This document shows positions 1 through 64,000 of a stretch of 64,000 nucleotides of DNA, piece by piece. A model generated the notes under the pieces. The model was not told the origin of the DNA. It saw only the letters and a list, made by a program, of their open reading frames with translations, and made no database searches. The stretch spans positions 936-64,935 of the forward strand of contig JASLOB010000001.1 of assembly GCA_030745695.1 (NCBI GenBank), given 5' to 3'. Source of the DNA: Candidatus Nanoarchaeia archaeon. GTDB taxonomy: Archaea; Nanobdellota; Nanobdellia; SCGC-AAA011-G17; JACPNG01. The position numbers were made by a program, and so were the translations under genes. Position 1 is the stretch's first letter, and every line of letters begins with the position of its first letter.

Positions 1-2905
1 CTCAAAACAGCGATGAAGGACATGGCAAGCTGTGATAAGCCCTGGGTAGGTGCACGCAGCCTTTGAACCAGGGATGTCTGAATAGGACTTCCGATATATT
101 CCGAAAGGAAAGCCAACTCGGTGAATTGAAGCGTCTTAGTAACCGAAGGAAAAGAAATTAACCAAGATTCTGTGATTAGCAGCGAGCGAAAACAGAAGAG
201 AGCAAACTGAATTTCTTATAGTAATATAAGATAGATGTGGTGTTGTAAGACTCACTTTCGATCCTCCAAACTCAGCCAAAGTTTCCTGGAAAGGAACGCT
301 ATAAAGAGTGATAGCCTCGTAGGTTGAACTAAAAGGATTTGTGAGTATCTTGAGTAGTGTTTCTTGGATATGAAGCATGAAGCTAGGAGTCATTAACTTC
401 TAACTCTAAATATGTTTTGAGTCCGATAGCGTATAGTATAGTGATAAAACGTTGAAAAGTACCCTTAGCAGGGTGTGAAAAGATCCTGAAACCTAATAGT
501 AATAGAATGATACTGCTATTCGTAGTTGTATCGTACGTTTAGAATAACGGGCCAGGGAGTTGATCTAAGTGGCGAGAATAATTCGTAATAAGAAGCATTC
601 GTAACGAAAGTAAAATCTCGCAGTTTACGAGGAGATAGGTTTTAATCAGTCTAAGTCACTTGGGTCTAACCAGAAACCAAGCGATCTAATCTTGGGCAAG
701 GTGAAGTGGTCTTAACAGACCATGGAGGCCTGAAGGGATTCTGTGTGCATGCGACCCTATGACCTGAGATTAGGGGTGAAAAGCTAATCGAGCTTGGTGA
801 TAGCTGGTTCCTATCGAAATATGCCGAAGTATAGTCTCAAGCGAGATAGCTAGGATTGTAGAGCTACGGATTTGGAGGTTAGGGGTAGAAATACCTCGCC
901 TTCTTGTCCAACTCCAAATGTCCTAGCGTTGTAGACCTTGGGAATCAGGGGAGCGCGGTAAGCGTGTTTTCCAATAGGGGAACCACCCTCTCTATAGTTA
1001 AGGTCCCAAAATGCTAATTAAGTGTGAAAGGGTGAAGGGTGTATATCTGCTTAGACAGCTGGGAGGTTGGCTTAGAAGCAGCCATCCTTTAAAGAAAGCG
1101 TAATAGCTCACCAGTCAAGGAGGTATGCCCCGAAAATGGACGGGGCTAAATTAGCTACCGATACTATAGACTCCAGAAATGGATGTGGTAGATAGGCGTT
1201 CTGTAAGGACAGAAGTTTTCTTGTAAAAGGAGATGGACCTTATAGAAATGAGAATCCTGGCGGTAGTAGGATCAGAACAGAGTGAGAATCTCTGATACCG
1301 TAAGACTAAGGTTTTCTTAGCAATATAGTTTAGCTAAGAGTAAGTCGATCCTAACTAAGTTCCTAATTGGACACTTGGGAAAGGGAAACAGGTTAATATT
1401 CCTGTACTATCTAAATTTTTGCTTAAGTTAAACTTTGGGATAAACTAACAATTCTCGTCGGGATTGTTCTTAAAAACAAGTTAGTGGAGTACTGTAATAG
1501 TGAGAAACTGACTAAGTTTAGGAAGCTAGCAATAGTTTAGTTGAGTCCTAGAGTCCGTGAAAGAAGCTTAAGGCCGGTTTAGATAATCGTACCCAGAACC
1601 TGCACTGGTGGTCTAGCTGAGAAGGCTAAGGTATGAGAGAACAATCTAACTAAGGGAATTCGGCAAAATAGCTCCGTGTCTTCGGTATAAGGAGTCCCTG
1701 CGATTGTTAGTTTAGCTAGCGATTACAGGGTGCAATGACAAGGGGGGTCCGACTGTTTAACAAAAACACAGCAATCTGCTAGCCAGCAATGGTTTGTATA
1801 GATTGCCACGTCTGCCCAGTGCTAGTACTTGAAACTCTTTTCCAAGAGAGCTAAGAGCTAGTAAACGGCGGGAATAACTATAATTCTCTTAAGGTAGCGA
1901 AATGCCTTGCCGTTTGAATGACGGCCTGCATGAATGGCGTAACGAGATCTCCACTGTCCCTAGTTAGAGTCTCCTGAACACACTATTCTGGTGCAAAAGC
2001 CAGAGATGCCTAGTGGGAAGTAAAGACCCCGTGGAACTTTACTGTAGTATGTTGTTGCGATGTGGAACTTATTGTGCAGTATAGGTAGGAGTTGCTATGG
2101 CTTGGTCGTCAGATCAAGTCTAGACAAAAGTGAGATACTACCCTTTAAGTTTTATATTGCTCACCTCATGGGACATCAGCATGCGGACAGTTTGGCTGGG
2201 GCGGCACCCTGCTGAAAGGATATCAGCAGGACCCAGAGGTAAGCTCATCCAGTTTAGAAATCTGGAGTAGAGTGTAAGAGCAAAAGCTTGCCTGACTGTG
2301 TTTTTAACAGTAGGAAACGCAGGAACGAAAGTTGGGTCTAGTGAACGTCTGTACCTCTTTAATGGGGGTCAGATATTATAGAAAAGCTATCCCGGGGATA
2401 ATTGAGTCGTAGCGCCTAAGAGCTCAGATCGACGGCGCTGCTTGCTACTTCGATGTCGGCTCTTCCTATCCTGGGTGTGCAGAATTGTACACAGGAAGGG
2501 TTACTCAATTAGTTTTTACTTTTGTAAACTACGTTGAAACAATAATACTCTTTCATGTCCACTGTGGGCGCCCAAGGGTGAAGGTGTTCACTTATTAAAA
2601 GGGATCGTGAGCTGGGTTAAGTACGTTGTGAGACAGTATGTATAATATCTACTAGGTATGTCCAAGATCTGAATGGAAGGACCCTTTAGTACGAGAGGAA
2701 CAAGGGTTCGGCGCCTCTAGTTTACCTGTTGTCTGATAAGGCAGGCAGGGCAGCCACGCGCTATGGGATAAGAGCTGAAAGCATCTAAGCTCGAAACCCT
2801 CCGTGAAAATAGATTTAAAGCACTCTTCATAACAGGAGTTTGATAGGCTCGGGGTGTAAGCTTCAAGGCAACGAGAAGTTCAGCCTGCGAGTACTAATAG
2901 CTTAA
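1..2905 (+). rRNA. rrl: 23S (large subunit) rRNA, 5' end truncated by the window edge (about 40 nt missing); 3' end approximate
   Basis: Conserved LSU motifs appear throughout (5' region gcgatgaaggac..., gaaaagtaccc...gtgaaa...cctgaaacc, GTPase centre, sarcin-ricin-like agtacgagaggaac, peptidyl transferase region). Length is about 2.9 kb. No 5S gene follows. Confidence 0.9.
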
Positions 2906-3006
2906 ATTGCCATATCTATGTATGTTTTATTTTTTTTAAAATTCTTTATATTATATTAATCAATTAGATCTCTCTTAAGAATCATATTCCTAAAAATCAA
3001 TAAAAT

Positions 3007-3426
3007 TTATTCTCTTAAATAAGGTTTTCTTAATCTATCTATCCAATCTGCATGGAATTCATATCCATTACCCCAAGATCTTAATTTATTAACTATCTCT
3101 CTTTTTCCTATTACAATTTCTTTAAACATTTTTAGGGCAAGACCATCTTTTTTAGAGGGAGGATTACTAATTTTTGGCACTTTGATTCCACCTAAGCTGT
3201 CATACTCCCCAAGCATATAACAAGGTGTTAAGATTACATATTCATTTCCTCTAACTTTTTTAACATTAGTTATAACTCCTAACCTAAGACCAGCATCAAC
3301 TCTTCTTGATTTCAAAAGAAGTAATTCATATCTCTCAACTTCTTTTATCTTTCCTTCAACTATTCCTGCACCATTTAAGTTATTACTAAATTGCATTGGT
3401 AGCATGATTTCTAATTTTTCTATCAT
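3007..3426 (-). CDS. hypothetical protein (139 aa)
   Basis: ORF with a TATA-like box upstream; I recognise no motif in it. Confidence 0.4.
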   Translation of the reverse strand: MIEKLEIMLPMQFSNNLNGAGIVEGKIKEVERYELLLLKSRRVDAGLRLGVITNVKKVRGNEYVILTPCYMLGEYDSLGGIKVPKISNPPSKKDGLALKMFKEIVIGKREIVNKLRSWGNGYEFHADWIDRLRKPYLRE

Positions 3427-3499
3427 GAAAACTTTCAGAAAATAACGGTTTATAAAACTTTATTTTTTCAACTCATCAAATCTTTCTTTTAAAAGAATT

Positions 3500-4762
3500 C
3501 TATTTCCCTTCGGCTGTTAATCTTGCATTATCAATAAAACCATCAGGAGTCCAAAAACCTTTAAGGAAAGCTTTATCTATAAGACTTCTTCCCTCTCCTT
3601 CATAAGAAACACCACGCTTTTCAAATTCTTCCAAAGCTCTTTTAACTGGTTGAGCACAATATCTTAATTCACTAACTAAACTGTATTTTGGATTACCCTG
3701 GGTATCAAAACTATCCTTATGATATTCAACAAAACCTAAAGGAAAATTAGGATCTAATGTAACTTCAGATAATAGTCTAACTCTAGTGTCATAATCTAAA
3801 TCTTTATTACCTAAAAGAGAAATAGCATATTGACCCAATCTAGCTTCGTAATCAGATAATCTATTACCATCTTGAGCATCTTGGTATATCCCATCAAATT
3901 TATGTCCTATATCCAATTTTCTTTGAGTTTCAGGAGAATCCTTAACATCACCAAAAATAACTCTCTCATAAAATTGAGCAACAGATTCTAAAGTTGATTC
4001 ATTTACTGCTGAACTTTTTCTAAGGAAATAAGGAAGTCCATCTGATTTAGACAACATATGATTCAAACCATGACCCATTCCCTCATGACCATACAATCTA
4101 ATTAATTCTCTCTCCCTTATACCAAGACTACCATCTTCATTAAGATAATAAATATTTGGTATTCCTAATGCTAAAGTATTTGTCAGAGGACTAAAATAAG
4201 ATCTATCTTGTTCTGTAGGAACAGCATGTATATCCCTTAAAAAATCTCCCACTTCTGTCAATTGTTTCAACATTTTACCCAATGTAGTGTGATATCTTTG
4301 AATATCATCTTCTGCATTTTCTTGAGCCCTTCTTCTTATACTAGGAACGTCCAAAGGAAGTTGCAATTCATAACTTTCAACATCATTAGTTTTAAATAAT
4401 CTCTCAATAGATTCAAAAGCATCATCTCTATTCAACTCTAACCAAGGTCTTAATTCTTCTATATCTTTTCTAGGAATTCCATGAATATCAATCACAGTAT
4501 CAAAATCATAATGCCTACCACTTAACCTTTGTTCAATCCTACTAGCTTCAGCAACTAATCTTCTTTTTAATTCAGAATCAACTAATTCCCCTCTAGAATT
4601 CACATTTCTTACATCTGGTAAACTTTCTACTAATGAATTTAATCCACCGACTATATTAGCAGCTTCTTTATAAGGAAAAACTGTATATTTACTCTCAAAT
4701 CTACCTAATTTCTCTATTCTCTTTAATAATTTTTCAGCTTCCAAAACAATAACTTCATTCAT
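3500..4762 (-). CDS. hypothetical protein (420 aa) with an HEGMGH (HExxxH) motif; possible metal-dependent hydrolase
   Basis: Long ORF ending in TAG. It contains GHEGMGHGLNH, but the spacing is HExxxH rather than the canonical HExxH. Confidence 0.45.
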   Translation of the reverse strand: MNEVIVLEAEKLLKRIEKLGRFESKYTVFPYKEAANIVGGLNSLVESLPDVRNVNSRGELVDSELKRRLVAEASRIEQRLSGRHYDFDTVIDIHGIPRKDIEELRPWLELNRDDAFESIERLFKTNDVESYELQLPLDVPSIRRRAQENAEDDIQRYHTTLGKMLKQLTEVGDFLRDIHAVPTEQDRSYFSPLTNTLALGIPNIYYLNEDGSLGIRERELIRLYGHEGMGHGLNHMLSKSDGLPYFLRKSSAVNESTLESVAQFYERVIFGDVKDSPETQRKLDIGHKFDGIYQDAQDGNRLSDYEARLGQYAISLLGNKDLDYDTRVRLLSEVTLDPNFPLGFVEYHKDSFDTQGNPKYSLVSELRYCAQPVKRALEEFEKRGVSYEGEGRSLIDKAFLKGFWTPDGFIDNARLTAEGK

Positions 4763-5028
4763 AACATAAAAATCAATTTTGCCTTTATAAATCTTTCTAT
4801 TTGTAACTTCTTATAAGTAATGACATATGATAAAAGATTATAAACAAATAAATTAATTGGCTATCAAAATTTATTTTTTCAGTTCATCAAATCTTTCTAG
4901 AGGAATAAAAGTACATTCTTCATTTAATTTACATTTTTTACATGTTATTTTTATCATTTCTGGAGAATTAAATTCTATATCATTATTTTCTAAAAACTTA
5001 TGTAAATTTTTTAGATGTTCACATCCCA

Positions 5029-5493
5029 TTATTCTAAACCCCAATCATCTCCTATAGGTTTTCTTTTTGGTCTTTTATCATCAATTTTTTTATTATTAAC
5101 TTTTTTATCTTGTGTTTTAAAATAAACATCTCTATGAGATTTTAATCTTTTTAATTTAGCAATTAATATATTTCTAATTTTATCCCATAAAACTTTCTCA
5201 AAATCTTTTTCTTTTAACATATCTGGATAAACAGATATAAAATCTATTCTTTGGTTATGATAGATAGCTTGTTTTCTTTTCATTGATCTTTGATATTGAT
5301 CTTTATCTACCATCCCAAAATATTCTATAACAATATTAAAATCATCTAAATAAAAATCAGGGTGCCATATTTGCATCTTATCATCTAATTGATCTTTGAT
5401 TAAAATAGGTTTTTCATAAGTAAAAATAATTTTTCTTTTCTTTAAAAATTCAGCAATCTTCTTTTCACCATCTGATTTAAATTTTGGAGGCAT
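5029..5493 (-). CDS. putative PD-(D/E)xK (Vsr/DUF559-like) nuclease-fold protein
   Basis: The motif pattern ...WHPDFYL...IVIEYFG...K... resembles DUF559/Vsr-like endonuclease cores. The start is probably the internal Met (MPPKFKSD); the ORF track extends it to 5547. Confidence 0.35.
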   Translation of the reverse strand: MPPKFKSDGEKKIAEFLKKRKIIFTYEKPILIKDQLDDKMQIWHPDFYLDDFNIVIEYFGMVDKDQYQRSMKRKQAIYHNQRIDFISVYPDMLKEKDFEKVLWDKIRNILIAKLKRLKSHRDVYFKTQDKKVNNKKIDDKRPKRKPIGDDWGLE

Positions 5494-5580
5494 TATATTA
5501 AGATTGATAATGAATATAAAAAGATTTAGTTTATTAAGGTTAAACATAAGTTTTATAAGACTAATTCTTGTAATAGCCGC

Positions 5581-6591
5581 ATGAGAATAAGAAGAAAAAC
5601 TAAAGAAAATCTACTTTTTGGATTGTTAATCTTATTAGTATTATCTATATTATTAAATGCTTTTTTATTCTCAGAATATATATTTTTAGATTTTTTAAAT
5701 CCAAATAATGATTTTAAATTAGAAGAAGTTATAAAAAAATCAACTCCAGCTGTTGTTTCTATATTCTCTTCAGGCAAATCAGGATCGGGAGTGATTGTAG
5801 AAGATAATGGGTATATATTAACGAATGAACATGTTGTTTCTGGAGAAGAAAATATAACTATACTATTAGAAGATAATAGAATCTATCAAGCAAAAGTAGT
5901 AGGAATGGATGACAAAACAGATATTGCTTTATTAAAAATAGATGAAGATAATCTTCCAACTTTGAAATTTGGAAATTCTAATAGAGTAGAGGTTGGACAA
6001 CAAGTTATTACAATAGGACATCCTTTTGGATTAGCACATACAGTTACTACAGGAATTGTTTCTGGAAAGCATAGAAATAGGGGTCCAACATTATACCGAG
6101 ATTTTATACAAACAGATGCTTCTATCAACCCAGGAAATTCAGGAGGACCTTTACTAAATAAAGAAGGAAAAGTTATAGGATTGAACACATTTATTGTTTC
6201 AGATATAAATGCAGGAGAATCAGGATTTGCAATTCCAATTAATTTAGTAGAAAAAGTTTATGATCAATTATTAGAAGATGGAATAGTTGAAAGAGGTTAT
6301 TTTGGGGTTGATGTTATAGATATTGTAAATGTAAATAATAACACAAGAGAGGGTAGAATAGAAAAAGGATCTGAAATCGTTAATATTCAAAATGAAAGTG
6401 CTGCAGATAAAGCTGGATTAAAGATAGGAGACAAAATTATTGTATTAAACAACATTACAATTGAAAATACTAATCATTTAAGAAATGAGATAGCTTGGAT
6501 TTCTCCAGGAGAAAAAGCTTTAGTTACTATATTAAGAGATGATGAACAAATTGAAATTGAAATAGTTCTAGATCAAAGACCTGACGAGTAA
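5581..6591 (+). CDS. htrA: HtrA/DegP-family trypsin-like serine protease with N-terminal TM anchor and C-terminal PDZ domain
   Basis: The catalytic triad context is present: TNEHVV, DIALLKI and GNSGGPLLN. A PDZ-like C-terminus is also present. Confidence 0.85.
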   Translation: MRIRRKTKENLLFGLLILLVLSILLNAFLFSEYIFLDFLNPNNDFKLEEVIKKSTPAVVSIFSSGKSGSGVIVEDNGYILTNEHVVSGEENITILLEDNRIYQAKVVGMDDKTDIALLKIDEDNLPTLKFGNSNRVEVGQQVITIGHPFGLAHTVTTGIVSGKHRNRGPTLYRDFIQTDASINPGNSGGPLLNKEGKVIGLNTFIVSDINAGESGFAIPINLVEKVYDQLLEDGIVERGYFGVDVIDIVNVNNNTREGRIEKGSEIVNIQNESAADKAGLKIGDKIIVLNNITIENTNHLRNEIAWISPGEKALVTILRDDEQIEIEIVLDQRPDE

Positions 6592-6622
6592 AGCTTATAA
6601 ATCGATAAAATAAAATTTATAT

Positions 6623-6932
6623 GTAGGAAGGTGTCTAACTTTCGAGATTATCTTGAGGAAAGTCCGTCCACCAATTATAGGTTGCTTCTGCAAAGAAGTC
6701 CCAGAAATGGGAGGCAACCGCTAAGAAACGACACGGCCTATTAGAGCAAGGATGTTGTGAAAGTTTTAGTAATAGAACTGAGATAACCAACTGAGTATTT
6801 TGATAGGATACGTTGAAACGACGAGTCCCAACCGGTGCAAGTCTTAGACGCTTAGTTGAATGTTAGAATGAACTTTCAATGATCCATTTTTAATGGTTAG
6901 AGTTCAACAGAAGATGGCTTATGCCTTCCTAC
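6623..6932 (+). ncRNA. rnpB: RNase P RNA (archaeal type)
   Basis: The P4 5' strand (gaggaaagtccg at 6654..6665) and P4 3' strand (acagaag..ggcttatg at 6906..6923) are both present. A P1 helix forms between gtaggaagg and ccttcctac. Confidence 0.8.
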
Positions 6933-6933
6933 T

Positions 6934-7710
6934 TTAATATATTAATTCTCCAGTTCTACTTGAATTTAATCCCCTACTCTCAATTCTAATCTCTCCTCTA
7001 GATGTAACTTTACCAATAACTTTAGACTCAATATTATGTGTTCTTGCAACCTCAATAACTTCTTTTGGTTCAGGAGTTATGATAATCATGCCTTGTCCCA
7101 TATTCCAAGTCCTATATGCTTCTTCATCTGTAACATTTCCATGTTGTTAACAATAAAACATTAGTTCAAAAGGATTAAAAGGATTATAAATATCTGCACC
7201 TAATCCATTTGGTTTTAAAATCCTAGACAATTTTCCTGGAATCCCACCTCCAGTTATATGTGCAATTCCATGTATCTTAGCTTTTGGTTCTCCACCAAAA
7301 CCTCCAAACATATCAACAACTGCTTTAGTATAAATTCTCGAAGGATGTAAAACTAAATCTCCTAAACTTTCAAAACCATACTTAAATTTATGCCATCCAT
7401 CTCCATTAGGAACTAGGATATCTGCTCTTGAGAAACATGATTCATAGACAAAACTAGCTTCAAATAAAGGTTTTTTCTTTTTTAAAGAATCTTTAGATAT
7501 TTCTAAGTTTACTTTAAAATCCTTAAATGGGAGGTCAATTCCATCTGGATATAATTTTTTAGCTAATATTCCTATTTTAGTACCTTGATCCATAACAAAT
7601 TGATCTGCTACTGTAGGTTCTTCTATTTTATGATTTTCATGTATAAATGTCCATAAATGATTATAACAGTTTATACCCATTAAGTATTTAGATTTAGTTA
7701 ATAGTTGCAT
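6934..7710 (-). pseudogene. purM: purM (AIR synthetase) C-terminal half remnant with an in-frame TAA at 7147..7149
   Basis: The PurM C-domain motifs IHGIAHITGGG and TWNMGQGM both occur in one reading frame, and that frame is interrupted by a TAA. The N-terminal domain is absent here; it lies at 14212..14877. Confidence 0.7.
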
Positions 7711-7811
7711 TATTCAATTAAGTGAATTAGATTTATAAATTATTCGTTAGTTTACTAAAAGGGTTTATAAGTCTAGATAACATATTATAATTATAGGAGA
7801 AATTAAAAAAA

Positions 7812-8498
7812 ATGAACCAAATAATACCAAAAGCATTGTTCTATGCATATGAAAAACATAAGAAAGATAAAAGAAAAGGTACAACCATTCCATATATAGT
7901 TCACCCAGTTGATGTTGCTTCTATTTTGATTAAAGAAAGAAATCATTCTAAAGTATCTGATGAATTGATAGCTGCTGGTTTACTACATGATGTTGTTGAA
8001 GACACTGAGACTTCATTTAAAGATATTGAAAAGGAATTCGGAAAAAAAGTAATGATTCTAGTTAAAGCTGCTTCAGAGCCTGAAAAACATAAAGTGGAGT
8101 CTGAAAAGGAGAAAAGAAAAAGTTGGAAAGGAAGGAAAGAGCATACAATTGAACTTATCAAAAAAGAGAAGAGAGATGCTAAACTACTCAGCTGCGCAGA
8201 TAAGCTTGCCAATATAAGGGACATGATTAATGATAAATTTACTGGTAATGAAAAAGAATTCTGGAAAAGATTCAATACCTCACCTGAAGAGACTAAGTGG
8301 TATTATCAAATTATGTGTAAAGCTTATAGATTTGGAGATAATATCAAAGATACTAATACATTCAAAATGTTTGCAAGGGAAGTAAAAACATTAACAGGTG
8401 AAAAGCCTATGAAAAAAGAAAGAAGAACAAAAGAAGACAAAAGACAAGAAGAATTAGATATAAAAGATTATACTGAAATGTCTTATCAGAATAGTTAA
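7812..8498 (+). CDS. HD-domain (p)ppGpp-hydrolase-like protein (SpoT/RelA HD, Mesh1-type small alarmone hydrolase) with a Lys/Glu-rich tail
   Basis: HPVDVASIL...AAGLLHDVVEDT...FGKKV matches the SpoT/RelA HD hydrolase signature. Confidence 0.7.
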   Translation: MNQIIPKALFYAYEKHKKDKRKGTTIPYIVHPVDVASILIKERNHSKVSDELIAAGLLHDVVEDTETSFKDIEKEFGKKVMILVKAASEPEKHKVESEKEKRKSWKGRKEHTIELIKKEKRDAKLLSCADKLANIRDMINDKFTGNEKEFWKRFNTSPEETKWYYQIMCKAYRFGDNIKDTNTFKMFAREVKTLTGEKPMKKERRTKEDKRQEELDIKDYTEMSYQNS

Positions 8499-8510
8499 TA
8501 AGAAAAGAAA

Positions 8511-8729
8511 ATGACAAATAAGAAAAAATTAACAAAATCAAGGAAAGAATATATGGATGAATGGGATAAAATTGAAAAAAAAGTTATGGATGAAATAGAT
8601 GAAGTAACAGAAAAAAAAGCATTTAAATCTGATTCTTTTTTAACTAAAGTGATGAATAAACAAGAAGATGAACTTTTAGGTTATAATGGTTGTAGCATGG
8701 AAAAAAGTTCTATTAAGTTTGTAAGATAA
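8511..8729 (+). CDS. hypothetical small protein (72 aa)
   Basis: ORF only. Confidence 0.3.
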   Translation: MTNKKKLTKSRKEYMDEWDKIEKKVMDEIDEVTEKKAFKSDSFLTKVMNKQEDELLGYNGCSMEKSSIKFVR

Positions 8730-8778
8730 AATTAAAATAACAATAATATTTAAATAAATTAAGAAAATAGATATTTTA

Positions 8779-9297
8779 ATGGAAGATGAAGGTTTTTTTA
8801 AAGGAATATTAAAAACATATCTAATCTTATTTGTTATAAATGTTGTAATAGCTTTTATTCTTTTTCAATTTTCTCCAGAATCCATACCTACATCCTCTGA
8901 TGGTTTTGAATTCGGAGATTATGAAAATAGTACAAGAATTTTTTTCTTTCCTTTATTTCAAATAATGTTTTTATTTATAGGATTAATACTCTATTATATG
9001 GCTCCTTTAATGAATACTCTTTTGTTTTTTTTCCGTGGAAAATATATGAAATTTTTTAGTTGGATGTTTGGAACAGAGGTTAATGAAGAAAACTTTACAT
9101 ATTTTATTAAAAAATATACTAAAGCATTGATTCTAACCGTATCTATAGCTGTTATTCTTAGCTACATCCCATTATTAGCATTTATATTTGAATTAGAATC
9201 TATAATGTTCTTATTTTTAATTTATTTTATTGTTCTTATTATAGGTGGGATAGCTTCCATAGTCTACTTTTGTAGAAAATTGAATCAAACTTATTAA
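8779..9297 (+). CDS. hypothetical integral membrane protein (172 aa, 4-5 predicted TM segments)
   Basis: Several hydrophobic stretches. Confidence 0.45.
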   Translation: MEDEGFFKGILKTYLILFVINVVIAFILFQFSPESIPTSSDGFEFGDYENSTRIFFFPLFQIMFLFIGLILYYMAPLMNTLLFFFRGKYMKFFSWMFGTEVNEENFTYFIKKYTKALILTVSIAVILSYIPLLAFIFELESIMFLFLIYFIVLIIGGIASIVYFCRKLNQTY

Positions 9298-9351
9298 ATT
9301 TTAAAGAATACAATAATACTTAATAAGAGTATAATTTCTTAGCAATCTAAA

Positions 9352-11190
9352 ATGATGTGGAGTTTATATAACAAAGAAAAATTTCTAGAGCCTTTTGTAT
9401 TTTCTAATAATAAATCCCAATTAGATGTTGTACGAGAAACTATAGAAGCAATTAAAGAAGGGAATAAAATAATCTTTATTAAAGGGGTATGCGGAACAGG
9501 CAAAAGTGCAATTGCATTAAATTTAGCCAAAGAATTAGGTAAAACTTCTATTGTTGTTCCTGTTAAACCATTACAAAAACAATATGAAGAAGATTATACT
9601 GATAAACTTCATATCATAAAAAATAATAAAGAAAAATTAAATATTTCTATTATTGATGGAAGGGGTAATCATAATTGTGTGTTTGAGGGGGATTGTAATG
9701 CAGATAATAAATTTTTACCTTGTGATATTGAGATTAAAAAAGAAAATATGGATTTGATTAGAGGTTATATTAACCAAAATCCTTCAGTTAAACTAAAAGA
9801 TTTTGAGGATGTAGAGGATGTAAGAAGAAAATCAATAGCTCCTGCCTGTCCTTATTGGTCTCCAATTATATGTAAGGATTGGTTTGGAGGAAAGTATGAT
9901 TTGGAAGATTCTGAAGAGTTACACTATAAAGGGTTGAATGATAAAACTTTTACTTATTACAAAAGAAAAGAAGGTTGTGGATATTATGGGCAATTTATTA
10001 GTTATGTTAATTCTGATGTTATAATTTTTAATAGTAAAAAATATGAACTAGAAACTGTTATGGATAGAAAACCTTCAACTGAGGTAGAGATTATAGATGA
10101 ATGTGATGAATTTTTAGATAATTTATCTAATGAAAAAAATATAAATCTAGATAGGTTATCAAGAAATTTAACTAATATAACAACTGATGATCTAGAGTTG
10201 AAAGAATTAACAATAGAGATTAATGATTTAGTAGCTGAGATATTAAGAGATGATAATGTTTTAAATTCTATAAAAACTAAAGAAATATTATTAGTTAAAG
10301 ATACAAAAATTTTAGAGTTATTAAAATGGATATTAGACAATCCTAAATTAGTAGATCTGACAGAGGATGAAACCTCTAATTATATTCTTAATGTTTATCA
10401 GACTGGAAAGATGTTTGAAGATTTTTTTGATGAAACTTATTTAACATTCTATAAAGATGATTATAATAATCTAATTGCTAATTTAATAACAGTTAACTTA
10501 GATAAAAAATTAAAAGAATTTTTAGATAAAAATAAAGTATTTGTGATGATGAGTGGAACAGTTCATTCTGATTCTGTTTTAAAAGAGATATTTGGGGTTA
10601 GAGAGTTTAAAGTTGTTGAGGCTGAAATAAATCATAGGGGGGGAATAACTAATGTTAGAAGTGGGTTGGAAAAAATATTTGATTATAGATATTTAAATCA
10701 AGAAGGTTCAAGAGAAGAGTATTTAAGAGCATTATCTAAATCTGTTGAGATAGCTGAAAAACCTATATTAATCCATGTTAATGCTTTTTTAGACCTGCCA
10801 ACCGAAGAAGAATGTTACAAATATAATATTCCTAATCTTAAAACAAGAAAAGAATTACAAGATGAACAAGATAAATTTAAGAAAGGAGAATTAGTTCAAC
10901 AGTTTAAAAATAAAGACATTGATGTTTTGTATTCAACTAAATGTAATAGAGGGGTAGATTTCCCTGGAGATATTTGTAATAGTATAATCTTTACTAAATA
11001 TCCTAATCCTAACATAAGTTCTTTATTTTGGAGAGTTCTTAAGAAAAGTAATTCAAGACATTTTTGGACTTTATTTGGGGATAAAGCTAAAAGAGAATTT
11101 ATGCAAAGGATTTATAGAGGGTTGAGATCTGAAGAGGATCATATTAATTTGTTAAGTCCAGATTTAAGAGTTTTTAATTTTTCTAAGTAA
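9352..11190 (+). CDS. XPD/Rad3/DinG-family SF2 helicase with a 4-Cys FeS domain
   Basis: Walker A GVCGTGKS and DECD (DExx) box are present. The Cys cluster is HNCVFEGDC...LPC...PACPYW...ICKDW. The C-terminal motif CNRGVDFPGD..IIFTKYPNP resembles the XPD GxxSEGxDF...GLPFP motif. Confidence 0.65.
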   Translation: MMWSLYNKEKFLEPFVFSNNKSQLDVVRETIEAIKEGNKIIFIKGVCGTGKSAIALNLAKELGKTSIVVPVKPLQKQYEEDYTDKLHIIKNNKEKLNISIIDGRGNHNCVFEGDCNADNKFLPCDIEIKKENMDLIRGYINQNPSVKLKDFEDVEDVRRKSIAPACPYWSPIICKDWFGGKYDLEDSEELHYKGLNDKTFTYYKRKEGCGYYGQFISYVNSDVIIFNSKKYELETVMDRKPSTEVEIIDECDEFLDNLSNEKNINLDRLSRNLTNITTDDLELKELTIEINDLVAEILRDDNVLNSIKTKEILLVKDTKILELLKWILDNPKLVDLTEDETSNYILNVYQTGKMFEDFFDETYLTFYKDDYNNLIANLITVNLDKKLKEFLDKNKVFVMMSGTVHSDSVLKEIFGVREFKVVEAEINHRGGITNVRSGLEKIFDYRYLNQEGSREEYLRALSKSVEIAEKPILIHVNAFLDLPTEEECYKYNIPNLKTRKELQDEQDKFKKGELVQQFKNKDIDVLYSTKCNRGVDFPGDICNSIIFTKYPNPNISSLFWRVLKKSNSRHFWTLFGDKAKREFMQRIYRGLRSEEDHINLLSPDLRVFNFSK

Positions 11191-11256
11191 ATCAACAGTA
11201 AGTATTATATATTTTATTGATATTTCTATTATTATTATTGAATAAGGAGGTAGAAA

Positions 11257-11448
11257 ATGATATCTGTGAAAAGCTTTACAACCTTAGATTCTGCACTTTG
11301 GGAAACATCTATATTTACAATTACTTTGTTTCTTGTATCTGTTTGGTCAGGTTTTGCAAATTGGGTGATTAATACAAATTGGATGTGGTTCTTAGTTATA
11401 GGGATTCTTTTAGGAATCAAACCTCTAATTAAAGTGTTTAAGAATTAA
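11257..11448 (+). CDS. small membrane protein (63 aa)
   Basis: Strong SD (aaggaggt) 7 nt upstream; two hydrophobic segments. Confidence 0.45.
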   Translation: MISVKSFTTLDSALWETSIFTITLFLVSVWSGFANWVINTNWMWFLVIGILLGIKPLIKVFKN

Positions 11449-11474
11449 TTAATTTTAGAAAGTTGAAGAATATT

Positions 11475-11945
11475 TTAAGAAGAATCAGTACTACGATGAG
11501 GAAATAAAGCTTCCTTTTCTTTCCATTCTTTATTTATTTCTTCACTTGTCTTTATTCTTTCAATAAATTCAATGTAGATTTCCATTCCTTCCATCTCTCT
11601 TAATCTTTCAATTATTTGTTCTTTTCCTACTGAGAATTTTGTAAATCTAGTATAATCTTCAAGATGTCTATTAAAACCATAAGAACAAGGATTAAATAGA
11701 GGGATAGTTGTACTACCAATACCTCCAAAACTTGTTGGTTTCTCTAAATAAAAAGCATCTTTTTTAGTATGGTCACGATAACTAGCCCATTTAGTTAAAT
11801 AAGGAGGTTTGTCTTTACTTTCCATAAGAATTAAATCTCCAAGTTGTGCAGCCCTAGTTTGTACAAGTGGTTCAGTCATAGGACATACAAATTCTGGATA
11901 ATGTCTATCCCTATCTGGATTTAATCTCGTTTTATCAATTACCAT
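11475..11945 (-). CDS. hypothetical protein (156 aa)
   Basis: ORF on the strand opposite its neighbours; I recognise no motif in it. Confidence 0.4.
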   Translation of the reverse strand: MVIDKTRLNPDRDRHYPEFVCPMTEPLVQTRAAQLGDLILMESKDKPPYLTKWASYRDHTKKDAFYLEKPTSFGGIGSTTIPLFNPCSYGFNRHLEDYTRFTKFSVGKEQIIERLREMEGMEIYIEFIERIKTSEEINKEWKEKEALFPHRSTDSS

Positions 11946-12110
11946 ATTAATATAAGTATTCCACTATTTATAAAACTTACTATTTGTTATTACTCAATAG
12001 CAATTAATTATCCTCAGTCTAAACATTATGGAGATTAAAACGAAAATATATTAAATGTTCTAGTTGTTATAAAATGAAATTTCAAAAAATAAAAAGAATA
12101 ACAAATAAAA

Positions 12111-12758
12111 ATGAAAATGTTAGAAAAAACCCCAATTAATGCTTCCTGGCTTGGATCTCATGAATATTGTGAGTGGAAGTGGTATCTAGAAAATGTACTA
12201 AAAGAGAAAGTTCCAATAACACAATCAATGATTGTTGGAAAAAATATTCATCAAGAAAAAGAAGATAAATTTAAAGAAGTTGCTGTTCCAACTACACCTG
12301 AAGAATTTCTAAAATCTAAAGTTTATACAATAACTAAAGAGATGTATCTAAAAGAAGAATTTGATGATTTTATTTTAAAAGGAAAGATAGATGAATTAGG
12401 GGTTGATACAAATAATTTATATGTTATTGATGATAAACCAAGAGCAAAACCCTATCTAGGAGTTAAAAGACAGATATGGGCTTATTGTATTTTAATAAAA
12501 GAATTTGTAAATAAAAATTATCCTGAACATTCTAATAAAAAAGTTTTAGCAATTTTAAGAGATAGAGATTCTAATGTAGAAATATGGAAGGAAGAGTTTA
12601 ATGAAGAAAATCTTAATGAAGTTTTTAGTGTAATCAATAGAATGTTGTTATTATTTAAAAAAGAGATTAATCCTGAACATAATAATTATTCATATAAATG
12701 TAAGGCTTGTGTTTTACATAAAAAGAATCAATTGTTATCTCATTTGATAAAGGCATAG
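12111..12758 (+). CDS. Cas4-like/RecB-family PD-(D/E)xK nuclease (DUF83-like) with a 4-Cys cluster
   Basis: One N-terminal Cys (EYCEWKW) and three C-terminal Cys (YKCKACV) are present. The core reads GKIDEL...YVIDDK. Confidence 0.55.
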   Translation: MKMLEKTPINASWLGSHEYCEWKWYLENVLKEKVPITQSMIVGKNIHQEKEDKFKEVAVPTTPEEFLKSKVYTITKEMYLKEEFDDFILKGKIDELGVDTNNLYVIDDKPRAKPYLGVKRQIWAYCILIKEFVNKNYPEHSNKKVLAILRDRDSNVEIWKEEFNEENLNEVFSVINRMLLLFKKEINPEHNNYSYKCKACVLHKKNQLLSHLIKA

Positions 12759-13309
12759 GTTCTGGATCTGGAAGGAGTATCTCAGAATTTCACATCTTAA
12801 AATCTTTAGATTATTGCAAAGATTTGCTAATTAACTATGGTGGGCATAAACAAGCAATAGGGATGAAAATTAGTATTAAAAGAATAGGTAAGTTTAGGAA
12901 TAAAATAAATGATTATGCAAAGGATAAACTAAAACCATCAGATCTAATTCCTAAGATAAAAGTTGATGCTCTTCTTTCTTTTGAGGATATAAATTTAAAT
13001 TTAGTTAAAGAAATTGATTCATTAAGCCCTTTTGGTGTGGGGAATCCTTCACCAAAGATATGTTCTCTCAATCTAAAGTTAGAAGATGATCCATTTATTC
13101 TAAAAGAGAGGCATATAAAACTTAGATTAGGAAATAATCTAAAAGTTTTAGAATGTATTGGATTTGAGATGATTAGTTTTTTTGATGAAATAATGAAGAA
13201 CATAGATAAGATTAATATAGTTTATTCTCCAGAAATAAATGTATGGAATGGGGTAGAACAAATAATATTAAATTTAAAAGATATTAAAGGTGGAAAGATT
13301 GAAATTTAG
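12722..13309 (+). pseudogene. C-terminal fragment of a RecJ-like DHH/DHHA1 phosphoesterase (N-terminal DHH domain missing)
   Basis: It carries the DHHA1 GGH..A.G motif (NYGGHKQAIGM) and the RecJ C-terminal SPFGVGNPSP motif. The frame is open from 12722 and overlaps the end of the Cas4-like gene. It has no ATG; the track start at 12824 is a TTG. Confidence 0.5.
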
Positions 13310-13402
13310 ATAATCCATTATTACTTTTAAGTGAATTCTACTAAAAAATATAAGTCTATAAATACTTTAAAGACTTCTTACTAAAAAAAGGAGGTTTCTA
13401 AG

Positions 13403-13747
13403 ATGCATGAAGTACAAAGAATAGCATTACAAAATATGTTAGAAAATTTAAAAGAAGGAAAAGAGATACATACAGAAACTATGATCTTCGTTTTAGAAGC
13501 TGCTCTACAAGAGGAGTTTGAATACGAGGATGTTAAATATAAAGAGTTTGAGATGGAAGATGTATTCAATAGGGTATTAAGAGGAAAAAATTCACTATCT
13601 GAAGAAAAAATACATCTAAAGTCTATAAGAAAAGCTGAAAATCATATTAATGTATTAAGAGAAGGGTTAGATGATTTATACAAACAAATTAATTCATTAA
13701 ATGTTGATTTAGATAGGAAAGAAAGAGTAAAAAGAGCTCTTTCTTAG
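13403..13747 (+). CDS. hypothetical coiled-coil protein (114 aa)
   Basis: SD aaggaggt upstream; ORF only. Confidence 0.4.
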   Translation: MHEVQRIALQNMLENLKEGKEIHTETMIFVLEAALQEEFEYEDVKYKEFEMEDVFNRVLRGKNSLSEEKIHLKSIRKAENHINVLREGLDDLYKQINSLNVDLDRKERVKRALS

Positions 13748-13772
13748 TTAGAATTAGAAGATCAATGTTAAT

Positions 13773-14087
13773 ATGGAAAAATGGAAAAAGATTCATTGTG
13801 ATCTTTGTAAAAAGATAGCTGGAAAGATACGTCCTGTATGTGAAGGTATCAATGAAATTAGTAAATCTCAAGCTAATATACAATATTTTCATTCTAAAAA
13901 GAAGATATATAAAATTCTCTACTTTTGTAGTGTTTTTTGTGCTTTAAAAAAATATTTTGAAATAAATAAAAAAAAATGGGATGAAATCCTACTTGGTTTC
14001 CATCTTCCAGATAAATCTAAATTTTATTATACTTTAGAACATAAAAACAATAGAGATATAATAAAAAGAGAAAGTATGATTATTTAA
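13773..14087 (+). CDS. hypothetical Cys-rich (zinc-finger-like) protein (104 aa)
   Basis: Cys pairs CDLC...CEG and a later pair CSVFC suggest a zinc finger. Confidence 0.35.
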   Translation: MEKWKKIHCDLCKKIAGKIRPVCEGINEISKSQANIQYFHSKKKIYKILYFCSVFCALKKYFEINKKKWDEILLGFHLPDKSKFYYTLEHKNNRDIIKRESMII

Positions 14088-14211
14088 TATTAAATATTCT
14101 GGATCTTTTAACAATCCCTTTTCTATACAAAAACATTGCGATCATAATACCTAACCCAATACCTGTTATCAGACCGCCAATTGTAAACCAAATGTATTCA
14201 TTCATTTTTCA

Positions 14212-14877
14212 TCAAGATATCATCAATAAACAGATAGCATCTGCTTTTACTGCTGCTGGAGGTACTTTTGTAGCAAGTAGTGTTATCGCTCCAACTGCCA
14301 AACATCCTACATCTGCAAGTTCTCTTGGACCAAGTCCTGATTTAGGGATAGCATATTCTATACTACAATCTACCCCACTCCCCTTACAGAATTCTTTAAA
14401 TGCATTCTCTTGAGGAGGTCTTTTAGCACCAGGACTGGTCTTAGCATCAATGATTTTTAATTTAGTTATCTCCCCATTTTTTTGAAAAACTTCTAAAAAA
14501 TCAGGTTCTTTTTTGAAAGTTCGTTCAAAATTTACCCTTATAAAATCCCTAGTACTCTTTCCACCCCTCACAACTGCATCATCACAAACCATAGCAAATA
14601 AATCATGAGCAACAGTTTTATGTTTAGCCATTCTTTCGGCTATTTCTATTTTAGTGCCAACCCCATCAAATCCTAAATTCATATAAGTATCATCTGGTAG
14701 CCCTCAAACATTCACTGCTCTAAGGCCTGAAAAATCAGAAAAGATTTCAACAACTTCCCCAAGATTTCCTTTTCTATTTTTCCAAGTAAGTTTAGCTGCT
14801 TCATAAAGAACTTTTGATGCATCATCACCAAGTTTGATATTTACTCCAGAATTTTCATAATTTGATCTTTCTTGCAT
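14212..14877 (-). pseudogene. purM: purM (AIR synthetase) N-terminal half remnant with an in-frame TGA at 14704..14706
   Basis: The PurM N-domain signatures YENSGVNIKLGDDA and LGFDGVGTK...DLFAMVCDDAVVRGG...DVGCLAVGAI are present. A TGA interrupts the frame 57 codons after the ATG. The remnant ends where the 7710 fragment begins in a PurM alignment. Confidence 0.7.
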
Positions 14878-14928
14878 TTGTTAAATTTCTTTTTTTATTC
14901 TACTATTTCTTTTTACTCTTGCTCTTGT

Positions 14929-15219
14929 TCAATTTTCTATTTCAGAAAGACGTTCTTCTATAGTCTCTTTAATGCTTAATAAGATCTCCCTATCAGCCCC
15001 ATCAATTATAATTGAATCACTACACGTTTCTATCTCAACTCTACTTCCACGAGCAATAGATATCCCTTGAGTACAAAATGCTTTATGTGCACTAACACTT
15101 GTTTGTGCTATAACATAACCTTCATTTTCATTATTTCCTTCAGATCCATTATAATCATAATTGCGATCTGACTCACCTTTCCTAAGAATTCTATAAACTG
15201 GGAAATTAATCTCTAACAT
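14929..15219 (-). CDS. hypothetical protein (96 aa)
   Basis: ORF only. Confidence 0.35.
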   Translation of the reverse strand: MLEINFPVYRILRKGESDRNYDYNGSEGNNENEGYVIAQTSVSAHKAFCTQGISIARGSRVEIETCSDSIIIDGADREILLSIKETIEERLSEIEN

Positions 15220-15283
15220 TTTTCTTTATTACTATAAATTTTAGAAGAAGTGACAAACTTATAAAACTTTCTAAATTATTTAA

Positions 15284-16057
15284 TTATCCTGTAAATAATC
15301 TTCCAGTTACTAATTTTTTAAAGAAATTTTTAACTTTAGATAAAAAATTTGTTTTTTCTTGGATTACTTCTTTAGTTTGATCTTTAACTTCTTCTTTAAT
15401 CTCTTCTTTTATTTGTTGAGGTTCTTCTTTAATTTCTTCTACTACTTCAACTTCTTCTACTACTTCAATCTCTTCTTGAACTCCACAACCAGAAATATCT
15501 TCATTAAAACATGTTCCATCTTCACAATAATCTTTTGTGCATTCTTCATTATCTTCACATTGAGAGGTTTTAATACAAAAAAATTGATGATAGCATTTTT
15601 TCTTTTTACAAGTATCTTCTGTAATAGAATCTTTATCATCACAATCTACATCCTCTTTACATTCTGGAATTATAATCAATTTACATTGTTCATTACTACA
15701 TTCATATCCTGATTTACATCCACAATCTGAACAACAATTATTTTTTTCTACATCATCACATTTATCATCTCCACATATATAGATTGAAGAAGCAGATATA
15801 TCTGCATAATTAATTTCATCGTCACCAGCATAAAAAATTTCTAAAACTTCTATCTCTAATCCATTAACAATTTTAGTTTCAAATTCATTTAAAATAGCAC
15901 CTTGGCCATCGACATCTATTTTTATTGAGTTAGGACTAACACCATTTAAAGTTAGATTACTATTACTAACAACCATATTTTCATTTGTCTTTAATTTATC
16001 AGCTAAGGATATATTAGCAAGGATTAATATCATTAATATAAGAATTATCCACCTCAT
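15284..16057 (-). CDS. secreted Cys-rich protein with acidic EEVEVVEEIKEE repeats (257 aa)
   Basis: It has an N-terminal signal peptide, dense Cys clusters (CCSDCGCKSGYEC...) and a C-terminal Glu/Val/Ile/Lys repeat. Confidence 0.55.
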   Translation of the reverse strand: MRWIILILMILILANISLADKLKTNENMVVSNSNLTLNGVSPNSIKIDVDGQGAILNEFETKIVNGLEIEVLEIFYAGDDEINYADISASSIYICGDDKCDDVEKNNCCSDCGCKSGYECSNEQCKLIIIPECKEDVDCDDKDSITEDTCKKKKCYHQFFCIKTSQCEDNEECTKDYCEDGTCFNEDISGCGVQEEIEVVEEVEVVEEIKEEPQQIKEEIKEEVKDQTKEVIQEKTNFLSKVKNFFKKLVTGRLFTG

Positions 16058-16133
16058 TTTATTATGAATATTAACTTATTTTTAATGTTTTCTAAAACAA
16101 AAGATTTTTATACTAATCTAATCACAAACTAAA

Positions 16134-16304
16134 ATGGCAGATGAAAAAATACAAATGCCTTCTTCAGGAGGAGGATTAGTAAGATATTTTGAAGATTATA
16201 AAAGTAAATTACAATTTAAACCTCATTATGTTATTGCTTTCATACTAATAGTTGTAATAATAGAATTGATTCTTTTTAGGGTTGGTTCCAGATTTTTAAG
16301 TTAA
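16134..16304 (+). CDS. secG: preprotein translocase Sec61 beta subunit (56 aa; not in the ORF track)
   Basis: MADEKIQMPSSGGGLVRYFEDY... followed by a single C-terminal TM segment matches the archaeal Sec-beta signature. It sits immediately upstream of NAC. Confidence 0.65.
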   Translation: MADEKIQMPSSGGGLVRYFEDYKSKLQFKPHYVIAFILIVVIIELILFRVGSRFLS

Positions 16305-16305
16305 A

Positions 16306-16632
16306 ATGTTTCCAAACGTAAATCCAAAACAATTAGAAAAAGCTATGAAAAAGCTTGGAGTAAAACAAGAAGATATAGAAGCTTCTGAAGTTTTAATAAA
16401 AACAAAAGATAAAGATTTAGTAATAAGAAACCCAAATGTAGTTAAAGTAAACATGATGGGTCAAGAAACATTTCAAATTACTGGAGATATAGAAGAACAA
16501 GAAAAAGAATTGTTCAATGAAGAAGATGTTAAAACTGTAATGGAACAAACTAACTGTTCTAAAGAAGAAGCAATTGAAGCTTTAGAAAAAGAAAAAGATT
16601 TGGCTGCAGCAATCTTATCTTTAAATCAATAA
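16306..16632 (+). CDS. nac: nascent polypeptide-associated complex protein (archaeal NAC alpha with C-terminal UBA)
   Basis: A NAC domain (MMGQETFQITG) is followed by a UBA-like C-terminus (CSKEEAIEALEKEKDLAAAI). Confidence 0.8.
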   Translation: MFPNVNPKQLEKAMKKLGVKQEDIEASEVLIKTKDKDLVIRNPNVVKVNMMGQETFQITGDIEEQEKELFNEEDVKTVMEQTNCSKEEAIEALEKEKDLAAAILSLNQ

Positions 16633-16662
16633 TATTTATATATTTTCCAACTATGAATATAT

Positions 16663-17154
16663 ATGGAAGTTTTAAGGAGTTTAATAAAAGAAGCAAATAT
16701 GTTATTTAACACAGCAGATCATTTAACTTACATAACTTATCCTACAGTAAGAGAAAATAAATTAATGATAACAATAATTGAAAATTTATACAATTCATTA
16801 TCAAAAGGAATGGACGCAATTTTATATTATGACAGAATGTATAAAAGAATTTCTCCTTTCTCTGATAACTTTAATGTGAAACTAGAAGTTTTTAAAACAA
16901 AATGTGCTCCAAGGTATAATATAGATAGAGAATTTGTTTTATTAATCAATGATTTAAAACAGATTGTAGATCATAGAAAAACATCTCCAATTGAATTTAG
17001 TAGAAATGATAGATATATTATATGTAGTGAAGATTATAGGATGAAATCATTAACAATAGAAAAACTAAAAGAATATCTAGCCAAATCAAAAACATTTATA
17101 GGGAAGTTAAACAATATTTTTAGAGAACATGATAGAAGAATCAGACAGTATTGA
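16663..17154 (+). CDS. hypothetical protein, paralog A (163 aa)
   Basis: It shares the N-terminal ADHLxY(I/V)T motif and overall pattern with the downstream ORF. Confidence 0.45.
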   Translation: MEVLRSLIKEANMLFNTADHLTYITYPTVRENKLMITIIENLYNSLSKGMDAILYYDRMYKRISPFSDNFNVKLEVFKTKCAPRYNIDREFVLLINDLKQIVDHRKTSPIEFSRNDRYIICSEDYRMKSLTIEKLKEYLAKSKTFIGKLNNIFREHDRRIRQY

Positions 17155-17575
17155 AGATGCTCAATCTCAACTAAAGAGAGCAGACCATTTGTTATATGTA
17201 ACATTAAAGTATACAAGAACGGTTGATGTAATTAAGAGTATAATAAAAAGATTCATATCTGCGTTTGATCATTCTGTTGAAGAAATGCTAGAAAAGTCTA
17301 AAGATAAGAAAAGAATTAAAACTATTCCTAAATCCCCTATTGAAAAAATTGAATTAATTAAAAAAATAGTTAAAACTAAAGAAATGAGAGATTATATAAA
17401 GTTCTATTATTTACTTAGAACAATAGATAAAGCTACATTTAAACCAAGAGAAGAGTATAGAAAGCATGTAACATTAGTAACGCCAAAACATGAAGTAGAT
17501 GTAGAAAAGATAAAAGAATTCTATGAAAAAACAAAAGAATTTGTAGGATTCTCACATGAATTCAAAGGAAGATGA
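17129..17575 (+). CDS. hypothetical protein, paralog B (148 aa)
   Basis: Tandem paralog of 16663..17154. Its start overlaps the upstream gene and its stop overlaps the MinD-like start. Confidence 0.45.
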   Translation: MIEESDSIEDAQSQLKRADHLLYVTLKYTRTVDVIKSIIKRFISAFDHSVEEMLEKSKDKKRIKTIPKSPIEKIELIKKIVKTKEMRDYIKFYYLLRTIDKATFKPREEYRKHVTLVTPKHEVDVEKIKEFYEKTKEFVGFSHEFKGR

Positions 17576-18345
17576 CAAGATACATTACATGTATATCTGG
17601 AAAAGGAGGAGTGGGTAAAAGTACTACTTCTATCAACTTAGGGGCAGCATTTACTTATTTTGGTAAGGATACCACAGTTGTTGATGCAAATTTGACCACA
17701 CCCAATGTAGGTGTTCATCTAGGAGTTCCAATTGTTCCAATTAATTTAAATCATGCTTTACAAGGAAAGAATCATATAAGTGAAGCAGTTTATTTACATC
17801 CTGTTGGAACAAAAATTGTTCCTGCTGGAATCTCAATTAATGAGATGAAAAATACAAATCCTGGAAATTTAAGAAGGGTTCTAAGAGGATTGTTGGGCAC
17901 AACTGATTTAGTTTTGATAGATTCTGCAGCAGGGTTAGGAAGAGAAGCGTTACTAGCAATTGAATCTGGAGATGAGATATTAATTGTTACAAATCCAGAA
18001 CTTCCTGCAATAACAGATGCACTAAAAACAATTAAAGTAGCAGAAGAATTAGGAAAAAAAGTAACTGGAGTAGTGTTAACTAGAACTAAAGAAGAAAGAG
18101 GAGATTTATCTGTAAAAAATATAGAAATTATGCTTGATAAAAAAGTTGTTGGTGAAATTCCAGAAGATGAATCTATAAGGGAAGCATTAATAATGAAAGA
18201 TGTTGTAGTTTATACTCACCCTAAAAGTAATGCTGCAGTAAGTTATAAAAAATTAGCAGCTGCATTATTAAATAGAGAGTATGAAGAAGAAATTGAAGAA
18301 GGAACATTTAAAAAATTATTAAGAAAGTTAAAATTGGTTAGATAA
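17572..18345 (+). CDS. minD: MinD/ParA-family P-loop ATPase
   Basis: It has the deviant Walker A SGKGGVGKST and MinD-like length and motifs. Confidence 0.75.
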   Translation: MTRYITCISGKGGVGKSTTSINLGAAFTYFGKDTTVVDANLTTPNVGVHLGVPIVPINLNHALQGKNHISEAVYLHPVGTKIVPAGISINEMKNTNPGNLRRVLRGLLGTTDLVLIDSAAGLGREALLAIESGDEILIVTNPELPAITDALKTIKVAEELGKKVTGVVLTRTKEERGDLSVKNIEIMLDKKVVGEIPEDESIREALIMKDVVVYTHPKSNAAVSYKKLAAALLNREYEEEIEEGTFKKLLRKLKLVR

Positions 18346-18376
18346 GTTTTATAAATCTTTATTCTAAAAAATTAAA

Positions 18377-19303
18377 ATGGTATGTAAAAATTGTAGTCTC
18401 AAACCAGTAATTGAACTAACAAATAATAATGTAAAATTATGTAAATCATGTTTTGTTAAATACTTTGAAAAAAAAGCATTTAGAACAATATCAAAATATA
18501 ATTTAATAGATAGTAAAGATGTAATAGGTGTTGCAGTTTCTGGAGGAAAAGATTCTTTTGCTGTATTAAATATTATCAGTTTATTAGCTAATAAAAAAAG
18601 AGATATTAAAGTTAAAGTGATAGCAATAGATGAAGGAATACAAAATTATAGAGATTTAAATTTATTAAAAAAATATTGTAAAGAAAATGATTTAGATTTG
18701 AATATTTATTCTTTTAAAAAAGAATTTGGAATGTCTTTAGATATCATCAAAGATAAAATCCATTTAAAACCATGTAGTGCTTGTGGTGTATTGAGAAGAC
18801 TTTTATTAAACTCAAAAGCTAGAGAATTAAAAGTTGATAAATTAGCTACAGGTCATAATTTAGATGATGAAGCACAAAATGTTTTAATGAATTTATTTAG
18901 AGGAAATTTAGAAAGATCAGCTCGTCTTGGTCCAACAACTGGAGTTAGAAAAGATAAAAAATTCATCCCAAGAATAAAACCATTATACTTTTTAATGGAA
19001 AAAGAAGTTGCGACTTATTCATTTATAAAAAAATTCCCAGTAGATTTTAATGAATGCCCTAATTCTAAAAAATCTTATAGATCTGAAGTAAGAATGTTAT
19101 TAAATAACTTCGAACAGAAGCAAAATGGAACTAAAAATGCTATAATCAACTCATTTATAGAAGAACTCCCATTATTAAAGAAAAAATTTGAAAATGCTGA
19201 AATAAGATCATGTAAAAATTGTGGGGAACCATGTTCTAGCGATATATGTAAAGCATGTGAACTAATTGAAACAATCAAAACAAAACCTTTAAAAAAAATA
19301 TAA
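18377..19303 (+). CDS. ncsA: tRNA thiolation PP-loop ATPase (Ncs6/Ctu1/TtuA family) with N- and C-terminal zinc fingers
   Basis: The PP-loop SGGKDS is present, with CxxC pairs at both termini. Confidence 0.7.
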   Translation: MVCKNCSLKPVIELTNNNVKLCKSCFVKYFEKKAFRTISKYNLIDSKDVIGVAVSGGKDSFAVLNIISLLANKKRDIKVKVIAIDEGIQNYRDLNLLKKYCKENDLDLNIYSFKKEFGMSLDIIKDKIHLKPCSACGVLRRLLLNSKARELKVDKLATGHNLDDEAQNVLMNLFRGNLERSARLGPTTGVRKDKKFIPRIKPLYFLMEKEVATYSFIKKFPVDFNECPNSKKSYRSEVRMLLNNFEQKQNGTKNAIINSFIEELPLLKKKFENAEIRSCKNCGEPCSSDICKACELIETIKTKPLKKI

Positions 19304-19316
19304 ACTTAGCATTATT

Positions 19317-19721
19317 ATGGAGTTGATAACAAAAAAATATTTTAAAATAGAAGAAGCTAACTCTTTAATCCCAAAACTTTCTAAAATACTAATTCAAATA
19401 ATGAAAATTAATAACCATCTTAGTATGATCAATTCCATTTCAGTTGATTATGAAGATGAATTAAAATCAATTAAAAATGATATTTCTGTGAATAAAAATT
19501 TTCATAGATTATACTATAATTTATACAAAAAGATAGAAATGCTTACTAATCTAGGTTGTATTGTAAAAGATGCAGATTTGGGCATAGTTGATTTTTATTC
19601 TATGTTAGAAGGAAGAGAGATCTTATTATGTTGGAAGTTAGGTGAAAAAGAGATTAAATTTTGGCATTATGCTGATGAAAGTTATGCTGGAAGAAAATCT
19701 ATTGATATGTTAAAAGAATAA
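19317..19721 (+). CDS. DUF2203-like hypothetical protein
   Basis: The C-terminal pattern GCIVKDADLGIVDF...LLCWKLGE..FWH resembles DUF2203. Confidence 0.4.
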   Translation: MELITKKYFKIEEANSLIPKLSKILIQIMKINNHLSMINSISVDYEDELKSIKNDISVNKNFHRLYYNLYKKIEMLTNLGCIVKDADLGIVDFYSMLEGREILLCWKLGEKEIKFWHYADESYAGRKSIDMLKE

Positions 19722-19723
19722 AA

Positions 19724-21628
19724 TTATTTTAATCTTACACTTTCTAAATTTCTAGGAGCTTCAGTCTCAATTTTGTTTATTTTATGTAAAGAACTAGCTA
19801 AATCTAAACATTTAGAACTTTCTCCATGTAATGTTAAAACTCTTCTTGGTTTTGGATCCATATTTTTTATATAGCTTAATAATTGATTTCTAGAACTATG
19901 TCCAGAGAATCCACTAATCATATGTACATCCATTTTTATACTAATTATTTCAGGTTTTTCAGCTGATCCAAAATTTATTTCTCTATCTCCATTAATCACT
20001 CTTCTACCAAAAGTTCCATCTACTTGATAACATGTTAAAATCAAACTATGTTTAGGATTTCCACCTAATTGTCTAAAATATTCTTTAGAAGCCCCACCAT
20101 TCATCATACCAGATGTTGCAAAGATTATGCATGGCTCACCTTTATCAATAATTTGTTGTTGTTCTTTTTGAGATCCAACTTTTTTGAATATATCACTTAA
20201 AAATGGATTTTCATCTCTATGAAAAATATTTCTTTTAACTTTAGGATTAAAAAAATCAGGATAAGTTGTATGAATTGCTGTTACATCCCAAACAATACCT
20301 TGAACATAAATTGGGATCTTTGGAATTAAATTTTCCCTCATAGCTCTCTCTAATATCAACATCATTTCTTGGGATCTTCCTACACCTAAAACTGGCATTA
20401 AAACCTTGCCTTTTCTATCGATTGTTGTTTTAATTGTTTTTAGTAAATACTCTTCACATTCCTTTCTTGTAGGATTCATATCATCTCTACCACCATAAGT
20501 TGCTTCCATAATAATACTTTCAACTCTTGGAAATCTATTAACAGCAGATGCTAATAAATTTGTGTTTTCATATAAAAAGTCCCCAGTATAAACTAAATTA
20601 TGTAATCCATTTCCAATATGCAAATGAGAAATGACACTTCCCAATGTATGTCCTGAATTGTAGAATGTTAATCTAATATCAGGAGTTATATCAGTTACTT
20701 CTTCATAATTCAAACATATTGTATGTTTAACCATATTTTTGACATCTGTACTTGAGTATAAAGAATCTTGAGCTTCTTTTTGAGCAATCCCTACAAAATC
20801 TAGAGCCATTAAAGAAGTTATATCTCTACAAGGTGCTGTACAATAAACAGGGCCTTCATAACCCATCTTATATAAATAAGGAACTAACGCACTATGGTCT
20901 AGATGACTATGAGACAATACAACTGCATCTATATCGTTAATATTAAACTCAGGGGCATCGAAAAATGGAACTGATTCTTGATCATTTATATTTCTACCTG
21001 GATGAATACCACAATCTAATAACACTCTTGATTCAGGAGTTTGTAATAATAAACAACTTCTACCAACTTGTCTTCCTGCTCCTAAATAAGTAATCCTTAC
21101 CCATTCATGCTTTTTATCTTTAGTCCATCCACCATAAATTCTTTTACCAATTTTATGGAGAAATTTTCTTCTAAAATCACTATTCTCATAAAGAACATGT
21201 CTTATATTTTCTATTAATTTTGATTTAATTGCAGGAGTTCTTTGAATAAATGGCACCCATAAAGTTTGTTTCTTAACCTCTTTTAATAATTCTCCTTGTT
21301 TTCCAATAGCTAACCCAGGTTTTTCTGCTTCTATTATCACTCTTGATCTTTGAGAATCAAAGATAATATTAGCTATTCCTGCATCTTTTGGAAGTATAGA
21401 TTCAATAACTTCTTTTGCTTTTTCTGGATCTAAACAAATACTTGGATCAGGTCTTAACTCAACTCTTTTTTTGATATCATCTACTATCTTCTTTATTACT
21501 CCATTACTATCAAAAAAGAAATCTTTATTTTTTGTATAGATAACTATGTTAGCTCCTTCAAAAACAGTATCGCTTATGTTAGCGTTATCTGGAATATACT
21601 TTAATATCTCTTGTAATATATCTGCCAT
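19724..21628 (-). CDS. archaeal CPSF1-type beta-CASP ribonuclease (KH domains + metallo-beta-lactamase + beta-CASP)
   Basis: The MBL motif HSHLDHS is present, the length is 634 aa, and the N-terminus is KH-like. Confidence 0.85.
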   Translation of the reverse strand: MADILQEILKYIPDNANISDTVFEGANIVIYTKNKDFFFDSNGVIKKIVDDIKKRVELRPDPSICLDPEKAKEVIESILPKDAGIANIIFDSQRSRVIIEAEKPGLAIGKQGELLKEVKKQTLWVPFIQRTPAIKSKLIENIRHVLYENSDFRRKFLHKIGKRIYGGWTKDKKHEWVRITYLGAGRQVGRSCLLLQTPESRVLLDCGIHPGRNINDQESVPFFDAPEFNINDIDAVVLSHSHLDHSALVPYLYKMGYEGPVYCTAPCRDITSLMALDFVGIAQKEAQDSLYSSTDVKNMVKHTICLNYEEVTDITPDIRLTFYNSGHTLGSVISHLHIGNGLHNLVYTGDFLYENTNLLASAVNRFPRVESIIMEATYGGRDDMNPTRKECEEYLLKTIKTTIDRKGKVLMPVLGVGRSQEMMLILERAMRENLIPKIPIYVQGIVWDVTAIHTTYPDFFNPKVKRNIFHRDENPFLSDIFKKVGSQKEQQQIIDKGEPCIIFATSGMMNGGASKEYFRQLGGNPKHSLILTCYQVDGTFGRRVINGDREINFGSAEKPEIISIKMDVHMISGFSGHSSRNQLLSYIKNMDPKPRRVLTLHGESSKCLDLASSLHKINKIETEAPRNLESVRLK

Positions 21629-21652
21629 TTTTCTTAATCTTGAGAATTACTT

Positions 21653-22342
21653 CTACATTGAGATGCTCATATTAACTTCTTTTGCTAAAACTTTTTTTAC
21701 TCCGTCTTTTGTTATGGTATAAACATCTATTCCATTTCCTGATGCTGTATCTCTTTGTATGGATGCACTAATAGATTTAACAGCTAGTTTAACACCTTCA
21801 TTAATTGAAATATCTTTTTTATAATTAGCTTCTAGAACTCCCATTGCATACATCATACCTGAACCATCTGTTACATAATCATCATGCATCAATATACTTC
21901 CATCTGGACCTAATTCATATAGGTATGTTCCTTCTTCATCTTTTCCACCTAAAAGAAAAGCAACAATTCCTGGAAAAAATTGTCTAATGTGAGAATATAA
22001 TAAAGAACCTGTCATATTTGCAACTTCTTTTACTTTTAATTTTTTATTTCTTCTAAGTTCTATTAATCTAATTTGTGCTTTTATTATTTTAGTTAATAAT
22101 TGAATATCTGACACTGAACCTGCCCATGTTACTGCCATTTCATTATTTAATTTAGCTATCTTTTGTGTTTTTTTATGAGCGACTATCCTTCCACCTAATG
22201 TAGCTCTTCTATCTGCAGCTAGCACTACTCCTTCTTTACACACCATTCCTAATGTTGTTGTTCCAGACTGTAATGTTTCTTTTGTCATGTTATCAGAACC
22301 AGTTATTCTAACTGGATTTAATATGTTTATAAATCTTTCCAT
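21653..22342 (-). CDS. psmB: proteasome subunit beta
   Basis: A propeptide is followed by the TTTLGMVCKEGVVLAADRR active-site region. Confidence 0.85.
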   Translation of the reverse strand: MERFINILNPVRITGSDNMTKETLQSGTTTLGMVCKEGVVLAADRRATLGGRIVAHKKTQKIAKLNNEMAVTWAGSVSDIQLLTKIIKAQIRLIELRRNKKLKVKEVANMTGSLLYSHIRQFFPGIVAFLLGGKDEEGTYLYELGPDGSILMHDDYVTDGSGMMYAMGVLEANYKKDISINEGVKLAVKSISASIQRDTASGNGIDVYTITKDGVKKVLAKEVNMSISM

Positions 22343-22358
22343 TCATTCAAATTTAAAA

Positions 22359-22811
22359 TTAAGATAAAGTAAAATAATGTTTTGTAAAATCCCTTATTTC
22401 ATAATCAAATAATTTAATGTAATAAACTCCTTCTTCCCAACTTGGCCATGTTTTATATCTCTCTGAGACTTTTGTTCTACAATTAAAACTGCTACATTGC
22501 ATATATGCTCTTATATGACATCTATCTCCATCATCACATATCCTATATTTTTTGTTTACTCCAAATTTACTTGGTGTAATCTCAAACTCAACATATGATC
22601 CTGGAGTTAAAACTTCTTTAGCAAATATAACTTTTGTTGAAGGTTTTTTTTCTTTAACAACTGTTCCAGTAATACTTCCAAAATTTGCAATAACTAATGC
22701 AATCGCTAATATAACAAGAATTGCTAAAACTAATGTTTTAGTTTCATTATTCAAAGTAGGTACCTTTTTTAACAACTTTTTTTCTAGGCATACTATTACC
22801 ATCAAATTCAA
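22359..22811 (-). CDS. hypothetical membrane-anchored protein with a Cys-rich C-terminus (150 aa)
   Basis: One TM segment, then CDDGDRCH...CSSFNC. Confidence 0.4.
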   Translation of the reverse strand: MNLMVIVCLEKKLLKKVPTLNNETKTLVLAILVILAIALVIANFGSITGTVVKEKKPSTKVIFAKEVLTPGSYVEFEITPSKFGVNKKYRICDDGDRCHIRAYMQCSSFNCRTKVSERYKTWPSWEEGVYYIKLFDYEIRDFTKHYFTLS

Positions 22812-24020
22812 CTATTTAAACTTTACTAATTTAACCATATCCTTAATATGTTTATCATTTTTTATTAAATATTTAATAAATTTCTCAGGATCAATAAACT
22901 TTCTTTTTATGATTACATAAGCATACTTATTTTTTATTTTATAATTTTTCCATTTTTTTCTGAAATTTTCTATAGCTACTATATTTTTTATTGGTGGACC
23001 TTTATGCTCTTTATTTTTTGATAATGATTTTTTGTCTAAGATATAATAAAAAATAGCTTTTTCATTCCATGCCCAATCATATTTTGATAATTTAAAGTCA
23101 TTTGATTTTAGTTTCATGGCAATATAATTTAAAGTTTTTAGGAGTTTTGCTCCAACAACATCTTTTTTTCCTTTTAATGGATCTACTTCTAAAATTACAA
23201 GTTTTTTATTTTTATATTTATTTTTTAATAAATCTAAACTAAATTCTTTTTTTTCAAAATGTTTGATGGAAGGTTTTTTGATATAAGATTTAGATGCTTT
23301 TATTAATTTGTTATAATTTTCAATATTTAAAGCAGATGCAGCATTTCTATTTGGATCTACAGGATCTATTAAGATTAATGGAGATTCTTTTTTTGATTTA
23401 TTCAATTTTTTGATTAGATCTTTATTTCCAATATATTGTTTATCTTTCCACTTAGAAACATTTTTTATAAAACTATTAAAATTGCCATACTTAACAGTTA
23501 ATATCTCTAGGACATATCCAGAAAAACCTCTAATATAACTTTCAGCCCCATAACAATCTTGTGCTTTACAAAATGATTTAACTAATCTTATTTGATCTCC
23601 TTTTTTATGTTTTTTAACAAATTTAACATGAAAAGGACTTATGTCTGTTATATTTTTAGCTTCACTTACTTTTTTTATATTTAATATAGGAATAACCTCA
23701 ATTGTAAATCCTTTTTGTTTTAATTGAAAATAATCCCTACTTCCATGTAATCTAATAATTTTAAAATTATTTTTTAATGATTTTTCTAATATTGAAGAGA
23801 TATCTTTATTATTATAATTCTTAAAATCGAATTTAACATAGACATCAATATCATTTGTATTACTTAACCATGTATCTTTAGCTCCAGATCCCCCTAATTC
23901 TACTTTAGCTTTACTTATTTTAATCTTGTTAACAATATTATCTAAGATAATATTAACTTTAGAAATTTCTTCTTTAGATGGTTTTATTTTTTTTAATACT
24001 TCATCAAGCAATTTATTCAT
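22812..24020 (-). CDS. cca: CCA-adding enzyme (class I archaeal tRNA nucleotidyltransferase)
   Basis: The class I motif GGSGAKDTWL...DIDVYV is present; length is 402 aa. Confidence 0.8.
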   Translation of the reverse strand: MNKLLDEVLKKIKPSKEEISKVNIILDNIVNKIKISKAKVELGGSGAKDTWLSNTNDIDVYVKFDFKNYNNKDISSILEKSLKNNFKIIRLHGSRDYFQLKQKGFTIEVIPILNIKKVSEAKNITDISPFHVKFVKKHKKGDQIRLVKSFCKAQDCYGAESYIRGFSGYVLEILTVKYGNFNSFIKNVSKWKDKQYIGNKDLIKKLNKSKKESPLILIDPVDPNRNAASALNIENYNKLIKASKSYIKKPSIKHFEKKEFSLDLLKNKYKNKKLVILEVDPLKGKKDVVGAKLLKTLNYIAMKLKSNDFKLSKYDWAWNEKAIFYYILDKKSLSKNKEHKGPPIKNIVAIENFRKKWKNYKIKNKYAYVIIKRKFIDPEKFIKYLIKNDKHIKDMVKLVKFK

Positions 24021-24077
24021 AATAGAATCGAAACATTAATAAGAATAAATAGGTTTCTATATCAAAAAAGAGGTAAT

Positions 24078-25277
24078 ATGACATCACAACTAACAACTCT
24101 ATCTTTATTATCATTTATTATATTAGCAGGGATAATCATAACATTGATAGCTAATAAAATAAAAATTCCTTCTTTATTATTACTAATACTAACTGGATTA
24201 GGGTTGGGATTTACTAATTTATTTACTTTTGATCAAGATTTTATTACAAGCTTCGCAATTTTTGCATTAATAATGATTTTATTTGATTCAACATCTCAAT
24301 TTAAAGTTAAAGAAATATATCAATTTTCTCCTCCAGCATTAAAATTGGCATTTACTTTTTTATTACTTAGCATGATAATCATTACATTGGGTGCCCATGT
24401 ATTATTTGCTAAGGTTATCTTTAGTGTTAGATCTTTAGTCATAAGTGCTATATTTGGGGCATTGATGGCAGGAACATCTCCTGAAATAATATTATCTATA
24501 TTTAAGGATAAAAAAGAAAAAATAGCAGAAATTTTACGATTTGAGTCTATAATTAACACTCCTTTAACTGTGTTAATTCCATTTATTGCTCTAGATTTTT
24601 ATTTTGGAGTATTAAGTGCTAATGTTTTAGCTGTAAAATTCTTACAAGGAATCATGACAGGAGTAGGAACAGGATTTTTGATTGGAATAATAGTTTTTTC
24701 TTTAATGAAAAAAACTTATCAAGAATTATTATCTCCTTTAGTTGTTATTGCTACAGCATTATTAACTTATACCTTATCAGAAAATATTGGAGGAAATGGA
24801 ATATTAGCTGTAACTACATTTGGAATAGTTTTTGGAGTTATAAGTGTAAGAAATAAAGATCAAATACAACATTTTTCTTCAATATTTACAAATTTCTTAA
24901 AGATAATTGTGTTTATTTTATTAGGGTTAGTAATAAAGATCCCATTGGATGTTAATTTTTTAATTAAATCTTTAATATTATTCTTATTATATCTCTTAGT
25001 AAGATATTTAGCTGTAAGTATTGTTTTTTATAGTGTTAATATAAAACTTAAAGAAAAGATATTCATGACATTAAACTCTGCTAAAGGTGTTGCTGTTGCT
25101 ACAATGATTTTTTTCTTAGGTTCTTATAGTATCCAAGGATTAGATAAAGTAATAAATTTATCCTTCTTATTTTTATTGTATACAATAATCTTATCCTCAA
25201 TAACAGCTAGATTTTCTCATAAATTTGTTGTATTTAGAAAAAATGTTTTGAAGAAAAAAGATTTGAGTAAAGGATAA
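24078..25277 (+). CDS. polytopic membrane transporter-like protein (possible cation/proton antiporter family)
   Basis: About 11-12 hydrophobic segments; the family assignment is weak. Confidence 0.4.
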   Translation: MTSQLTTLSLLSFIILAGIIITLIANKIKIPSLLLLILTGLGLGFTNLFTFDQDFITSFAIFALIMILFDSTSQFKVKEIYQFSPPALKLAFTFLLLSMIIITLGAHVLFAKVIFSVRSLVISAIFGALMAGTSPEIILSIFKDKKEKIAEILRFESIINTPLTVLIPFIALDFYFGVLSANVLAVKFLQGIMTGVGTGFLIGIIVFSLMKKTYQELLSPLVVIATALLTYTLSENIGGNGILAVTTFGIVFGVISVRNKDQIQHFSSIFTNFLKIIVFILLGLVIKIPLDVNFLIKSLILFLLYLLVRYLAVSIVFYSVNIKLKEKIFMTLNSAKGVAVATMIFFLGSYSIQGLDKVINLSFLFLLYTIILSSITARFSHKFVVFRKNVLKKKDLSKG

Positions 25278-26168
25278 TTATTCTTTAGTTATTTTAGCAA
25301 CAAAAAATCCTTCTGTATCATTATCTTGAGGCCAAATCCTTAAACATTTTTTAATTTCTTCATTATACTTTTTATTTTCAAATTCTAATATAGCAGGACT
25401 TCTTTTGATATCTAAATTAATTTTTTCAAGTTTAGCATCATCATACTTTTCTAATAAAGAATTTATCACACCTTCATTTTCTTCAGGTTCTAAAGTACAA
25501 GTAGAATAAACTAAAGTTCCTTTTTGTTTTAGAATATTAAATGCAGTAAATAATAATTGTCTTTGTATTCCTGCTATCCTCTTAATAGCATTTGGATTCC
25601 ATATTAATGGAGTATTAGGAGATTTTCTTATAGTTCCTATTCCAGAACAAGGAGCATCAACTAAAATTTTGTCAAATTCTTGTTTGAAGAACCTTCCTTC
25701 CATTTTAGTCATTATTACATTAGAAACTCCACATCTTTGTAGGTTGATAGATAATGGTTTTAATCTATTAATATTGATATCATTAGCTACAATCAATCCT
25801 TTATTTTTCATTAATGAAGATAATTGTGTTGTTTTTGAACCTGGAGAAGCACACATATCTAAAACAATTTCATCCTTAGGATCTAAGACTATAGGAGGGA
25901 TCATAGAAGCAGCTTCTTGTAAATAAATATAACCTAAAAAATGTTCTAATGTATTTCCAATAACTTGTCCTTTTAACCAAAACCCTTCTTTACACCAAGG
26001 AATTTTCTCTAAATTGTGATCTTTAAATCTAGATTTAATTTCTTTTACATTAGTTTTTAATGTATTAACTCTTAGAGATTTTCTTAAAGGTTTGGAAGAG
26101 ATATCTACAAATTCATCTAGATCTGTTAGTTTTTCATATCTATCTAAAAATTTTTGTTTCCATTCCAT
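25278..26168 (-). CDS. NOL1/NOP2/Sun-family RNA cytosine-C5 methyltransferase
   Basis: The SAM site DMCASPGSKT and the catalytic DAPCSGIG motif are both present. Confidence 0.8.
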   Translation of the reverse strand: MEWKQKFLDRYEKLTDLDEFVDISSKPLRKSLRVNTLKTNVKEIKSRFKDHNLEKIPWCKEGFWLKGQVIGNTLEHFLGYIYLQEAASMIPPIVLDPKDEIVLDMCASPGSKTTQLSSLMKNKGLIVANDININRLKPLSINLQRCGVSNVIMTKMEGRFFKQEFDKILVDAPCSGIGTIRKSPNTPLIWNPNAIKRIAGIQRQLLFTAFNILKQKGTLVYSTCTLEPEENEGVINSLLEKYDDAKLEKINLDIKRSPAILEFENKKYNEEIKKCLRIWPQDNDTEGFFVAKITKE

Positions 26169-26217
26169 ATTCCATTAAACAGATAAAGATTTAAATAATT
26201 TATGAATAATAATGTAG

Positions 26218-27186
26218 ATGAAGTCTGAATTTAACAGAGGATACACAGTTTATAAAGATGGGAAAAAAGAGCCATTTATAGTTGCTCCACATTCTGGACC
26301 AGCATTAGATGTTGTAACTTCTAGAGATGATCATTCTGAGACAGTAGCTAGTTTATGTTGGAAAAGACTAGGTGGGAGGTTGATTGTTAGTAGTATGCCA
26401 AGAGAAAGGTTATGGGGAATTGATTTTAATAGGGATATTCCAAAACTAAAAGACGCTTTAGATCATTTTAACATTTTTTTGAATAAAGAAGATGTTAATA
26501 AAAGATATTCATATATGAAAAAATATGGATGGGTAGCTAAAGATGAAAATGATTATGAAAAAAGATTAAAAATTTATCAAAGTTTTTGGGATGATGTTAG
26601 TAAAGGAGAATGTATAATCATAGTCCATAAAGCTTTTCCTAAAGTAAAATTTATTCCTAGTATAATGGATATCACAACATTTAGTGGAGAAAAAATAAAA
26701 AATAAATTAGTCAAAGAGATTGTTGAAGAGATAAATGGAAAATATTATTATTTTTTAGATAAAATTACAGATGATTATAAAGATGCTATAATCTATGAAT
26801 CAAAAAGAATGATATTAAACATATTAAGGATATATAAAACATTAAACTATGATAAAATTGGAGCCATATTTAGAGATAGTTTAAAAAAAGATTTAGAAAA
26901 AATTAATTTTTATGGAGACAAAATAGCTAAAAGAAGAATTAATGATAATTTAACTCCACATAATTATTTAGAGGGAGTAAAAAATGCATTAGAAAATATG
27001 CCTACCCCACAAGTAACTTTTGAAAATGCTTTTTTTGGAGATACTTCATTTGGTCCTAAAAGAAAATTATCTCCTTTAAAAAATAAAACAATAATACAAG
27101 TTGAAGGATCTGGATTTTTGAACTTTTGGCACCCACATATAGCTGCTGAAATGATTAAAGATATTTATGAAATGTTAAAAGAATAA
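26218..27186 (+). CDS. hypothetical protein (322 aa)
   Basis: ORF only. Confidence 0.4.
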   Translation: MKSEFNRGYTVYKDGKKEPFIVAPHSGPALDVVTSRDDHSETVASLCWKRLGGRLIVSSMPRERLWGIDFNRDIPKLKDALDHFNIFLNKEDVNKRYSYMKKYGWVAKDENDYEKRLKIYQSFWDDVSKGECIIIVHKAFPKVKFIPSIMDITTFSGEKIKNKLVKEIVEEINGKYYYFLDKITDDYKDAIIYESKRMILNILRIYKTLNYDKIGAIFRDSLKKDLEKINFYGDKIAKRRINDNLTPHNYLEGVKNALENMPTPQVTFENAFFGDTSFGPKRKLSPLKNKTIIQVEGSGFLNFWHPHIAAEMIKDIYEMLKE

Positions 27187-27187
27187 A

Positions 27188-27260
27188 TGCGATGGCCGGG
27201 ATTTGAACCCGGGTCACAACGTTGGCAACGTCATATTCTAGGCCACTAAACTACCATCGC
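27188..27260 (-). tRNA. tRNA-Gly(GCC)
   Basis: A hand-folded cloverleaf works. The acceptor is gcgatgg/ccatcgc, the anticodon loop ttGCCaa, and the T-loop ttcaaat. Confidence 0.8.
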
Positions 27261-27313
27261 TTAATGCTAGTTTCATCGAAAATTATTTAAATATATTCTT
27301 ATTTTAATTTATT

Positions 27314-27733
27314 ATGTTTAATAGATCCTCTAGAAACTGTGAAAACTATCTTTACTTTGTATTTAGAGTGGTAATTGGATTAATGTTCATGCAACATAGT
27401 ATACAAAAACTTTTTGGAATGTTGGGTGGAAATTCTGTAGAGTTGTTTAGTTTATTTTGGTTTGCTGGAATAATTGAATTTTTTGGAGGGTTATCAATAG
27501 CTTTAGGATTGTTTACAAAAATAGTTGCATCAATTGCTGCTTTAGAAATGCTAGTAGCTTACTTTTATGCCCATGTTGGAATTTTAGATATTTTTACAAA
27601 AAAACTTCAATATATCCCAATATTAAATGGAGGAGAGCTAGCTTTACTTTATTTTGCTGCATTTTTAGTTTTAGCAATATACGGAGCTAAGAAATGGTCT
27701 TTAGATATAATATTATCTAAAAGAAATTTTTAA
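27314..27733 (+). CDS. DoxX-family membrane protein
   Basis: MFMQHSIQKLFG...FFGGLSIALGLF is DoxX-like. Confidence 0.6.
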   Translation: MFNRSSRNCENYLYFVFRVVIGLMFMQHSIQKLFGMLGGNSVELFSLFWFAGIIEFFGGLSIALGLFTKIVASIAALEMLVAYFYAHVGILDIFTKKLQYIPILNGGELALLYFAAFLVLAIYGAKKWSLDIILSKRNF

Positions 27734-28644
27734 ATATTTAATTCTCTTTTTATTATAAATCTAGAACTTACAACTCCTGATCCAAGATTTGCTTGAATTC
27801 TAAATTCGTTATATCTTACATTTAATATTGGATTGCTAGAATTTATTTCTGTATTTGTTTTTTCTGCAAATTTATTGATTAAAGAATTTAATCCTTCATT
27901 ATTACTAAATATAACATTAGTTTCCATTCTTTCATTTTGATAATCAACTAATATAGGTTTGTTTACCCCTTCACAAATGATAGAATTTAAGTTATGATCA
28001 TGAAATAAAGGATCAATTTTACTAAAATTATCTAAATCTCTATATAGATAATATTTGACATCTTGTAAAACTTCTTCTTTATACCCCATTTTTGTTTTTC
28101 TAGAAGCTTTTTTTATTCTTTTTAGAATTAGTTTATCATCCTTCAATACTTCTTTATCTTTCTTATATTTTTTGATGATGTATTCTTTTACTAACTTTAA
28201 CATATTCATATTTATTGAAGGTTCTATTAATTTATAGTGATACTTTCCTATCTCTTTAGATATAACAGCTCTGGCTAATACTTTTTTATCAGAAAGTAAT
28301 AAAGTATAAGAAGATTCTAAACTTTTTTCTGGGGTTTTAATTGGAGTTGGAGTTTTTAATGTTGGTTCATTTCTAATATCAGGAATTTGTTGTTTTATTG
28401 TTTGATGGGCTATAGGTCTTATTAATCTTTGAACTTTTTCAGTTGAAATTGCTTTTTGTCTTAGTTTTTCTTCACTTTTTTGATGCAGGGTTTTATATCC
28501 TAAAAATAATGCCCTTAGAAATCTTTCTCCAATTTTAGCCTCTTTTTCTTTAGCTACATTCTTATGAAGCAACCCGACTATATCATTTAACTCATCAGAA
28601 TCTGCTTTATGAGGAAAATCTTCTCTTATGAATTTAAGATCCAT
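27730..28644 (-). CDS. FlaI/ArlI (GspE/VirB11-like) secretion ATPase N-terminal domain only, truncated before Walker A
   Basis: YYLYRDLDNFSKIDPLFHD..ICEGVNKPILVDY...TNVIFSNNEGLNSLINKFAEKT...RIQANLGSGVVSSRFIIKRE matches the FlaI N-terminal region through to the IRKF-equivalent. The ORF stops where the ATPase core should begin, and the next gene is convergent. Confidence 0.55.
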   Translation of the reverse strand: MDLKFIREDFPHKADSDELNDIVGLLHKNVAKEKEAKIGERFLRALFLGYKTLHQKSEEKLRQKAISTEKVQRLIRPIAHQTIKQQIPDIRNEPTLKTPTPIKTPEKSLESSYTLLLSDKKVLARAVISKEIGKYHYKLIEPSINMNMLKLVKEYIIKKYKKDKEVLKDDKLILKRIKKASRKTKMGYKEEVLQDVKYYLYRDLDNFSKIDPLFHDHNLNSIICEGVNKPILVDYQNERMETNVIFSNNEGLNSLINKFAEKTNTEINSSNPILNVRYNEFRIQANLGSGVVSSRFIIKRELNI

Positions 28645-28645
28645 T

Positions 28646-28984
28646 TTAGAATCCTTCTTTATGTAATGGCTTTGGTGGTGGGAAATTACTCATACCTGTT
28701 TTTTCTTTTACATATCTTTCTAATAAAATTAAACCTCTTGCTATATTCTTATTTTGTTCTAACAACTCTTCTAGTCTTTTTGCAATTGGTTCATCTAATC
28801 CAGATTTAATATGTTTAGATGCTTCTTCAAACACACTAACCATATCATCTAATCTTTTAACAAGTTTATTTACAACCAATAATAATTCTACAGTTTTATC
28901 TTGTAATGCTACACTACTACTTACTAATTGTTTTGATACACTATCAGAAGTTTTGGTTGTCTTTTTTTCTCCTTTTTTTGGCAT
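28646..28984 (-). CDS. hypothetical protein (112 aa)
   Basis: ORF only. Confidence 0.4.
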   Translation of the reverse strand: MPKKGEKKTTKTSDSVSKQLVSSSVALQDKTVELLLVVNKLVKRLDDMVSVFEEASKHIKSGLDEPIAKRLEELLEQNKNIARGLILLERYVKEKTGMSNFPPPKPLHKEGF

Positions 28985-29025
28985 AATATAAAAGGATTAT
29001 TCTAATATAAAAATGTTGCTATATC

Positions 29026-31692
29026 TTAATTCTTGGCTCTTGCACTTAAATAAACTCTTTCTCCATCCCCTGCTTTTTTAATAACAATTAAACTACTTCT
29101 TTGTAATCTTAGTATAGCATCATTAAAACTTGATTTAGACAATCCTAATTTATTCATCAAATCTTGTTTTAGAAGTCCATCTGTTTTAATTAATCTATTA
29201 ATCATTATTTTTTCTGTTTTATTCATTAGATTCATAATGATTAATAGATTTGTATATTTCTTTTTTTTAAACAATTTTAAGATATCTAGAATCTTATCTT
29301 TAAATCTCATAATTAGATAAGCAGCTAATAAAGACAATAAAATTATTATTAAAGAAAAAGGAGAAGATTCTTTCTTGAATTCTTCTGTAACCCCTACATC
29401 TTTAATTAAATAAAACATTGATTTATCAAAATTCTTTTTTGTAAAAAATCCATAATTATCTTTCTTACATATAATTCCCATTAATAGATCATTCTTTTGG
29501 CCAAAGGTATAAATATCTTGTTTGCTTGGTTCACAAATTCCGTCAGGGTGACTATGAATTGTTCCTAGATTATTTAATTTAGAACAATCTTGTGCTTCTA
29601 TTGCAGCTATACTTTTACTTACAGTTGGAACTTCTTCTAAATCATAAATTTGATATCTTCCATTATTATAATCTCCTTTTATACAAGCCACAAATTCTAC
29701 ATCTCCACTTTCTTGATACAATTCATATAATCTATTATTAACATCTGATTCAATTATTATTGTAGCACTATGATCTACCCCACTTATCAAAGAAAAAGAA
29801 ATTGTAGATAAATTTAGATATAATATAACTAATGAAAATACAATAAATAATAAAGCTACAATAAATATTCCAATATCTTGTTTTGAAATCTTTCTTTTTT
29901 TAACATGATAATACAAATAAACTAAACTTGGAACTAAGATTAAAGTTATTACTAACCATCTAAAAAAAGAACTTAGATTAGATCTTGTAACACATTGTCC
30001 ACTATTATCACAATATTGATCTATGGAGCATACAGCATCTCTACAATTATTACAAGTTTCTCCTGAATCTATTACTCCATTACCACATAAAGTTTCTACT
30101 TCTGGAGTTTCAGTTATAGTTGTTGATCTTATCTCTCCTAATAACCCACTAAACAAATCACTTGCTTTTTTTCTTATTCCTTTTTCTTCTACTTCAATTT
30201 CTTCTTGTTTTATTTCTTCTAATAAAATTTCAATTTCTTCTTGTTGTTCTTGATCTTCTTCTTTTATGTTTCCTAATACTCCTTCTACCTCTTCTAAGAT
30301 CATACTTTTTAGTTGTGTTGTTCCTAAGGGTGTTGATTCTGTGTTAACTAATTGACAACCCTCATCTACTGCTCCATTACAATTATTATCTATATTATCA
30401 CATATTTCTACTGAAGAGGAACCTAAACTTGCACTACATCCTACTATATCCCTGCCTTTACATTCAAACACTCCAGAATTTTGACATATCCCAAATCCAA
30501 CACTACATACTCCTCCAAGTTTATACCCTTCGTCTACTGTTCCATCACAATTGTTATCTAAACCATCACATATCTCTTCAGAACTTTTTATTCCACCCTC
30601 ACATAAAGTGCCCCATAACCCATTTTGACATGTTTGCTCACCTTTTTCACAAACCCCTTCATCAATTCCACAAGGCCTTTTACTTCCAGTATTACAAACA
30701 CAACCCTCGTCTACTGTCCCATCACAATTGTTATCTAGATTATCTATACATACTTCTGTTTGACTATAAGTAGAGATAGTGTTGTAATCACATGACTGGT
30801 ATCTTCCATCTACACATAAATGTTTACTTCCACTACAAACACCATCTTGATTTGAACAGCTTTTTGTTTGTCCTTCTTCACATTCTCTACAATCAGGATC
30901 ATTAATATCAGTAAAACCATCACAATCATTATCAATATTATCAAAACACTGAGGATCGTTCAAATTTCCAGTGAATGATTCTCCTGATGGTTGTTTAAAA
31001 GTAGGAACACTAGGTGTGCCTTGAGATGCACTAGAGAAATAACATGTTTTAGCTCCAAAAGTATCACAAACAGTTTGTTTAGAACATGTAATCTTTGAAC
31101 CCCCTGAACAACTCCACCCATTAATACTGCAACTTTTTGTTTGAGATGTAGTAAAATAACTTAATCCTTCAAAGTATCCAGCTTGTTTACAACTAATTTG
31201 GTGATAAGGTTCTTTTCCACCACTACAACATTCAATTCCATCTCTCTCCCCCCCTGAATCCAAATCACAAGAGTTACTACAACAAACGTCTCCACTAGAA
31301 CAAGAACAAGATAAGAATACACTAGACCCCACTCTAGCTATGTTAACATCGCCAGGATAATTTAATCTTAATCTCTCTACATATGTTGGAGAAAATTCAA
31401 TATATACTTCAGTAAAAGTTCGACTGCCAATTCTTGGGGTATTGCCTAAAAAAATTCCAGAATCAAATTCGGAGTTAACATTCTCAACTCGTAAAATCTG
31501 CCCCTTTTCTTCATCACTAACATAAATAGTTACTTTAGAGATTTTAGCATTAATAGGCTCTGAAATAAATCCAGTTACTATACCTCCTGAACCAAGATTT
31601 CTAAAAGAGATATCTCTTTCTTGAGATGAAACAAAATTTAATGATAATATAAATAGAACTAGAAGTATTAAGATAAAACCTCTTTTTTTCAT
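29026..31692 (-). CDS. large secreted/membrane Cys-rich repeat protein with a JAMM-type motif and a C-terminal winged-helix domain (888 aa)
   Basis: A signal peptide is followed by four or more tandem DNxCDGTVDEGC-type Cys repeats and a Glu-rich linker. Two TM segments follow, then HSHPDGICEPSKQD (HxHx7Sx2D), a third TM, and a MarR/ArsR-like wHTH tail. Confidence 0.6.
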   Translation of the reverse strand: MKKRGFILILLVLFILSLNFVSSQERDISFRNLGSGGIVTGFISEPINAKISKVTIYVSDEEKGQILRVENVNSEFDSGIFLGNTPRIGSRTFTEVYIEFSPTYVERLRLNYPGDVNIARVGSSVFLSCSCSSGDVCCSNSCDLDSGGERDGIECCSGGKEPYHQISCKQAGYFEGLSYFTTSQTKSCSINGWSCSGGSKITCSKQTVCDTFGAKTCYFSSASQGTPSVPTFKQPSGESFTGNLNDPQCFDNIDNDCDGFTDINDPDCRECEEGQTKSCSNQDGVCSGSKHLCVDGRYQSCDYNTISTYSQTEVCIDNLDNNCDGTVDEGCVCNTGSKRPCGIDEGVCEKGEQTCQNGLWGTLCEGGIKSSEEICDGLDNNCDGTVDEGYKLGGVCSVGFGICQNSGVFECKGRDIVGCSASLGSSSVEICDNIDNNCNGAVDEGCQLVNTESTPLGTTQLKSMILEEVEGVLGNIKEEDQEQQEEIEILLEEIKQEEIEVEEKGIRKKASDLFSGLLGEIRSTTITETPEVETLCGNGVIDSGETCNNCRDAVCSIDQYCDNSGQCVTRSNLSSFFRWLVITLILVPSLVYLYYHVKKRKISKQDIGIFIVALLFIVFSLVILYLNLSTISFSLISGVDHSATIIIESDVNNRLYELYQESGDVEFVACIKGDYNNGRYQIYDLEEVPTVSKSIAAIEAQDCSKLNNLGTIHSHPDGICEPSKQDIYTFGQKNDLLMGIICKKDNYGFFTKKNFDKSMFYLIKDVGVTEEFKKESSPFSLIIILLSLLAAYLIMRFKDKILDILKLFKKKKYTNLLIIMNLMNKTEKIMINRLIKTDGLLKQDLMNKLGLSKSSFNDAILRLQRSSLIVIKKAGDGERVYLSARAKN

Positions 31693-31797
31693 AAAAATAA
31701 TAAAGAATTTTTGTATTTAAAGTTTCTTAGTTAATTAATCTCTTTTTTAAGATAGTATACTAAAATATTCTTTATAAAAATATTGTCTTATAATTCT

Positions 31798-32132
31798 TTA
31801 GAAAAGTACATCCTTTGATTTCCCTCCAAAAGCTTCAGAGAATTTTTGGAATTCATTTTGATTTAATGCTCCTTCTAACTTACCTTCGTTATTTGCTCTA
31901 TGCGTATAAAATGAAGCATGATTTGAATATGGGACTTGCCCTTTAACAAAAGATTTTGGAGGAAAAGATAAAGTTTCACGATCATCTGCTCTCTCATGCC
32001 TTTTACATCCTAACTCATCACACCACCAATGATATCCTACTTTATACGTACTCTCCCTCTTTATTCTAGCATAATAAACATGTTGATGTTTGCATTAGGA
32101 TTACCTTCTTGAACTACTTCTACTTCTGACAT
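31798..32132 (-). pseudogene. frameshifted small gene (ATG-initiated 24-codon frame plus an overlapping about 97-codon start-less frame containing YHWWCDELGCKRHE)
   Basis: Two overlapping reading frames lie directly downstream of the thermosome gene; the longer one has no start codon. Confidence 0.3.
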
Positions 32133-32137
32133 TTTTA

Positions 32138-33769
32138 TCACATCATTCCAGGTGGCATTCCACCCATTCCACTAGGAGGCATTCCTGCTCCACCTTTATC
32201 TCCAACACCTGCTATAATATCATCAATCCTTAAGATTAACTCAGCAACTTCAGAAGCTGATTTAACTGCTTGGGTTTTTATTTTTAGTGGTTCAATAACT
32301 CCAGAGTTCCATGCATCTCCAACTTTTCCAGAGAAAACATCTATTCCTGCCCATTTAACATTTTTATCATGTTGACTTTTTAATTCAGTTAACATATCAA
32401 TTGGATCTAATCCAGCATTTTCTGCTAATGTTCTTGGAATTATTTCAATAGAATCAGCAAAAGCTAATACAGCTAATTGTTCTCTTCCAGATAAACTATT
32501 AGCATAATCTCTTAGTTGTTTAGCTGTTTCTACTTCAGGTGCTCCGGCTCCTGCAACAACTTTTCCATCTCTTAATGCAGCTGCAACATCCCCAATAGCA
32601 TCTTTTATCGCTCTCTCGACTTCATCAACAACATGTTCAGTTCCACCTCTAACTAAAATTGTAACAGCTTTTGGATTTGAACATTCTTTAACAAAAGTCA
32701 TTTCTTCATCTCCAACTTTTGTTTCTTCTACTACTCCAGAGCTTCCCAACTCTTCATTAGACAACTCTTTTAAGTTTGTTATTACTTTAGCTCCAGTTGC
32801 TCTAGCTAATTTATCCATATCAGATTTTTTAACTCTTCTACAAGCATAGATATTAGATTTAGCTAAATAATGTTGTGCAATATCATCAATACCTTTTTGA
32901 CAAAATACAACATTAGCTCCCGAATTTATTATTTTATCTGTCATCTCTTTTAACATTCTTTCTTCTTGATCAATAAACTCTTGTAATTTTAAAGGATCAT
33001 TTATCTCAATTTTAGCATCAGTTTCTGTTGATTTAATTTCTATTGTAGTATCTAACAACAAAATTTTAGCTTCTTTAACAATTCTTGGCATTCCTGAATG
33101 AACTCTTTCTTTATCCAATAAAATTCCTTTAATTAATTCAGAATCTTCAGTTCCATCTCCAACTTTTTTTTCTAATTTAACATTATCAATATCAATATGT
33201 AATGTATCATTCTCTTTATCTGCAACCATCTTAATTCCTTCTACAGTTAAATCTGCTAATTTTTCTTTAGAAGCTTCCGCACCTTTTCCTGTCATTGCGG
33301 TAATTGCAATACTTTTTAATATTTCATTATCTGATTCAGAAATATCTTCAGCTATAGAAGCAAGAATCTCTTGAGATTTATCAGCAGCTAATCTATAACC
33401 TTTAGCTATAACAGTTGGATGGATATCTTTTTCTAATAAATCTTCAGCACTCTTTAATAATTCTCCAGCCAATACAACAGCTGTAGTAGTTCCATCACCA
33501 ACTTGATTTTCTTGGGTTTTTGCTACCTCTACTAACATTTTAGCAGCTGGATTTTCTATGTTCATCTCTTCTAAAATTGTTACACCATCATTAGTAACTG
33601 TTACATCACCTAAAGAATCTACTATCATTTTATCCATTCCTTTAGGTCCTAAAGTAGTCCTTACTGTTTCAGCTACTTGTTTAGCAGCTAAGATATTACT
33701 CCTTTGGGCATCTTTTCCCATTGTTCTTTGGTACCCTTCAGGAAGTATGAATATTGGTTGTGTTGTCAT
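32138..33769 (-). CDS. ths: thermosome (group II chaperonin) subunit
   Basis: [26 protein letters not shown]... at the N-terminus and a C-terminal GGM repeat tail. Confidence 0.9.
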
Positions 33770-33900
33770 TTTTTTATCTCCTTATCTATTGTATAGAAGC
33801 CTCTTTTCCTAATTAAGATGACTTAAATTCTATATTTAAATCTTTCTATCCTTTACCATAATCCTATTTATATACTATACTTAGTTTTCTATAAAACGGG

Positions 33901-35583
33901 ATGGTCCGTAAAGAAGATTTAGCAAACAAAACACCAGATGAGTTCTTTTCATCTTTTCCAGAGGGATATATCTCAAATAAAACAAAATACATTATTGTTA
34001 CAGGATCAGTTATATCAGGTGTAGGAAAAGGAACATTTACTTCTTCTTTATGCAATTTATTAAAATGGAATGGACTTAAAGTTCATCCTATAAAATTTGA
34101 TGGTTATCTAAATTATGATGCAGGGACATTAAATCCATTTAGACATGGTGAGGTATTTGTATTAGATGATGGAACTGAATGTGATTTAGATTTAGGGTCA
34201 TATGAAAGAATGACAAATCAAAATCTAACAAAAGATAACTACTTAACCTCTGGTAAAATATTTAAAAATATAGTAGATAAAGAGAGAGCAGGATTATATC
34301 TAGGAAGAGATGTTCAATTTGTACCTCATGTAAGTGGAGAAATTAAACATTTTATAAGAAGATGTGCTCTTAATTACAACCCAGATATAGTTATTGTTGA
34401 AGTTGGAGGGACTGTAGGAGACTTAGAAAATTCTTATTTTTTAGAAGCTATGAGAGAACTAGCTTATGAAGAAAAAAAAGATAATGTTTGTTTTGTCAAT
34501 GTAACTTACATATTAAAACCTGGAACTTTAGGAGAACATAAAAGTAAAGCAGCCCAGTTAGGAATAAGAACTTTGATGGAGCGAGGAATCCAACCAAATA
34601 TTATTGTTTGTAGAAGTGAAGGGTTAATTAAAGATAGTATAAAAGAAAAAATAAGTATAAGTTCTAATGTCCCAATTGATAGAGTTATTAATCTACATGA
34701 TGTTGACACAATCTATGATATCCCTCTATTTCTTAAAGAGAAAGAGATAGACAAAATGATTTTAGATACTCTAGGACTAAAAATTAAAGAAAACTATCTA
34801 ATAGACCCAAATGAATGGAAAAGTTTAGTAACTAAAATAAATGATTCTAATAAAAATATTACAATTGCCATCACTGGAAAATATACTGGAGTTCATGATT
34901 CTTATTTAAGTATACTAAATGCAGTTGAACATTCTGCACCTTATCTAAATGCTAAAATAAATCTAAAATGGATAGAGACTACTAATCTAAATAAAGATAA
35001 TGTCAAAGAAGAATTAAAAAATATTGATGGGGTTATAGTTCCAGGTGGATTTGGAGAGAGGGGTGTTGAGGGAAAAATTGAATATATTAGATATTGTAGA
35101 GAAAATAAAATTCCTTTCTTAGGATTATGTTATGGATTTCAAATGGCAGTTATTGAATTTGCAAGAAATGTTTGTGATTTAAAAAATGCAAATACTACAG
35201 AAATAAAACAAACAGAAGATCCAGTTGTTTATATTCTACCAGAACAAGAAGAAATAAAAGATTTAGGTGGAACAATGAGATTAGGTGGTTTTGATATGGA
35301 TCTTAAAAAAAATACTCTAGCTTTTAGGTTATATAAAAATAACAAAGTTAGAGAAAGATTTAGACATAGATACAATGTTAATCCAAAGTACATAGAAACA
35401 TTAGAAAAAAATGGAATGATATTTTCAGGAGTAGCTCCTGAAAAAAAGATAATGCAGATTCTAGAATTGAAAGACCATCCTTACTTTTTAGGAACTCAGT
35501 ATCATGCTGAATTTACTTCTAAACCTTTAAACCCAAGTCCTATTTTTATAGGGTTTATAGAAGCTTGTTTGAATAAAAAATAG
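33901..35583 (+). CDS. pyrG: CTP synthase
   Basis: YIIVTGSVISGVGKG and the GATase motif LGLCYGFQ are present. The ATG at 33901 probably over-extends the N-terminus. Confidence 0.85.
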   Translation: MVRKEDLANKTPDEFFSSFPEGYISNKTKYIIVTGSVISGVGKGTFTSSLCNLLKWNGLKVHPIKFDGYLNYDAGTLNPFRHGEVFVLDDGTECDLDLGSYERMTNQNLTKDNYLTSGKIFKNIVDKERAGLYLGRDVQFVPHVSGEIKHFIRRCALNYNPDIVIVEVGGTVGDLENSYFLEAMRELAYEEKKDNVCFVNVTYILKPGTLGEHKSKAAQLGIRTLMERGIQPNIIVCRSEGLIKDSIKEKISISSNVPIDRVINLHDVDTIYDIPLFLKEKEIDKMILDTLGLKIKENYLIDPNEWKSLVTKINDSNKNITIAITGKYTGVHDSYLSILNAVEHSAPYLNAKINLKWIETTNLNKDNVKEELKNIDGVIVPGGFGERGVEGKIEYIRYCRENKIPFLGLCYGFQMAVIEFARNVCDLKNANTTEIKQTEDPVVYILPEQEEIKDLGGTMRLGGFDMDLKKNTLAFRLYKNNKVRERFRHRYNVNPKYIETLEKNGMIFSGVAPEKKIMQILELKDHPYFLGTQYHAEFTSKPLNPSPIFIGFIEACLNKK

Positions 35584-35618
35584 AAAATATTTATATAATA
35601 TATTAATCCTTTAATGAG

Positions 35619-37088
35619 ATGGAAGAAGAACATAGATTAGTTGCTCAAAGAAAACAAAAATTAAATGAATTAAGAAAAAATAATATTGAACCTTATCCTT
35701 ACAAATTCGATAAAAAAGATAATTCTAGAGACATTTTTGATAAATTTAAGAAATTAAAGAGAGAAGAAAAAACAAAAGATAAAGTCAGTTTAGCTGGAAG
35801 AATTATGTCATTAAGAATTATGGGAAAAGTTTCTTTTGGACATTTACAAGATTTTAGTGGGAGAATACAATTTTATGTTAAAGAAGATGAAATAGGGAAA
35901 CAAAATTATAAATTATTCAAAAAATTTGATATTGGAGACTTTGTAGGTATTAATGGAATAATATTTAAAACAAAGAAGGGGGAAACATCTATTTGGGTTA
36001 AAAAATTAGAGTTATTAACAAAATCTTTAAGGCCCCTTCCAGAAAAATGGCATGGGCTAAAAAATATAGAAACAAGGTATAGACAAAGATATTTAGATTT
36101 ATTAATGAATCACGATGTCAAAGAAATATTCTTAAAAAGATCTCAAATAATAAATGCAATAAGAGAATTTCTAAACTCCAAAGGTTTTATGGAAGTAGAA
36201 ACTCCTTTATTACAACCATTATATGGTGGAGCAAATGCCCGTCCTTTCAAAACAAAAATAAATGCATATAATATGGATATGTTTTTATCTATTTCTCCTG
36301 AGTTGTATCTTAAAAGATTAATCATTGGTGGATTTGAAAAAGTTTATACAATAAGCAAAAATTTTAGAAATGAAGGGGTAGATAAATCTCATAATCCTGA
36401 GTTTAGTATGTTAGAATTTTATTGGGCTTATGCAGACTATAATGATATAATGAAAATAACTGAAGATTTAGTTAATTTCGTGGCTAAAAAAGTTAACAAA
36501 TCCACTAAAATAAGATATCAAAGTAAAGATATCGAACTAAAAAAACCTTGGAAAAAACTTTCTATGAAAAATGCAATTAAAAAATATCTAAAAATTAATA
36601 TTGATAAATTTGATGATAAAAAAATTAAGAGTTATATGAAAGGAAATAATATAGAATATAAAGGTGATTTTAATAGAGGATTGGCAATTGAATTGATATT
36701 TGAATCTTTAGTTCAAGATAAATTAATTCAACCTGTATTTATTATAGACCATCCTAAAGAGTCTACTCCATTATGTAAACCTAAAAGAGGAGACCATCAT
36801 TTAATTGAAAGATTAGAACCATATGTTTATGGATGGGAAATTGGTAATGGTTATTCTGAGTTAAATGATCCAGAATTACAAAGAACGTTATTAAAAAAAC
36901 AATCAAACCAAAGATTAGTTGATGAAGAAAATCATCCAGTTGATGAAGATTTTATTAAAGCATTAGAATATGGAATGCCACCTACAGGAGGGATGGGTAT
37001 TGGAGTTGATAGATTGGCTATGATTTTAACTGATAGTCCAACAATAAGAGATGTTATCTTCTTTCCTTTTATGAAACCAGAAAAATAA
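35619..37088 (+). CDS. lysS: lysyl-tRNA synthetase, class II
   Basis: FRNEGVDKSHNPEFSMLEFY and the other class II motifs are present. Confidence 0.8.
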   Translation: MEEEHRLVAQRKQKLNELRKNNIEPYPYKFDKKDNSRDIFDKFKKLKREEKTKDKVSLAGRIMSLRIMGKVSFGHLQDFSGRIQFYVKEDEIGKQNYKLFKKFDIGDFVGINGIIFKTKKGETSIWVKKLELLTKSLRPLPEKWHGLKNIETRYRQRYLDLLMNHDVKEIFLKRSQIINAIREFLNSKGFMEVETPLLQPLYGGANARPFKTKINAYNMDMFLSISPELYLKRLIIGGFEKVYTISKNFRNEGVDKSHNPEFSMLEFYWAYADYNDIMKITEDLVNFVAKKVNKSTKIRYQSKDIELKKPWKKLSMKNAIKKYLKINIDKFDDKKIKSYMKGNNIEYKGDFNRGLAIELIFESLVQDKLIQPVFIIDHPKESTPLCKPKRGDHHLIERLEPYVYGWEIGNGYSELNDPELQRTLLKKQSNQRLVDEENHPVDEDFIKALEYGMPPTGGMGIGVDRLAMILTDSPTIRDVIFFPFMKPEK

Positions 37089-38894
37089 TTATTCAACAAC
37101 TAACCTTTTTTCTGTTCTTGAGATTATTCCTTTTACTCTACCTAACTCTTCTAAATTAACTATTATAGAATTCAATCCAACACTAACAAGAAAATCTATC
37201 ATTTCTGGATCTGAACTAATCCTTCCAATTAGATTAGTTTCTATATTAAATTGTCTACATACACTAATTACTTTTTGTATAGTTCTTAATAAAGAAGGAT
37301 GTTTCTCATTAAATAATTTAGCAGTTCTATCATTAAATTTATCTACTCCTAACATTAACTGTGTTAGATTATCAGTTCCAAATACAACAAATTTTATTCC
37401 TTCCTTACAAAAATTATCAATTATCTCACAATTAGAAGGAGTGTCCAACATTATTCCAATATCATTACTAATCCCAACTTCTTTCATTAAATCTTTTACT
37501 TGTCTTAATTCATTTATAGTTGTGATGAATGGTAAAACAATATTAATTTTTTCATAACCTAAATCATTTAATTTTTTGATAGCATTAAACTCTGCTCTTA
37601 GTATAACACTTTCATCTAAAGCTCTTCTAATTCCTCTCCAACCTATTAATGAATTTTTTTCATCTTCATTTATGATATCACTAGTTCTAATTAAGATGTT
37701 TTTGTTTCTAAAAGATCTCGTAACTTTTTCTATTTCAGTAATCAAAAAATTAATGTAATTATAATCATTTTCCTGTACTAGACTCATTGGATTAACTTGT
37801 CTTTTCTTGATTATATTCTCTAATTTTAGAAAAACACTATCTGCATCTATAGTAGCTTTATCTGAGTCATTAGTTTCTTCCAAATCTACTCCGATTTTTG
37901 TTATTGTCTCTAGATTAGGATTTTCTATCTCAGTTTTTTGTATTAATTCTTCTTGTATTGGTTTTAAATTTAATATGTATGCAGAGCCACTTTTGATAGC
38001 AAATTCTATTTGTTTTGGACCATAAGAATCTTTTATCTTAATAGAAAGGTCAACTAATTTATTTATCTCTAAATCATTTAATGTCTGTTCTCCTGATTTA
38101 AAACTTAAATTTCTTTTAGAATTTTTTTTAATATTTTCATCAAAATAAATCATAAATTCTTTAGATCCAATACTTGTTTCTTTAACTAAGAAATTATTTT
38201 TATCTACCACATGAATATCTGGTTGTACTAAGTTTGAGAGAATTGTTTCAGATATCCCATAATTTGATTTTATTGTTATATCGTTGTTAATTAAAATAAT
38301 TCCAGATTTATCAGGTTGAATTTGTTTTTGAATTATGATTGCGACTAGTGAGTCATGTGGTATATTATTCTTTGCCCTATAATGGACCAATTCTTTATTA
38401 TAATGTGATGACCAACATCGTTTTATAGCTTCTAAAAGATTAGTGTTTCCTTTAATATCCAAAAATGTCTCTGGATCTAATCCATTTATTGTAGAAGGTC
38501 TAAGAACAACAAAAGGGAGCTCTCTTCCAGATTTGATCATACTTAATGCAGCCGTATAACTAAAAGTTTCAGGGTCAACATTTAGATTACTATACTCCTC
38601 TAAAATTTCTTTATTAATATAATCAGGAAAAGGTGCTCTTATGATTAAATCTTGTATTTTTTCAATTACTTGTGTTAATTTTTCATTATTTTCAAAATTT
38701 AGATTATTCATTAAATCTAAAATAGTAGTTCTTATTCCAGAAAAATCTAAAAAATCTTTAAAGGATTCAGTTGTTAAAACAAATCCTGGTGGAGTGGGTA
38801 ATCCTTTATCATATAATTCACTTAAATCAATAGATTTTTTACCTACTAAATCAATATTATCTTTTTTGATTTTATTAAACCATATAATCTTCAT
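37089..38894 (-). CDS. PEP synthase/pyruvate phosphate dikinase-family protein (ATP-grasp N-domain + PEP-utilizers C TIM barrel; central phosphohistidine domain apparently absent)
   Basis: The N-terminus has GLPTPPGFVLTT and the C-terminus FGTDNLTQLMLGVDK; length is 601 aa. Confidence 0.55.
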   Translation of the reverse strand: MKIIWFNKIKKDNIDLVGKKSIDLSELYDKGLPTPPGFVLTTESFKDFLDFSGIRTTILDLMNNLNFENNEKLTQVIEKIQDLIIRAPFPDYINKEILEEYSNLNVDPETFSYTAALSMIKSGRELPFVVLRPSTINGLDPETFLDIKGNTNLLEAIKRCWSSHYNKELVHYRAKNNIPHDSLVAIIIQKQIQPDKSGIILINNDITIKSNYGISETILSNLVQPDIHVVDKNNFLVKETSIGSKEFMIYFDENIKKNSKRNLSFKSGEQTLNDLEINKLVDLSIKIKDSYGPKQIEFAIKSGSAYILNLKPIQEELIQKTEIENPNLETITKIGVDLEETNDSDKATIDADSVFLKLENIIKKRQVNPMSLVQENDYNYINFLITEIEKVTRSFRNKNILIRTSDIINEDEKNSLIGWRGIRRALDESVILRAEFNAIKKLNDLGYEKINIVLPFITTINELRQVKDLMKEVGISNDIGIMLDTPSNCEIIDNFCKEGIKFVVFGTDNLTQLMLGVDKFNDRTAKLFNEKHPSLLRTIQKVISVCRQFNIETNLIGRISSDPEMIDFLVSVGLNSIIVNLEELGRVKGIISRTEKRLVVE

Positions 38895-38952
38895 AAAGAT
38901 AATTTCGAGTAATGAAATATAAAGATTATTGTAAAACAGTTGTTTATAGAAT

Positions 38953-39459
38953 TTAAGTTATAGAACATTTACAAGGAAGTCTATGGATCCCATATTTTAA
39001 AGCATCTCTAGCAATATCCATATCTTTCTCATCTACATAAACACTAATTATTGGTTGATTAATCTTTACTTGAGCTGCTACACCCATAGCTTTACCAAAA
39101 GCTTTTTTCATACCAGAGCTCATTCTATCTGCTCCAGCTCCAGTCAATGCTTTATTTTCTCTTAAAACATGATGTGGATAAACTCTTAATTTGAAATGAT
39201 AATTATTTCCTAATGCTTTTACTAATCTTCTATTTACCCCTACTCTTGTAGACTCTAATGCATTATGACGAATTTGAATTCTTTCTTTAGAACATAAATC
39301 AACTTGTTTTTTAAATTTCTTTTTTGTGTTTCCTAGATCATACTTAACTATTTTACTAGGTGGAACTGATTTTATGAAAGCTTTTCTTCTAAATTTAGAT
39401 TTTCTTGTATATGCTCTTGTTAATTTAGAATAACATCTACCTTTTCTCAATCCTGCCAT
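38953..39459 (-). CDS. rpl10e: ribosomal protein L10e (uL16)
   Basis: MAGLRKGRCYSKLTRAYTRKS... Confidence 0.85.
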   Translation of the reverse strand: MAGLRKGRCYSKLTRAYTRKSKFRRKAFIKSVPPSKIVKYDLGNTKKKFKKQVDLCSKERIQIRHNALESTRVGVNRRLVKALGNNYHFKLRVYPHHVLRENKALTGAGADRMSSGMKKAFGKAMGVAAQVKINQPIISVYVDEKDMDIARDALKYGIHRLPCKCSIT

Positions 39460-39715
39460 TATCTATCTCCACTTCTGTTCCAATACTTTGTCCTGGAAGA
39501 CCTTTTTCAAATATGGCTCTTACAGCACCACTATTTCCATGTTCTTTAACAATTTGTCCTTTAATTTCTTTAGATTTAGGACTTTTCCATACAACATTTT
39601 TATTTACTAATTTATTAGCTTTTTCTTTATTATCTATAGAACTAACTTTTATGATCATATGATTATTATATTGAGTATGTTTTCCCCCTCTAAAATTTGC
39701 TATAATACCTTTCAT
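39437..39715 (-). CDS. rpl35ae: ribosomal protein L35Ae (eL33)
   Basis: About 90 aa; the GQIVKEHGNSGAVRAIF pattern fits L35Ae. Confidence 0.6.
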   Translation of the reverse strand: MKGIIANFRGGKHTQYNNHMIIKVSSIDNKEKANKLVNKNVVWKSPKSKEIKGQIVKEHGNSGAVRAIFEKGLPGQSIGTEVEIDNGRIEKR

Positions 39716-39750
39716 TTTAATTTATTGAGAATCTCTATTTAAAAAAGTTT

Positions 39751-41571
39751 CTAATAGCTTACTAAAACTTCTACATCCCTCCCATATAACTTTCTCAAAT
39801 CTTCAAATATTTTTTCTTTAATAAAAACATTTTCAGGAATCTTAACTTTCTTTAATTGTTCTTCTAACTCTTCTAAAGAACTTTTTTCAATATCTATTAA
39901 GCTACCATTTTTAATTTTAGCTTTAGAAACTTCTTCTCTTTTCTCTAGATCATTTGTTATAAATGCTTTATCATCTAATAATAAAACTTCTCCATACTTC
40001 TCTCCATATTTGAATCTAATCTTAGCTCTTTCTAATTCAACTCCTCTTTTTCTTTGTATAAATTCAACCATAGTTTTTATGAATAGTATAGCTTCTTTGT
40101 TTACTTTTTCAATTTCTTGCTTACTCAATTTTTTAGAAGTGTAATCTTTTTTAGACTTTACAATTAATTTTAAAATTCTTAAGAATTTTTCTGGGATCAA
40201 TCCTTTATCAACTAAATTTTCTTTAAATGAAGATTCTAATTTTTTAATACTAATCTCTCTTACTCCATTAATAAACAAAGCATCTCTTGATATAGCAATA
40301 CAAGAATCATAATTATGCAATACTGATTCTCCTTGAGATTTTTTCTCTATTTGTGTAAATAATTTTCTGATTCTTTTCATATAATCTTCTAAATCTTTTA
40401 ACAAAGAATCAACTTCCTTTCCAGAAATTTCTCTAACCCTACCATGTTCAACATCTTTGTAATATTTGAATAATTTAGCTAATATGTCTACATATTTTTT
40501 TTCTAGTAATTTTTCTTTTTTAACAAATATTTCTTCCATAACTTTAACAGTCTCTCTTGGAGTTGTTGGAGGCAATCCATACAACATTATAGCGGCTTGT
40601 GCTGGGTTTAATGCAGCATAATATAAATCTTCTCCTACCATCCCAAGTAACTTTGATTTTGTTCTTTCTAACAATCTCTCTCCAAGATCCATGTTCATAT
40701 CAATCGCTTCTGGACTAGGTTTTAATTTACCCATATGTAATAATAATTTCCATGGCATAAACACTCCTTTATCAAATAAAGGAACTCCATCTCTTAAGAA
40801 TGTATAAATAACAGGTTGAGCTTCTTTAACAGAATCCCAAAAATCTGTTAAAATATGTGTTTGAACATGAAAATTTGCTTTTACTCCTGAAGCTTTTGAA
40901 GCACTAAAACCCATATCTTGAATTATTGCTCTTAATCTTTCTTTTAATTCAACTCTAGGCATTTTTTTTACATCAGTGTCATCTATAACAATAGAAACAT
41001 CTATATCTCCTGGATTTGCATCCCCTCTAAATAAACTACCAATAGCAATGTAACTTAGAACATATTTCTCAAATTTCTTTATAGTCATCTCTTTATGAAT
41101 CTCTGCTGTTTTTAATGCCCCTAACATTCCTTTATCATAGAGTATAGTTCCCATTCCAATTAATCCTAGAATTTCATACTTTCCATCAAAACACATCTCT
41201 TTTAATTCTGATATAATTAGAGTATTTGGTTTGATATTCTCATCAATATTTTTAGCAGAATCTTCTATTATATTAGTTAATTTATCTTTTAGTTCTAATT
41301 TAGACATCTTTTTAGAATCAGAATCATCAATTAAAACTAAAACATTAATCCAATCTTTTCTTTCTTCTCTTTCTTTTTGGGTTAATTCTTGTTCTTCTTC
41401 TGGTGTTAATTTTTCTGGAGGTAATAATTCTATACCAACTACATATTCTTCAAATTTCTTTAGAACTTCTTTCTTAAATTTCTCTACTTTTGCTTTAATT
41501 TGAGATAATTTTTTTTGAATATCTTTAGGAATCTCCAATCCTTCAGGAAGTTCTGGAATTTTATCTACCAT
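39751..41571 (-). CDS. hypothetical protein with tandem minimal nucleotidyltransferase-like domains and a long helical C-terminus
   Basis: The second repeat has GSLFRGDANPGDIDVSIV (the [GS]x9-13Dx[DE] signature); the first repeat is degenerate. Confidence 0.45.
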   Translation of the reverse strand: MVDKIPELPEGLEIPKDIQKKLSQIKAKVEKFKKEVLKKFEEYVVGIELLPPEKLTPEEEQELTQKEREERKDWINVLVLIDDSDSKKMSKLELKDKLTNIIEDSAKNIDENIKPNTLIISELKEMCFDGKYEILGLIGMGTILYDKGMLGALKTAEIHKEMTIKKFEKYVLSYIAIGSLFRGDANPGDIDVSIVIDDTDVKKMPRVELKERLRAIIQDMGFSASKASGVKANFHVQTHILTDFWDSVKEAQPVIYTFLRDGVPLFDKGVFMPWKLLLHMGKLKPSPEAIDMNMDLGERLLERTKSKLLGMVGEDLYYAALNPAQAAIMLYGLPPTTPRETVKVMEEIFVKKEKLLEKKYVDILAKLFKYYKDVEHGRVREISGKEVDSLLKDLEDYMKRIRKLFTQIEKKSQGESVLHNYDSCIAISRDALFINGVREISIKKLESSFKENLVDKGLIPEKFLRILKLIVKSKKDYTSKKLSKQEIEKVNKEAILFIKTMVEFIQRKRGVELERAKIRFKYGEKYGEVLLLDDKAFITNDLEKREEVSKAKIKNGSLIDIEKSSLEELEEQLKKVKIPENVFIKEKIFEDLRKLYGRDVEVLVSY

Positions 41572-41628
41572 GATTAATTTTTGATTATGAGGTTTTTAAA
41601 AGTTTTGATTATCTAACTAATTTTTACT

Positions 41629-42345
41629 TTATTCTTTGAATATTTTATTAAATCTTTCATATAATAAATCATCTATCTCACTGGCAGTGTATTGTACACG
41701 AAAATTATATTGTGAAAGAGCTTCTTCTATAATTTCTTTTTCTCTTAATAGTACCTTTGTTTTTCCAAAAATCATATGTTCAATGTTTTTAGCAGTTCTT
41801 AACATTTCTACATCTCTAATGTCTGCTTCTGTAAGGTTCGCTTTCATCATATTTGCTTCACCAAGATGTGCACCCATAAGGCAAGCGCCCCTCATAGATG
41901 CTACACTAAGATCTGCTCTTTGAAAATTCGTCTTTATAAGACATGTTTTAGAAAGACGAGAATATTTAAGGTTTGCTTGTATAAGGTTCACATTAGATAA
42001 ATCCGAAAAGCTTATGAATGCTCTTTCAAAATTTGCTCCATAGAAGTTAGCCCCACTAAGTTGCGAACAACGAAGATCTACTTTATGACCTTTAACATAT
42101 GGTAGGTATAAACCTAAAGCTTTTAAATGCCCCAAGTCAGAACCATCAAATATAATAGGGCTATTTTCTAGATCTTGTTCTCTTAAATATCTTTGTATTT
42201 CTCTATAATCTTCATGACCACTTAAATCTAATCCAACTAATTTTATTTCTGAAAAATCTCTTTCTCCAGATAAAACTTTCTTTATAAATTCTTCTTCTTT
42301 CATACTGTTTGGATGAGATATCATATTTGTCCTCACTATACTCAA
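41629..42345 (-). CDS. pentapeptide-repeat protein
   Basis: Tandem A(D/N)LxxAxLxxA-type pentapeptide repeats. Confidence 0.65.
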   Translation of the reverse strand: MSIVRTNMISHPNSMKEEEFIKKVLSGERDFSEIKLVGLDLSGHEDYREIQRYLREQDLENSPIIFDGSDLGHLKALGLYLPYVKGHKVDLRCSQLSGANFYGANFERAFISFSDLSNVNLIQANLKYSRLSKTCLIKTNFQRADLSVASMRGACLMGAHLGEANMMKANLTEADIRDVEMLRTAKNIEHMIFGKTKVLLREKEIIEEALSQYNFRVQYTASEIDDLLYERFNKIFKE

Positions 42346-42456
42346 TAATTTATATATTTCAATTTATAAACCTTTCTACTATGTTACTACTATTAAATAA
42401 TTAAGACAGTAAGTTTTATAAAGGAATAAATATAGTGAATAAGGGTATTATTTAAG

Positions 42457-43371
42457 ATGAAAGAATTTCAAAAAATAAAAGATTTTGAGGATATTTTAGG
42501 ACAAGAAGAATCAAAAAAGCAATTAAAATCTGCTTTAATGATTAGAAGAAATATTATTTTAGTCGGTCCACCTGGAGTTGGAAAAACAACTTTAGCAAAA
42601 AATGTATCTAAAATAAATAAAAAAGGTAAGTTCATTAGAGTGCAAGGATCTCCTGATTTGAATGTAGAAGATTTAATTGGAGATATTGATCCAATAAAAG
42701 CATTAAAACATGGTCCAACCTCTCTAGAAGCTTTCACACCAGGAAAAATTTTCAAAGCAGATAAAGGAGTTTTGTTCTTTGATGAAATTAATAGATGTCC
42801 TGAAAAATTACAAAATTCATTATTACAAGCTTTAGAAGAAAAAAAAGTTACAATAGGAAATTATGATATTGATTTTGATGCAGATTTTATTTTTATTGGA
42901 AGTATGAATCCAGAAGATTTTGCTGGAACTGAAAAGTTAAGTGAAGTTTTATTAGACAGATTTGATATGATCTATATGTCCTATCCTGAAACTTTAGATT
43001 TAGAAAAACAAATTATAAATTTAAAAGGTAATAAATTAGAAGTAGAATTTCCAGATGATCTATTAACTCAAGCTGTATTATTTGTTAGATTACTAAGAGA
43101 AAATAAAGATCTAGAAAGAGTTCCTTCTGTTAGAGCTTCTTTAGGATTGTATGAAAGAGCACAAAGTAATGCTATATTAAACAATAAAAAGAAAGTAGAT
43201 ATAGAAGATGTAAAAGAAGCAATTATTTCTGTGATAGCTCATAGAATTAAATTAAAACCAAGTGTAAAATACTTAACAAATTCAAATAAATTCATTGAAA
43301 AAGAATTAAGTGATTTCTTAGATAAAAAACAAGATCCAAGACAAACAGACAAAAGTGGTGATTTACCGTAG
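42457..43371 (+). CDS. MoxR-like AAA+ ATPase
   Basis: Walker A GPPGVGKTT and the Walker B/sensor region LFFDEINRCPEKLQNSLLQALEE are present. Confidence 0.75.
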   Translation: MKEFQKIKDFEDILGQEESKKQLKSALMIRRNIILVGPPGVGKTTLAKNVSKINKKGKFIRVQGSPDLNVEDLIGDIDPIKALKHGPTSLEAFTPGKIFKADKGVLFFDEINRCPEKLQNSLLQALEEKKVTIGNYDIDFDADFIFIGSMNPEDFAGTEKLSEVLLDRFDMIYMSYPETLDLEKQIINLKGNKLEVEFPDDLLTQAVLFVRLLRENKDLERVPSVRASLGLYERAQSNAILNNKKKVDIEDVKEAIISVIAHRIKLKPSVKYLTNSNKFIEKELSDFLDKKQDPRQTDKSGDLP

Positions 43372-44503
43372 CAGTATAAAAGGAAGTATAGAAGAGAAAG
43401 AAGGAAAATTAAAAAAACAAAATAAAGAAGATAAACTTTTGAGTTCTATTTTAGAAGGTAAAAAATCAGAAGAAGGAAAATTATTAAGAAATGCATTAAA
43501 TAATAATTTATTTTCTTTTAATCCTGATATGATGTTTCAACAAATTGTAAAAAATTATTCTTTAGCTAAAGAGATATATGGAGAGTCTTTCATAAGACAA
43601 ATTGCAAATGAAAATGATGTAGGATTTCCAGAAGTTCAAAGGAAGATTAAACAAAAAATATTAAATAAATTTGAAGAAATGCAAGATAATCAGATTATAA
43701 ATAAAGATTTAGAGATAACAGAAGAAGGATTAAAATTTGCTGCATTATCATTATATATTGAAGAGATTGATAATCTAGTTTCTAAAGGTTTAATTGGAGA
43801 GAAGTTCAATAAAGAAAAATCTCATTATGGATCTAAAGAAGATGTTAAAGAATTTAAAAAAGGAGATAGGTATAGAGATATTGCATTAAGAAAATCTATT
43901 AAAGTAGCAATAAAAAGATCTCATAAAAATATAGAAAAAAGAGATTTAAGAAGTTTTGAAAAAGAGTCTAAAGGGAAAATAAATATTGTTTATGGGTTAG
44001 ATGCTTCTGGTAGTATGAAAGGTAATAAAATTGATATGTGTAAAAAAGCAGGGGTTGCTCTAGCATTTAAAGCAATAGAAGAAAAAGATGAAGTTGGTTT
44101 GTTAGTTTTTGGATCTAAAGTTGAAGATATTGTACATCCAACACATGATTTTATGATGTTATTAAATAAAATAGCAAGAATTAGAGCTAAACAAGAAACA
44201 AATATAGCTTCTACAATAATGAAAGCTATTGAGATGTTTCCTAATGATGATTCTACTAAACATTTAATTTTGATAACAGATGCAATGCCAACTAAAGGAA
44301 AATATCCAGAAAAAGAAACATTAAATGCTGTTGAGAATGCATGTAGTTGTGGGATAACTATTTCTATGATTGGAATAAATTTAGATAAAAAAGGAAAAAT
44401 ATTAGCTGAAAAGATTTCTCAGGTAGGTAATGGAAAGTTACAAATAGTAAAAAATTTAGAAGATTTAGATATGGTTGTGTTAGAGGATTATTATAGTTTA
44501 TAA
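43355..44503 (+). CDS. von Willebrand factor A (VWA) domain protein with MIDAS motif, partner of MoxR
   Basis: DASGSM...T..TD is a MIDAS motif. The gene overlaps the MoxR gene. Confidence 0.7.
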   Translation: MVIYRSSIKGSIEEKEGKLKKQNKEDKLLSSILEGKKSEEGKLLRNALNNNLFSFNPDMMFQQIVKNYSLAKEIYGESFIRQIANENDVGFPEVQRKIKQKILNKFEEMQDNQIINKDLEITEEGLKFAALSLYIEEIDNLVSKGLIGEKFNKEKSHYGSKEDVKEFKKGDRYRDIALRKSIKVAIKRSHKNIEKRDLRSFEKESKGKINIVYGLDASGSMKGNKIDMCKKAGVALAFKAIEEKDEVGLLVFGSKVEDIVHPTHDFMMLLNKIARIRAKQETNIASTIMKAIEMFPNDDSTKHLILITDAMPTKGKYPEKETLNAVENACSCGITISMIGINLDKKGKILAEKISQVGNGKLQIVKNLEDLDMVVLEDYYSL

Positions 44504-44567
44504 AAACAAAATTTATATATTATAATCCAAAACTTTTTAAATTAAGTTAAAAGATTTTCTTTTAAAT

Positions 44568-44640
44568 GGGCTTGTGGTCTAGTGGCTATGACATCTCCCT
44601 TACAAGGAGAAGGTCGCAGGTTCGAGTCCTGCCAGGCCCA
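44568..44640 (+). tRNA. tRNA-Val(TAC)
   Basis: Hand fold: acceptor gggcttg/caggccc, anticodon loop ctTACaa, T-loop ttcgagt. Confidence 0.75.
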
Positions 44641-44772
44641 TCAACAATCTTAAAGAAAGATATATAAATCTAATTTTTCTACAATATTTATGGAGATAAC
44701 AAGAAAATTCAAAGATTTAACAAAGAATGATGTAAAATTGCTATAAAATATAAGAGATAACTAAATTGATAA

Positions 44773-45360
44773 TTATCTAGAAGCATCTGCTTGTCTTTCT
44801 AATTCTAATTTTCTTGCAATAGAATTACTTTTGTTATCAGAATTAAATGCTTTAATAATCTCATCAGCTAAACATTCCCACATCTTTCTTTTACTCTTAA
44901 ATGTTTGAGAATAAGATCCTTGGACCATATTTCTTAAAGCTAGATCAACTCTTCTTTGGGGAGCACACTCAACGGCTTGTGAATATCTTGCCCCACCATA
45001 CTCTATTGTTGTTATCTCTTCTCTTGGAGCAGCGTTTTCTACAGCTCTAACAAAAACTTCAACAGGATTTTTCTTTAATCTTTCTTCTATCAACTGAAAT
45101 GTTTTTATAACAATATTATAGTTTGTTATTGATTTTCCAGTATTGTGTCCAGAACTTATTCTATGTTTTTTTCCTCTATGTCCTGGGATCATTAATTTAT
45201 TAATCAATCTTTCTACAATATTATTTTTAGACTTCCAAAATTGGGTTCCAACATTTCTACCACCGGTTCTAGGGATGATTATTGGATTTAAGTTTATATA
45301 ATTCTTTAATCCATGATCAATAACTTCAAAATTTGTTTCCCATTTATTGAATAATTTCAT
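44773..45360 (-). CDS. rps7: ribosomal protein S7 (uS7)
   Basis: Conserved uS7 sequence; sits in the str operon. Confidence 0.85.
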   Translation of the reverse strand: MKLFNKWETNFEVIDHGLKNYINLNPIIIPRTGGRNVGTQFWKSKNNIVERLINKLMIPGHRGKKHRISSGHNTGKSITNYNIVIKTFQLIEERLKKNPVEVFVRAVENAAPREEITTIEYGGARYSQAVECAPQRRVDLALRNMVQGSYSQTFKSKRKMWECLADEIIKAFNSDNKSNSIARKLELERQADASR

Positions 45361-45367
45361 GTTATCT

Positions 45368-45625
45368 TCAATATTCTCCCATATCAGATTTAGATCTCAA
45401 TCTCTCTCCAATGTAAACAATTTCTTTTCCTATCCTTCTTAAAAATCTTATATAATCTCTATTAGCCATTGTTAACCCTGCACCAGCAACTAAAATTGTT
45501 CCAAATGTAGGATGTTCTACTATAGAAACTAACCCACCCATCATAACCATGGTCTTTGCTACATTTTGTGATGTTCCAGCAATTCCCCTACTTTGTAGAT
45601 CTGATAATCTAAAATCTAAACTCAT
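45368..45625 (-). CDS. small Gly-rich hydrophobic protein (85 aa) inserted between rps12 and rps7
   Basis: It has an ATGA start/stop overlap with rps12 and ends 7 nt before rps7. The core is [30 protein letters not shown]. Confidence 0.45.
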
Positions 45626-46059
45626 CTTCTACCTTTCTCTATCTTCCCTCTCAATAAAGCGTTTAAACTTTGATCATTAACTTTTATTACTTGCCATCTA
45701 ATTCCAGGGATGTCACCTTTAGCTCTTCCCATTTTTCCACCAATAGCTTCAATTAATACTTCATCATGTTCATTAATCAATTTTATAGCATTATATCCTG
45801 GAACAAAAGCTGTTACATGCTTACCATTTTTTATTAATTGAGCTTTAACACATTTTCTCATTGCAGAATTTGGTTGCTTTGCTTCTCTTTGTACTTTTTC
45901 TAAAACAATAGCTTTTGCTTGTGGAGAAGCTCCTAAAGGAGATGATTTTATTCTTAATTTTAACATTCTATTCTTAAATTTTCTATTATTCCATCTATCT
46001 TTTTTTCTCCCTTGTTTTAATTTTTTTCCTGATCCTAAACCTTTTCCTTGACTTCCCAT
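45622..46059 (-). CDS. rps12: ribosomal protein S12 (uS12)
   Basis: [35 protein letters not shown]...; it ends in TGA. The start is probably the internal MGSQ rather than 46080. Confidence 0.85.
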
Positions 46060-46060
46060 T

Positions 46061-46462
46061 TTACTTAACTTTAATCTCAAAATTGAAATATTTGTTTACT
46101 ATTTCTTGTAATTCTTGTAATTTTTTTCTTTCTCTTCCAAGTATAATCCCTTTATCACTTGATTTACTTAACTCAATAGAAATTAAATTATTCTCTTTAT
46201 AAATCTTACCTTCTATAGGATATATTAAGTTTTTAATAAAGATTTCAACGTTATTATTGAATTCAATAATCCTAATTTTCTTTTTTATTAACTTTGAAAC
46301 CATAAACACATTTTTTCCTTTTTTACCTACAGCCTTTCCAATATCTCCTTCTTCAACAATAAATAGCATATTAGGATTAACAAAACAATCCTTTACTCTT
46401 GCTTTAGTTAAAGTCTCAAATAAGTTTATGTAGTCAATTGTTTGTTTTGTAAATTGTCTCAT
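46061..46462 (-). CDS. nusA: archaeal NusA-like protein (two KH domains)
   Basis: KH GxxG motifs [12 protein letters not shown] and [11 protein letters not shown] are present; it lies between L30e and S12. Confidence 0.75.
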
Positions 46463-46469
46463 TTTAGAA

Positions 46470-46712
46470 TTAATAACTCAATACAGAGATGTTAAATGGT
46501 TTTTTGCATCTAATGTTTAATTCTTCGTTACTTATGTCTAATTCAATTATCTCTGCTTTATTTTTATTTTTTAGAATCTCTTCTTTAATACTATCTGAAC
46601 AATTATTCGCTAAAAATACTTTACTAACTTCTCCTTTTTTTAATTTCTTTATAGTTCTATCTTTTCCTAAAACTAATGTTTTTTCATCTAATGCTTTAGT
46701 TAACTCATCCAT
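46470..46712 (-). CDS. rpl30e: ribosomal protein L30e
   Basis: Position in the RNAP operon and an L30e-like sequence. Confidence 0.7.
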   Translation of the reverse strand: MDELTKALDEKTLVLGKDRTIKKLKKGEVSKVFLANNCSDSIKEEILKNKNKAEIIELDISNEELNIRCKKPFNISVLSY

Positions 46713-47856
46713 TTTTCATTCCATCAAGTTTTTTTATTCTAGCAATTAATCCTGGAAGTCCTGTTCCAAGAGGAACTGGTTGATTAACAATAACATTTTC
46801 TATAACAGAAGTTAATTCATCTTCCTCTCCAACTAAACTAGCATCTATCAAGTGTCTAATAGGAGTCTCAAATGATGCTCTTGCTAAAACAGATTCTTTT
46901 TCTGATGTAATTCCTGATCTTGTTATTCCTTTAATAGTTCCAGAAGCAGTCATTAAATCTGCTATAAATAATATATGTCTAATATCTACATCTAATCCTT
47001 GTTCTTGTATAACTTTTAATGATTCATTTACTATTGCTTGTCTTGCCGCTTCTACCCCTAAATTCTTTAAGACTTCAAAAATATCATTACTTACAGATCT
47101 AGATTTATCTACTTCTTTTAATTTGAAAACTTCTTTTAAATTAGATCCAGAGGTTAGTATAACAAATTCATTATTTTGTTTTATCGGAAGAACTTGAGTA
47201 ACTCCAGGAATACCTTTTATGAAAGTATCTTTAGCTTTTTCTTTTAATTTGTATAAATCTTTTAATTCAATTTCTTTTCCAGGTTTTAAGACTATAGTTC
47301 CATCTTTATTTTGTTTAACTGATACTTCTTTAATTGATTCAGATAAAGTTTTTAATAATATTTGATCTGTTATTCTTAAATCCCTCATATTTTTTTTGTT
47401 AGGAGTTGCTTCAATTTGTAATTTAGCTATGTTAATGGAAAATTCTTGAGCTAGTTCTCTAAACTTAGTTTCTTTTATTAAAGCAGCTACTTTTCTTGCA
47501 GCATTAATATCTTTATTATATTGTTTGTCTAAATAAATTTCCATAGAAGGAGTGCTAGCTTCTTTTCTAGCATCAAATATCTCAATTAATCTTGGCAATC
47601 CTAAAGTAACGTTTAATTCTACAACACCAGCAAAGTGGAATATATTTAAAGTCATTTGGGTTCCTGGTTCTCCAAAAGATTCTGCAGTTATTACTCCAAT
47701 AGATTCTCCAGGATCAATTCTAGATGATTTATATGATTCTAATAATTTATCAAAGAATTCTTTTTCTTGTTTTTTTGTTAGTTTATGATTCTTTAATTCT
47801 TTTTGTGCATCTTCAAATATACTTAATGGAAGTTGAGATTTATATTCTTCAATCAT
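46705..47856 (-). CDS. rpoA2: DNA-directed RNA polymerase subunit A''
   Basis: Homologous to the Rpb1 C-terminal region; has an ATGA overlap with rpoA1. Confidence 0.9.
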   Translation of the reverse strand: MIEEYKSQLPLSIFEDAQKELKNHKLTKKQEKEFFDKLLESYKSSRIDPGESIGVITAESFGEPGTQMTLNIFHFAGVVELNVTLGLPRLIEIFDARKEASTPSMEIYLDKQYNKDINAARKVAALIKETKFRELAQEFSINIAKLQIEATPNKKNMRDLRITDQILLKTLSESIKEVSVKQNKDGTIVLKPGKEIELKDLYKLKEKAKDTFIKGIPGVTQVLPIKQNNEFVILTSGSNLKEVFKLKEVDKSRSVSNDIFEVLKNLGVEAARQAIVNESLKVIQEQGLDVDIRHILFIADLMTASGTIKGITRSGITSEKESVLARASFETPIRHLIDASLVGEEDELTSVIENVIVNQPVPLGTGLPGLIARIKKLDGMKNG

Positions 47857-50420
47857 TTTCCAGTAACCTCTCTTATTAAATTTCTAATATTAATTGTTCC
47901 TTTTTCAGATTTAGCCACATCTATTCCATCTTCTCCATATTTAAATTGAATAACAGTTTTGTTTGCATCTCTAACAGTATAATCATATTCAATCTTTAAA
48001 TCTTGTAGTGCATTAGACAATCTTCTGTATAAATAACCAGATTTTGGTGTTCTTAAAGCAGTATCCATCAATGAATCTCTTCCTGTCATTGCTCCAAAAA
48101 AGAATTCCATTGGATCTAATCCTTCCCTAAATGGAGTTTCGATAAAACCTTTAGATTTTGGTGACAACTCTCCTTGTTTAAACAATGCTAATGTTCTTTT
48201 ATCATATCCTTTCTCTATTCTTTTACCTCTTAATGCTTGTTGTCCTACTAAAGCACTCATCATACCTAAATTCAATATATTACCTTTAGCTCCAGCATTT
48301 GCCATTATAATTGTAGGGTTGTTTGGATTCGCATTATCTGCAATTAATTCTCCAACTCTATTTCTAACTCTATTTAATAATTGTAAAATCATTAACTCAA
48401 GTGTTTCTTCTATTGTTTTAGAAGGCATAGTCTCTAATTCATTATCATGATATTTAGAAATTAAATTTTTTACTTCTCTATTTGTATCATTCATAACTTG
48501 CCTAATCTTTTCAACTATAATCTCTTCTAAATCTATATCTTTGATTCCTATACTAAATCCATATAATTCTAAAGCTTTAATTCCAAGTTTGAAGATCATA
48601 CTTAAGATACTTAATGTCTTTTCATCTCCGTAATCTTTATGTAATTTTCTTATTAATGTTCCACCTTCTTCTCCAATAATATTACTATCTAAATTTCCTT
48701 TAATTAATTCTCCATCTTTTATTACAACTTCTTCATCTGCTCTATTTTTTGAAACAAAATTAAGAGTTTTTGGAAGTAACACTGAAAAAATTTCTTTTCC
48801 AGTTACTTGAGCTTTAAGTTTCTTAAATTTACTACTATCTTCCATACCTATACTCATCAAAAGATGGATAGCTTCATCTTTTTCTAATACTATCTGTTTA
48901 GATAACAAATAATTACCAGAAACAGAATCTTCTACACATCCAATGACATTTAATCCATGTTTTGGACTTATAAGTTGGGTTTGAACTTGCATTAAAGTTT
49001 CAGCTTCTGCTCTTGCTTCTTCAGTTTGAGGTATGTGAAGATTCATTTCATCTCCATCAAAATCCGCATTATAAGGATGACAAACAGCTGGATTTAATCT
49101 AAAACTTCTTCCAGCAATAACTCTTATTTTATGACACATGATACTCATCTTGTGTAGACTTGGTTGTCTATTGAATATAGCTACATCACCATCCATAAGA
49201 TGTCTCTCAATAATAAATCCAGGTTGCAATTCTTCTAATAATTGTTCTTTAGTTTCATCTGTTATCTTTTTCTTTTTTCCATCAGGTCTAACAACATAAT
49301 TACTTCCAGGATAAGTTTTTGGACCTCTTTCTATGAATTTTTTTAATCTTTCCATATTCCATTGATTTATTCTTTCAGGGACTGTTAAATCCATGGCTAC
49401 TTGTTTTGGAATTCCAACTTCATTAAACTCAATTTCTGGGTCTGGGCTTACTACAGTTCTAGCTGCAAAATTAACTCTTTTACCAGCTAAATTATATCTA
49501 AATCTTCCTTCTTTACTCTTGATTCTCTCTGTTAAAGTTTTTAATGGCTGTCCACTTCTATGTCTAGCTGGTGGAACATCTGAAATTGTGTTATCATAAT
49601 AAGTTGTGATGTGATATTGTAATAAGTCCCATAAATCTTCTACAATGACTTCTGGAGCTCCCGCATTTATATTTTCAAATAATCTTTGATTAATTCTTAC
49701 TATATCTCCTAATTTATGAGTTAAATCATCTTCAGATCTTTCTCCAGATTCTAATGTTATAGAAGGCCTCATAGTTACTGGAGGAATAAACAATAATGTA
49801 AGAATAGTTGAAGAAGGGTTGGAATGTTCATTATTAAATCCTAACAACTCTATATCTACACCTTGTATTTTTTCCAATCTTGCTTTTATTTCTATAGGTG
49901 TGATTCTTTTATCATTTTCAGTGAAGATAGTTGGTTTTTCTATTTTGATAGTGTATTGTTTTTCTTTACAATGGGGACATTTTCTTATATTTTTTAGTGA
50001 ATCTCTAATTAATTTAGTTCTTTTTCTTCTTGAAAGAATATCTTTTTTATCTAAGCTATCTAAATATTCTTTATGTGAATTAATTTTAACATCATCTAAT
50101 AAAATTCTTCCACAATCTTTACATGTAGATCTTAATAAATCTAGAATAACTCTTATGTATTTTACATGGATTATTGGTCTAGCTAATTCAATATAACCAA
50201 AATGGCCAGAACAATCTTTTAATTTTTCTCCACAAGTTCTACATGTTAACCCAGGATCAATAACACCCATTCTTGTATCCATCAATCCACCATCTACTGG
50301 ATAACCTTCTTTATCATACAGTTCAGGAGTGACTACTTTAACATGTGATAATCTTTTAACATCATCTGAACTTAATAATCCAAATGTTATTGTATCTATT
50401 TTTTTTGATATTTCTGCCAT
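47853..50420 (-). CDS. rpoA1: DNA-directed RNA polymerase subunit A'
   Basis: The zinc-binding N-terminus and the NADFDGDEMN catalytic motif are present. Confidence 0.9.
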   Translation of the reverse strand: MAEISKKIDTITFGLLSSDDVKRLSHVKVVTPELYDKEGYPVDGGLMDTRMGVIDPGLTCRTCGEKLKDCSGHFGYIELARPIIHVKYIRVILDLLRSTCKDCGRILLDDVKINSHKEYLDSLDKKDILSRRKRTKLIRDSLKNIRKCPHCKEKQYTIKIEKPTIFTENDKRITPIEIKARLEKIQGVDIELLGFNNEHSNPSSTILTLLFIPPVTMRPSITLESGERSEDDLTHKLGDIVRINQRLFENINAGAPEVIVEDLWDLLQYHITTYYDNTISDVPPARHRSGQPLKTLTERIKSKEGRFRYNLAGKRVNFAARTVVSPDPEIEFNEVGIPKQVAMDLTVPERINQWNMERLKKFIERGPKTYPGSNYVVRPDGKKKKITDETKEQLLEELQPGFIIERHLMDGDVAIFNRQPSLHKMSIMCHKIRVIAGRSFRLNPAVCHPYNADFDGDEMNLHIPQTEEARAEAETLMQVQTQLISPKHGLNVIGCVEDSVSGNYLLSKQIVLEKDEAIHLLMSIGMEDSSKFKKLKAQVTGKEIFSVLLPKTLNFVSKNRADEEVVIKDGELIKGNLDSNIIGEEGGTLIRKLHKDYGDEKTLSILSMIFKLGIKALELYGFSIGIKDIDLEEIIVEKIRQVMNDTNREVKNLISKYHDNELETMPSKTIEETLELMILQLLNRVRNRVGELIADNANPNNPTIIMANAGAKGNILNLGMMSALVGQQALRGKRIEKGYDKRTLALFKQGELSPKSKGFIETPFREGLDPMEFFFGAMTGRDSLMDTALRTPKSGYLYRRLSNALQDLKIEYDYTVRDANKTVIQFKYGEDGIDVAKSEKGTINIRNLIREVTGK

Positions 50421-50421
50421 T

Positions 50422-52218
50422 TTAATATTTAGATTTTAATTTTATTTTTGGATATATTCCTAAAGAAGTTAATTCATCTAATAATAATTTAAATGCATAA
50501 CTTACTTCAACATCATTAACCTCTCCACTTGATACTTTGTTGGATCTCCTTCTTCCTTGCTTATCCATGATACTCATATCTCCAGTTTCTTCATCTATAT
50601 GAATAACACTTTTATCAGAATCAAATCTTTCTTTTAATAATAAAGAAGCTCCATGTGCAACTAAACAATCTTTCTCCATCTCTCCTAATCTTAAACCTCC
50701 ACCTCTTGCTCTTCCTTCTATAGGTTGTCTTGTTAATAATTGAATTCTACCAGAAGCTCTTGAGTGTAATTTATTAGCTACCATATGTTTTAATTTTAGA
50801 TAATACATATTTCCTACAAATATTCTAGTTTGCATTTGCTCTCCAGTTAATGGATTGTACATAACTTCAGTTCCATCTTCTCTAAATCCTAATTCTAATA
50901 ACTCTTTTCTTAAATTTTCTTGAGGCTCTGCACTAAAACTTGTAGCATCTATATGTCTTCCAGATAATGAAGCTACTTTTCCTGCTAAAACTTCAATTAA
51001 ATGACTTATAGTCATTCTACTAGGAAGACTATGTGGACTAAATATTAAATCTGGTTTTATACCTGATGCTGTAAATGGTACATCTTCTTCTGGAATTATT
51101 GATCCAATGATTCCTTTTTGTCCATGACGAGAAGCAAATTTATCTCCTACTTCAGGAATTCTTTGGTCTCTTAATCTTACTCTTACTAATTTATTACCTT
51201 CTTCATTTTCTGTTATAGTAACCATATCTACTACCCCTCTTTCACCATGTCTTATTGAAGAAGAACTTTCCCTTCTAGTACTAGCTGCAATACTAAACTC
51301 TTCCATCTCTCCTAAAAATCTTGGTGGACTTGTTTTTCCTATAACTACATCATCTTCTTTTAGACTTGCTTCAGGATAAACAATGCCATCCTCTTCTAAA
51401 TATTTGTAATCTTCCTCACTCTTATAACCTTTAACTTCTTTATCTGGAACTGAGATCTCATCAACTAAACCTCCAGAGTATCTTAATTCTTCAACAGAAT
51501 ATGGTCTGAAGAAAGATGATCTTGCTAACCCTCTTTCTATAGACCCTCTATTTACAATAATACTATCAGACATATTATATCCTTTATAACTCATTATTGC
51601 TATTGTCACGTTTTGTCCAGCAGGATGTGTGTCATTTTTTGCTATGTCATGCATAAAAGATCTAACTAATGGAGCTTGAGGATAATGTAATAAATTAACA
51701 TCTGTATCCATTCTCATTAAATAATTAGAAGCATATAATCCAAGTCCTTGCTTTTGAGTTTTAGATCCTCTATTTAATCTAGAACTTTGACCAAAATTAG
51801 AATAAGGAACTAATGAAGTTGTTAATCCTAAAATAGAAATTGGACTAATCTCTATATGTGTATGTTCATTTACTAGATCTTCTTCATTTAAAGCAATATA
51901 TGTATTTTCTTCCTCAGCAGCATCTAAATATTCTATAATTCCTTGTTGTACTAGATCACTCCAAGATATCTCATTATTTTCTAATTGAGCTAAATGAAAG
52001 TCAGTTAGCTTACTTTTACCATCTTCAACAACAATTAAAGGTCTTCTTGATCTCCCATTAGAATAATCAATGTAGACTTCATCTACTTTTTCACTATAAA
52101 AAACATTAACTAGATTAGAAACTCTAGCTCTTCTTCTTTCTTCTTTAATTTTTTTAATAAAATTTTGAGGATTATCAACATTTCCAATAAATTTTTCATT
52201 CATATAAACATCTGTCAT
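50422..52218 (-). CDS. rpoB1: DNA-directed RNA polymerase subunit B' (C-terminal part of split B)
   Basis: The Rpb2 C-terminal motifs GDKFASRHGQKG and the Zn ribbon are present. Confidence 0.9.
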   Translation of the reverse strand: MTDVYMNEKFIGNVDNPQNFIKKIKEERRRARVSNLVNVFYSEKVDEVYIDYSNGRSRRPLIVVEDGKSKLTDFHLAQLENNEISWSDLVQQGIIEYLDAAEEENTYIALNEEDLVNEHTHIEISPISILGLTTSLVPYSNFGQSSRLNRGSKTQKQGLGLYASNYLMRMDTDVNLLHYPQAPLVRSFMHDIAKNDTHPAGQNVTIAIMSYKGYNMSDSIIVNRGSIERGLARSSFFRPYSVEELRYSGGLVDEISVPDKEVKGYKSEEDYKYLEEDGIVYPEASLKEDDVVIGKTSPPRFLGEMEEFSIAASTRRESSSSIRHGERGVVDMVTITENEEGNKLVRVRLRDQRIPEVGDKFASRHGQKGIIGSIIPEEDVPFTASGIKPDLIFSPHSLPSRMTISHLIEVLAGKVASLSGRHIDATSFSAEPQENLRKELLELGFREDGTEVMYNPLTGEQMQTRIFVGNMYYLKLKHMVANKLHSRASGRIQLLTRQPIEGRARGGGLRLGEMEKDCLVAHGASLLLKERFDSDKSVIHIDEETGDMSIMDKQGRRRSNKVSSGEVNDVEVSYAFKLLLDELTSLGIYPKIKLKSKY

Positions 52219-52219
52219 C

Positions 52220-53707
52220 TTATTTTACAGGATTTAATCCAGCCCCCTCTAATATTCTTCTTAATTTATCTTCTTGTACCTCTCCTTGTGTAATGCTACA
52301 TAATAATGCCATATTTTTTCTTAATCCAATTGAAGTTCCTTCTGGAGTTTCTATAGCACATAATCTTCCCCAATGTGTTGGATGTAAAGCTCTAGCTTCA
52401 AAATTCTCTTGTGTAGAACTTAATAATGAAACAACTCTTTGTAAATGAGATAAGGATGCCAAATAGTTTATTCTATCAATATTTTGACTTACTCCTTTTC
52501 TACCTCCAACCCAAGTTCCAGTAGCCATAGCACTTTGGATTCTAGAAGTTAATAATTTTTCTCTAATAACAATTTTTAGTGAAGTATATTTTCCTCTTTT
52601 TACTAATCTTTGAAAATTATATAAAATATCATTAATTAAAATTCTTAGATTAACTCTAAACAAATCAGAAATTAAATCTCCACTTAATTTTAATTTTTTA
52701 TTCATATAATGATCTTTATCATTTGGTTCAACTCCCTCTCTTGAAACCATTAAAAATCTCTTGATTAATTTACATAAAGTATAAGCTTTAAGGATTCTAT
52801 CTTTAGGAGAAGTTCCTAAATGAGGTAATAAATATTTATCTAAATTCTCTCTTGTTTTCTCTAATTTAATGTCTAAAGGTTGTGCTATCCCTATTTTTTT
52901 AGCAATAAATTCTAAAGCCTCTTCTTCTGTTCTTAATTCATTAGATTCATATAAATTAATGAATAAATCATCATATTCTTTTTCTTCTGAAATAAATCTT
53001 GCAATTTCTTGGTCTCTTATTAATCCTAAAGCTTTTATCACAGCAATAATTGGAATTCTTTTAAATCTTGTAAAAGATAAGTACATTAATCCATCTTTCA
53101 TTTGTTCTACTATATGGGGAATTCTATAAGGCCCTCTCTCAGAAAATAATTTAGCAGAATATTTACTTGGACCTACTTTATTTTTTTGTATCATAACTTT
53201 ATTAGATGCTAAATCCTCTACTGTTATCAAAACTCTTTCATTTCCATTTAAGACAAAATAACCACCAATATCATCTGGATCTTCGAAATTTTTAATTAAA
53301 TCTTCCCTCTTCATATTGTTTAAATGACAATATTTAGATTTGACCATTATTGGAAGTCTTCCAATCTCAACAGTAAAATTTTCTCTTTGTATCCCTTCTA
53401 TAATTGCCCCAACATCTAAGAATATTGAAGCAGAATAAGATAGTTGTCTAAGTCTAGACTCCATAGGATAAACATTTCTTTTAGATCCATCTGCCTCAAT
53501 AATTTGTGGCTTTGTTATCCATATTTTGTTAAATTTAATTTTAAAATCTTTTACTTCTTCAGGTGTTATTGTTGGGATAATTTCACCCATCTCATTAACA
53601 ATTTCTTGCATTTTATGATCTACAAAATTATTAAATGATTTTATATTTTCCTCTACAAAACTTCTCTCTTCAAAATATTTTTTGATTAGAATATCTTTTT
53701 TAAGCAT
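52220..53707 (-). CDS. rpoB2: DNA-directed RNA polymerase subunit B'' (N-terminal part of split B)
   Basis: Homologous to the Rpb2 N-terminal region. Confidence 0.9.
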   Translation of the reverse strand: MLKKDILIKKYFEERSFVEENIKSFNNFVDHKMQEIVNEMGEIIPTITPEEVKDFKIKFNKIWITKPQIIEADGSKRNVYPMESRLRQLSYSASIFLDVGAIIEGIQRENFTVEIGRLPIMVKSKYCHLNNMKREDLIKNFEDPDDIGGYFVLNGNERVLITVEDLASNKVMIQKNKVGPSKYSAKLFSERGPYRIPHIVEQMKDGLMYLSFTRFKRIPIIAVIKALGLIRDQEIARFISEEKEYDDLFINLYESNELRTEEEALEFIAKKIGIAQPLDIKLEKTRENLDKYLLPHLGTSPKDRILKAYTLCKLIKRFLMVSREGVEPNDKDHYMNKKLKLSGDLISDLFRVNLRILINDILYNFQRLVKRGKYTSLKIVIREKLLTSRIQSAMATGTWVGGRKGVSQNIDRINYLASLSHLQRVVSLLSSTQENFEARALHPTHWGRLCAIETPEGTSIGLRKNMALLCSITQGEVQEDKLRRILEGAGLNPVK

Positions 53708-53939
53708 CTACTACCACCCTATAAAATATTGCTTCTTTAGCAGATTTACTTTTTCTAACTATTTTTAATACAGCTCCTTTTTCAGCATTTAATGCTTTAA
53801 CAACAGGATCATTAGCAAAAATTCTAGGTAACTGTCTTATTGAAATATTAAATTGTTTCAATAAATCAGCTATCTCTTTTTTATTTAACACACTATGTTT
53901 TGGTACAAAGTTATGTTCTAATATGTTGAATTCTTCCAT
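53700..53939 (-). CDS. rpoH: DNA-directed RNA polymerase subunit H
   Basis: MEEFNILEHNFVPKH... The ATG at 53987 used by the track would overlap the tRNA; the internal Met is the likely start. Confidence 0.75.
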   Translation of the reverse strand: MEEFNILEHNFVPKHSVLNKKEIADLLKQFNISIRQLPRIFANDPVVKALNAEKGAVLKIVRKSKSAKEAIFYRVVVDA

Positions 53940-53952
53940 TTTTTTAATAAAT

Positions 53953-54086
53953 TGGGCCGGACGGGACATCCAACAGACTATTTTCATAGCCTAAATTTGA
54001 ACCCGCGACCACTTGCTTTCTTCTGGATTAAAAGGTTCACCAATTCTTGATTTCAAGTGCTCTAATCCAGGCTGAGCTACCGGCCC
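53953..54086 (-). tRNA. tRNA-Lys(TTT) precursor, best fit three introns (anticodon stem 30/31, canonical 37/38, T-loop)
   Basis: Assembling the mature sequence by hand gives gggccggtagctcagcctggattagagc-a-cttgc-cttttaa-gcaag-tggtc-gcggg-ttcaaat-cccgt-ccggccc-a, which matches the archaeal tRNA-Lys consensus. The proposed introns are 54053..54036, 54027..54017 and 53994..53966. Confidence 0.55.
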
Positions 54087-54089
54087 AAA

Positions 54090-54187
54090 CGCCCTGACCG
54101 GGATTCGAACCCGGGTTGTAGCCTCGACAGGGCATCACGGTATATGATTAAATATACTTACGTGCTAGGCCACTACACTATCAGGGC
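54090..54187 (-). tRNA. tRNA-Asp(GTC) precursor with a 25-nt intron in the 5' strand of the anticodon stem (between positions 28/29)
   Basis: Removing 54158..54134 gives a perfect cloverleaf with anticodon arm tagcc-ctGTCga-ggcta and T-loop ttcgaat. The gene is 3 nt from tRNA-Lys. Confidence 0.55.
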
Positions 54188-54495
54188 CTCATTTTTTATG
54201 GATAATTGTGAATATAGTTTAGTAATGATAGTATAAAAAGTAAGAAAAATATCTCTGAAATCAAAGTTAGTCATTTTTTGATTAGGGTGTCTATTTTTTT
54301 TATGAATCAAATCAGTCAATCTAAGTCTATTTTGTATCAATAAAAATATCTCAATAGTTATCAAACTTAGAATGATTATCAAACATTAAGCTTCTTAGAA
54401 AATATCGGTTTATAAAGCTTGTGGTTATTTTGATTAATCTAAAAAAAATAAAAATGAAGTTATTCTAGAAAAAAATAAGAGAATAAAGAATAAAA

Positions 54496-54642
54496 TTAAT
54501 ATCCTTTCTTCTTTTTATAACATTCCTTACAAAAAACAGGCTTTCCTTCTGTAGGCTTGAATGGAACTTCACATTCTTGATTACATTCAGAACAAGTTGC
54601 TTTATGCATCTCTCTTGGGCCAAAATTATTGAATCCTTGCAT
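54496..54642 (-). CDS. small zinc-ribbon protein (48 aa; CxxC...CxxC; not in the ORF track)
   Basis: MQGFNNFGPREMHKATCSECNQECEVPFKPTEGKPVFCKECYKKKKGY. Confidence 0.4.
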   Translation of the reverse strand: MQGFNNFGPREMHKATCSECNQECEVPFKPTEGKPVFCKECYKKKKGY

Positions 54643-54822
54643 TTTATCCTCCACATATATACGATAAAAATAAAGAAAACTTTTACTCCTTATCTATTAT
54701 CTTAACTAAAAAAGATTTGAGGTTTTATAAATCTATTCATTTTAAATAGTTAAGATAAAAAGGTTTAAATAGGATAATTTGAGCATTCACTATACAAATA
54801 TATAATAAAAATCTTCTAGAAA

Positions 54823-55950
54823 ATGACTAAAAGAGATTATTACGAAATACTTGGAATAAACAAAAATGCATCTAAGGATGAGATTAAAAAAACATATAAA
54901 AAATTAGCTTTAAAATATCATCCTGATAGAAATAAAGAGAAAGGTGCAGAAGAAAAGTTTAAAGAGATTAGTGAAGCTTATGCTGTTTTAAGTGATGATA
55001 CAAAAAAACAACAGTATGATACTTATGGACATGCAGGATTTGATCAAAGGTATTCTCAAGAAGATATTTTTAGAGGTGCTGATTTTGGTAGTGTATTTGA
55101 AGACTTGTTTGGAGAGAGTTCTAATATTTTTGATATGTTTTTTGGTGGAAATTTTAATAGAGGAAGAAGACAAAGAAGAGGAAATGATCTACAATATAAT
55201 TTAACCATTGATTTTGAAGAAGCTGCTTTTGGAATAGATAAAGAAGTAACAATAAACAAAGATATTGAATGTAGTAAATGTCAAGGATCTGGAGCAGAAC
55301 ATGGTGAATTAGAACAATGTAGTACTTGTCAAGGTTCTGGAATGCAAAAAAGAACCCAAAGAACTCCATTTGGGATGTTTCAGACTACCACAACATGTGG
55401 AAATTGTAATGGTGAAGGGGAAGTATCTAAAAAAGTATGTTTAAATTGCAATGGGAATGGTGTTGAAAAAAAATCTAAAAAAATTAAAATAAAAATTCCT
55501 AAAGGTATAGATAATGGGCAATTTTTAAGAATAAGAGGAGAAGGTCAAGATATTAAAAATGGAAGTTCTGGAGATTTAATAGTTGTTGTTAATGTTAAAG
55601 CTCATAAATATTTTACAAGAGATGAAAATAATATTCATTTAGATTTTCCAATTAGCTTTTCTCAAGCTGCTTTAGGTGATGAAGTTAAAGTCCCTACATT
55701 AGAAAAAGAAGTAAAAATGAAAATTCCTTCAGGAACACAAAGTCATACATTATTTAGATTAAAAGGAAAAGGAATAGAAGATGTTAATGGATATGGAAAA
55801 GGGGATGAATTTGTTAGGGTTATTGTTAAGACTCCTTCTAAAACTAATAAAAAACAAAAAGAATTGTTTGATTCATTAGCAAAAGAGAATAAAGAAAAAT
55901 TGAAGATAGAAAAAGGTTTTCTTGATAAAGTTAAAGATGTGTTTGGTTAA
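54823..55950 (+). CDS. dnaJ: chaperone DnaJ (Hsp40)
   Basis: A J-domain with HPD, a G/F-rich region, and four CxxCxGxG zinc repeats are present. Confidence 0.9.
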
Positions 55951-56234
55951 TCTACAGTAAATAAAGAATTGTCATTAACATTAAACAGTCCTAAACGAGC
56001 ACCAGCATCTAACCAACCATGAGCATAGTTTAAGGCTGCAAATGCTGTTACAATATCATTTTTTTCTTGAAAATGTTTAGCATCTTCTACATAACGAGTA
56101 ATCATATCAATAAAATCATCATAAGCTTCATCTTCATTAACAGAAAATGAACCTTTATTGTTTTTAGCTTGTTCTAAAGCTTTTTTTGTAATGTTAAAAT
56201 ATTTGTTAAGTTTTTCAGAAGTAATTTTATCCAT
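55947..56234 (-). CDS. hypothetical protein (DUF357-like, 95 aa)
   Basis: ORF only; a weak family resemblance. Confidence 0.35.
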
Positions 56235-56235
56235 T

Positions 56236-56337
56236 TTAAGATCTTCTACGTTTTCTCTTCTCTTTTTTCATCCTCTTTCTTTGCCACTTCCATCTCATTT
56301 GACCTTTTTTCTTCCAACGTCTTGAACTTCTTTTCAT
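56236..56337 (-). CDS. very basic 33-aa peptide, possibly ribosomal protein L41e-like (not in the ORF track)
   Basis: MKRSSRRWKKKGQMRWKWQRKRMKKEKRKRRRS. Its stop is 1 nt from the next gene's start. Confidence 0.3.
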   Translation of the reverse strand: MKRSSRRWKKKGQMRWKWQRKRMKKEKRKRRRS

Positions 56338-56405
56338 TTTTTATAAGAATTAAAAACTTGATTTATAAGTTTTTTGATTATTACAAATTTTATTATAATA
56401 AAGTT

Positions 56406-56480
56406 TGCTCCTGCCGGGATTTGAACCCGGGTCTCAGGCTCGAAAGGCCCGCGTCATTGGCCGGGCTAGACTACAGGAGC
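56406..56480 (-). tRNA. tRNA-Glu(TTC)
   Basis: Hand fold: acceptor gctcctg/caggagc, anticodon arm cgggc-ctTTCga-gcctg, T-loop ttcaaat. Confidence 0.75.
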
Positions 56481-56486
56481 ATACTC

Positions 56487-56581
56487 TGGGCCTAGACGGA
56501 TTTGAACCGTCGACCTCTGGCTGACCTAAGCCAAAGTGGCCATATAAGACCAGCGCTCTAACCAAGCTGAGCTATAGGCCC
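56487..56581 (-). tRNA. tRNA-Ile(TAT) precursor with a 20-nt intron at the canonical 37/38 position
   Basis: Ile-type body gggcctatagctcagcttggttagagcg, anticodon stem ctggt/gccag, loop cttata|a after removing 56542..56523. Confidence 0.55.
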
Positions 56582-56670
56582 ACACTTCAAAAATGGATTA
56601 GTTAACTTTTAAATGTTTCTTATATGTTGTCCATAGCAAAATTTATAACATACTTCTTTAGATTAATCTC

Positions 56671-57861
56671 ATGTTAATAGGATTAGTAGGTAAGCCAAGT
56701 TCAGGAAAATCAACTTTCTTTAAAGCAGCCACATTAGCAGAAGTTGAGATAGCTAATTATCCATTCACAACAATAAAACCTAATGAAGGAATGGGTTATA
56801 TTAAAGTTGAGGATGTTGCTAATGAATTTAATAAAAAAAGTAATCCTAGAGAAGGTTATTGTTTAGATAAATTTAGATTTGTTCCTATCAAATTAATTGA
56901 TGTTGCTGGATTAGTTCCAGGAGCTTATGAAGGAAAAGGAAAAGGTAATCAATTTCTTAGTGATTTAAATCAAGCTGATGTGTTAATACATGTCATTGAT
57001 GTGTCTGGATCAATAGATGAAAACGGAAATTCTGTAGCACCATTAAGTTATGATCCATCAAAAGATATAGAATTTTTAGAGATTGAATTAGATATGTGGT
57101 ATTTTGGGGTGTTAAAAAAAGGGTGGGGTAAATTTACTAGAACATTAAAACAAGAGAATCAAGATATTAAGAAAGCATTAGCAAAACAATTATCTGGATT
57201 AAATGCAAATGAAGAAATTGTTCAAGAATCTATTAAAAAATTAAAATTAGATCGCCATCCAATTGAATGGAATGATGATGAATTAAAAAGTTTGGCTAGA
57301 GATCTTAGAATAAAAACTAAACCTATGATAATTGCAGCTAATAAAATAGATATTCAAGGTGCAAAATTAAACTTTCATAAACTCCAAGAAAAATTCAAAG
57401 ATTATTTAATAATTCCTTGTAGTGGAGACTCTGAATTAGCTTTGAAAGAAGCTGCAAAACATGATTTAATTGAATATATCCCTGGAGAAAATAATTTTAA
57501 TGTTAAAGGAACATTAAATGAAAAACAAAAAAATGCTTTAGAGTTTATAAAAAAAAATGTATTAAATGAATTTGGAAGTAGTGGAATTCAAAATATTTTA
57601 GATAAAGCTGTTTTTGAATTATTAGATTATATTGCATTATTTCCAGGAGGAGTAAATAAATTAGAAGATTCTGAAGGTAATGTACTTCCTGATTGTTTTT
57701 TAATGAAAAATGGTTCAACTGCATTAGATTTTGCTTATAGATTACATACTGACTTTGGTAAAAATTTTATAAAAGCTATAGATGTTAGAACAAAAATGAC
57801 TGTTGGAAAGGATCATAAATTAAAACATAAAGATATTATTGAGTTAGCAGTTAGAAAATAA
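56671..57861 (+). CDS. Obg-family GTPase with C-terminal TGS domain (YchF/OLA1/Drg-like)
   Basis: G1 GLVGKPSSGKST and NYPFTT are present; length is about 396 aa. Confidence 0.7.
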   Translation: MLIGLVGKPSSGKSTFFKAATLAEVEIANYPFTTIKPNEGMGYIKVEDVANEFNKKSNPREGYCLDKFRFVPIKLIDVAGLVPGAYEGKGKGNQFLSDLNQADVLIHVIDVSGSIDENGNSVAPLSYDPSKDIEFLEIELDMWYFGVLKKGWGKFTRTLKQENQDIKKALAKQLSGLNANEEIVQESIKKLKLDRHPIEWNDDELKSLARDLRIKTKPMIIAANKIDIQGAKLNFHKLQEKFKDYLIIPCSGDSELALKEAAKHDLIEYIPGENNFNVKGTLNEKQKNALEFIKKNVLNEFGSSGIQNILDKAVFELLDYIALFPGGVNKLEDSEGNVLPDCFLMKNGSTALDFAYRLHTDFGKNFIKAIDVRTKMTVGKDHKLKHKDIIELAVRK

Positions 57862-57937
57862 GATCATCTCTTTATTATTTTAGTATTATCAGTTATAATA
57901 AAGAAATCTATTTATACTTCTAGACTAATATAAATAT

Positions 57938-58252
57938 ATGGAAAATATAACTTATGTTGGATTAAAAAAATTAGATGAAGATGAAATTGAAGTAATCAAT
58001 AAACTAACAGAAAGATTTTATCCAAAGATTAATAGAGAATTTGATAGTGTAAATTTAACTGTTGATGTTAAAAAATATGATCCAACTGGAAAAAGAGGAA
58101 AATATTCTATACATTTAAGAATTGACCATCCCAATATCAAGAATATACTATCAGCTAAAGAGTTTGATTGGGATCTAGCTACTTCTTTACATAAGACATT
58201 TGATAATTTGATGAGTGAGATAGAACATAAATTCAAAGACAACAAACCTTAA
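57938..58252 (+). CDS. ribosome hibernation factor HPF/RaiA (S30EA)-like protein
   Basis: The beta-alpha-beta-beta-beta-alpha pattern and the C-terminal helix DWDLATSLHKTFDNLMSEIEHKFK resemble bacterial HPF. Confidence 0.45.
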   Translation: MENITYVGLKKLDEDEIEVINKLTERFYPKINREFDSVNLTVDVKKYDPTGKRGKYSIHLRIDHPNIKNILSAKEFDWDLATSLHKTFDNLMSEIEHKFKDNKP

Positions 58253-58291
58253 TATTATATATTTATAAAGTCTATTTTCTATAAAAAAATA

Positions 58292-59275
58292 ATGAAAGAA
58301 TTAATTTGTTTAGGGATAGAAGGAACAGCCCACACATTTGGTGCTTCTATAATTACATCTAAAGGAGATATATTAAGTGATGTTAGAGATATGTACACTA
58401 CAAAAAAAGGTGGAATTATCCCTCAAGATGCAGCAAAACATCATAAAGAGATATCAAATAGTGTAATAGAAAAATCTTTGAAAGAAGCTAATAAAAATTT
58501 TGATGATATAAATTTAATAAGTTTTAGTAGGGCTCCAGGATTAGCACCATGTTTATTAGCTACAAAAGATGTAGCTATAAGATTAGCTAAAGAACATAAA
58601 AAAGATTTAATTGGAGTTAATCATGCTATAGCTCATTTAACATCTGGATTGTTGTTTACAGAAGCAAAAGATCCAATTTATATTTATGTTTCTGGAGCTA
58701 ACACTCAAATTCTAGCTTTGATTGATAAAAGATTTAGAATTTTAGGAGAAACTTTAGATATTGGATTAGGAAATGCTTTAGATAAATTTGGAAGAGGTAT
58801 AGAGTTAGGATTTCCAGCTGGTCCAAAAATTGAAGAACTAGCTAAAGATGGAGAATATGTTGAATTACCTTATACAGTTAAAGGGATGGATCTAACTTTT
58901 TCTGGAATTGTTACAGAAGCTACAAATAAATTTAGGAAAGATTATAAAAAAGAAGATTTATGTTTTTCAGTTCAAGAAACTTTATTCTCAATGTTAACAG
59001 AAGTTGTAGAGAGAGCATTAGCTTTTACAGAAAAGAAAGAAGCTCTATTGATTGGTGGAGTAGCAGCTAATAAAAGATTAGTTGAGATGTTAAATATTAT
59101 GTGTAAAGAAAGAGGTGCTAAATTTTATAATGTTCCTTTGAGATATAGTGGAGATCAAGCTGTGATGATTGCTTGGCAGGGGATTTTAGAATATAACTCT
59201 GGGAAAAAAGATAGTTTAAATATAGATATAGATGATTCTCAAAGAACAGACCAAGTAGAGGTAATATGGAACTAA
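58292..59275 (+). CDS. kae1: KEOPS catalytic subunit Kae1 (tRNA t6A synthesis, TsaD/Kae1 family)
   Basis: LGIEGTAHTFGASI at the N-terminus and an ASKHA fold length. Confidence 0.8.
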   Translation: MKELICLGIEGTAHTFGASIITSKGDILSDVRDMYTTKKGGIIPQDAAKHHKEISNSVIEKSLKEANKNFDDINLISFSRAPGLAPCLLATKDVAIRLAKEHKKDLIGVNHAIAHLTSGLLFTEAKDPIYIYVSGANTQILALIDKRFRILGETLDIGLGNALDKFGRGIELGFPAGPKIEELAKDGEYVELPYTVKGMDLTFSGIVTEATNKFRKDYKKEDLCFSVQETLFSMLTEVVERALAFTEKKEALLIGGVAANKRLVEMLNIMCKERGAKFYNVPLRYSGDQAVMIAWQGILEYNSGKKDSLNIDIDDSQRTDQVEVIWN

Positions 59276-59637
59276 AAGATATTTTAGAAAGTTTGAGAAA
59301 AATTGAAGGATTAAACCATATTAATCTACTTAATCAAGAAGATAAAGATGTTATAATAAACTTAGAAGAAGAATATAATTTAGGAGTAAGTGAATGTATT
59401 GAAAGAGATCATGTTGTTGTTGTAACACACAACTCTAATTTTAGAGAACCAGAAAGAGATATTGTGATAAATAAAGAAAAACAAACAGTGTTTCCTGCTT
59501 TAGATTTTCCTGAAGTTAAAGCAAAAGAAGTTGTGTCTAGTTCTCCAGGAATTAATGTTCATAATTATTTAAGAAAAAGATTTGATATGAAAATAAATGG
59601 TCATCATGCTACTTTACTAATTGGATTTAATCTTTAA
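59266..59637 (+). CDS. hypothetical protein (123 aa)
   Basis: ORF overlapping the kae1 stop; not Bud32-like. Confidence 0.35.
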   Translation: MELKDILESLRKIEGLNHINLLNQEDKDVIINLEEEYNLGVSECIERDHVVVVTHNSNFREPERDIVINKEKQTVFPALDFPEVKAKEVVSSSPGINVHNYLRKRFDMKINGHHATLLIGFNL

Positions 59638-60358
59638 GTCCAAAATAAACCCTTCTATTACTCTTACCTTTATTTTCTGCTTTTAAGAAAACAATCTCTC
59701 CAATTTCTTTTGATGATTTAACATGGGTTCCACCATCTGCTTGAGTATCAATATCTCCTATTTGAACTATCCTAAACTCATCTAAATCTGGAGGCATTTT
59801 ATTTGCTAGTTTTATGATTCCAGAAATTTTTAGAGCTTCTTCTTTTTTTAGTGTATAAACTTTAACAGGGATATCTTGTTTTATTATCTCATTAGATTTT
59901 TTTATTAATTCTGTTATTTTATCTCTATCAAAATCTTCTAAACTAAAATCCATTCTAGATCTTTCAACATCTTTTTGATTTCCAGTTATTAATGCTCCTA
60001 ACTCATCATGAAAGATTGCACTTAACAAATGAGCAGCAGTATGCATTCTCATTAATTTATATCTTCTCTTCCAATTGATAATTCCTTTAATTTTATCTCC
60101 TACTTTTAATCCTTCTTTATCAACCTCATGACTTATTTTTCCATCAAACTTTCCAACATAAACTACTTCATACTCTTTTCCTTCAAAAATAAATTTTCCA
60201 GTATCATGTGGTTGCCCTCCACTATTAGGATAAAAAATAGTCTGATCTAAGATGATATACTTATCATTATTAACTTCTTTTATTGTAGCTTCAAATTCCT
60301 TTAAATAAGAATCATCTAAATAAAGTGCTTCTTTCATCTTATGAATAATTTTTAACAT
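59627..60358 (-). CDS. alaX: AlaX-type aminoacyl-tRNA editing domain protein
   Basis: The zinc motifs HTAAHLL and DGGTHV are present. Confidence 0.65.
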   Translation of the reverse strand: MLKIIHKMKEALYLDDSYLKEFEATIKEVNNDKYIILDQTIFYPNSGGQPHDTGKFIFEGKEYEVVYVGKFDGKISHEVDKEGLKVGDKIKGIINWKRRYKLMRMHTAAHLLSAIFHDELGALITGNQKDVERSRMDFSLEDFDRDKITELIKKSNEIIKQDIPVKVYTLKKEEALKISGIIKLANKMPPDLDEFRIVQIGDIDTQADGGTHVKSSKEIGEIVFLKAENKGKSNRRVYFGLKD

Positions 60359-60406
60359 ATATATTTTTATAGTTTTTGTTTAATAAAATACAAAAGTGGA
60401 AATAAT

Positions 60407-60793
60407 CTAATTACTAGCAGATTTCTTATTACTTCCAAAAGTAGAAGCTAGATCTATAATATACTTACCTTCTTCAACCCTATAAACTAAAGGCTTTCCT
60501 TTGAATAATTCAACAATATCTAATTCATATTTTCCTGGTTGTAAGATTCTTATAGACTCTAAATCTAAGATAACTGGTTTAGTGTCATCCTCTATTCCAA
60601 TAATCTCTAAAACATCTTGCTCAATTTGTTGCTTTTCTTCATTTGTTAATTTTTCAGTTATTTTTTTAGATTCTTCTAAATCTTTTTCCTTTATAAAAAA
60701 GAAAAATCTACTAGTACAACTAGTACATCCTTTTAATAATTCATTAGAACCATCTGGATAAATTTTACCACATTTAACACATTGATGTGGCAT
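60407..60793 (-). CDS. zinc-ribbon-containing hypothetical protein (128 aa)
   Basis: CVKCGK...CTSC at the N-terminus. Confidence 0.4.
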   Translation of the reverse strand: MPHQCVKCGKIYPDGSNELLKGCTSCTSRFFFFIKEKDLEESKKITEKLTNEEKQQIEQDVLEIIGIEDDTKPVILDLESIRILQPGKYELDIVELFKGKPLVYRVEEGKYIIDLASTFGSNKKSASN

Positions 60794-60794
60794 T

Positions 60795-61169
60795 CTACTT
60801 CTTCCTTTTTCTTTTTAAATTCTCAGTTAATAATAAAATTTTGTTAGGATCTCTCTTAATCTCTTTTACAATATTGGCTGGTCCTACTACGGTTAAACCA
60901 GTTCTATCTCCAATTAAAAGACTAATTAAAAAAGTTTTTAGAAATTTATTTTTATTATTAGGATAGATTGTACATAATTCTATTCCTTTAAAATCTTTAC
61001 TCACACTCTCCATTGTTCTTTGAATTAAATCTGTTTCTTCGTTTGGTTTTAATCTTCCTTCCATTAAAACAATTTTATTTTCTTTAACTAAATTTAATAA
61101 CTTTCTAACTTTAGAATTAGAACTTAAAGACTCAATTTCATTGTATGGAACAAATTGTAATGTAAGCAT
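60795..61169 (-). CDS. hypothetical protein (124 aa)
   Basis: ORF tightly coupled to the neighbours on both sides. Confidence 0.35.
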   Translation of the reverse strand: MLTLQFVPYNEIESLSSNSKVRKLLNLVKENKIVLMEGRLKPNEETDLIQRTMESVSKDFKGIELCTIYPNNKNKFLKTFLISLLIGDRTGLTVVGPANIVKEIKRDPNKILLLTENLKRKRKK

Positions 61170-61802
61170 TTATTTCACCAACTTAAATAAAGATTCGTAA
61201 AACTCCTCAATATTTTGTCCTTTTTCAGCAGAAATACCCACAACCTCATACTGAGGAAAAGCATTTTCTACTTTTTTAATCTTTGCTTTTTTAAGATCTA
61301 TTTTATTTGCAATAACTAGAACAGGGATGTCTCTAGCGGCTAAATTTCCTATAATAGTTAAATTAACTTGCGAATAAGGATTCAAAGTAGAATCTAAAAC
61401 AACTAAAACAGCATCCATCCCATCTAACCATTTAATTGCTTCTATAACCCCTTTAGTAGCTTCTCTAGCTCTTTTTTTAGCTTCTTTTTGAGGCATTTTA
61501 TACTTTAAGAAATCTTCATAATCTATTTTTGTTGCTATTCCTGGAGTATCTATTAAATTAAATGTTAACTCTTTTCTTTTATGTTTAACTTTTATCTTTT
61601 CTTTAGTTTGTATAGCTCTAGTTTCATGTGGAACTTTAGAAGCTGGCCCCATCTCTTCTCCTAGCCAATCTTGACATATTTTATTAGCTAATGTAGTTTT
61701 ACCTGCATTTGGAGGCCCATAAATTCCCAATTTTAGGCTTCTCCTCTGCTGAAACATCCTTAAGAATATGTTACTTATAAAATCCCTCAATTTTATTATC
61801 AT
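61170..61802 (-). CDS. small P-loop GTPase
   Basis: G1 GPPNAGKTT, G3 DTPG and G4 NKID are present. Confidence 0.6.
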   Translation of the reverse strand: MIIKLRDFISNIFLRMFQQRRSLKLGIYGPPNAGKTTLANKICQDWLGEEMGPASKVPHETRAIQTKEKIKVKHKRKELTFNLIDTPGIATKIDYEDFLKYKMPQKEAKKRAREATKGVIEAIKWLDGMDAVLVVLDSTLNPYSQVNLTIIGNLAARDIPVLVIANKIDLKKAKIKKVENAFPQYEVVGISAEKGQNIEEFYESLFKLVK

Positions 61803-61905
61803 TATTATAAATTTAACAGTAGTTAATTAATAAGCTTTTTGGTGATTTTAAGTATTTGTTAAGATAAATAGTAAATTTTTAAAACATATGTAATTATAAT
61901 ATAAT

Positions 61906-63369
61906 ATGGAACTAAAAAAACCTCAATTAAAAAAAATAAGTAATACTGAATGGGAGATTCCTAAAAGTTTTAAGAAAGGAATGAATGTTCCTGCTAGAAT
62001 AATTGGGACTGAAGCAATAATTGATTCTATGGATCTAAGAGTTTATGAACAAATATCGAATGTTGCTACTCTTCCTGGAATTGTTAATTATTCATTTTGT
62101 ATGCCTGATGGTCATTCAGGATATGGATTTCCAATTGGAGGGGTAGCTGCTTTTGATCCAGAAGATAATGGAATTATTTCTCCTGGAGGAATAGGATTTG
62201 ATATTAATTGTGGTATGAGGTTAGTAAAAACTAATCTTACATACAAAGAAGTTAAACCTAAACTTAAAGAATTAGTTAATAATTTATTTGAAAAAATTCC
62301 AACTGGTGTAGGAAGAAAAGGTTTTGTTAAGTTAAATGAAAATAGTTTTAGGGATGTTGTTGAACAAGGAGTTAAATGGTGTGTAAACAATGAATATGGG
62401 TGGAAAAAAGATTTAGAGTTTATTGAAGAAAACGGTTGTATGAAAGGAGCAGACTCAACAAAAGTAAGTGATAAAGCAATTAAAAGAGGTTTTAGTCAGT
62501 TAGGAACATTAGGATCAGGAAATCATTATTTGGAGATTCAAAGAGTAAAAGAAAAAAACTTTTTTGATAAAGAAATAGCAAAAAAATTAGGTTTTTTTGA
62601 TGATCAAATTGTTATAATGTTTCATTGTGGCTCTAGAGGTTTTGGTCACCAAATAGGAACAGATTACTTACAAGAATTTCTTAAAGTGATGGAACCCAAA
62701 TATAAAATAAATATATTAGATAAAGAATTAGCATGTGCTCCTTTTAATAGTAAAGAAGGACAAGATTATTTTAAAGCAATGAAATGCGCTGTAAATATGG
62801 CTTTTGCAAATAGACAAGTTATCTTACATAGGATTAGAGAAGTTTTTAGTAAAATTTTTGGAAAGGATGCTGAAAATCTTGGATTAGATATGACTTATGA
62901 TGTTGCACATAATATTGCAAAATTAGAAAAATATAAAGTGAATGGTAAAATAAAAGAATTGTTAGTTCATAGAAAAGGTGCAACAAGATCATTTGGTCCG
63001 GGAATAGAGGGAATTCCTAAAGAACATAAAAAGATTGGACAAGTAGTGATTATAGGAGGGTCAATGGAAACTGGTTCTTATATATTAACTGGAACTGATA
63101 AAGCTATGGAAAAAACTTTTGGTTCAACAGCTCATGGGGCTGGTAGATTAATGTCTAGAACAAAAGCAAAAAAAATGTTTGTAGGAGAGAAACTACAAAA
63201 AGATTTAGAAGAAAAAGGAATTTATGTTAAAGGAGCTTCAATGAAAGGATTGGCTGAAGAAGCAGGAGATGCATACAAAGATATACATTCTATTTGTGAA
63301 ACTTTAGAATTAGCTGGAATTTCTAAAAGAATTGTTTCATTAGAGCCAATTGGAAATATTAAAGGTTAA
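61906..63369 (+). CDS. rtcB: RtcB RNA ligase (tRNA splicing ligase)
   Basis: GHSGYGFPIGG, GSGNHYLE and HCGSRGFGHQ are present. Confidence 0.9.
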   Translation: MELKKPQLKKISNTEWEIPKSFKKGMNVPARIIGTEAIIDSMDLRVYEQISNVATLPGIVNYSFCMPDGHSGYGFPIGGVAAFDPEDNGIISPGGIGFDINCGMRLVKTNLTYKEVKPKLKELVNNLFEKIPTGVGRKGFVKLNENSFRDVVEQGVKWCVNNEYGWKKDLEFIEENGCMKGADSTKVSDKAIKRGFSQLGTLGSGNHYLEIQRVKEKNFFDKEIAKKLGFFDDQIVIMFHCGSRGFGHQIGTDYLQEFLKVMEPKYKINILDKELACAPFNSKEGQDYFKAMKCAVNMAFANRQVILHRIREVFSKIFGKDAENLGLDMTYDVAHNIAKLEKYKVNGKIKELLVHRKGATRSFGPGIEGIPKEHKKIGQVVIIGGSMETGSYILTGTDKAMEKTFGSTAHGAGRLMSRTKAKKMFVGEKLQKDLEEKGIYVKGASMKGLAEEAGDAYKDIHSICETLELAGISKRIVSLEPIGNIKG

Positions 63370-63653
63370 ACTCCTAACATTGCTCTTAAATCTTCACTAG
63401 GTTCCCATAGTGGTTCAAATATAACTTCTACATTAACTTTTTTTACTCCATCTAGGTCAGATAATTTTTGTTTAGTATCTGCTAATAAAGCTGGACCATA
63501 AGGACATCCAGGAGAAGTAAATGTCATTAAAACATTAACACTATCTTCATCAATTTCTATATTATAAACTAATTCTAAAGTCCATATATCTATATGTAAT
63601 TCCGGATCCATTACTTTTTTTAATGCATCAACAACATCTGATTTCGAAACCAT
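63366..63653 (-). CDS. DUF59/MIP18-family FeS-cluster assembly protein
   Basis: MDPELHIDIWTLELVY...FTSPGCP is DUF59-like. Confidence 0.55.
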   Translation of the reverse strand: MVSKSDVVDALKKVMDPELHIDIWTLELVYNIEIDEDSVNVLMTFTSPGCPYGPALLADTKQKLSDLDGVKKVNVEVIFEPLWEPSEDLRAMLGV

Positions 63654-63703
63654 AAAAAAAATGTGAGATAAACTTATATAAACTTTATTATTTAATTAAA
63701 AAT

Positions 63704-64000
63704 ATGACTTACAAATTCATAGATAATGTAACAATGGCTGATGTAGCTTTTGAGGCTAAGAATAAAGATTTAAACAAATTATTTGAAGACTGTGGTTTAG
63801 CTACTTTTGATACCATGATCAATCTAAAAAAAGTTAAATCTAAAATAAAAAAAGAAATTAAATTACAAGCAGAAAATATTGAAGAATTATTATTTAAATT
63901 TTTAGATGAATTAATTTTTTTAAAAGATTCAGAATCTCTGGTTTTTAATAAATTTAAAGTAAAGATAGAAGAAGATAAAATCTTTAAACTAAATTGTGTA
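63704..64000 (+). CDS. archease (RtcB activator), 3' end truncated by the window edge
   Basis: MTYKFIDNVTMADVAFEA... is an archease N-terminus; it is adjacent to rtcB. Confidence 0.6.
   Translation, partial: MTYKFIDNVTMADVAFEAKNKDLNKLFEDCGLATFDTMINLKKVKSKIKKEIKLQAENIEELLFKFLDELIFLKDSESLVFNKFKVKIEEDKIFKLNCV

What the first reader, a model, noticed from the sequence alone, without database searches (positions are those of the whole stretch)
6934..14877. purM is broken into two same-strand remnants 6.5 kb apart, each with an in-frame stop
The PurM N-domain is at 14877..14212 and the C-domain is at 7710..6934, both on the minus strand. In a PurM alignment the N-part ends (…AVKADAICLL) where the C-part begins (…MGINCYNHLW), so one gene appears to have been cut by the intervening block. 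Each half also carries a premature stop at an alignable position. The N-half has a TGA at 14704..14706 just before the GFDGVGTK motif, and the C-half has a TAA at 7147..7149 before TWNMGQGM. TGA is a genuine stop in this genome: rpoA1 and rps12 both end in TGA with ATGA overlaps. This therefore looks like a decaying purine-biosynthesis gene, not a functional split gene or a recoded one.
Basis: partly seen in the sequence, partly recalled or inferred. Interest (0 to 1): 0.7.

Follow-up and report, generated by a model that had tools for sequence, protein, structure and literature searches.

The report
Broken PurM-like gene with 7 kb insertion
In an uncultured marine Woesearchaeota-type archaeon, a PurM-like gene lost its middle third to a 7.2 kb piece of chromosomal DNA and then gained two stop codons, so it is an ordinary recently dead gene, not a split or recoded one.

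Summary
The two same-strand PurM-like remnants and both in-frame stops are real. They are identical in all independent metagenome assemblies that cover them (TGA in 4 of 4, TAA in 10 of 10).

- **Extent:** Only 14877..14557 (family residues 1-107) and 7406..6937 (residues 220-375) are PurM-like.
- **Missing middle:** About 114 central codons are absent, so the N part does not abut the C part.
- **Misread junction:** One is the C-terminal 115 residues of a signal-peptide protein with a PD-(D/E)xK-like motif (14556..14212). The other is the first 106 residues of a DUF2779-type nuclease (7710..7393).
- **Ancestral state:** A sister lineage (L104, 90-97% nucleotide identity) has the intact 375-residue gene between the same neighbours. 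Exactly 342 nt there are replaced here by 7,155 nt (7407-14561).
- **Inserted DNA:** It carries the lineage's own conserved helicase/Cas4-like locus. It has no integrase, transposase, terminal repeats or viral relatives.
- **Junctions:** Both show microhomology (GGTG; TGGAGAT..ATGG), which points to illegitimate recombination.
- **Stops:** They are single-base changes (GGA>TGA, CAA>TAA), and TGA and TAA are normal stops here.
- **Age:** dN/dS is 0.16-0.25, so the decay is recent.
- **Identity:** Whether the family is true PurM is doubtful.

The parts
14557..14877 (-). PurM-like N-terminal remnant (family residues 1 to about 107). It keeps the DGVGTK and DLFAMVCDDAVVRG motifs.
   Evidence: tblastn gives 79% identity to P0007 residues 5-106. 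TIGR00878 profile positions 2-95 are matched. It is 88.8% identical in protein to the intact sister gene in L104, and nucleotide collinearity with L104 ends at window 14562.
14704..14706 (-). In-frame TGA at codon 58 of the N remnant.
   Evidence: It aligns with Gly in L104 and in P0004, P0007 and P0102, a single G>T change from GGA. It is present in 4 of 4 assemblies that cover it.
14212..14556 (-). Gene Y fragment, fused in frame behind the PurM-like N remnant. It is the C-terminal ~115 residues of a 218-293 residue family that has an N-terminal signal peptide and a PD-(D/E)xK-like motif (EPDFLEV...IIDAKTS). The fragment lacks the first ~105-125 residues of that family.
   Evidence: tblastn gives 40-58% identity to P0141 and P0181-P0193. 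An exhaustive phmmer search found 15 relatives, matched in their C-terminal parts. The alignment shows that all invariant residues are kept. There is no Pfam or NCBIfam hit. The nuclease assignment is inferred from the motif only.
14562..14565 (-). Junction 1 microhomology, GGTG, shared by the PurM-like parent (L104) and a Y homologue (L011).
   Evidence: Three-way nucleotide comparison.
7407..14561 (.). The 7,155 nt inserted segment that replaces 342 nt (114 codons) of the ancestral gene.
   Evidence: blastn aligns window 14562-22337 to L104 7767-1 (94.1%) and window 6587-7406 to L104 8931-8110 (90.2%). The L104 gene 7452-8579 is an uninterrupted 375-residue ORF.
7812..8498 (+). HD_4 domain protein inside the insert.
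   Evidence: Pfam PF13328, E = 5.5e-19.
9352..11190 (+). 612-residue ResIII/Helicase_C_2 helicase inside the insert. It is a conserved chromosomal gene of this archaeal lineage.
   Evidence: Pfam hits. 341 relatives were found in GTDB genomes, and the 80 kept are all Woesearchaeota, Pacearchaeota, Nanoarchaeota or unclassified archaeal MAGs. There are none in IMG/VR. It is 92.6% identical in nucleotides to L024.
12111..12758 (+). Cas4/Exo5-like PD-(D/E)XK nuclease inside the insert. It is syntenic with the helicase in relative L024.
   Evidence: Weak Pfam PDDEXK_1 and Exo5 hits. 93.5% nucleotide identity to L024 up to window 12732.
12824..13309 (+). ORF with only a RecJ OB domain, which I read as a 5'-truncated RecJ remnant. 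It starts just after the break in synteny with L024.
   Evidence: Pfam RecJ_OB, E = 8.9e-25, with no DHH or DHHA1 domain. Similarity to L024 ends at 12732.
7393..7710 (-). Gene X fragment, fused in frame in front of the PurM-like C remnant. It is the first 106 residues of a DUF2779-type PD-(D/E)xK nuclease and is cut immediately before the catalytic DIIEVKS motif.
   Evidence: 40-58% identity to P0122-P0140, four of which carry PF11074.
7393..7406 (-). Junction 2 microhomology. TGGAGAT (7405..7399) and ATGG (7396..7393) are shared by the PurM-like parent and a DUF2779-type homologue, and both parents encode G-D-x-W there.
   Evidence: Three-way nucleotide comparison.
6934..7406 (-). PurM-like C-terminal remnant (family residues 220-375, plus the natural stop at 6934-6936). 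It keeps HITGGG and TWNMGQGM.
   Evidence: tblastn. Pfam AIRS_C, E = 5.8e-18. TIGR00878 profile positions 211-331. 82% protein identity to L104/P0002.
7147..7149 (-). In-frame TAA in the C remnant.
   Evidence: It aligns with a Gln conserved in at least 90% of 100 family members, a single C>T change from CAA. It is present in 10 of 10 assemblies.
6623..6932 (+). Archaeal RNase P RNA. It is the flanking marker that shows conserved synteny with the intact gene in the sister lineage.
   Evidence: Rfam RF00373 scores 153.5 bits in the window and 159.1 bits next to the gene in L012.

Best explanation
This is a recently inactivated gene in a near-clonal, repeatedly sampled marine population of a Woesearchaeota-type DPANN archaeon.

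The ancestor had one 375-residue PurM-like ('AIR synthase-related') gene. It lay between a 96-residue ORF and the RNase P RNA gene. In this lineage, 342 bp from the middle of that gene (codons ~107-219) were replaced by a 7,155 bp stretch of DNA.

The inserted DNA looks like the lineage's own chromosomal DNA, not a foreign element. It carries a conserved helicase, a Cas4-like nuclease, an HD-domain gene and several small ORFs. Its two ends lie inside two unrelated nuclease-type genes, so it looks like a fragment cut or copied at arbitrary points.

Both joints sit on short shared sequences: 4 nt at one, and 7 + 4 nt at the other. I therefore infer illegitimate, microhomology-guided recombination. 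That could be end joining of a DNA fragment at a double break, or replicative template switching. The joints happen to be in frame, which creates two chimeric ORFs.

Two single-base nonsense mutations (GGA>TGA and CAA>TAA) also lie in the remnants.

What is shown: the replacement, the ancestral state, the microhomologies, the stops and their fixation in every assembly examined. What is inferred: the recombination mechanism, the source of the fragment and the order of events.
For: - **Ancestral state and exact breakpoints:** L104 has the intact gene in the order NAC, Sec61beta, 257-residue ORF, 96-residue ORF, gene, RNase P RNA, protease, 23S rRNA. Collinearity stops at window 14562 and resumes at 7406.
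- **Missing middle:** family residues 107-219 are found nowhere in the window.
- **Ends of the insert are truncated genes:** the DUF2779-type N terminus and the Y-family C terminus.
- **Microhomology at both joints**.
- **The insert looks native:** the helicase has relatives in 341 stretches of archaeal genomes of this clade and none in viral contigs. Its divergence from relative L024 (92.6-93.5% nucleotide identity) matches the divergence of the flanks from L104 (90-97%). GC content matches the rest of the window.
- **No mobile-element machinery:** there are no flanking terminal repeats, and no integrase or transposase was found among nine insert ORFs scanned.
- **Not an artefact:** ten assemblies from different samples show the same structure and the same stops.
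- **Standard genetic code**.
- **Recent event:** dN/dS against L104 is 0.16 for the N remnant and 0.25 for the C remnant, within the range of neighbouring genes (0.05-0.51), at dS of about 0.4. The remnants violate none of the family's conserved columns beyond the stop and the junction residue.
- **Precedent:** microhomology-mediated end joining operates in archaea (PMC12281630).
Against: - The donor locus was not found, so cut-and-paste, copy, and uptake from a conspecific cannot be told apart.
- L024 and L104 could not be shown to be the same genome, so the 'native location' of the helicase locus is inferred.
- Microhomologies of 4-7 nt in DNA that is 73% A+T are not rare by chance. The homologues used for X and Y are distant, so the true parental sequences at the joints are unknown.
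- Two nonsense mutations are somewhat more than expected given so little other decay. My rough estimate, not a tool result, is p = 0.03-0.12 if only 5-10 neutral changes occurred.
- A second, intact copy elsewhere in the genome cannot be excluded from a 64 kb window. However, no protein closer than the 82%-identical P0002 turned up in the 5.8-billion-protein search.
Confidence: 0.85

Rival explanations
1. The insert is a discrete mobile element (integrative element, transposon, or a homing-nuclease cassette) that targeted the conserved DDAVVRGAEP-coding site of the gene. Later deletions removed its ends and 342 bp of the target.
For: - Nuclease-type genes lie at both ends and inside the insert.
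- One strain variant (L004) carries a Phage_integrase gene about 2 kb away, just beyond NAC.
- An unrelated groundwater contig (L013) has a PurM-like gene that starts at family residue 108, with an unrelated opposite-strand gene upstream. That is a break at the same codon.
Against: - The insert has no integrase, transposase or recombinase, and no terminal inverted or direct repeats at its ends.
- Both terminal genes are truncated, not intact.
- The insert contains a core helicase of the lineage whose divergence from a relative matches that of the flanks.
- There are no viral-contig relatives.
- Other short N-terminal fragments of the family proved to be adjacent frameshifted ORFs or contig ends, not the same break.
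- L013 is a single 1.9 kb contig at 3x coverage.
Confidence: 0.08
2. It is a functional split gene of the Nanoarchaeota type: the pieces are translated separately and assemble into an active enzyme.
For: - Split genes are known in DPANN archaea (PMC6349945).
- Both pieces are in the same orientation and well conserved, with dN/dS of 0.16-0.25.
Against: - 114 codons from the middle of the protein are absent from the window: the second half of the AIRS N domain profile and the first part of the AIRS_C profile.
- Each piece carries a premature stop.
- The breaks fall inside domains, not between them.
- Each piece is fused to a fragment of another gene.
- The closest relative has a single intact gene.
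Confidence: 0.03
3. The stops are recoded or read through (TGA as Gly, TAA as Gln), so the chimeric ORFs are translated in full.
For: Each stop lies exactly where relatives have the residue that a known reassignment would supply: Gly for TGA and Gln for TAA.
Against: - TGA ends 7 and TAA ends 36 of the 53 long ORFs, including large ORFs of 855, 543 and 383 residues that end in TGA.
- No other long ORF needed an internal stop to be read.
- A single-base change from the ancestral codon explains each position.
- Even if read through, the product lacks a third of the enzyme.
Confidence: 0.02
4. It is an assembly or sequencing artefact.
For: The sequence comes from metagenome assembly, and the region is A+T rich.
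Against: Ten independent assemblies from different samples and pipelines (ENA, JGI and Logan records) show the same structure at 99.75-100% identity. Contigs span both junctions, and the stops are identical.
Confidence: 0.01

Closest known systems
[quoted passage not shown]
   Same: A conserved gene is intact in the nearest relative. Here it is disabled by an insertion-deletion plus nonsense mutations, and the disabled form is present in every assembly of a near-clonal population.
   Different: The lesion can be reconstructed to the base because a sister lineage keeps the ancestral locus. Both joints are in-frame fusions with fragments of other genes, which is unusual but not unprecedented.
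Microhomology-mediated end joining / illegitimate recombination (shown experimentally in Haloferax, PMC12281630; double illegitimate recombination in bacterial transformation, cited from my own knowledge)
   Same: There are short shared sequences at both joints (4 nt and 7 + 4 nt), target sequence is lost, and the inserted fragment has arbitrary end points.
   Different: The archaeal experiments describe deletions, not capture of a 7 kb fragment. No enzymology can be tested here. Replicative template switching would leave the same scars.
Split protein genes of Nanoarchaeum equitans and other DPANN archaea (PMC6349945)
   Same: Two same-strand pieces of one gene lie kilobases apart in a small archaeal genome.
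   Different: Functional split genes cover the whole protein, break between domains and are intact ORFs. Here a third of the protein is missing and both pieces carry stops.
SSV-type integration, which splits a gene on the integrating circle
   Same: The layout target-N::X...X'::target-C first suggested a single crossover between the gene and a gene on a circular element.
   Different: This was tested and rejected. The two fused fragments belong to different families: a DUF2779-type N terminus and the C terminus of a signal-peptide protein. There is also no integrase.
PurM (AIR synthetase, TIGR00878; Pfam AIRS + AIRS_C)
   Same: Intact relatives align end to end with the PurM profile (positions 2-331 of 332) and have both domains. 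The nearest solved structures are PurM.
   Different: Relatives score below the equivalog cut-off (203-211 against 236). They are not found next to purine genes in the relatives examined. They occur in lineages reported to lack de novo purine synthesis.

Membership tests
PurM (TIGR00878 equivalog) | Whole-protein score at or above the curated cut-off (236.35 bits) | tested here: not met
   Intact relatives P0007, P0013 and P0038 score 211, 205 and 203 bits. The window fragments score 53.7 and 75.7 bits.
PurM (TIGR00878 equivalog) | Both AIRS (PF00586) and AIRS_C (PF02769) domains are present and complete | tested here: not met
   This is met in the intact relative P0007. In the window, only AIRS positions 9-64 of 112 (below the gathering score) and AIRS_C positions 35-153 of 156 remain.
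PurM (TIGR00878 equivalog) | Genomic association with other de novo purine genes | tested here: not met
   No purine gene lies within 6-8 kb in L015 or L016. PurK and PurF probes found 0 and 1 hits in 80 related loci. None was found among about 40 window ORFs scanned. The test is limited to two probes and one window.
Pseudogene | An intact orthologue at the syntenic position in a close relative | tested here: met
   L104 has a 375-residue ORF with the same neighbours on both sides.
Pseudogene | Disabling lesions | tested here: met
   114 codons are deleted, 7,155 nt are inserted, and there are two nonsense codons.
Pseudogene | Relaxed selection on the remnants | tested here: inconclusive
   dN/dS is 0.16 and 0.25 against 0.05-0.51 for neighbouring genes. 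There are no excess violations of conserved columns, and no polymorphism within the population. This is consistent with a very recent event.
Functional split gene (Nanoarchaeota type) | The pieces together cover the whole protein and each piece is an intact ORF | tested here: not met
   Residues 107-219 are missing, and each piece has a stop.
Functional split gene (Nanoarchaeota type) | The split is shared by related lineages | tested here: not met
   The sister lineage is unsplit. About 100 family members are single ~375-residue proteins.
Discrete mobile element insertion | Terminal repeats and/or a target-site duplication | tested here: not met
   No repeats pair the two ends. The target shows a 342 nt loss, not a duplication.
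Discrete mobile element insertion | An element-encoded integrase, transposase or recombinase | tested here: not met
   None was found among nine insert ORFs scanned with Pfam. The small ORFs at 11257-11448 and 14080-14205 were not scanned.
Microhomology-mediated illegitimate recombination | Short shared sequence at each joint between the two parental sequences | tested here: met
   GGTG at joint 1, and TGGAGAT plus ATGG at joint 2. The parents for X and Y are represented only by distant homologues.
Microhomology-mediated illegitimate recombination | Dependence on end-joining or template-switching enzymes | not testable with these tools
   This needs genetics in a cultivated relative.
Stop-codon reassignment | The codon is not used to terminate conserved genes and occurs in frame in many genes | tested here: not met
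   TGA ends 7 long ORFs and TAA ends 36.
DUF2779-type nuclease (gene X) | Homology to proteins that carry PF11074, including the PD-(D/E)xK core | tested here: inconclusive
   The first 106 residues are 40-58% identical to the N termini of such proteins. The fragment stops before the EVK motif and before the PF11074 region itself, and the fragment has no Pfam hit.

The most novel reading that the evidence does not exclude
The event may have created a new gene rather than only debris. The 156-residue ORF at 14682..14212 joins 40 residues of the PurM-like protein to the Y-family domain. It retains every invariant residue of that domain (EPD...DAK...Q...F). It has also lost the family's signal peptide, so the domain would become cytoplasmic. 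On this reading the upstream TGA and the TAA in the other chimera were selected, either to trim harmful fusion proteins or to free this ORF. That would explain why there are two nonsense mutations amid almost no other decay.
Probability: 0.06. Interest if true: 0.5.

Novelty: new member of a known kind. Interest (0 to 1): 0.22.

Why it matters
It matters mainly as a clean, base-resolved example of how genes die in small archaeal genomes. A piece of the cell's own chromosome was captured into a gene by microhomology, with the ancestral state preserved in a sister lineage and the derived state present in every assembly of the population examined.

It also flags that the widespread ~375-residue 'PurM' of DPANN archaea is an orphan of uncertain function, and that at least this marine lineage can do without it. 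The same family also turned up under a candidate-phyla-radiation bacterial name. Genome-based metabolic reconstructions should not count this gene as evidence of purine synthesis. None of this is surprising to a specialist.

Tried and rejected
1. **Single-crossover (SSV-like) integration.** I suspected that the DUF2779-type N fragment and the fragment behind the PurM-like N remnant were two halves of one gene on a circular element. A concatenated query gave only weak collinear similarity (36% over 33 residues, E = 1.7). The exhaustive search then showed that the second fragment belongs to a different family, with a signal peptide and its own N-terminal region. Rejected.

I also saw a faint resemblance between ...FCKGSGVDCSIEY.../...AVGAI...ADAICLL and the GGETAEMP region of E. 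coli PurM as I recalled it from memory. The homologues of gene Y explain this stretch fully. Rejected.

3. **A recurrent break hotspot at codon ~107.** A search with the N remnant returned many ~105-125 residue proteins. The two I traced in long contigs are adjacent frameshifted ORFs of otherwise whole genes next to PurK or PurF. Others are probably contig-end fragments, and the search itself favoured short proteins. Only L013 remains as a possible second case.

4. **Viral or plasmid origin of the insert.** No relative of the helicase was found in IMG/VR.

5. **Shared synteny.** The contexts of the DUF2779-type homologues (L018, L019) share nothing with the insert.

6. **A conserved RuBisCO/NUDIX neighbourhood for the PurM-like family.** This was seen in L016 and L015 but in none of 80 further loci.

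7. **A GC-rich island at 14240-14420 as a hidden RNA gene.** There was no Rfam or tRNA hit. The region is the coding sequence of gene Y.

Full report
**Setting.** The window begins with an archaeal 23S rRNA (1-2917) and contains an archaeal RNase P RNA at 6623-6932. GC content is about 27%. Relatives of its genes are all Woesearchaeota, Pacearchaeota or Nanoarchaeota MAGs. The same sequence occurs at 99.75-100% identity in ten independent metagenome assemblies held by ENA, JGI and Logan, several of them named TARA or marine metagenome. It is therefore a near-clonal, repeatedly sampled marine DPANN population.

**Checking the observation.** ORF listing and translation show four minus-strand ORFs: 14877..14704, 14682..14212, 7710..7147 and 7101..6934.
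- Profile searches recognise PurM only in parts of them. The N piece matches TIGR00878 positions 2-95 of 332, and the C piece matches positions 211-331. Pfam and PDB searches agree.
- A protein search found a large family of ~375-residue 'AIR synthase-related' proteins in DPANN archaea; one listed member (P0047) carries a Staskawiczbacteria name.
- tblastn with intact members places family residues 5-106 at 14862..14557 and residues 220-375 at 7404..6937. There is no trace of residues 107-219 anywhere in the 64 kb.
- The in-frame TGA (14704-14706) aligns with Gly. The TAA (7147-7149) aligns with a Gln conserved in at least 90% of 100 members.
- Both stops are present in every assembly that covers them, 4 of 4 and 10 of 10.
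- All three stop codons terminate long ORFs in the window: TAA 36, TAG 10 and TGA 7. Large ORFs of 855, 543 and 383 residues end in TGA.

So the remnants and the stops are real.

**What the extra sequence is.**
- Residues 1-106 of the ORF at 7710.. are 40-58% identical to the N termini of DUF2779-type (PF11074-bearing) nucleases. They stop exactly before the catalytic DIIEVKS motif of those proteins.
- The 115 residues after DDAVVRG in the ORF ending at 14212 match the C-terminal part of a small family of 218-293 residue proteins. That family has an N-terminal signal peptide and an invariant EPD...DAK motif. It has no Pfam or NCBIfam model.
- I tested whether these two fragments are halves of one gene, which would have indicated a single crossover with a circular element. 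They are not.

**Ancestral state.** A scan of metagenome contigs with the closest C-part relative (P0002) recovered L104, a 36.7 kb contig from a sister lineage.
- L104 has an uninterrupted 375-residue gene. Its neighbours are the same as in the window: NAC, Sec61beta, a 257-residue ORF and a 96-residue ORF on one side, and the protease and 23S rRNA on the other. The RNase P RNA next to the gene was confirmed on the overlapping contig L012.
- Nucleotide collinearity runs from window 22337 down to 14562 (94.1%) and resumes at 7406 (90.2%).
- The 342 nt of L104 between those two points are replaced in the window by 7,155 nt.
- Three-way comparison at the joints shows shared GGTG at joint 1, and TGGAGAT plus ATGG at joint 2. 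At joint 2 both parents encode G-D-x-W.

**Nature of the insert.**
- It encodes an HD_4 protein, a 612-residue ResIII/Helicase_C_2 helicase, a Cas4/Exo5-like nuclease, a RecJ OB-domain-only remnant and several ORFs without matches.
- The helicase is a conserved gene of this archaeal clade, with 341 relatives in GTDB genomes. It is absent from IMG/VR.
- A close relative, L024, shares the helicase and the Cas4-like gene at 92.6-93.5% nucleotide identity in a different context. Several indels and a synteny break after window 12732 separate the two.
- No repeats pair the ends of the insert. No integrase or transposase was found among nine insert ORFs scanned.
- The insert is therefore best read as native chromosomal DNA, itself a mosaic, captured into the gene. 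It does not look like a mobile element.

**Timing.** Against L104, dN/dS is 0.16 for the N remnant and 0.25 for the C remnant. Neighbouring genes range from 0.05 to 0.51, at dS of about 0.4. The remnants are as close to the family as the intact sister gene is. Apart from one change shared with the sister (F>Y), their only departures at conserved columns are the stop and the junction residue. Most of the divergence therefore accumulated while the gene was functional, and inactivation is recent. The order of the insertion and the two nonsense mutations cannot be resolved, because the population shows no variation in the remnants.

**Is it purM?** Intact relatives align end to end with the PurM profile but fall below the equivalog cut-off, at 203-211 bits against 236.
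- In two relatives the neighbours are unrelated genes such as RuBisCO form III-like, NUDIX and PRK.
- PurK and PurF probes found 0 and 1 hits in 80 related loci.
- About 40 window ORFs scanned include no purine gene.
- The literature reports that DPANN archaea mostly lack de novo purine synthesis (PMC8091004, PMC6349945, PMC7414124).
- I therefore call the gene PurM-like. The 'decaying purine pathway' framing is unproven.

**Other broken copies.** Several MAGs and contigs carry the family as two adjacent ORFs (L014, L020/L021, L022/L023). These are simple frameshifts or small gaps, not the structure seen here. L013 starts at residue 108 behind an unrelated gene. It is the only hint of a recurrent break site, and it is a single low-coverage contig.

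**Verdict.** This is an ordinary, recently formed pseudogene with an unusually well-resolved history. A native 7.2 kb fragment replaced the middle of the gene by microhomology-guided illegitimate recombination, giving in-frame fusions to two truncated nuclease-type genes. Two nonsense mutations accompany it, and the whole structure is present in every assembly of the population examined. Its anatomy and its pathway label do not.

Noticed in passing
window ~1896; L104 14241-14940: The sister lineage L104 has about 700 nt inside its 23S rRNA gene that the window lacks. The blastn alignment breaks at window 1896. This may be an rRNA intron or insertion.
   Followed up: no
window ~16633 onward; L004 1-1023: One strain variant (L004, ERZ27286381) diverges from the window immediately after the NAC gene. 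There it carries a 338-residue Phage_integrase (tyrosine recombinase) gene in place of the window's 163-residue, 148-residue and CbiA/ParA genes. This suggests a strain-specific integrated element or replacement about 2 kb from the broken gene.
   Followed up: no
window 12733-13309: The 161-residue ORF has only a RecJ OB domain and the tail of DHHA1 (it begins ...GGHKQA). It starts just after similarity to L024 ends at 12732, and the last residues of the Cas4-like protein also differ from L024. It looks like a second truncated gene at another rearrangement joint inside the insert.
   Followed up: partly
window 8753-9314 and 11191-12083: Relative L024 lacks the 172-residue membrane-protein gene between the 72-residue ORF and the helicase. 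L024 also has a different 103-residue ORF where the window has the 63-residue and 156-residue ORFs. The helicase locus is a hotspot of small gene gains and losses.
   Followed up: partly
window 6587; L104 8932-9581 / L012 948-1598: The sister lineage has an extra 216-residue gene of unknown function between the RNase P RNA and the protease gene. The window lacks it.
   Followed up: no
window 9352-11190 and 16134-16632; L032-L048: In more distant relatives the helicase lies between NAC and Sec61beta (NAC on the opposite strand, helicase, Sec61beta on the opposite strand). In the window Sec61beta and NAC are adjacent and co-directional, and the helicase is 5 kb away. This points to an older rearrangement of the same neighbourhood.
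   Followed up: partly
P0141, P0181-P0193; window 14212-14556: The 'Y' family has about 15 representatives at 50% clustering. Its members have a signal peptide, a conserved G.xWE...C...C region, an EPDFLEV...IIDAKTS motif and a Cys-containing hydrophobic C terminus. It has no Pfam or NCBIfam model and may be an uncharacterised secreted nuclease family.
   Followed up: partly
L014 2734-4069; L020 6001-7130; L022 6001-7084; L013 634-1440: The PurM or PurM-like gene is broken into two ORFs, or N-terminally truncated, in several other MAGs and contigs. I did not determine whether these are real pseudogenes or assembly errors.
   Followed up: partly
L016 6680-9143; L015 4456-9171: In two relatives the intact PurM-like gene lies next to nucleotide-salvage-type genes (RuBisCO large subunit and NUDIX in one; PRK, 2'-5' RNA ligase and NUDIX in the other). 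This context was not found in 80 other loci.
   Followed up: partly
window 56486-56582 and 54090-54187: Rfam calls a 95 nt tRNA at 56487-56581, probably intron-containing, to which ARAGORN could not assign an anticodon. ARAGORN also reports an odd 98 nt 'tRNA-???' at 54090-54187 that Rfam does not support.
   Followed up: no

Follow-up and report, generated by a model that had tools for sequence, protein, structure and literature searches.

A split purM-like gene and the native-looking DNA between its pieces in a marine Woesearchaeota genome

In reduced genomes, microhomology-mediated illegitimate recombination and DNA capture at double-strand breaks give rise to disrupted genes and chimeric pseudogenes. 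A locus in the genome of a marine Woesearchaeota archaeon resembles such pseudogenes: around a purM-like gene, truncated genes are joined at short similar stretches with loss of target sequence, recombinase and repeat signatures are lacking, and point nonsense mutations appear to have followed. It differs from them in having three junctions within 7 kb, two of them in frame, and in that the segment presumed to be captured holds an intact, essential-looking helicase.

We analyzed a 64-kb stretch of DNA (the window), in which about 7.2 kb of native-looking DNA parts two co-oriented purM-like pieces. The original prediction read this block as an accessory, defense, or mobile gene set. We favor, with a probability of roughly 60%, a lineage-specific patch formed by chromosomal rearrangement or illegitimate recombination together with gene decay, which is neither a functional cassette nor a mobile element.

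The purM pieces and their junctions

Nine plus-strand ORFs and one minus-strand ORF of at least 60 amino acids lie between the purM pieces, confirming the initial count (Table 1). The flanking ORFs initially called purM halves are instead chimeras with DUF2779 and with a second family, X: the left one is DUF2779(1-106)::purM(220-375), and the right one is purM(1-106) fused to the C-half of family X. The purM/foreign junctions lie at about 7393-7404 and 14557-14574 and not at 7711 and 14211, where the block had been taken to end.

Table 1. Features of the variable segment and its two anchors (window coordinates)
Feature	Position	Strand	Evidence or remark
RNase P RNA, left anchor of variable 8.4-kb segment	6623..6932	+	Rfam RF00373, 153.5 bits
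purM-like (AIR-synthase-related) C-terminal fragment, residues ~220-375	6934..7404	-	AIRS_C 1.8e-18
DUF2779-family PD-(D/E)xK nuclease, N-terminal 106 residues	7393..7710	-	In-frame fusion to purM C fragment
Stand-alone HD_4 (RelA/SpoT-type HD hydrolase) protein, 228 aa	7812..8498	+	Pfam HD_4 5.5e-19
Two small ORFs, no family	8511..9297	+	72 aa; 172-aa putative membrane protein
XPD/DinG-like FeS superfamily-2 helicase, intact, 612 aa	9352..11190	+	Helicase_C_2, ResIII
63-aa putative membrane ORF (+) and 156-aa ORF (-), no family	11257..11945		
Cas4-like PD-(D/E)xK nuclease	12111..12716 (ORF to 12758)	+	TIGR00372, PADLOC Cas4
RecJ C-terminal remnant (DHHA1 end + OB domain)	12722..13309 (ORF 12824-13309)	+	RecJ_OB 8.9e-25
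ORFs of 114 aa (+), 104 aa (+), and 41 aa (-), no family	13403..14205		
Family X C-terminal half, residues about 105-219	14212..14574	-	In-frame fusion to purM N fragment
purM-like N-terminal fragment, residues 1-106	14557..14877	-	tblastn; TIGR00878 purM
96-aa ORF, no assigned function	14929..15219	-	Within variable segment; absent from L007
Cys-rich secreted protein gene, right anchor of variable segment	15284..16057	-	L007 orthologue

By tblastn, the purM C fragment is 65% identical to residues 220-375 of the homologue P0148, and the N fragment is 79% identical to its residues 5-106; the N fragment also matches positions 57-95 of TIGR00878 purM. Residues 1-106 and 220-375 are kept, co-oriented and in order, while about 117 central codons are missing in all frames. 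Each fragment also carries an in-frame stop that departs from the homologues by a single base: TAA at 7147-7149 in the C fragment (CAA to TAA) and TGA at 14704-14706 in the N fragment (GGA to TGA). With these codons lost and two single-base nonsense mutations present, the purM-like gene is dead. It is indeed interrupted by opposite-strand genes, as first proposed, but not by a clean insertion.

The DUF2779 piece is 50 to 58% identical to residues 1-106 of three 350-aa proteins (P0004, which bears PF11074; P0007; and P0010), and its join to purM sits in a shared G-[DE]-x-W stretch (7390-7404). The X::purM join falls within a shared V-x-G-G stretch (14557-14574). Both fusions are in frame because the joins fall where the parent proteins share similar residues. 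At both outer junctions the homology ranges of the parents overlap by about 12 to 18 nt, a microhomology read from protein-level similarity to homologues and not from ancestral DNA. The direct or att-like repeats that had been envisaged at the junctions were searched for there, and neither these nor a shared core was found; the longest string common to both junctions is 8 nt, a length reached by 32% of shuffles. The reciprocal product (X N-half, purM middle, and DUF2779 C-part) was not found within the window.

Full-length members of family X have a signal peptide and a nuclease-like PD...DxK...Q core; their N-half, which comprises the signal peptide and a WEK...C motif, is unrelated to DUF2779. 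An exhaustive HMMER search with the X fragment found 14 homologues beyond its own cluster (E values of 5e-22 to 6e-6), all aligning through their C-halves. The AF2 model of the fragment (pLDDT 73.9) has the FAN1 VRR-NUC domain as its top fold match, at a nonsignificant E value of 0.07, and no other spot in the region reaches its GC content of 37%. Two other identities for this fragment were rejected: purM, on comparison, and DUF2779, on an hhalign probability of 0.2%, BLASTP E values of 0.08 to 1.8, and conflicting registers.

The genes between the pieces

Profile matches bear out the names originally given to the main genes, namely, an HD_4 hydrolase, an XPD/DinG-like FeS helicase, a Cas4-like nuclease, and a RecJ C-terminal remnant. 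The helicase resembles the XPD/Rad3/DinG FeS superfamily-2 5'-3' helicases in its Walker A motif (GxGKS), its DECD box, the four invariant cysteines between them (C109, C124, C166, and C209), its Helicase_C_2 domain, and full-length matches to PADLOC typeIV_DinG (1.6e-32) and phrog_2488 (7e-36). It differs in matching neither Pfam DEAD_2 nor any NCBIfam XPD/DinG model and in belonging to its own well-conserved DPANN clade. Its family profile matches PDB entry 9kqh_A, annotated "DNA 5'-3' helicase" (4e-8); a single-sequence search of the PDB gave no match.

More than 1,900 DPANN homologues share 49 to 73% identity with this helicase over about 100% coverage; it is a core gene of Woese-, Pace-, and Nanoarchaeota and among the most conserved of that group. 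In the closest relative, L007, its orthologue (72% identity) lies elsewhere among housekeeping genes, flanked by PIG-L and NrdR/RNR, and this divergence is like that of the flanking HtrA (70%). The helicase is vertically inherited. A NAC-163aa-148aa-ParA cluster adjoins it in 8 of 85 orthologue loci, and the same cluster flanks the present block. It also behaves as a housekeeping and not a CRISPR-associated protein, with cas genes and arrays absent nearby. These results do not support the placement of the block outside the DPANN core. In about 945 kb around the 85 orthologues, we found no homologues of the HD, Cas4-like, RecJ, or purM genes or of the unknown ORFs, those of 72 and 172 aa included; relatives keep the helicase without HD or Cas4-like partners.

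The Cas4-like protein shares with Cas4 (DUF83), a family that includes stand-alone non-CRISPR proteins, an N-terminal Cys, D...DxK and QxxxY-type motifs, and a C-terminal CxxC, and it is matched by six PADLOC Cas4 models (7.8e-15) and by TIGR00372. The TIGR00372 score (53.3 bits) is below the NCBIfam cutoff of 65 bits, with residues 12-202 aligned to positions 4-174 of 180, and all PADLOC Cas4 models end at residues 200-204. Homology stops right after the CxxC; the ORF closes with ~12 codons of RecJ-derived DNA in another frame, so that, unlike in Cas4, the final Cys region is replaced. The gene also differs from Cas4 genes in lacking a CRISPR-Cas context. At this third junction (12716-12722), the RecJ remnant cuts the Cas4-like gene. 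The open RecJ frame, with "GSGSGRS...YGGH," begins at 12722, and the remnant spans about residues 357-546 of 546, its N-terminal two-thirds gone; its ORF matches only positions 391-545 of 546 of TIGR00644, and phage RecJ-like matches cover query residues 1-189. Neither the Cas4-like gene nor the RecJ gene is full length.

The HD protein resembles small alarmone hydrolases of the Mesh1 type in that its HD_4 domain (residues 8-138) can be aligned to the RelA/SpoT models over their N-terminal hydrolase domain; it matches NCBIfam spoT_relA at positions 1-122 (the N-terminal HD) and also phrog_990. Its differences are the lack of synthetase, TGS, and ACT domains and the presence of a Lys/Glu-rich 90-aa tail, and its hydrolase activity is putative. 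A further difference is that it is the only block gene with clearly atypical GC3 (21.8%, above all 53 genes outside the segment).

Among the ORFs without a family, the 104-aa one has a CxxC...FCSxxC pattern, and the 41-aa one is a putative membrane peptide. The sequence AAGGAGGT stands at Shine-Dalgarno distance at 11244 and 13388, as had been pointed out, but its 4 copies in the window are no enrichment over the 1.96 expected. Such motifs are not peculiar to the block, and archaea, too, use Shine-Dalgarno sequences. About half of all genes and fragments encode nucleic-acid enzymes (HD, helicase, Cas4-like, RecJ, DUF2779, and X), an enrichment that recalls defense or repair islands.

Composition, synteny, and competing explanations

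The composition of the block is nearly native, with a mild shift in codon usage. Its tetranucleotide distance lies at the 63rd percentile and its GC content is 26.1%, versus 27.7 ± 1.2%; its codon frequencies give an L1 distance of 0.233, versus 0.166 ± 0.026 for the rest of the window, a value reached by 0.7% of resamples (P of about 0.007). Composition is essentially that of the flanks, and the junctions lack repeats, which by the original prediction's own account counts against it. As in the original prediction, neither an integrase nor a CRISPR array was seen, and a search for a structured RNA or tRNA target found none.

L007 is the only closely syntenic genome in the comparison. Its homology continues through window positions 6614-6949, and its orthologue of the Cys-rich gene abuts RNase P; an 8.4-kb segment (6933-15310), purM included, is missing from the syntenic site, through gain here or loss there. 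The left edge of the segment coincides precisely with the 3' end of a structural RNA gene, that of RNase P, and no duplication of that end was seen. The same structure occurs in at least five independent marine assemblies. Its identity is at least 99.95% in six assemblies that differ in sample and assembler and 99.95 to 100% across 13 contigs of varied sample, assembler, and archive origin, and within one population the arrangement is fixed.

This last result bears on the metagenomic source of the assembly, which, with junctions at short similar stretches, could suggest that short repeats had led the assembler to build a chimeric contig. Because the structure is identical across samples and assemblers, the contig is not chimeric, and the chance of an artifact is vanishingly small. 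A biological alternative is that the segment is a decayed accessory or defense island, or what remains of a plasmid or virus after its integration, and that it landed beside the RNase P RNA gene; its nuclease, helicase, and HD genes, once a nucleic-acid-targeting system, would now be eroding. Its absence from L007, its start at the RNase P 3' end, and its density of nucleic-acid enzymes would fit, as would the codon-usage shift, the HD gene's GC3, and the GC-rich X fragment. All four main proteins match PHROG families and the helicase matches typeIV_DinG, but superfamily-2 helicases, Cas4, and HD proteins match PHROG and PADLOC generically, at the level of the family; identity to phage proteins is at most 37%, and IMG/VR yielded no close relatives of the helicase, the Cas4-like protein, the HD protein, or the 156-aa minus-strand ORF. 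The helicase, moreover, is core and vertically inherited with a recurrent NAC-ParA neighborhood, its combination with the other genes is absent from the 85 related loci, integrase, att site, CRISPR array, and cas partner are lacking, the RNase P 3' end is not duplicated, and tetranucleotide composition is native. We regard such an island as unlikely.

The proposal that helicase, Cas4-like protein, and HD protein form a working, undescribed nucleic-acid-targeting module cotranscribed on the plus strand draws on their common orientation, short intergenic gaps, and resemblance to Cas3-like (HD plus helicase) and Cas4 functions. It is very improbable: the three co-occur in 0 of 85 related helicase loci, relatives retain the helicase without the other two, the C-terminal Cys ligand region of the Cas4-like gene is lost to the RecJ fragment, the HD domain belongs with the (p)ppGpp hydrolases of the RelA/SpoT type and not with the Cas3 nuclease type, and a minus-strand gene and pseudogene fragments break the putative operon. 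An SSV1-type integration, in which a circular element recombined inside its own nuclease gene to leave the DUF2779 and X pieces as halves of one gene, would predict the observed one-strand layout (purM-N, geneC-part ... geneN-part, purM-C). The piece sizes (106 + 115 aa) sum to about 220 aa, and a forced MAFFT alignment put the second piece where DUF2779 continues. That piece, however, has no significant DUF2779 similarity (values above) and comes from family X, whose full-length members own an unrelated N-half; the two pieces differ in GC (37% versus 27.7%), no junction core or tyrosine recombinase is present, and simple integration does not delete about 117 target codons. We consider this scenario extremely unlikely. 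Overall, the mobile or defense reading fails because the helicase is core, no gene combination is conserved, and marks of a mobile element are lacking, and because purM is dead, the original boundaries were misplaced, and a third junction lies in the Cas4-like gene.

A possible course of events and its meaning

Under the rearrangement and decay that we favor, a stand-alone purM-like gene would first have had the RNase P RNA gene on one side and the Cys-rich protein gene on the other. It would then have been broken and its central codons swapped for the native-composition DNA, which would have brought the organism's ordinary intact helicase and a few other genes and which starts and ends inside genes (the X C-half and the first 106 codons of the DUF2779 nuclease). 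The joining was probably illegitimate and microhomology mediated; it is likely that a linear piece of chromosome, derived from a sister copy of the genome or from a close relative, was captured where a double-strand break in purM had been resected. A similar third join may have truncated the Cas4-like gene against the RecJ remnant, and the two nonsense mutations in purM would have come afterwards.

No other pur genes lie within the window. De novo purine synthesis is commonly absent in DPANN archaea (PMC8091004, PMC7414124). Purine biosynthesis has often eroded in these archaea, and the decay of purM is in keeping with that.

Population and gene content of the interrupted region

Archaeal large-subunit (LSU) rRNA at 1-2917 and archaeal RNase P RNA at 6623-6932 identify the window as archaeal. 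Its GC content is about 28%, and the nearest genomes found for it are Woesearchaeota/Nanoarchaeota MAGs. An exact match to the protein encoded by the helicase gene of the 7711-14211 block was recovered on 13 contigs of marine assemblies, those of Tara Oceans and JGI among them. Comparison of six such contigs with the window over positions 4500-18000 gave 99.95 to 100% identity, so the arrangement is genuine and is fixed in a single marine population.

The original prediction placed nine of ten ORFs between the purM halves on the plus strand, opposite to purM, and an ORF map (at least 60 aa) bears this out, with nine plus-strand ORFs and one minus-strand ORF between two minus-strand purM-like ORFs. 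The proposed domain identities also hold in model searches (see table). Strong Shine-Dalgarno motifs were reported as a further peculiarity of the block; AAGGAGGT is indeed present at 11244 and 13388, but it is not enriched (four copies in the window versus about two expected). In a crude scan, similar motifs lie upstream of 2 of the 9 block ORFs and 5 of the 57 other ORFs. A 104-aa ORF at 13773-14087 carries a CxxC ... FCSxxC pattern that is zf-FCS/TRASH-like by eye and has no Pfam match.

Genes and gene fragments with model matches between the purM-like ORFs
Feature	Coordinates	Strand	Model matches
HD_4, RelA/SpoT-type HD	7812-8498	+	HD_4 5.5e-19; NCBIfam spoT_relA positions 1-122
XPD/DinG-like helicase	9352-11190	+	Helicase_C_2 and ResIII; PADLOC typeIV_DinG 1.6e-32; phrog_2488 7e-36
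Cas4-like	12111-12758	+	TIGR00372 53.3 bits (cutoff 65); PADLOC Cas4 7.8e-15
RecJ C-terminal remnant	12824-13309	+	RecJ_OB 8.9e-25; RecJ model positions 391-545 of 546 only

Several candidate intervening sequences were seen elsewhere in the window and its relatives. ARAGORN called two tRNAs of about 97 nt with nonsensical anticodons (54090-54187 and 56486-56582), and Rfam confirms a tRNA at 56487-56581; both are probably intron-containing archaeal tRNAs. In the closest syntenic relative (L007), the LSU rRNA match at 1545-5742 covers 4,198 nt, whereas the model has 2,987 nt, and is followed by a 215-aa ORF (5778-6425) resembling a LAGLIDADG homing endonuclease, which suggests an intron or insertion absent from the LSU gene of the window. 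The ribonucleotide reductase of another relative (L088, 14330-18187) contains an intein (Intein_splicing and LAGLIDADG_3) that its 838-aa orthologue in L086 lacks.

A conserved helicase and its neighborhood

Across 25 homologues, the superfamily 2 motifs of the helicase are invariant at G48, K51, and S52 (Walker A) and at D249-E250-C251-D252 (DExx), as are C109, C124, C166, and C209, the predicted 4Fe-4S ligands between motifs I and II. The Helicase_C_2 domain (PF13307) is matched at 2.2e-9 (38.1 bits versus a cutoff of 25.3), while neither DEAD_2 in Pfam nor the XPD/DinG models in NCBIfam match. A family profile matches one 5'-3' helicase in the PDB; searches of the PDB by sequence with the helicase, the Cas4-like protein, and the orphan returned nothing informative. 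More than 1,900 homologues were found at E < 1e-5, and the best 120 align over approximately 100% of the protein at 47 to 73% identity, with the named ones among them belonging to Woese-, Pace-, and Nanoarchaeota. Unlike the type IV CRISPR-associated DinG (Csf4), this helicase is linked to no csf/cas set or array, the Cas4-like gene being the sole other match to a cas model.

Elsewhere, helicase orthologues reside among housekeeping genes. The L007 genome (GCA_016185605.1) shares the gene order of the window (150-aa gene, HtrA, RNase P, Cys-rich protein, ... NAC, 163 aa, 148 aa, ParA, ATP_bind_3, DUF2203, beta-CASP), with the Cys-rich gene directly abutting RNase P and the interval 6933-15310 wholly missing, purM pieces included. 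Its helicase orthologue (P0034, 72% identity) is encoded on a separate contig, with a PIG-L deacetylase on one side and MazG/NrdR/RNR on the other; the flanking HtrA, at 70%, has diverged to a matching degree, which is what orthology would predict. The helicase of L089 (73%) lies 6.5 kb from Sec61beta-NAC-ParA, and at seven further loci (L099, L105, L112, L113, L137, L161, and L168; 49 to 54%) NAC is adjacent or a few kilobases away. A helicase-NAC neighborhood like that of the window is thus recurrent in this group. Taken together, these eight loci show the XPD-like helicase of DPANN recurrently beside a Sec61beta/NAC-163aa-148aa-ParA cluster, a conserved neighborhood that spans lineages with 49 to 73% helicase identity. 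We also noted a conserved 150- to 172-aa protein upstream of HtrA (window 5029-5547; L007 8841-9293; 78% nucleotide identity) that belongs to no Pfam family.

All other block proteins were sought by tblastn in approximately 945 kb surrounding 85 helicase orthologues, and none was found. This speaks against the suggestion that the HD protein, helicase, and Cas4-like nuclease form a module: the HD, Cas4-like, RecJ, and unassigned ORFs never accompany the helicase at these 85 loci. The helicase is a core gene of these archaea rather than an accessory one.

Remnants of purM and the three junctions

We translated the minus strand and aligned it to intact relatives. The broken gene belongs to an AIR-synthase-related family of about 375 aa that is common in DPANN archaea (60 to 68% overall identity). 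Residues 1-106 (14877-14557; 79% identical to the homologue P0148) and 220-375 (7404-6937) are kept and nothing else; the central ~117 residues (~107-219) are absent from every frame and strand, and no single open frame joins the AIRS N-domain to AIRS_C, as one does in PurM proteins. The remaining pieces also contain two premature stops in frame: TGA at 14704-14706, where homologues conserve Gly (GGA), and TAA at 7147-7149, where they conserve Gln (CAA). That the stops differ from each other, and that a single base separates each from the sense codon seen in homologues, rules out recoding and indicates decay.

Intact purM stands alone in two Woesearchaeota and lies within a pur operon in one DPANN relative (L172 3000-9203; purE-purC-purB-IMP cyclohydrolase-AICARFT-purM), with no neighbors conserved among these relatives. 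L172 also encodes a full-length RelA/SpoT (621 aa) 5 kb from that operon. No further pur genes were found within the 64-kb window, and the loss of purM fits the reported loss of purine-pathway genes in DPANN (PMC8091004, PMC7414124).

The boundaries between foreign and purM sequence had been placed at 7711 and 14211; they actually fall at ~7393-7404 and ~14557-14574, since the outer ORFs are chimeras. The 187-aa ORF at 7147-7710 (minus strand) opens with residues 1-106 of a nuclease from the DUF2779 family, 50 to 58% identical to three 350-aa homologues (P0004, P0007, and P0010). Full-length members (~350 aa) have an N-terminal PD-(D/E)xK domain with E-V-K-S and a C-terminal PF11074 region; here, homology ends just before the E-V-K-S motif and the PF11074 region is absent. 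The 156-aa ORF at 14212-14682 (minus strand) runs from purM residue ~106 into 115 non-purM residues, which belong to an unnamed family that we call family X.

At 7390-7404, DUF2779 relatives read 'P.G..W' followed by 'DIIEVKS' and purM relatives 'HGE(E/K)W' followed by 'HKETY', and the window reads 'PNGDGWHKFKY'. At 14557-14574, purM of relatives reads '..DDAVVRG' followed by 'AEPV' and family X '..F(I/V)(I/V)(A/G)GG' followed by 'K(T/N)T(R/K)(D/E)FI', and the window reads 'DDAVVRGGKSTRDFI'. At both, homology to one parent extends a few codons into homology to the other, which places the joins in short similar stretches and accounts for both fusions being in frame. No core sequence is common to the two junctions (the longest shared string, 8 nt, is equalled by 32% of shuffles), and the segment ends carry neither repeats, direct or inverted, nor an att core or a target-site duplication.

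The third junction, at 12716-12722, cuts the Cas4-like gene off against the RecJ remnant. The Cas4-like protein scores below curated cutoffs, for Pfam PDDEXK_1 (18.7 versus 22 bits) as for TIGR00372, and all Cas4 models stop at residues 200-204, directly after C197-x2-C200. Cas4 proteins ligate their FeS cluster through one N-terminal and three C-terminal cysteines with characteristic spacing. C20 and C197-x2-C200 are present and the expected last cysteine is missing, the ORF running on into RecJ-derived sequence. The RecJ-homologous frame 'GIGSGSGRSISEFHILKSLDYCKDLLINYGGH' opens at 12722 in a different frame and overlaps the final ~12 codons of the Cas4-like ORF; together with the end of Cas4 homology, this indicates that the gene lost the region of its last expected ligand. 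Catalytic RecJ proteins combine DHH, DHHA1, and OB domains; only the end of DHHA1 and RecJ_OB remain, and no upstream RecJ sequence corresponding to the N-terminal two-thirds was found in any frame. Two of the three mapped junctions are in-frame chimeras at sites of parental protein similarity.

The layout of purM-N, an unassigned piece ... DUF2779-N, and purM-C on one strand is what a circle integrating through its own gene (as in SSV) would predict, and a forced alignment of the unassigned piece with DUF2779 looked suggestive. However, hhalign gave a probability of 0.2% for a match of this piece to DUF2779, and pairwise BLASTP gave E values of 0.08 to 1.8 in conflicting registers. An exhaustive HMMER search instead identified 14 proteins (130 to 290 aa) that match the purM-fused piece through their C-terminal halves (E down to 5e-22); in the full-length members the N-terminal halves are unrelated to DUF2779. 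Different genes therefore supplied the pieces at the two junctions, and we reject the SSV-like model. The alternative that the piece is diverged purM received an hhalign probability of 0.03%.

Full-length family X proteins have a signal peptide, a K/E-rich linker, a 'GxxWEK..C..C' region, and then the matched part, 'IVGGKxTxxFI...KEPDFLEV...KIKIIDAKTS...Q...C.V.YA.PK...CLL', within which PD...DAK...Q is invariant. The family (P0264-P0277; window 14212-14574, minus strand) comprises proteins of ~220 to 290 aa with a hydrophobic Cys-containing tail at the end, and has only 15 representatives among 1.84 billion clusters. An alignment-based AF2 model of the fragment has a core pLDDT of 79 to 97; its best Foldseek matches, the FAN1 VRR-NUC domain (E = 0.07) and Hjc resolvase (E = 0.21), are not significant, none reaching 0.001. 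Family X also has no match in Pfam, so its nuclease-like label is drawn at the level of motifs. One possible identity is a DPANN nuclease of VRR-NUC-like type, either secreted or anchored.

Origin and meaning of the segment

No segment ORF matched a recombinase family, whether integrase or transposase, in Pfam, NCBIfam, PHROGs, or PADLOC. We found no CRISPR repeat array in the segment and no structured RNA hidden there (Rfam), and PADLOC reported isolated DinG and Cas4 model matches with no complete signature set of an anti-phage system. A viral origin was rejected: scans of the virus collection IMG/VR with the helicase, Cas4-like, HD, and 156-aa block proteins were empty, and in the phage collection no match to the HD protein or the RecJ remnant exceeds 37% identity. 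A metagenome scan anchored on the Cys-rich gene yielded no relatives.

The tetranucleotide distance of 7711-14211 to the rest of the window lies at the 63rd percentile of same-size windows, and its GC content is 26.1% versus 27.7 ± 1.2%. Codon frequencies are modestly deviant (a distance reached by 0.7% of resampled gene sets), and GC3 of the block genes ranges from the 70th to the 100th percentile, with the core helicase at the 74th. The HD gene (GC3, 21.8%) alone lies above the 19.4% maximum of the 53 genes outside the segment, and the family X fragment is the most GC-rich spot, at 37%; these two may be more recent acquisitions. This GC-rich spot (14250-14450) was considered as a structured RNA or tRNA att site and discarded, with no Rfam match at E ≤ 1. 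Overall, block composition is essentially native, and this, with the lack of junction repeats, argues against a foreign block.

The reading with the best support is that illegitimate recombination and gene decay left a lineage-specific patch here. A stand-alone purM-like gene between RNase P and the Cys-rich gene would have suffered a break, after which its central ~350 bp would have been swapped for a ~7.2-kb fragment ending inside two other genes and joined to purM at short similar stretches. An additional join of the same kind would have fused the Cas4-like gene to the RecJ remnant, and two nonsense mutations would then have accumulated in purM. We infer that a linear fragment, probably derived from a close relative or a sister chromosome, was captured through microhomology; the order of these steps, and which way the locus changed relative to L007, are likewise inferred. 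A single inversion could not yield two same-strand fusions, and simple circle integration would neither bring two different genes together nor remove 117 codons.

L007, the only genome with close synteny, lacks the interval, which begins where a structural RNA gene ends and has nucleic acid enzymes as about half of its genes and fragments. These features speak for a decayed accessory or defense island, which we regard as unlikely, and a module still at work would be less likely again. It is a long shot that the 7.2-kb segment is an integrase-free relocating unit, exchanged among DPANN by microhomology-mediated capture that leaves in-frame chimeras, or that the whole 8.4-kb RNase P-adjacent segment is an eroding DPANN defense/repair island of undescribed type that includes family X.

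Every component falls in a known family, and pseudogenization with rearrangement in a reduced genome is a well-known process. The main value is one of correction: on the preferred reading, a seeming defense or mobile cassette in a split gene is a core helicase amid the debris of illegitimate recombination. ORFs labeled 'purM', 'Cas4', or 'RecJ' here are fragments or fusions, and matches to DinG and Cas4 models in DPANN should be weighed with their context before being taken for defense genes. Minor by-products are the unnamed secreted nuclease-like family X and the XPD-like helicase, a conserved DPANN clade missed by current Pfam and NCBIfam XPD models. With its three junctions mapped, the locus offers a clean, population-fixed example of a small DPANN genome losing a purine-pathway-type gene and reshuffling its gene order.

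What the first reader, a model, noticed from the sequence alone, without database searches (positions are those of the whole stretch)
29026..31692. 888-aa secreted Cys-rich repeat protein fused to TM segments, a JAMM-type metal motif and a C-terminal winged-helix domain
The architecture reads: signal peptide, beta-rich N-domain, four or more tandem DNxCDGTVDEGC-like disulfide/calcium-type repeats, a Glu-rich linker, two TM helices, a domain containing HSHPDGICEPSKQD (an exact HxHx7Sx2D JAMM/MPN+ signature), a third TM, and a MarR/ArsR-like wHTH tail. A membrane-tethered transcription-factor-like tail combined with an extracytoplasmic Cys-repeat sensor and a JAMM metalloprotease-like module is not an architecture I recognise. 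It could be a one-component trans-membrane signalling or processing protein. Two proteins that may be partners follow on the same strand (28646..28984, and the FlaI N-terminal fragment at 27730..28644).
Basis: seen in the sequence. Interest (0 to 1): 0.55.

Follow-up and report, generated by a model that had tools for sequence, protein, structure and literature searches.

The report
Cell-surface JAB metalloprotease tethered to a winged-helix tail
A tiny symbiotic-type archaeon (Woesearchaeota) encodes a membrane protein that most likely puts a zinc protease domain, otherwise known only from inside cells (the ubiquitin-removing JAB/MPN+ type), on the outside of the cell and wires it through the membrane to a DNA-binding-type domain inside. 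It belongs to a large, so far unnamed family of outward-facing JAB proteins.

Summary
Window 29026..31692 (-) is a real 888-aa gene. An independent Woesearchaeota MAG carries an 885-aa ortholog, with dN/dS of 0.31 overall and 0.09 to 0.15 in the JAB and wHTH parts.

The anatomy is:
- signal peptide
- unassigned beta-rich, Cys-rich N-domain
- four PF11617 (MopE-type) repeats
- acidic linker
- 6-Cys CGNG knot
- TM hairpin
- JAB/MPN+ domain with the full E…HSHx7Sx2D set
- third TM helix
- wHTH

The AlphaFold model of the JAB region matches AfJAMM, Rpn11 and CSN5. The tail folds as H-H-H-beta-beta.

The new points are these:
- **Location.** The JAB domain is predicted to be extracytoplasmic.
- **Disulfides.** It carries four invariant Cys. 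One pair corresponds to the AfJAMM C74–C95 disulfide.
- **Family.** It belongs to a family with about 190 clusters (50% identity) at E<=1e-10. Most members are 150-200-aa signal-anchored JAB proteins. The genomic contexts I examined are all DPANN archaea. No Pfam or NCBIfam model captures the family.
- **Architecture.** The JAB–TM–wHTH core recurs in at least nine diverged relatives. The large Cys-rich ectodomain is a lineage-specific addition.

Best reading: a surface-anchored ecto-JAMM peptidase coupled to a membrane-tethered wHTH regulator, working as a one-component transmembrane module. Substrate, DNA binding and signalling are inferred, not shown.

The parts
29026..31692 (-). Whole gene, 888 aa plus stop
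   Evidence: ORF list. An 885-aa ortholog sits in an independent Woesearchaeota MAG (L007). dN/dS is 0.31 overall.
31714..31721 (-). Probable TATA box (TTTAAATA), about 22-29 nt upstream of the ATG; implies the gene has its own promoter and a near-leaderless mRNA
   Evidence: Conserved in six orthologous or related loci, while the rest of the upstream spacer is not. Promoter function is inferred.
31621..31692 (-). Signal peptide, residues 1-24
   Evidence: KKR n-region followed by a hydrophobic core. Near-identical signal peptides occur in P0002, P0003 and L007.
30958..31620 (-). N-terminal ectodomain, residues 25-245: 13 Cys, predicted beta-rich, no known family
   Evidence: No Pfam, NCBIfam or PDB match. 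AF2 pLDDT is 39. It is the fastest-evolving part (58% identity, dN/dS 0.48). The CSCSSGDVCCSNSC motif is shared with P0010.
30352..30957 (-). Four MopE-type (PF11617) Cys/Asp repeats with intervening Cys-rich modules, residues 246-447
   Evidence: Pfam gives 68 bits against a cut-off of 27, in 4 stretches. Repeat anchors are at residues 254, 320, 379 and 435. The same module type occurs in P0017.
30088..30351 (-). Glu-rich linker, residues 448-535
   Evidence: 23 D+E, no Cys. Also present in P0002.
29989..30087 (-). 6-Cys 'CGNG' knot, residues 536-568
   Evidence: All six Cys and the G/D/E positions are invariant in the four closest relatives. dN/dS is 0.08. In P0004, P0005, P0006 and P0011 it is joined directly to the JAB domain.
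29782..29976 (-). TM hairpin: TM1 residues 573-595, cytoplasmic loop KKRKISKQD, TM2 residues 607-637
   Evidence: Hydropathy and charge analysis. AF2 helices at model residues 46-69 and 75-107. The hairpin is absent as a unit in P0004, P0005, P0006 and P0011, so topology is preserved.
29389..29781 (-). JAB/MPN+ (JAMM) metallopeptidase domain, residues 638-768; predicted extracytoplasmic; four invariant Cys (C670, C703, C720, C742)
   Evidence: Prok-JAB scores 24.7 bits against a cut-off of 25. AfJAMM matches by sequence and by fold. Invariant residues come from the 116-sequence alignment.
29515..29556 (-). JAMM motif HSHPDGICEPSKQD, residues 713-726; the catalytic Glu E666 lies upstream
   Evidence: Regex match. 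Aligned to AfJAMM H67, H69, S77 and D80.
29302..29361 (-). TM3, residues 778-797, followed by a Lys-rich juxtamembrane helix
   Evidence: Hydropathy; 6 K/R and no acidic residues in residues 805-825. AF2 helix at model residues 249-293.
29029..29256 (-). Cytoplasmic winged helix-turn-helix, residues 813-888
   Evidence: AF2 gives H-H-H-beta-beta with pLDDT 82-91. Profile hits to the RPC6 WH domain (8e-5), MarR and Lrs14. HTH_24, MarR_2, TrmB and TFIIE_alpha match 2-4 of the 6 tails scanned. dN/dS is 0.09.
28646..28984 (-). 112-aa coiled-coil protein; a conserved downstream neighbour and possible partner
   Evidence: It follows the JAB gene in the window, L007, L004, L002, L016 (45% identity) and L019 (49% identity). 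It matches no family.
27730..28644 (-). 304-aa stand-alone N-terminal domain of a GspE/FlaI-type secretion ATPase; no ATPase domain; a conserved neighbour
   Evidence: PDB 2oap residues 56-218 at E=2.7e-14. NCBIfam FlaI profile positions 91-215 of 527. The same length is seen in L007, L004, L002 and L016.

Best explanation
The gene encodes a polytopic surface protein of a Woesearchaeota (DPANN) archaeon.

**What is shown or strongly predicted**
- A cleavable signal peptide exports a modular, disulfide-rich ectodomain. This consists of an unknown N-domain, four MopE-type repeats, an acidic linker and a 6-Cys knot.
- A TM hairpin returns the chain to the outside.
- There a catalytically complete JAB/MPN+ zinc-peptidase domain is displayed. 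It is probably stabilised by two disulfides.
- A third TM helix connects it to a cytoplasmic winged-helix domain.

**What is inferred about mechanism**
- The protein is a membrane-tethered one-component module.
- The variable Cys-rich ectodomain captures an extracellular partner, either a protein of the cell's own surface or one on a host cell.
- The ecto-JAB engages, and usually cleaves, an extended peptide or isopeptide tail.
- The resulting change in occupancy or oligomeric state passes through TM3 to the wHTH.
- The wHTH then binds DNA at the membrane, in the manner of ToxR, CadC or ArnR. Alternatively it recruits cytoplasmic partners such as the conserved coiled-coil protein and the FlaI-N-domain protein encoded downstream.

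In most relatives the same ecto-JAB is just a signal-anchored surface peptidase, so peptidase action outside the cell is the ancestral function. The wHTH coupling is a derived addition.
For: **Anatomy**
- ORF. PF11617 at 68 bits.
- JAMM residues E666, H713, H715, S723 and D726 are present. They are invariant or nearly so in 116 relatives.
- MPN fold by AF2 plus Foldseek: AF2198 at E=1.6e-7 and TM 0.75, then Rpn11, CSN5 and BRCC36.
- wHTH by AF2 secondary structure at pLDDT about 90, and by profile hits to RPC6, MarR and Lrs14 WH domains.

**Outside location of the JAB domain**
- Signal peptide, three TM helices and the positive-inside charge pattern.
- P0004, P0005, P0006 and P0011 have signal peptide, CGDG knot and JAB with no TM between them.
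- P0070, P0124, P0036 and P0086 carry Cys-rich repeats after the JAB domain.
- Cytoplasmic-type domains (wHTH, CBS, TPR, GGACT) always lie across one TM helix from the JAB.
- Four invariant Cys. C720 and C742 align to the crystallographic C74–C95 disulfide of AfJAMM.
- In the short forms the N-terminal flank of the TM has net charge +0.8 and the C-terminal flank -0.6.

**A real, selected architecture**
- 885-aa ortholog.
- dN/dS is 0.09 for the wHTH, 0.15 for the JAB and 0.28-0.48 for the ectodomain.
- JAB–TM–wHTH recurs in P0002, P0004, P0005, P0010, P0011, P0012, P0014 and P0017, at identities as low as 27% among those measured.
- 9 of 10 wHTH-bearing members keep the catalytic set. One (P0017) has lost it but keeps the architecture, which is compatible with a binding or sensing role for the domain.

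**Precedent**
- Membrane-bound one-component regulators exist in archaea: ArnR and ArnR1 (PMC6396743).
Against: - No experiment or dedicated topology predictor was available. Topology rests on hydropathy, charge and comparative architecture.
- I could not read the model coordinates, so Cys–Cys distances were not measured.
- The wHTH hits are all below the curated Pfam and NCBIfam cut-offs. DNA binding is untested, and no conserved operator was found upstream; only a TATA box is conserved.
- P0003 keeps the neighbours but has lost TM3 and the wHTH. Most family members have no cytoplasmic domain at all. The wHTH is therefore dispensable for the core function.
- No extracellular substrate is known for any JAB domain. 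JAB peptidases are thought to act only on Ubl tails (PMC3239186), and no Ubl gene lies nearby.
- The synteny with the coiled-coil and FlaI-N genes includes the thermosome gene. It may therefore be inherited gene order rather than functional linkage.
Confidence: 0.5

Rival explanations
1. It is purely a surface peptidase and adhesin. The ecto-JAB processes or sheds surface proteins, or cuts peptide or isopeptide cross-links in a host cell wall (for example gamma-glutamyl/epsilon-lysyl bonds of pseudomurein or peptidoglycan stem peptides). The Cys-rich ectodomain acts as an adhesin. The wHTH is only a cytoplasmic docking or anchoring module for the coiled-coil and FlaI-N-domain proteins, with no role in transcription.
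For: - Most family members are just a signal anchor plus JAB.
- P0003 lacks the wHTH yet keeps the two neighbours.
- The neighbours are conserved in relatives whose JAB protein or neighbour proteins are only about 30-50% identical to those of the window.
- A GGACT (gamma-glutamylamine cyclotransferase-like) domain is fused across a TM helix to the ecto-JAB in P0096, and a GGACT-like gene lies next to P0004 in L006. This hints at gamma-glutamyl isopeptide chemistry.
- The ectodomain evolves fast, as adhesins do.
Against: - The wHTH is the most constrained part of the protein (dN/dS 0.09). It is retained in at least nine diverged members.
- Its best matches are nucleic-acid-binding WH domains.
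- The GGACT link is seen in only two cases.
- No host or substrate information exists.
Confidence: 0.3
2. It is a self-processing surface protein. The ecto-JAB cleaves its own ectodomain in cis, or in trans between neighbouring molecules, for example in the acidic linker. This releases the Cys-rich adhesin. It is then followed by intramembrane proteolysis that frees the wHTH, in the manner of Notch, SREBP or anti-sigma-factor regulated proteolysis.
For: - A peptidase and a long flexible acidic linker lie on the same side of the membrane.
- The membrane-tethered wHTH would need either to be released or to have the nucleoid close by.
- Regulated-proteolysis precedents exist (own knowledge).
Against: - The short forms have no ectodomain to cleave, so self-cleavage cannot be the family's general role.
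- P0004 and P0005 have no linker.
- No site-2 protease gene was seen near the locus.
Confidence: 0.1
3. The JAB-like domain is not a peptidase here. It acts as a nucleic-acid- or nucleotide-binding or hydrolysing module, as proposed for the RadC and Tox-JAB clades, or as a second structural metal site formed by the four Cys.
For: Aravind and co-workers argue that several divergent JAB clades act on nucleic acids (PMC3239186; PMC3482391). The family falls below the Prok-JAB gathering score.
Against: - The closest sequence and structure relatives are AfJAMM and the AMSH/Rpn11 deubiquitinases, not RadC.
- The full peptidase motif, including the Glu and Ser, is conserved.
- One Cys pair equals a known disulfide, not a metal site.
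Confidence: 0.07
4. It is an artefact: a chimeric assembly, or two genes read through as one ORF.
For: One JGI contig breaks inside the gene, just upstream of TM1. The closest homologs are much shorter (271-451 aa).
Against: - An independent MAG has a collinear 885-aa ORF.
- All regions have dN/dS below 1.
- The signal peptide of the 888-aa protein matches the signal peptides of the short homologs. The extra 460 aa sit between that signal peptide and the shared acidic linker, so they are an insertion, not a fusion.
- P0017 (722 aa) has a comparable large ectodomain.
Confidence: 0.02

Closest known systems
AfJAMM (AF2198, PDB 1oi0/1r5x) and archaeal JAMM/MPN+ desampylases
   Same: It is the best sequence and structure match. 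It has the same E…HSHx7Sx2D zinc site. The Cys pair equivalent to its C74–C95 disulfide is present (PMC300881).
   Different: AfJAMM is a soluble 124-aa cytosolic protein. It has no signal peptide or TM, and, in the stretch of AfJAMM that aligns, no counterpart of the second Cys pair (C670–C703). Known archaeal JAMMs act on SAMP/Ubl tails inside the cell. Here the domain is predicted to be outside, with no Ubl partner.
Eukaryotic JAMM deubiquitinases (Rpn11, CSN5, BRCC36, AMSH/Sst2)
   Same: MPN fold and catalytic motif.
   Different: They are intracellular, act within large complexes on ubiquitin or NEDD8 isopeptides, and lack the disulfides and the membrane anchor.
Secreted Tox-JAB-1 and Tox-JAB-2 domains of bacterial polymorphic toxins
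   Same: They are the only previously described exported prokaryotic JAB domains. The authors state that all other prokaryotic JAB domains known then were intracellular (PMC3482391).
   Different: Those are C-terminal toxin tips on RHS-type proteins. They are delivered into target cells, paired with immunity proteins, and proposed to be nucleases. This one is an archaeal, membrane-anchored, 4-Cys JAB closest to the peptidase clades.
Membrane-bound one-component regulators (archaeal ArnR/ArnR1; bacterial ToxR, CadC, TcpP)
   Same: They share the logic of a DNA-binding HTH tethered to the membrane and coupled to a membrane or extracytoplasmic input (PMC6396743; ToxR and CadC from own knowledge).
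   Different: ArnR has an N-terminal HTH, a HAMP domain and two C-terminal TM helices, with no ectodomain. ToxR and CadC have an N-terminal OmpR-type wHTH. None has a peptidase as its outer domain. No homology to them was detected.
ADAM-type membrane-anchored metalloproteases, and BlaR1/MecR1
   Same: ADAMs combine a zinc protease, Cys-rich adhesive modules, a TM helix and a cytoplasmic tail on the cell surface. BlaR1 couples an outer sensor to a zinc protease and a wHTH repressor (own knowledge). These are functional analogies.
   Different: The folds are unrelated (zincin versus JAB). In BlaR1 the protease is cytoplasmic and the wHTH is a separate protein.
MopE / PF11617 repeat proteins
   Same: Four repeats match the C.D.(I/L)DN.C(D/N)G.(V/T)D consensus, well above the cut-off (consensus quoted in PMC3278476).
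   Different: The copper site of MopE itself involves His and kynurenine elsewhere in that protein (PMC3423442 abstract). Metal binding by these repeats is unproven. Here they are best treated as disulfide/Ca-type structural or adhesive modules.

Membership tests
JAB/MPN+ (JAMM) metallopeptidase superfamily | E-x(n)-H-[ST]-H-x7-S-x2-D zinc/catalytic motif | tested here: met
   E666, H713, S714, H715, S723 and D726. H, H, S and D are invariant and E nearly so in 116 relatives.
JAB/MPN+ (JAMM) metallopeptidase superfamily | MPN (deaminase-like) fold | tested here: met
   AF2 pLDDT is 80-90 over the domain. Foldseek top hits are AF2198 (E=1.6e-7, TM 0.75), Rpn11, CSN5 and BRCC36.
JAB/MPN+ (JAMM) metallopeptidase superfamily | Score above the curated Pfam Prok-JAB (PF14464) threshold | tested here: inconclusive
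   24.7 bits against a cut-off of 25. Relatives score 17-18 bits. The family sits at the edge of the model.
JAB/MPN+ (JAMM) metallopeptidase superfamily | Zinc binding and (iso)peptidase activity | not testable with these tools
   Needs purified protein.
Ubl-processing JAMM enzymes (Rpn11, CSN5, HvJAMM1 type) | Intracellular location with a ubiquitin-like substrate or partner | tested here: not met
   The domain is predicted to be extracytoplasmic. No Ubl, E1 or other partner gene was found in the neighbourhoods examined.
AfJAMM-like subgroup | Cys pair forming the loop-to-beta5 disulfide (AfJAMM C74–C95) | tested here: met
   C720 and C742 align to C74 and C95 and are invariant in the family. 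Actual bond formation was not tested.
Winged helix-turn-helix DNA-binding domains | Three helices followed by a beta-hairpin wing | tested here: met
   AF2 gives H825-836, H842-849, H853-865, E869-874 and E877-882 in full-length numbering, at pLDDT 82-91.
Winged helix-turn-helix DNA-binding domains | Significant match to a curated wHTH family | tested here: inconclusive
   HTH_24 scores 14-19 bits against a cut-off of 21.9. MarR_2, TrmB and TFIIE_alpha are sub-threshold. The profile against PDB gives the RPC6 WH domain at 8e-5, and MarR and Lrs14 at about 1e-2.
Winged helix-turn-helix DNA-binding domains | DNA binding | not testable with these tools
   The tail is basic (21 K+R against 8 D+E over residues 798-888), but that is only suggestive.
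PF11617 Cu-binding_MopE repeats | Repeat consensus above the curated threshold | tested here: met
   68 bits against 27, in four stretches. Motif positions are listed.
Membrane-bound one-component transcription regulators (ToxR, CadC, ArnR kind) | Cytoplasmic DNA-binding domain, TM segment and extracytoplasmic or membrane input in one polypeptide | tested here: met
   Met at the level of predicted architecture only.
Membrane-bound one-component transcription regulators (ToxR, CadC, ArnR kind) | Homology to the ToxR/CadC (OmpR-type) or ArnR (HTH-HAMP) domains | tested here: not met
   No such Pfam, NCBIfam or PDB hits. The domain order is reversed, with the wHTH at the C-terminus.
DHHC palmitoyltransferase (PF01529) | DHHC catalytic tetrapeptide in a cytoplasmic Cys-rich domain | tested here: not met
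   The Pfam score of 32.2 exceeds the cut-off of 28.7 over residues 546-636. However, there is no DH[HY]C anywhere in the protein. The matched Cys-rich stretch is extracytoplasmic and is followed by two TM helices. This is a compositional false positive.
GspE/FlaI/VirB11-type secretion ATPases (for the 304-aa neighbour) | N-terminal domain homologous to GspE/FlaI | tested here: met
   PDB 2oap residues 56-218 at E=2.7e-14, and FlaI 4ii7 at 1e-3. NCBIfam FlaI profile positions 91-215 of 527.
GspE/FlaI/VirB11-type secretion ATPases (for the 304-aa neighbour) | C-terminal RecA-like ATPase domain with Walker A and B motifs | tested here: not met
   The ORF stops at residue 304, where the ATPase domain would begin. 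The next gene is DoxX on the other strand. Relatives have the same length.

The most novel reading that the evidence does not exclude
DPANN archaea possess a widespread, previously unrecognised class of extracellular, disulfide-stabilised JAB/MPN+ isopeptidases. These act on cell-surface or host-envelope substrates, for example gamma-glutamyl/epsilon-lysyl isopeptide links. In the subfamily represented here, the ecto-JAB is the input domain of a transmembrane one-component regulator, so that cleaving or binding an external peptide directly controls a membrane-tethered wHTH transcription factor. This would be the first JAB domain shown to work outside a cell and the first peptidase-gated membrane transcription factor in archaea.
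Probability: 0.3. Interest if true: 0.75.

Novelty: new variant of a known kind. Interest (0 to 1): 0.6.

Why it matters
JAB/MPN+ enzymes are the metalloprotease arm of ubiquitin-like signalling. They have been regarded as intracellular and restricted to Ubl tails (PMC3482391, PMC3239186).

A large family of outward-facing, four-cysteine JAB domains in DPANN archaea implies an unknown extracellular substrate class. It offers a handle on how these tiny episymbionts remodel their own surface or their host's.

The wHTH-coupled members add a compact candidate for trans-membrane signalling in organisms with very few recognisable signalling systems.

The family is effectively invisible to current annotation. 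It falls below the Pfam threshold, has no NCBIfam model, and carries a false DHHC hit. Defining it would therefore improve annotation of hundreds of 'hypothetical' proteins.

All of this is directly testable with a recombinant 130-aa domain and a 90-aa tail.

Tried and rejected
- **N-domain structure.** Single-sequence AF2 of residues 25-250 gave pLDDT 39, so the model is unusable. I ran no fold search on it.
- **DHHC palmitoyltransferase.** The Pfam hit is above its cut-off, but I rejected it: there is no DHHC motif and the topology is wrong.
- **Defence or phage origin.** PADLOC gave only weak generic JAB hits (E about 3e-3). PHROGs gave nothing for the gene. The window is housekeeping archaeal chromosome.
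- **Assembly chimera or read-through.** Rejected.
- **Search limits.** The word-indexed homolog searches found only 4, 9 and 34 proteins. The exhaustive HMMER search was what revealed the family. The genome-contig scan with alignment A4 failed because it had no conserved stretch. With A2 it found only two Woesearchaeota MAGs, so the taxonomic range of the family is known only from a few gene contexts and two source names.
- **Literature.** Searches for an extracytoplasmic or DPANN JAMM returned nothing relevant. This is absence of evidence within an open-access library only.
- **Operator search.** I looked for a conserved operator upstream of the gene. Only a TATA box is shared.
- **Short-form gene context.** I looked for a conserved operon around the short-form ecto-JAB genes and found none.
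- **Second JAB gene.** There is none in the window.
- **Disulfide geometry.** Cys–Cys distances in the model could not be measured, because coordinates are not exposed.

Full report
**1. Observation**

Window 29026..31692 (-) is an uninterrupted ATG-initiated ORF of 888 aa. The window is low-GC (about 26-30%) archaeal chromosome. It carries 23S rRNA, RNase P RNA, split RNA polymerase subunits, thermosome, CCA-adding enzyme, aCPSF1, Kae1 and RtcB. The nearest genomes are Candidatus Woesearchaeota MAGs.

- signal peptide, residues 1-24
- Cys-containing N-domain, residues 25-245
- four DNxC(D/N)G repeats anchored at residues 254, 320, 379 and 435
- Glu-rich linker, residues 448-535
- TM1 at about 573-595 and TM2 at about 607-637
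- HSHPDGICEPSKQD at residues 713-726
- TM3 at about 778-797
- a basic tail

It is invariant in relatives.

**2. The gene is real**

A JGI contig with identical sequence breaks inside the gene. However, an independent MAG (CAYUGZ010000011, L007) has a collinear 885-aa ORF followed by the same two genes.

Nei-Gojobori dN/dS between the two orthologs is 0.31 overall. By region it is:

| Region | dN/dS |
|---|---|
| CGNG knot | 0.08 |
| wHTH | 0.09 |
| TM hairpin | 0.10 |
| JAB | 0.15 |
| MopE repeats | 0.28 |
| N-domain | 0.48 |

The core is strongly constrained and the outer ectodomain evolves fast.

The signal peptides of the short homologs P0002 and P0003 match that of the 888-aa protein. The extra 460 aa or so sit between the signal peptide and the shared acidic linker. 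They are an insertion of modules, not a gene fusion artefact.

**3. Domain identities**

*MopE repeats.* Pfam PF11617 scores 68 bits against a cut-off of 27, in four stretches.

*JAB domain.*
- Prok-JAB scores 24.7 bits against a cut-off of 25.
- phmmer against PDB finds AfJAMM/AF2198 at E=1e-3.
- A 116-sequence family profile finds AfJAMM at 1e-6, followed by the AMSH/Sst2 deubiquitinases, with Rpn11 and CSN5 only marginal.
- An AlphaFold2 model of residues 530-888 (9-sequence alignment, mean pLDDT 73, JAB blocks 80-90) hits AF2198 first in Foldseek (E=1.6e-7, TM 0.75). Rpn11, CSN5, BRCC36 and the Caldiarchaeum Rpn11 homolog follow.
- The catalytic Glu (E666), both His, the Ser and the Asp are present and conserved.

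*wHTH tail.*
- The model gives helix-helix-helix-strand-strand at pLDDT 82-91.
- A profile of six tails hits the RPC6 winged-helix domain (8e-5), MarR, Lrs14, Z-alpha and TFIIE-alpha domains in PDB.
- HTH_24, MarR_2, TrmB and TFIIE_alpha match 2-4 of the six tails scanned in Pfam, all below the curated cut-offs.

*False positive.* A Pfam DHHC hit above its cut-off is spurious. No DH[HY]C motif exists, and the matched stretch is simply the Cys knot followed by two TM helices.

*N-domain.* It matches nothing, and its single-sequence model is unusable (pLDDT 39).

**4. Topology: the JAB domain is outside**

Hydropathy and charge give this order: signal peptide, out, TM1, the KKRKISKQD loop inside, TM2, out (JAB), TM3, then the KKKK-rich tail and wHTH inside.

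Independent comparative evidence agrees:
- **No TM between knot and JAB.** P0004, P0005, P0006 and P0011 have a signal peptide, the CGDG knot and then the JAB domain directly. A single TM and a short wHTH-like tail follow. The true start of P0004, MKRCYLLILSFIFIAPLTMA, lies upstream of the called start.
- **Hairpin as a unit.** The TM hairpin is present or absent as a unit, which preserves the sidedness.
- **Short forms.** In 142 short forms an N-terminal TM precedes the JAB. The N-terminal flank has net charge +0.8 and the C-terminal flank -0.6.
- **Cys-rich repeats after the JAB.** P0070, P0124, P0036 and P0086 carry them.
- **Cytoplasmic-type domains.** wHTH, a CBS pair, TPR and GGACT are always separated from the JAB by one TM helix.
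- **Four invariant Cys.** They are as invariant as the zinc ligands (C670, C703, C720, C742). 99 of 129 short forms have exactly four Cys.
- **A known disulfide.** C720 and C742 align with C74 and C95 of AfJAMM, which form a disulfide in the crystal between the beta4–alpha2 loop and beta5 (PMC300881; alignment). The same structural positions are predicted here.

The second pair, C670–C703, is inferred. I could not measure distances in the model.

**5. The family**

Word-indexed searches found few relatives. An exhaustive HMMER scan of 1.84 billion cluster representatives gave 598 hits at E<=1e-3 and 193 at E<=1e-10. A few of these are driven by the Cys knot alone, for example P0015 and P0048.

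Of the sequences retrieved, 129 are 235 aa or shorter and consist of an N-terminal TM plus a JAB domain with the motif HxH-x(5-16)-S-x2-D.

Contexts of three short forms are archaeal and DPANN-like, with thermosome, ABCE1, PTH2 and PolB genes. One is named as a Nanoarchaeota archaeon. There is no conserved operon. Two contexts lie beside DsbD/thioredoxin or VKOR genes.

None of the members tested reaches the Prok-JAB threshold, and several match no Pfam family at all. NCBIfam has no model for the window protein.

[quoted passage not shown] I found no later description in the open-access library. That is not proof of absence.

**6. The wHTH-coupled subfamily**

The same core (signal peptide, Cys modules, CGNG knot, TM hairpin, JAB, TM, wHTH) occurs in:
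- P0002 (434 aa)
- P0010 (451 aa)
- P0012 (360 aa)
- P0017 (722 aa, with its own large ectodomain including a MopE-type module)

The hairpin-less version occurs in P0004, P0005, P0011 and P0014.

Nine of ten members keep the catalytic set. P0017 has lost it. P0003 ends cleanly after the JAB domain and has no TM3 or wHTH.

**7. Neighbourhood**

A conserved TATA box (TTTAAATA, 31714..31721) lies about 22-29 nt upstream of the ATG in all six related loci. This indicates the gene has its own promoter and a near-leaderless transcript.

Downstream, after a 41-nt gap, comes a 112-aa coiled-coil protein. After a further 1-nt gap comes a 304-aa protein. The 304-aa protein is the N-terminal domain of a GspE/FlaI-type ATPase (2oap residues 56-218, E=2.7e-14). 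It ends where the ATPase domain would begin.

The order thermosome, JAB gene, coiled-coil, FlaI-N is kept in L007, L004, L002 and L016. In L016 the neighbours are 45% and 33% identical to those of the window. In L019 the thermosome, the JAB gene and the coiled-coil gene (49% identical) are kept in that order, but the contig ends inside the next gene and its 41-aa fragment gave no significant match. The order is not kept next to P0005 or P0017.

This is suggestive of linkage. Because the housekeeping thermosome gene is part of the block, inherited gene order cannot be excluded.

**8. Mechanism**

*Shown or strongly predicted.* The protein is a surface-exposed, catalytically complete, disulfide-type JAB domain. 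It is attached by one TM helix to a cytoplasmic wHTH and preceded by a modular, rapidly evolving Cys-rich ectodomain.

*Inferred (confidence about 0.5).* It is a membrane-tethered one-component module. The ectodomain captures an external protein. The ecto-JAB binds or cleaves an extended peptide or isopeptide tail. The state is relayed to the wHTH, which acts on DNA at the membrane. ArnR/ArnR1 are an archaeal precedent for membrane-bound regulators (PMC6396743).

*Rivals.*
- A pure surface peptidase and adhesin whose wHTH docks the coiled-coil and FlaI-N proteins (0.3). The two GGACT associations hint at gamma-glutamyl isopeptide chemistry.
- Self-shedding followed by regulated proteolysis (0.1).
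- A non-peptidase JAB (0.07).
- An artefact (0.02).

**9. Verdict**

The finding is best classed as a new variant of known kinds: a JAB metallopeptidase and a membrane-tethered wHTH regulator. Its distinctive feature is the extracytoplasmic, four-cysteine JAB domain. It represents a large unannotated family, found so far in DPANN archaeal contexts.

Function, substrate and DNA binding remain to be tested. Interest is 0.6.

Noticed in passing
window 27730..28644 (-): A 304-aa stand-alone N-terminal domain of a GspE/FlaI-type secretion ATPase. It ends just after the FTIRKF-like motif and has no Walker A/B domain. The same truncated length is conserved in four other lineages (L007, L004, L002, L016), so it is a maintained NTD-only protein of unknown role, not a fragment.
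   Followed up: partly
window 28646..28984 (-): A 112-aa coiled-coil protein with no family match. It follows the JAB–wHTH gene in six lineages, at identities down to 45-49%.
   Followed up: partly
L017 5001..7169 (P0017, GCA_964447685): A 722-aa relative keeps the full architecture (signal peptide, ectodomain, MopE, CGDG, TM-TM, JAB, TM, wHTH) but has lost the HxH…S..D motif. It is a probable pseudo-enzyme or binding-only JAB.
   Followed up: partly
L018 6001..6837 (P0096); L006 1126..1308: A GGACT/AIG2-like (gamma-glutamylamine cyclotransferase-type) domain is fused, across one TM helix, to an ecto-JAB. Separately, a GGACT-like gene lies just downstream of P0004. This hints at a link to gamma-glutamyl isopeptide metabolism.
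   Followed up: partly
P0124, P0133 (sequences only): Other trans-membrane combinations occur in the family: CBS pair–TM–ecto-JAB–Cys repeats, and TPR–TM–ecto-JAB.
   Followed up: partly
L011 5567..7971; L018 10176..11805: Extracytoplasmic disulfide machinery lies beside or near ecto-JAB genes in two unrelated contigs: DsbD_TM with thioredoxin/redoxin genes in one, and VKOR with DsbD_TM in the other. A DoxX gene abuts the cluster in the window (27314..27733).
   Followed up: no
window 29785..30057 (residues 546-636): The Pfam DHHC palmitoyltransferase model scores above its gathering threshold here and in P0002, but there is no DHHC motif. This is a likely source of mis-annotation.
   Followed up: yes
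window 31693..32137: The spacer between the thermosome gene and this gene is 445 nt in the window, with a comparably long upstream region in L007. It is 38-47 nt in four related genomes. Only the last 45 nt or so (the promoter) is conserved between the window and L007. The rest has only tiny ORFs and may be a decayed insertion.
   Followed up: partly
L001 1..60 (JGI Ga0373649_0001304): An independent metagenome contig with identical sequence ends inside this gene, just upstream of TM1. Its truncated 296-aa product was annotated 'proteasome lid subunit RPN8/RPN11'.
   Followed up: yes
window 54090..54187 and 56486..56582 (-): Two tRNA-like genes of 95-98 nt that ARAGORN could not assign; Rfam calls the second a tRNA. 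They probably contain introns.
   Followed up: no
window 1..2917 and 6623..6932: An archaeal 23S rRNA (cut at the window start) and RNase P RNA. No 5S or 16S rRNA lies adjacent within the window.
   Followed up: no
window 39751..41571 (-), 3500..4762 (-), 26218..27186 (+): Proteins of 606, 420 and 322 aa with no Pfam family. The 322-aa one is conserved next to the cluster in L004 and L007.
   Followed up: no
window 42457..44503 (+): A MoxR-type AAA ATPase followed by a VWA-domain protein, a classic MoxR–VWA pair. A pentapeptide-repeat protein lies just upstream at 41629..42345 (-).
   Followed up: no
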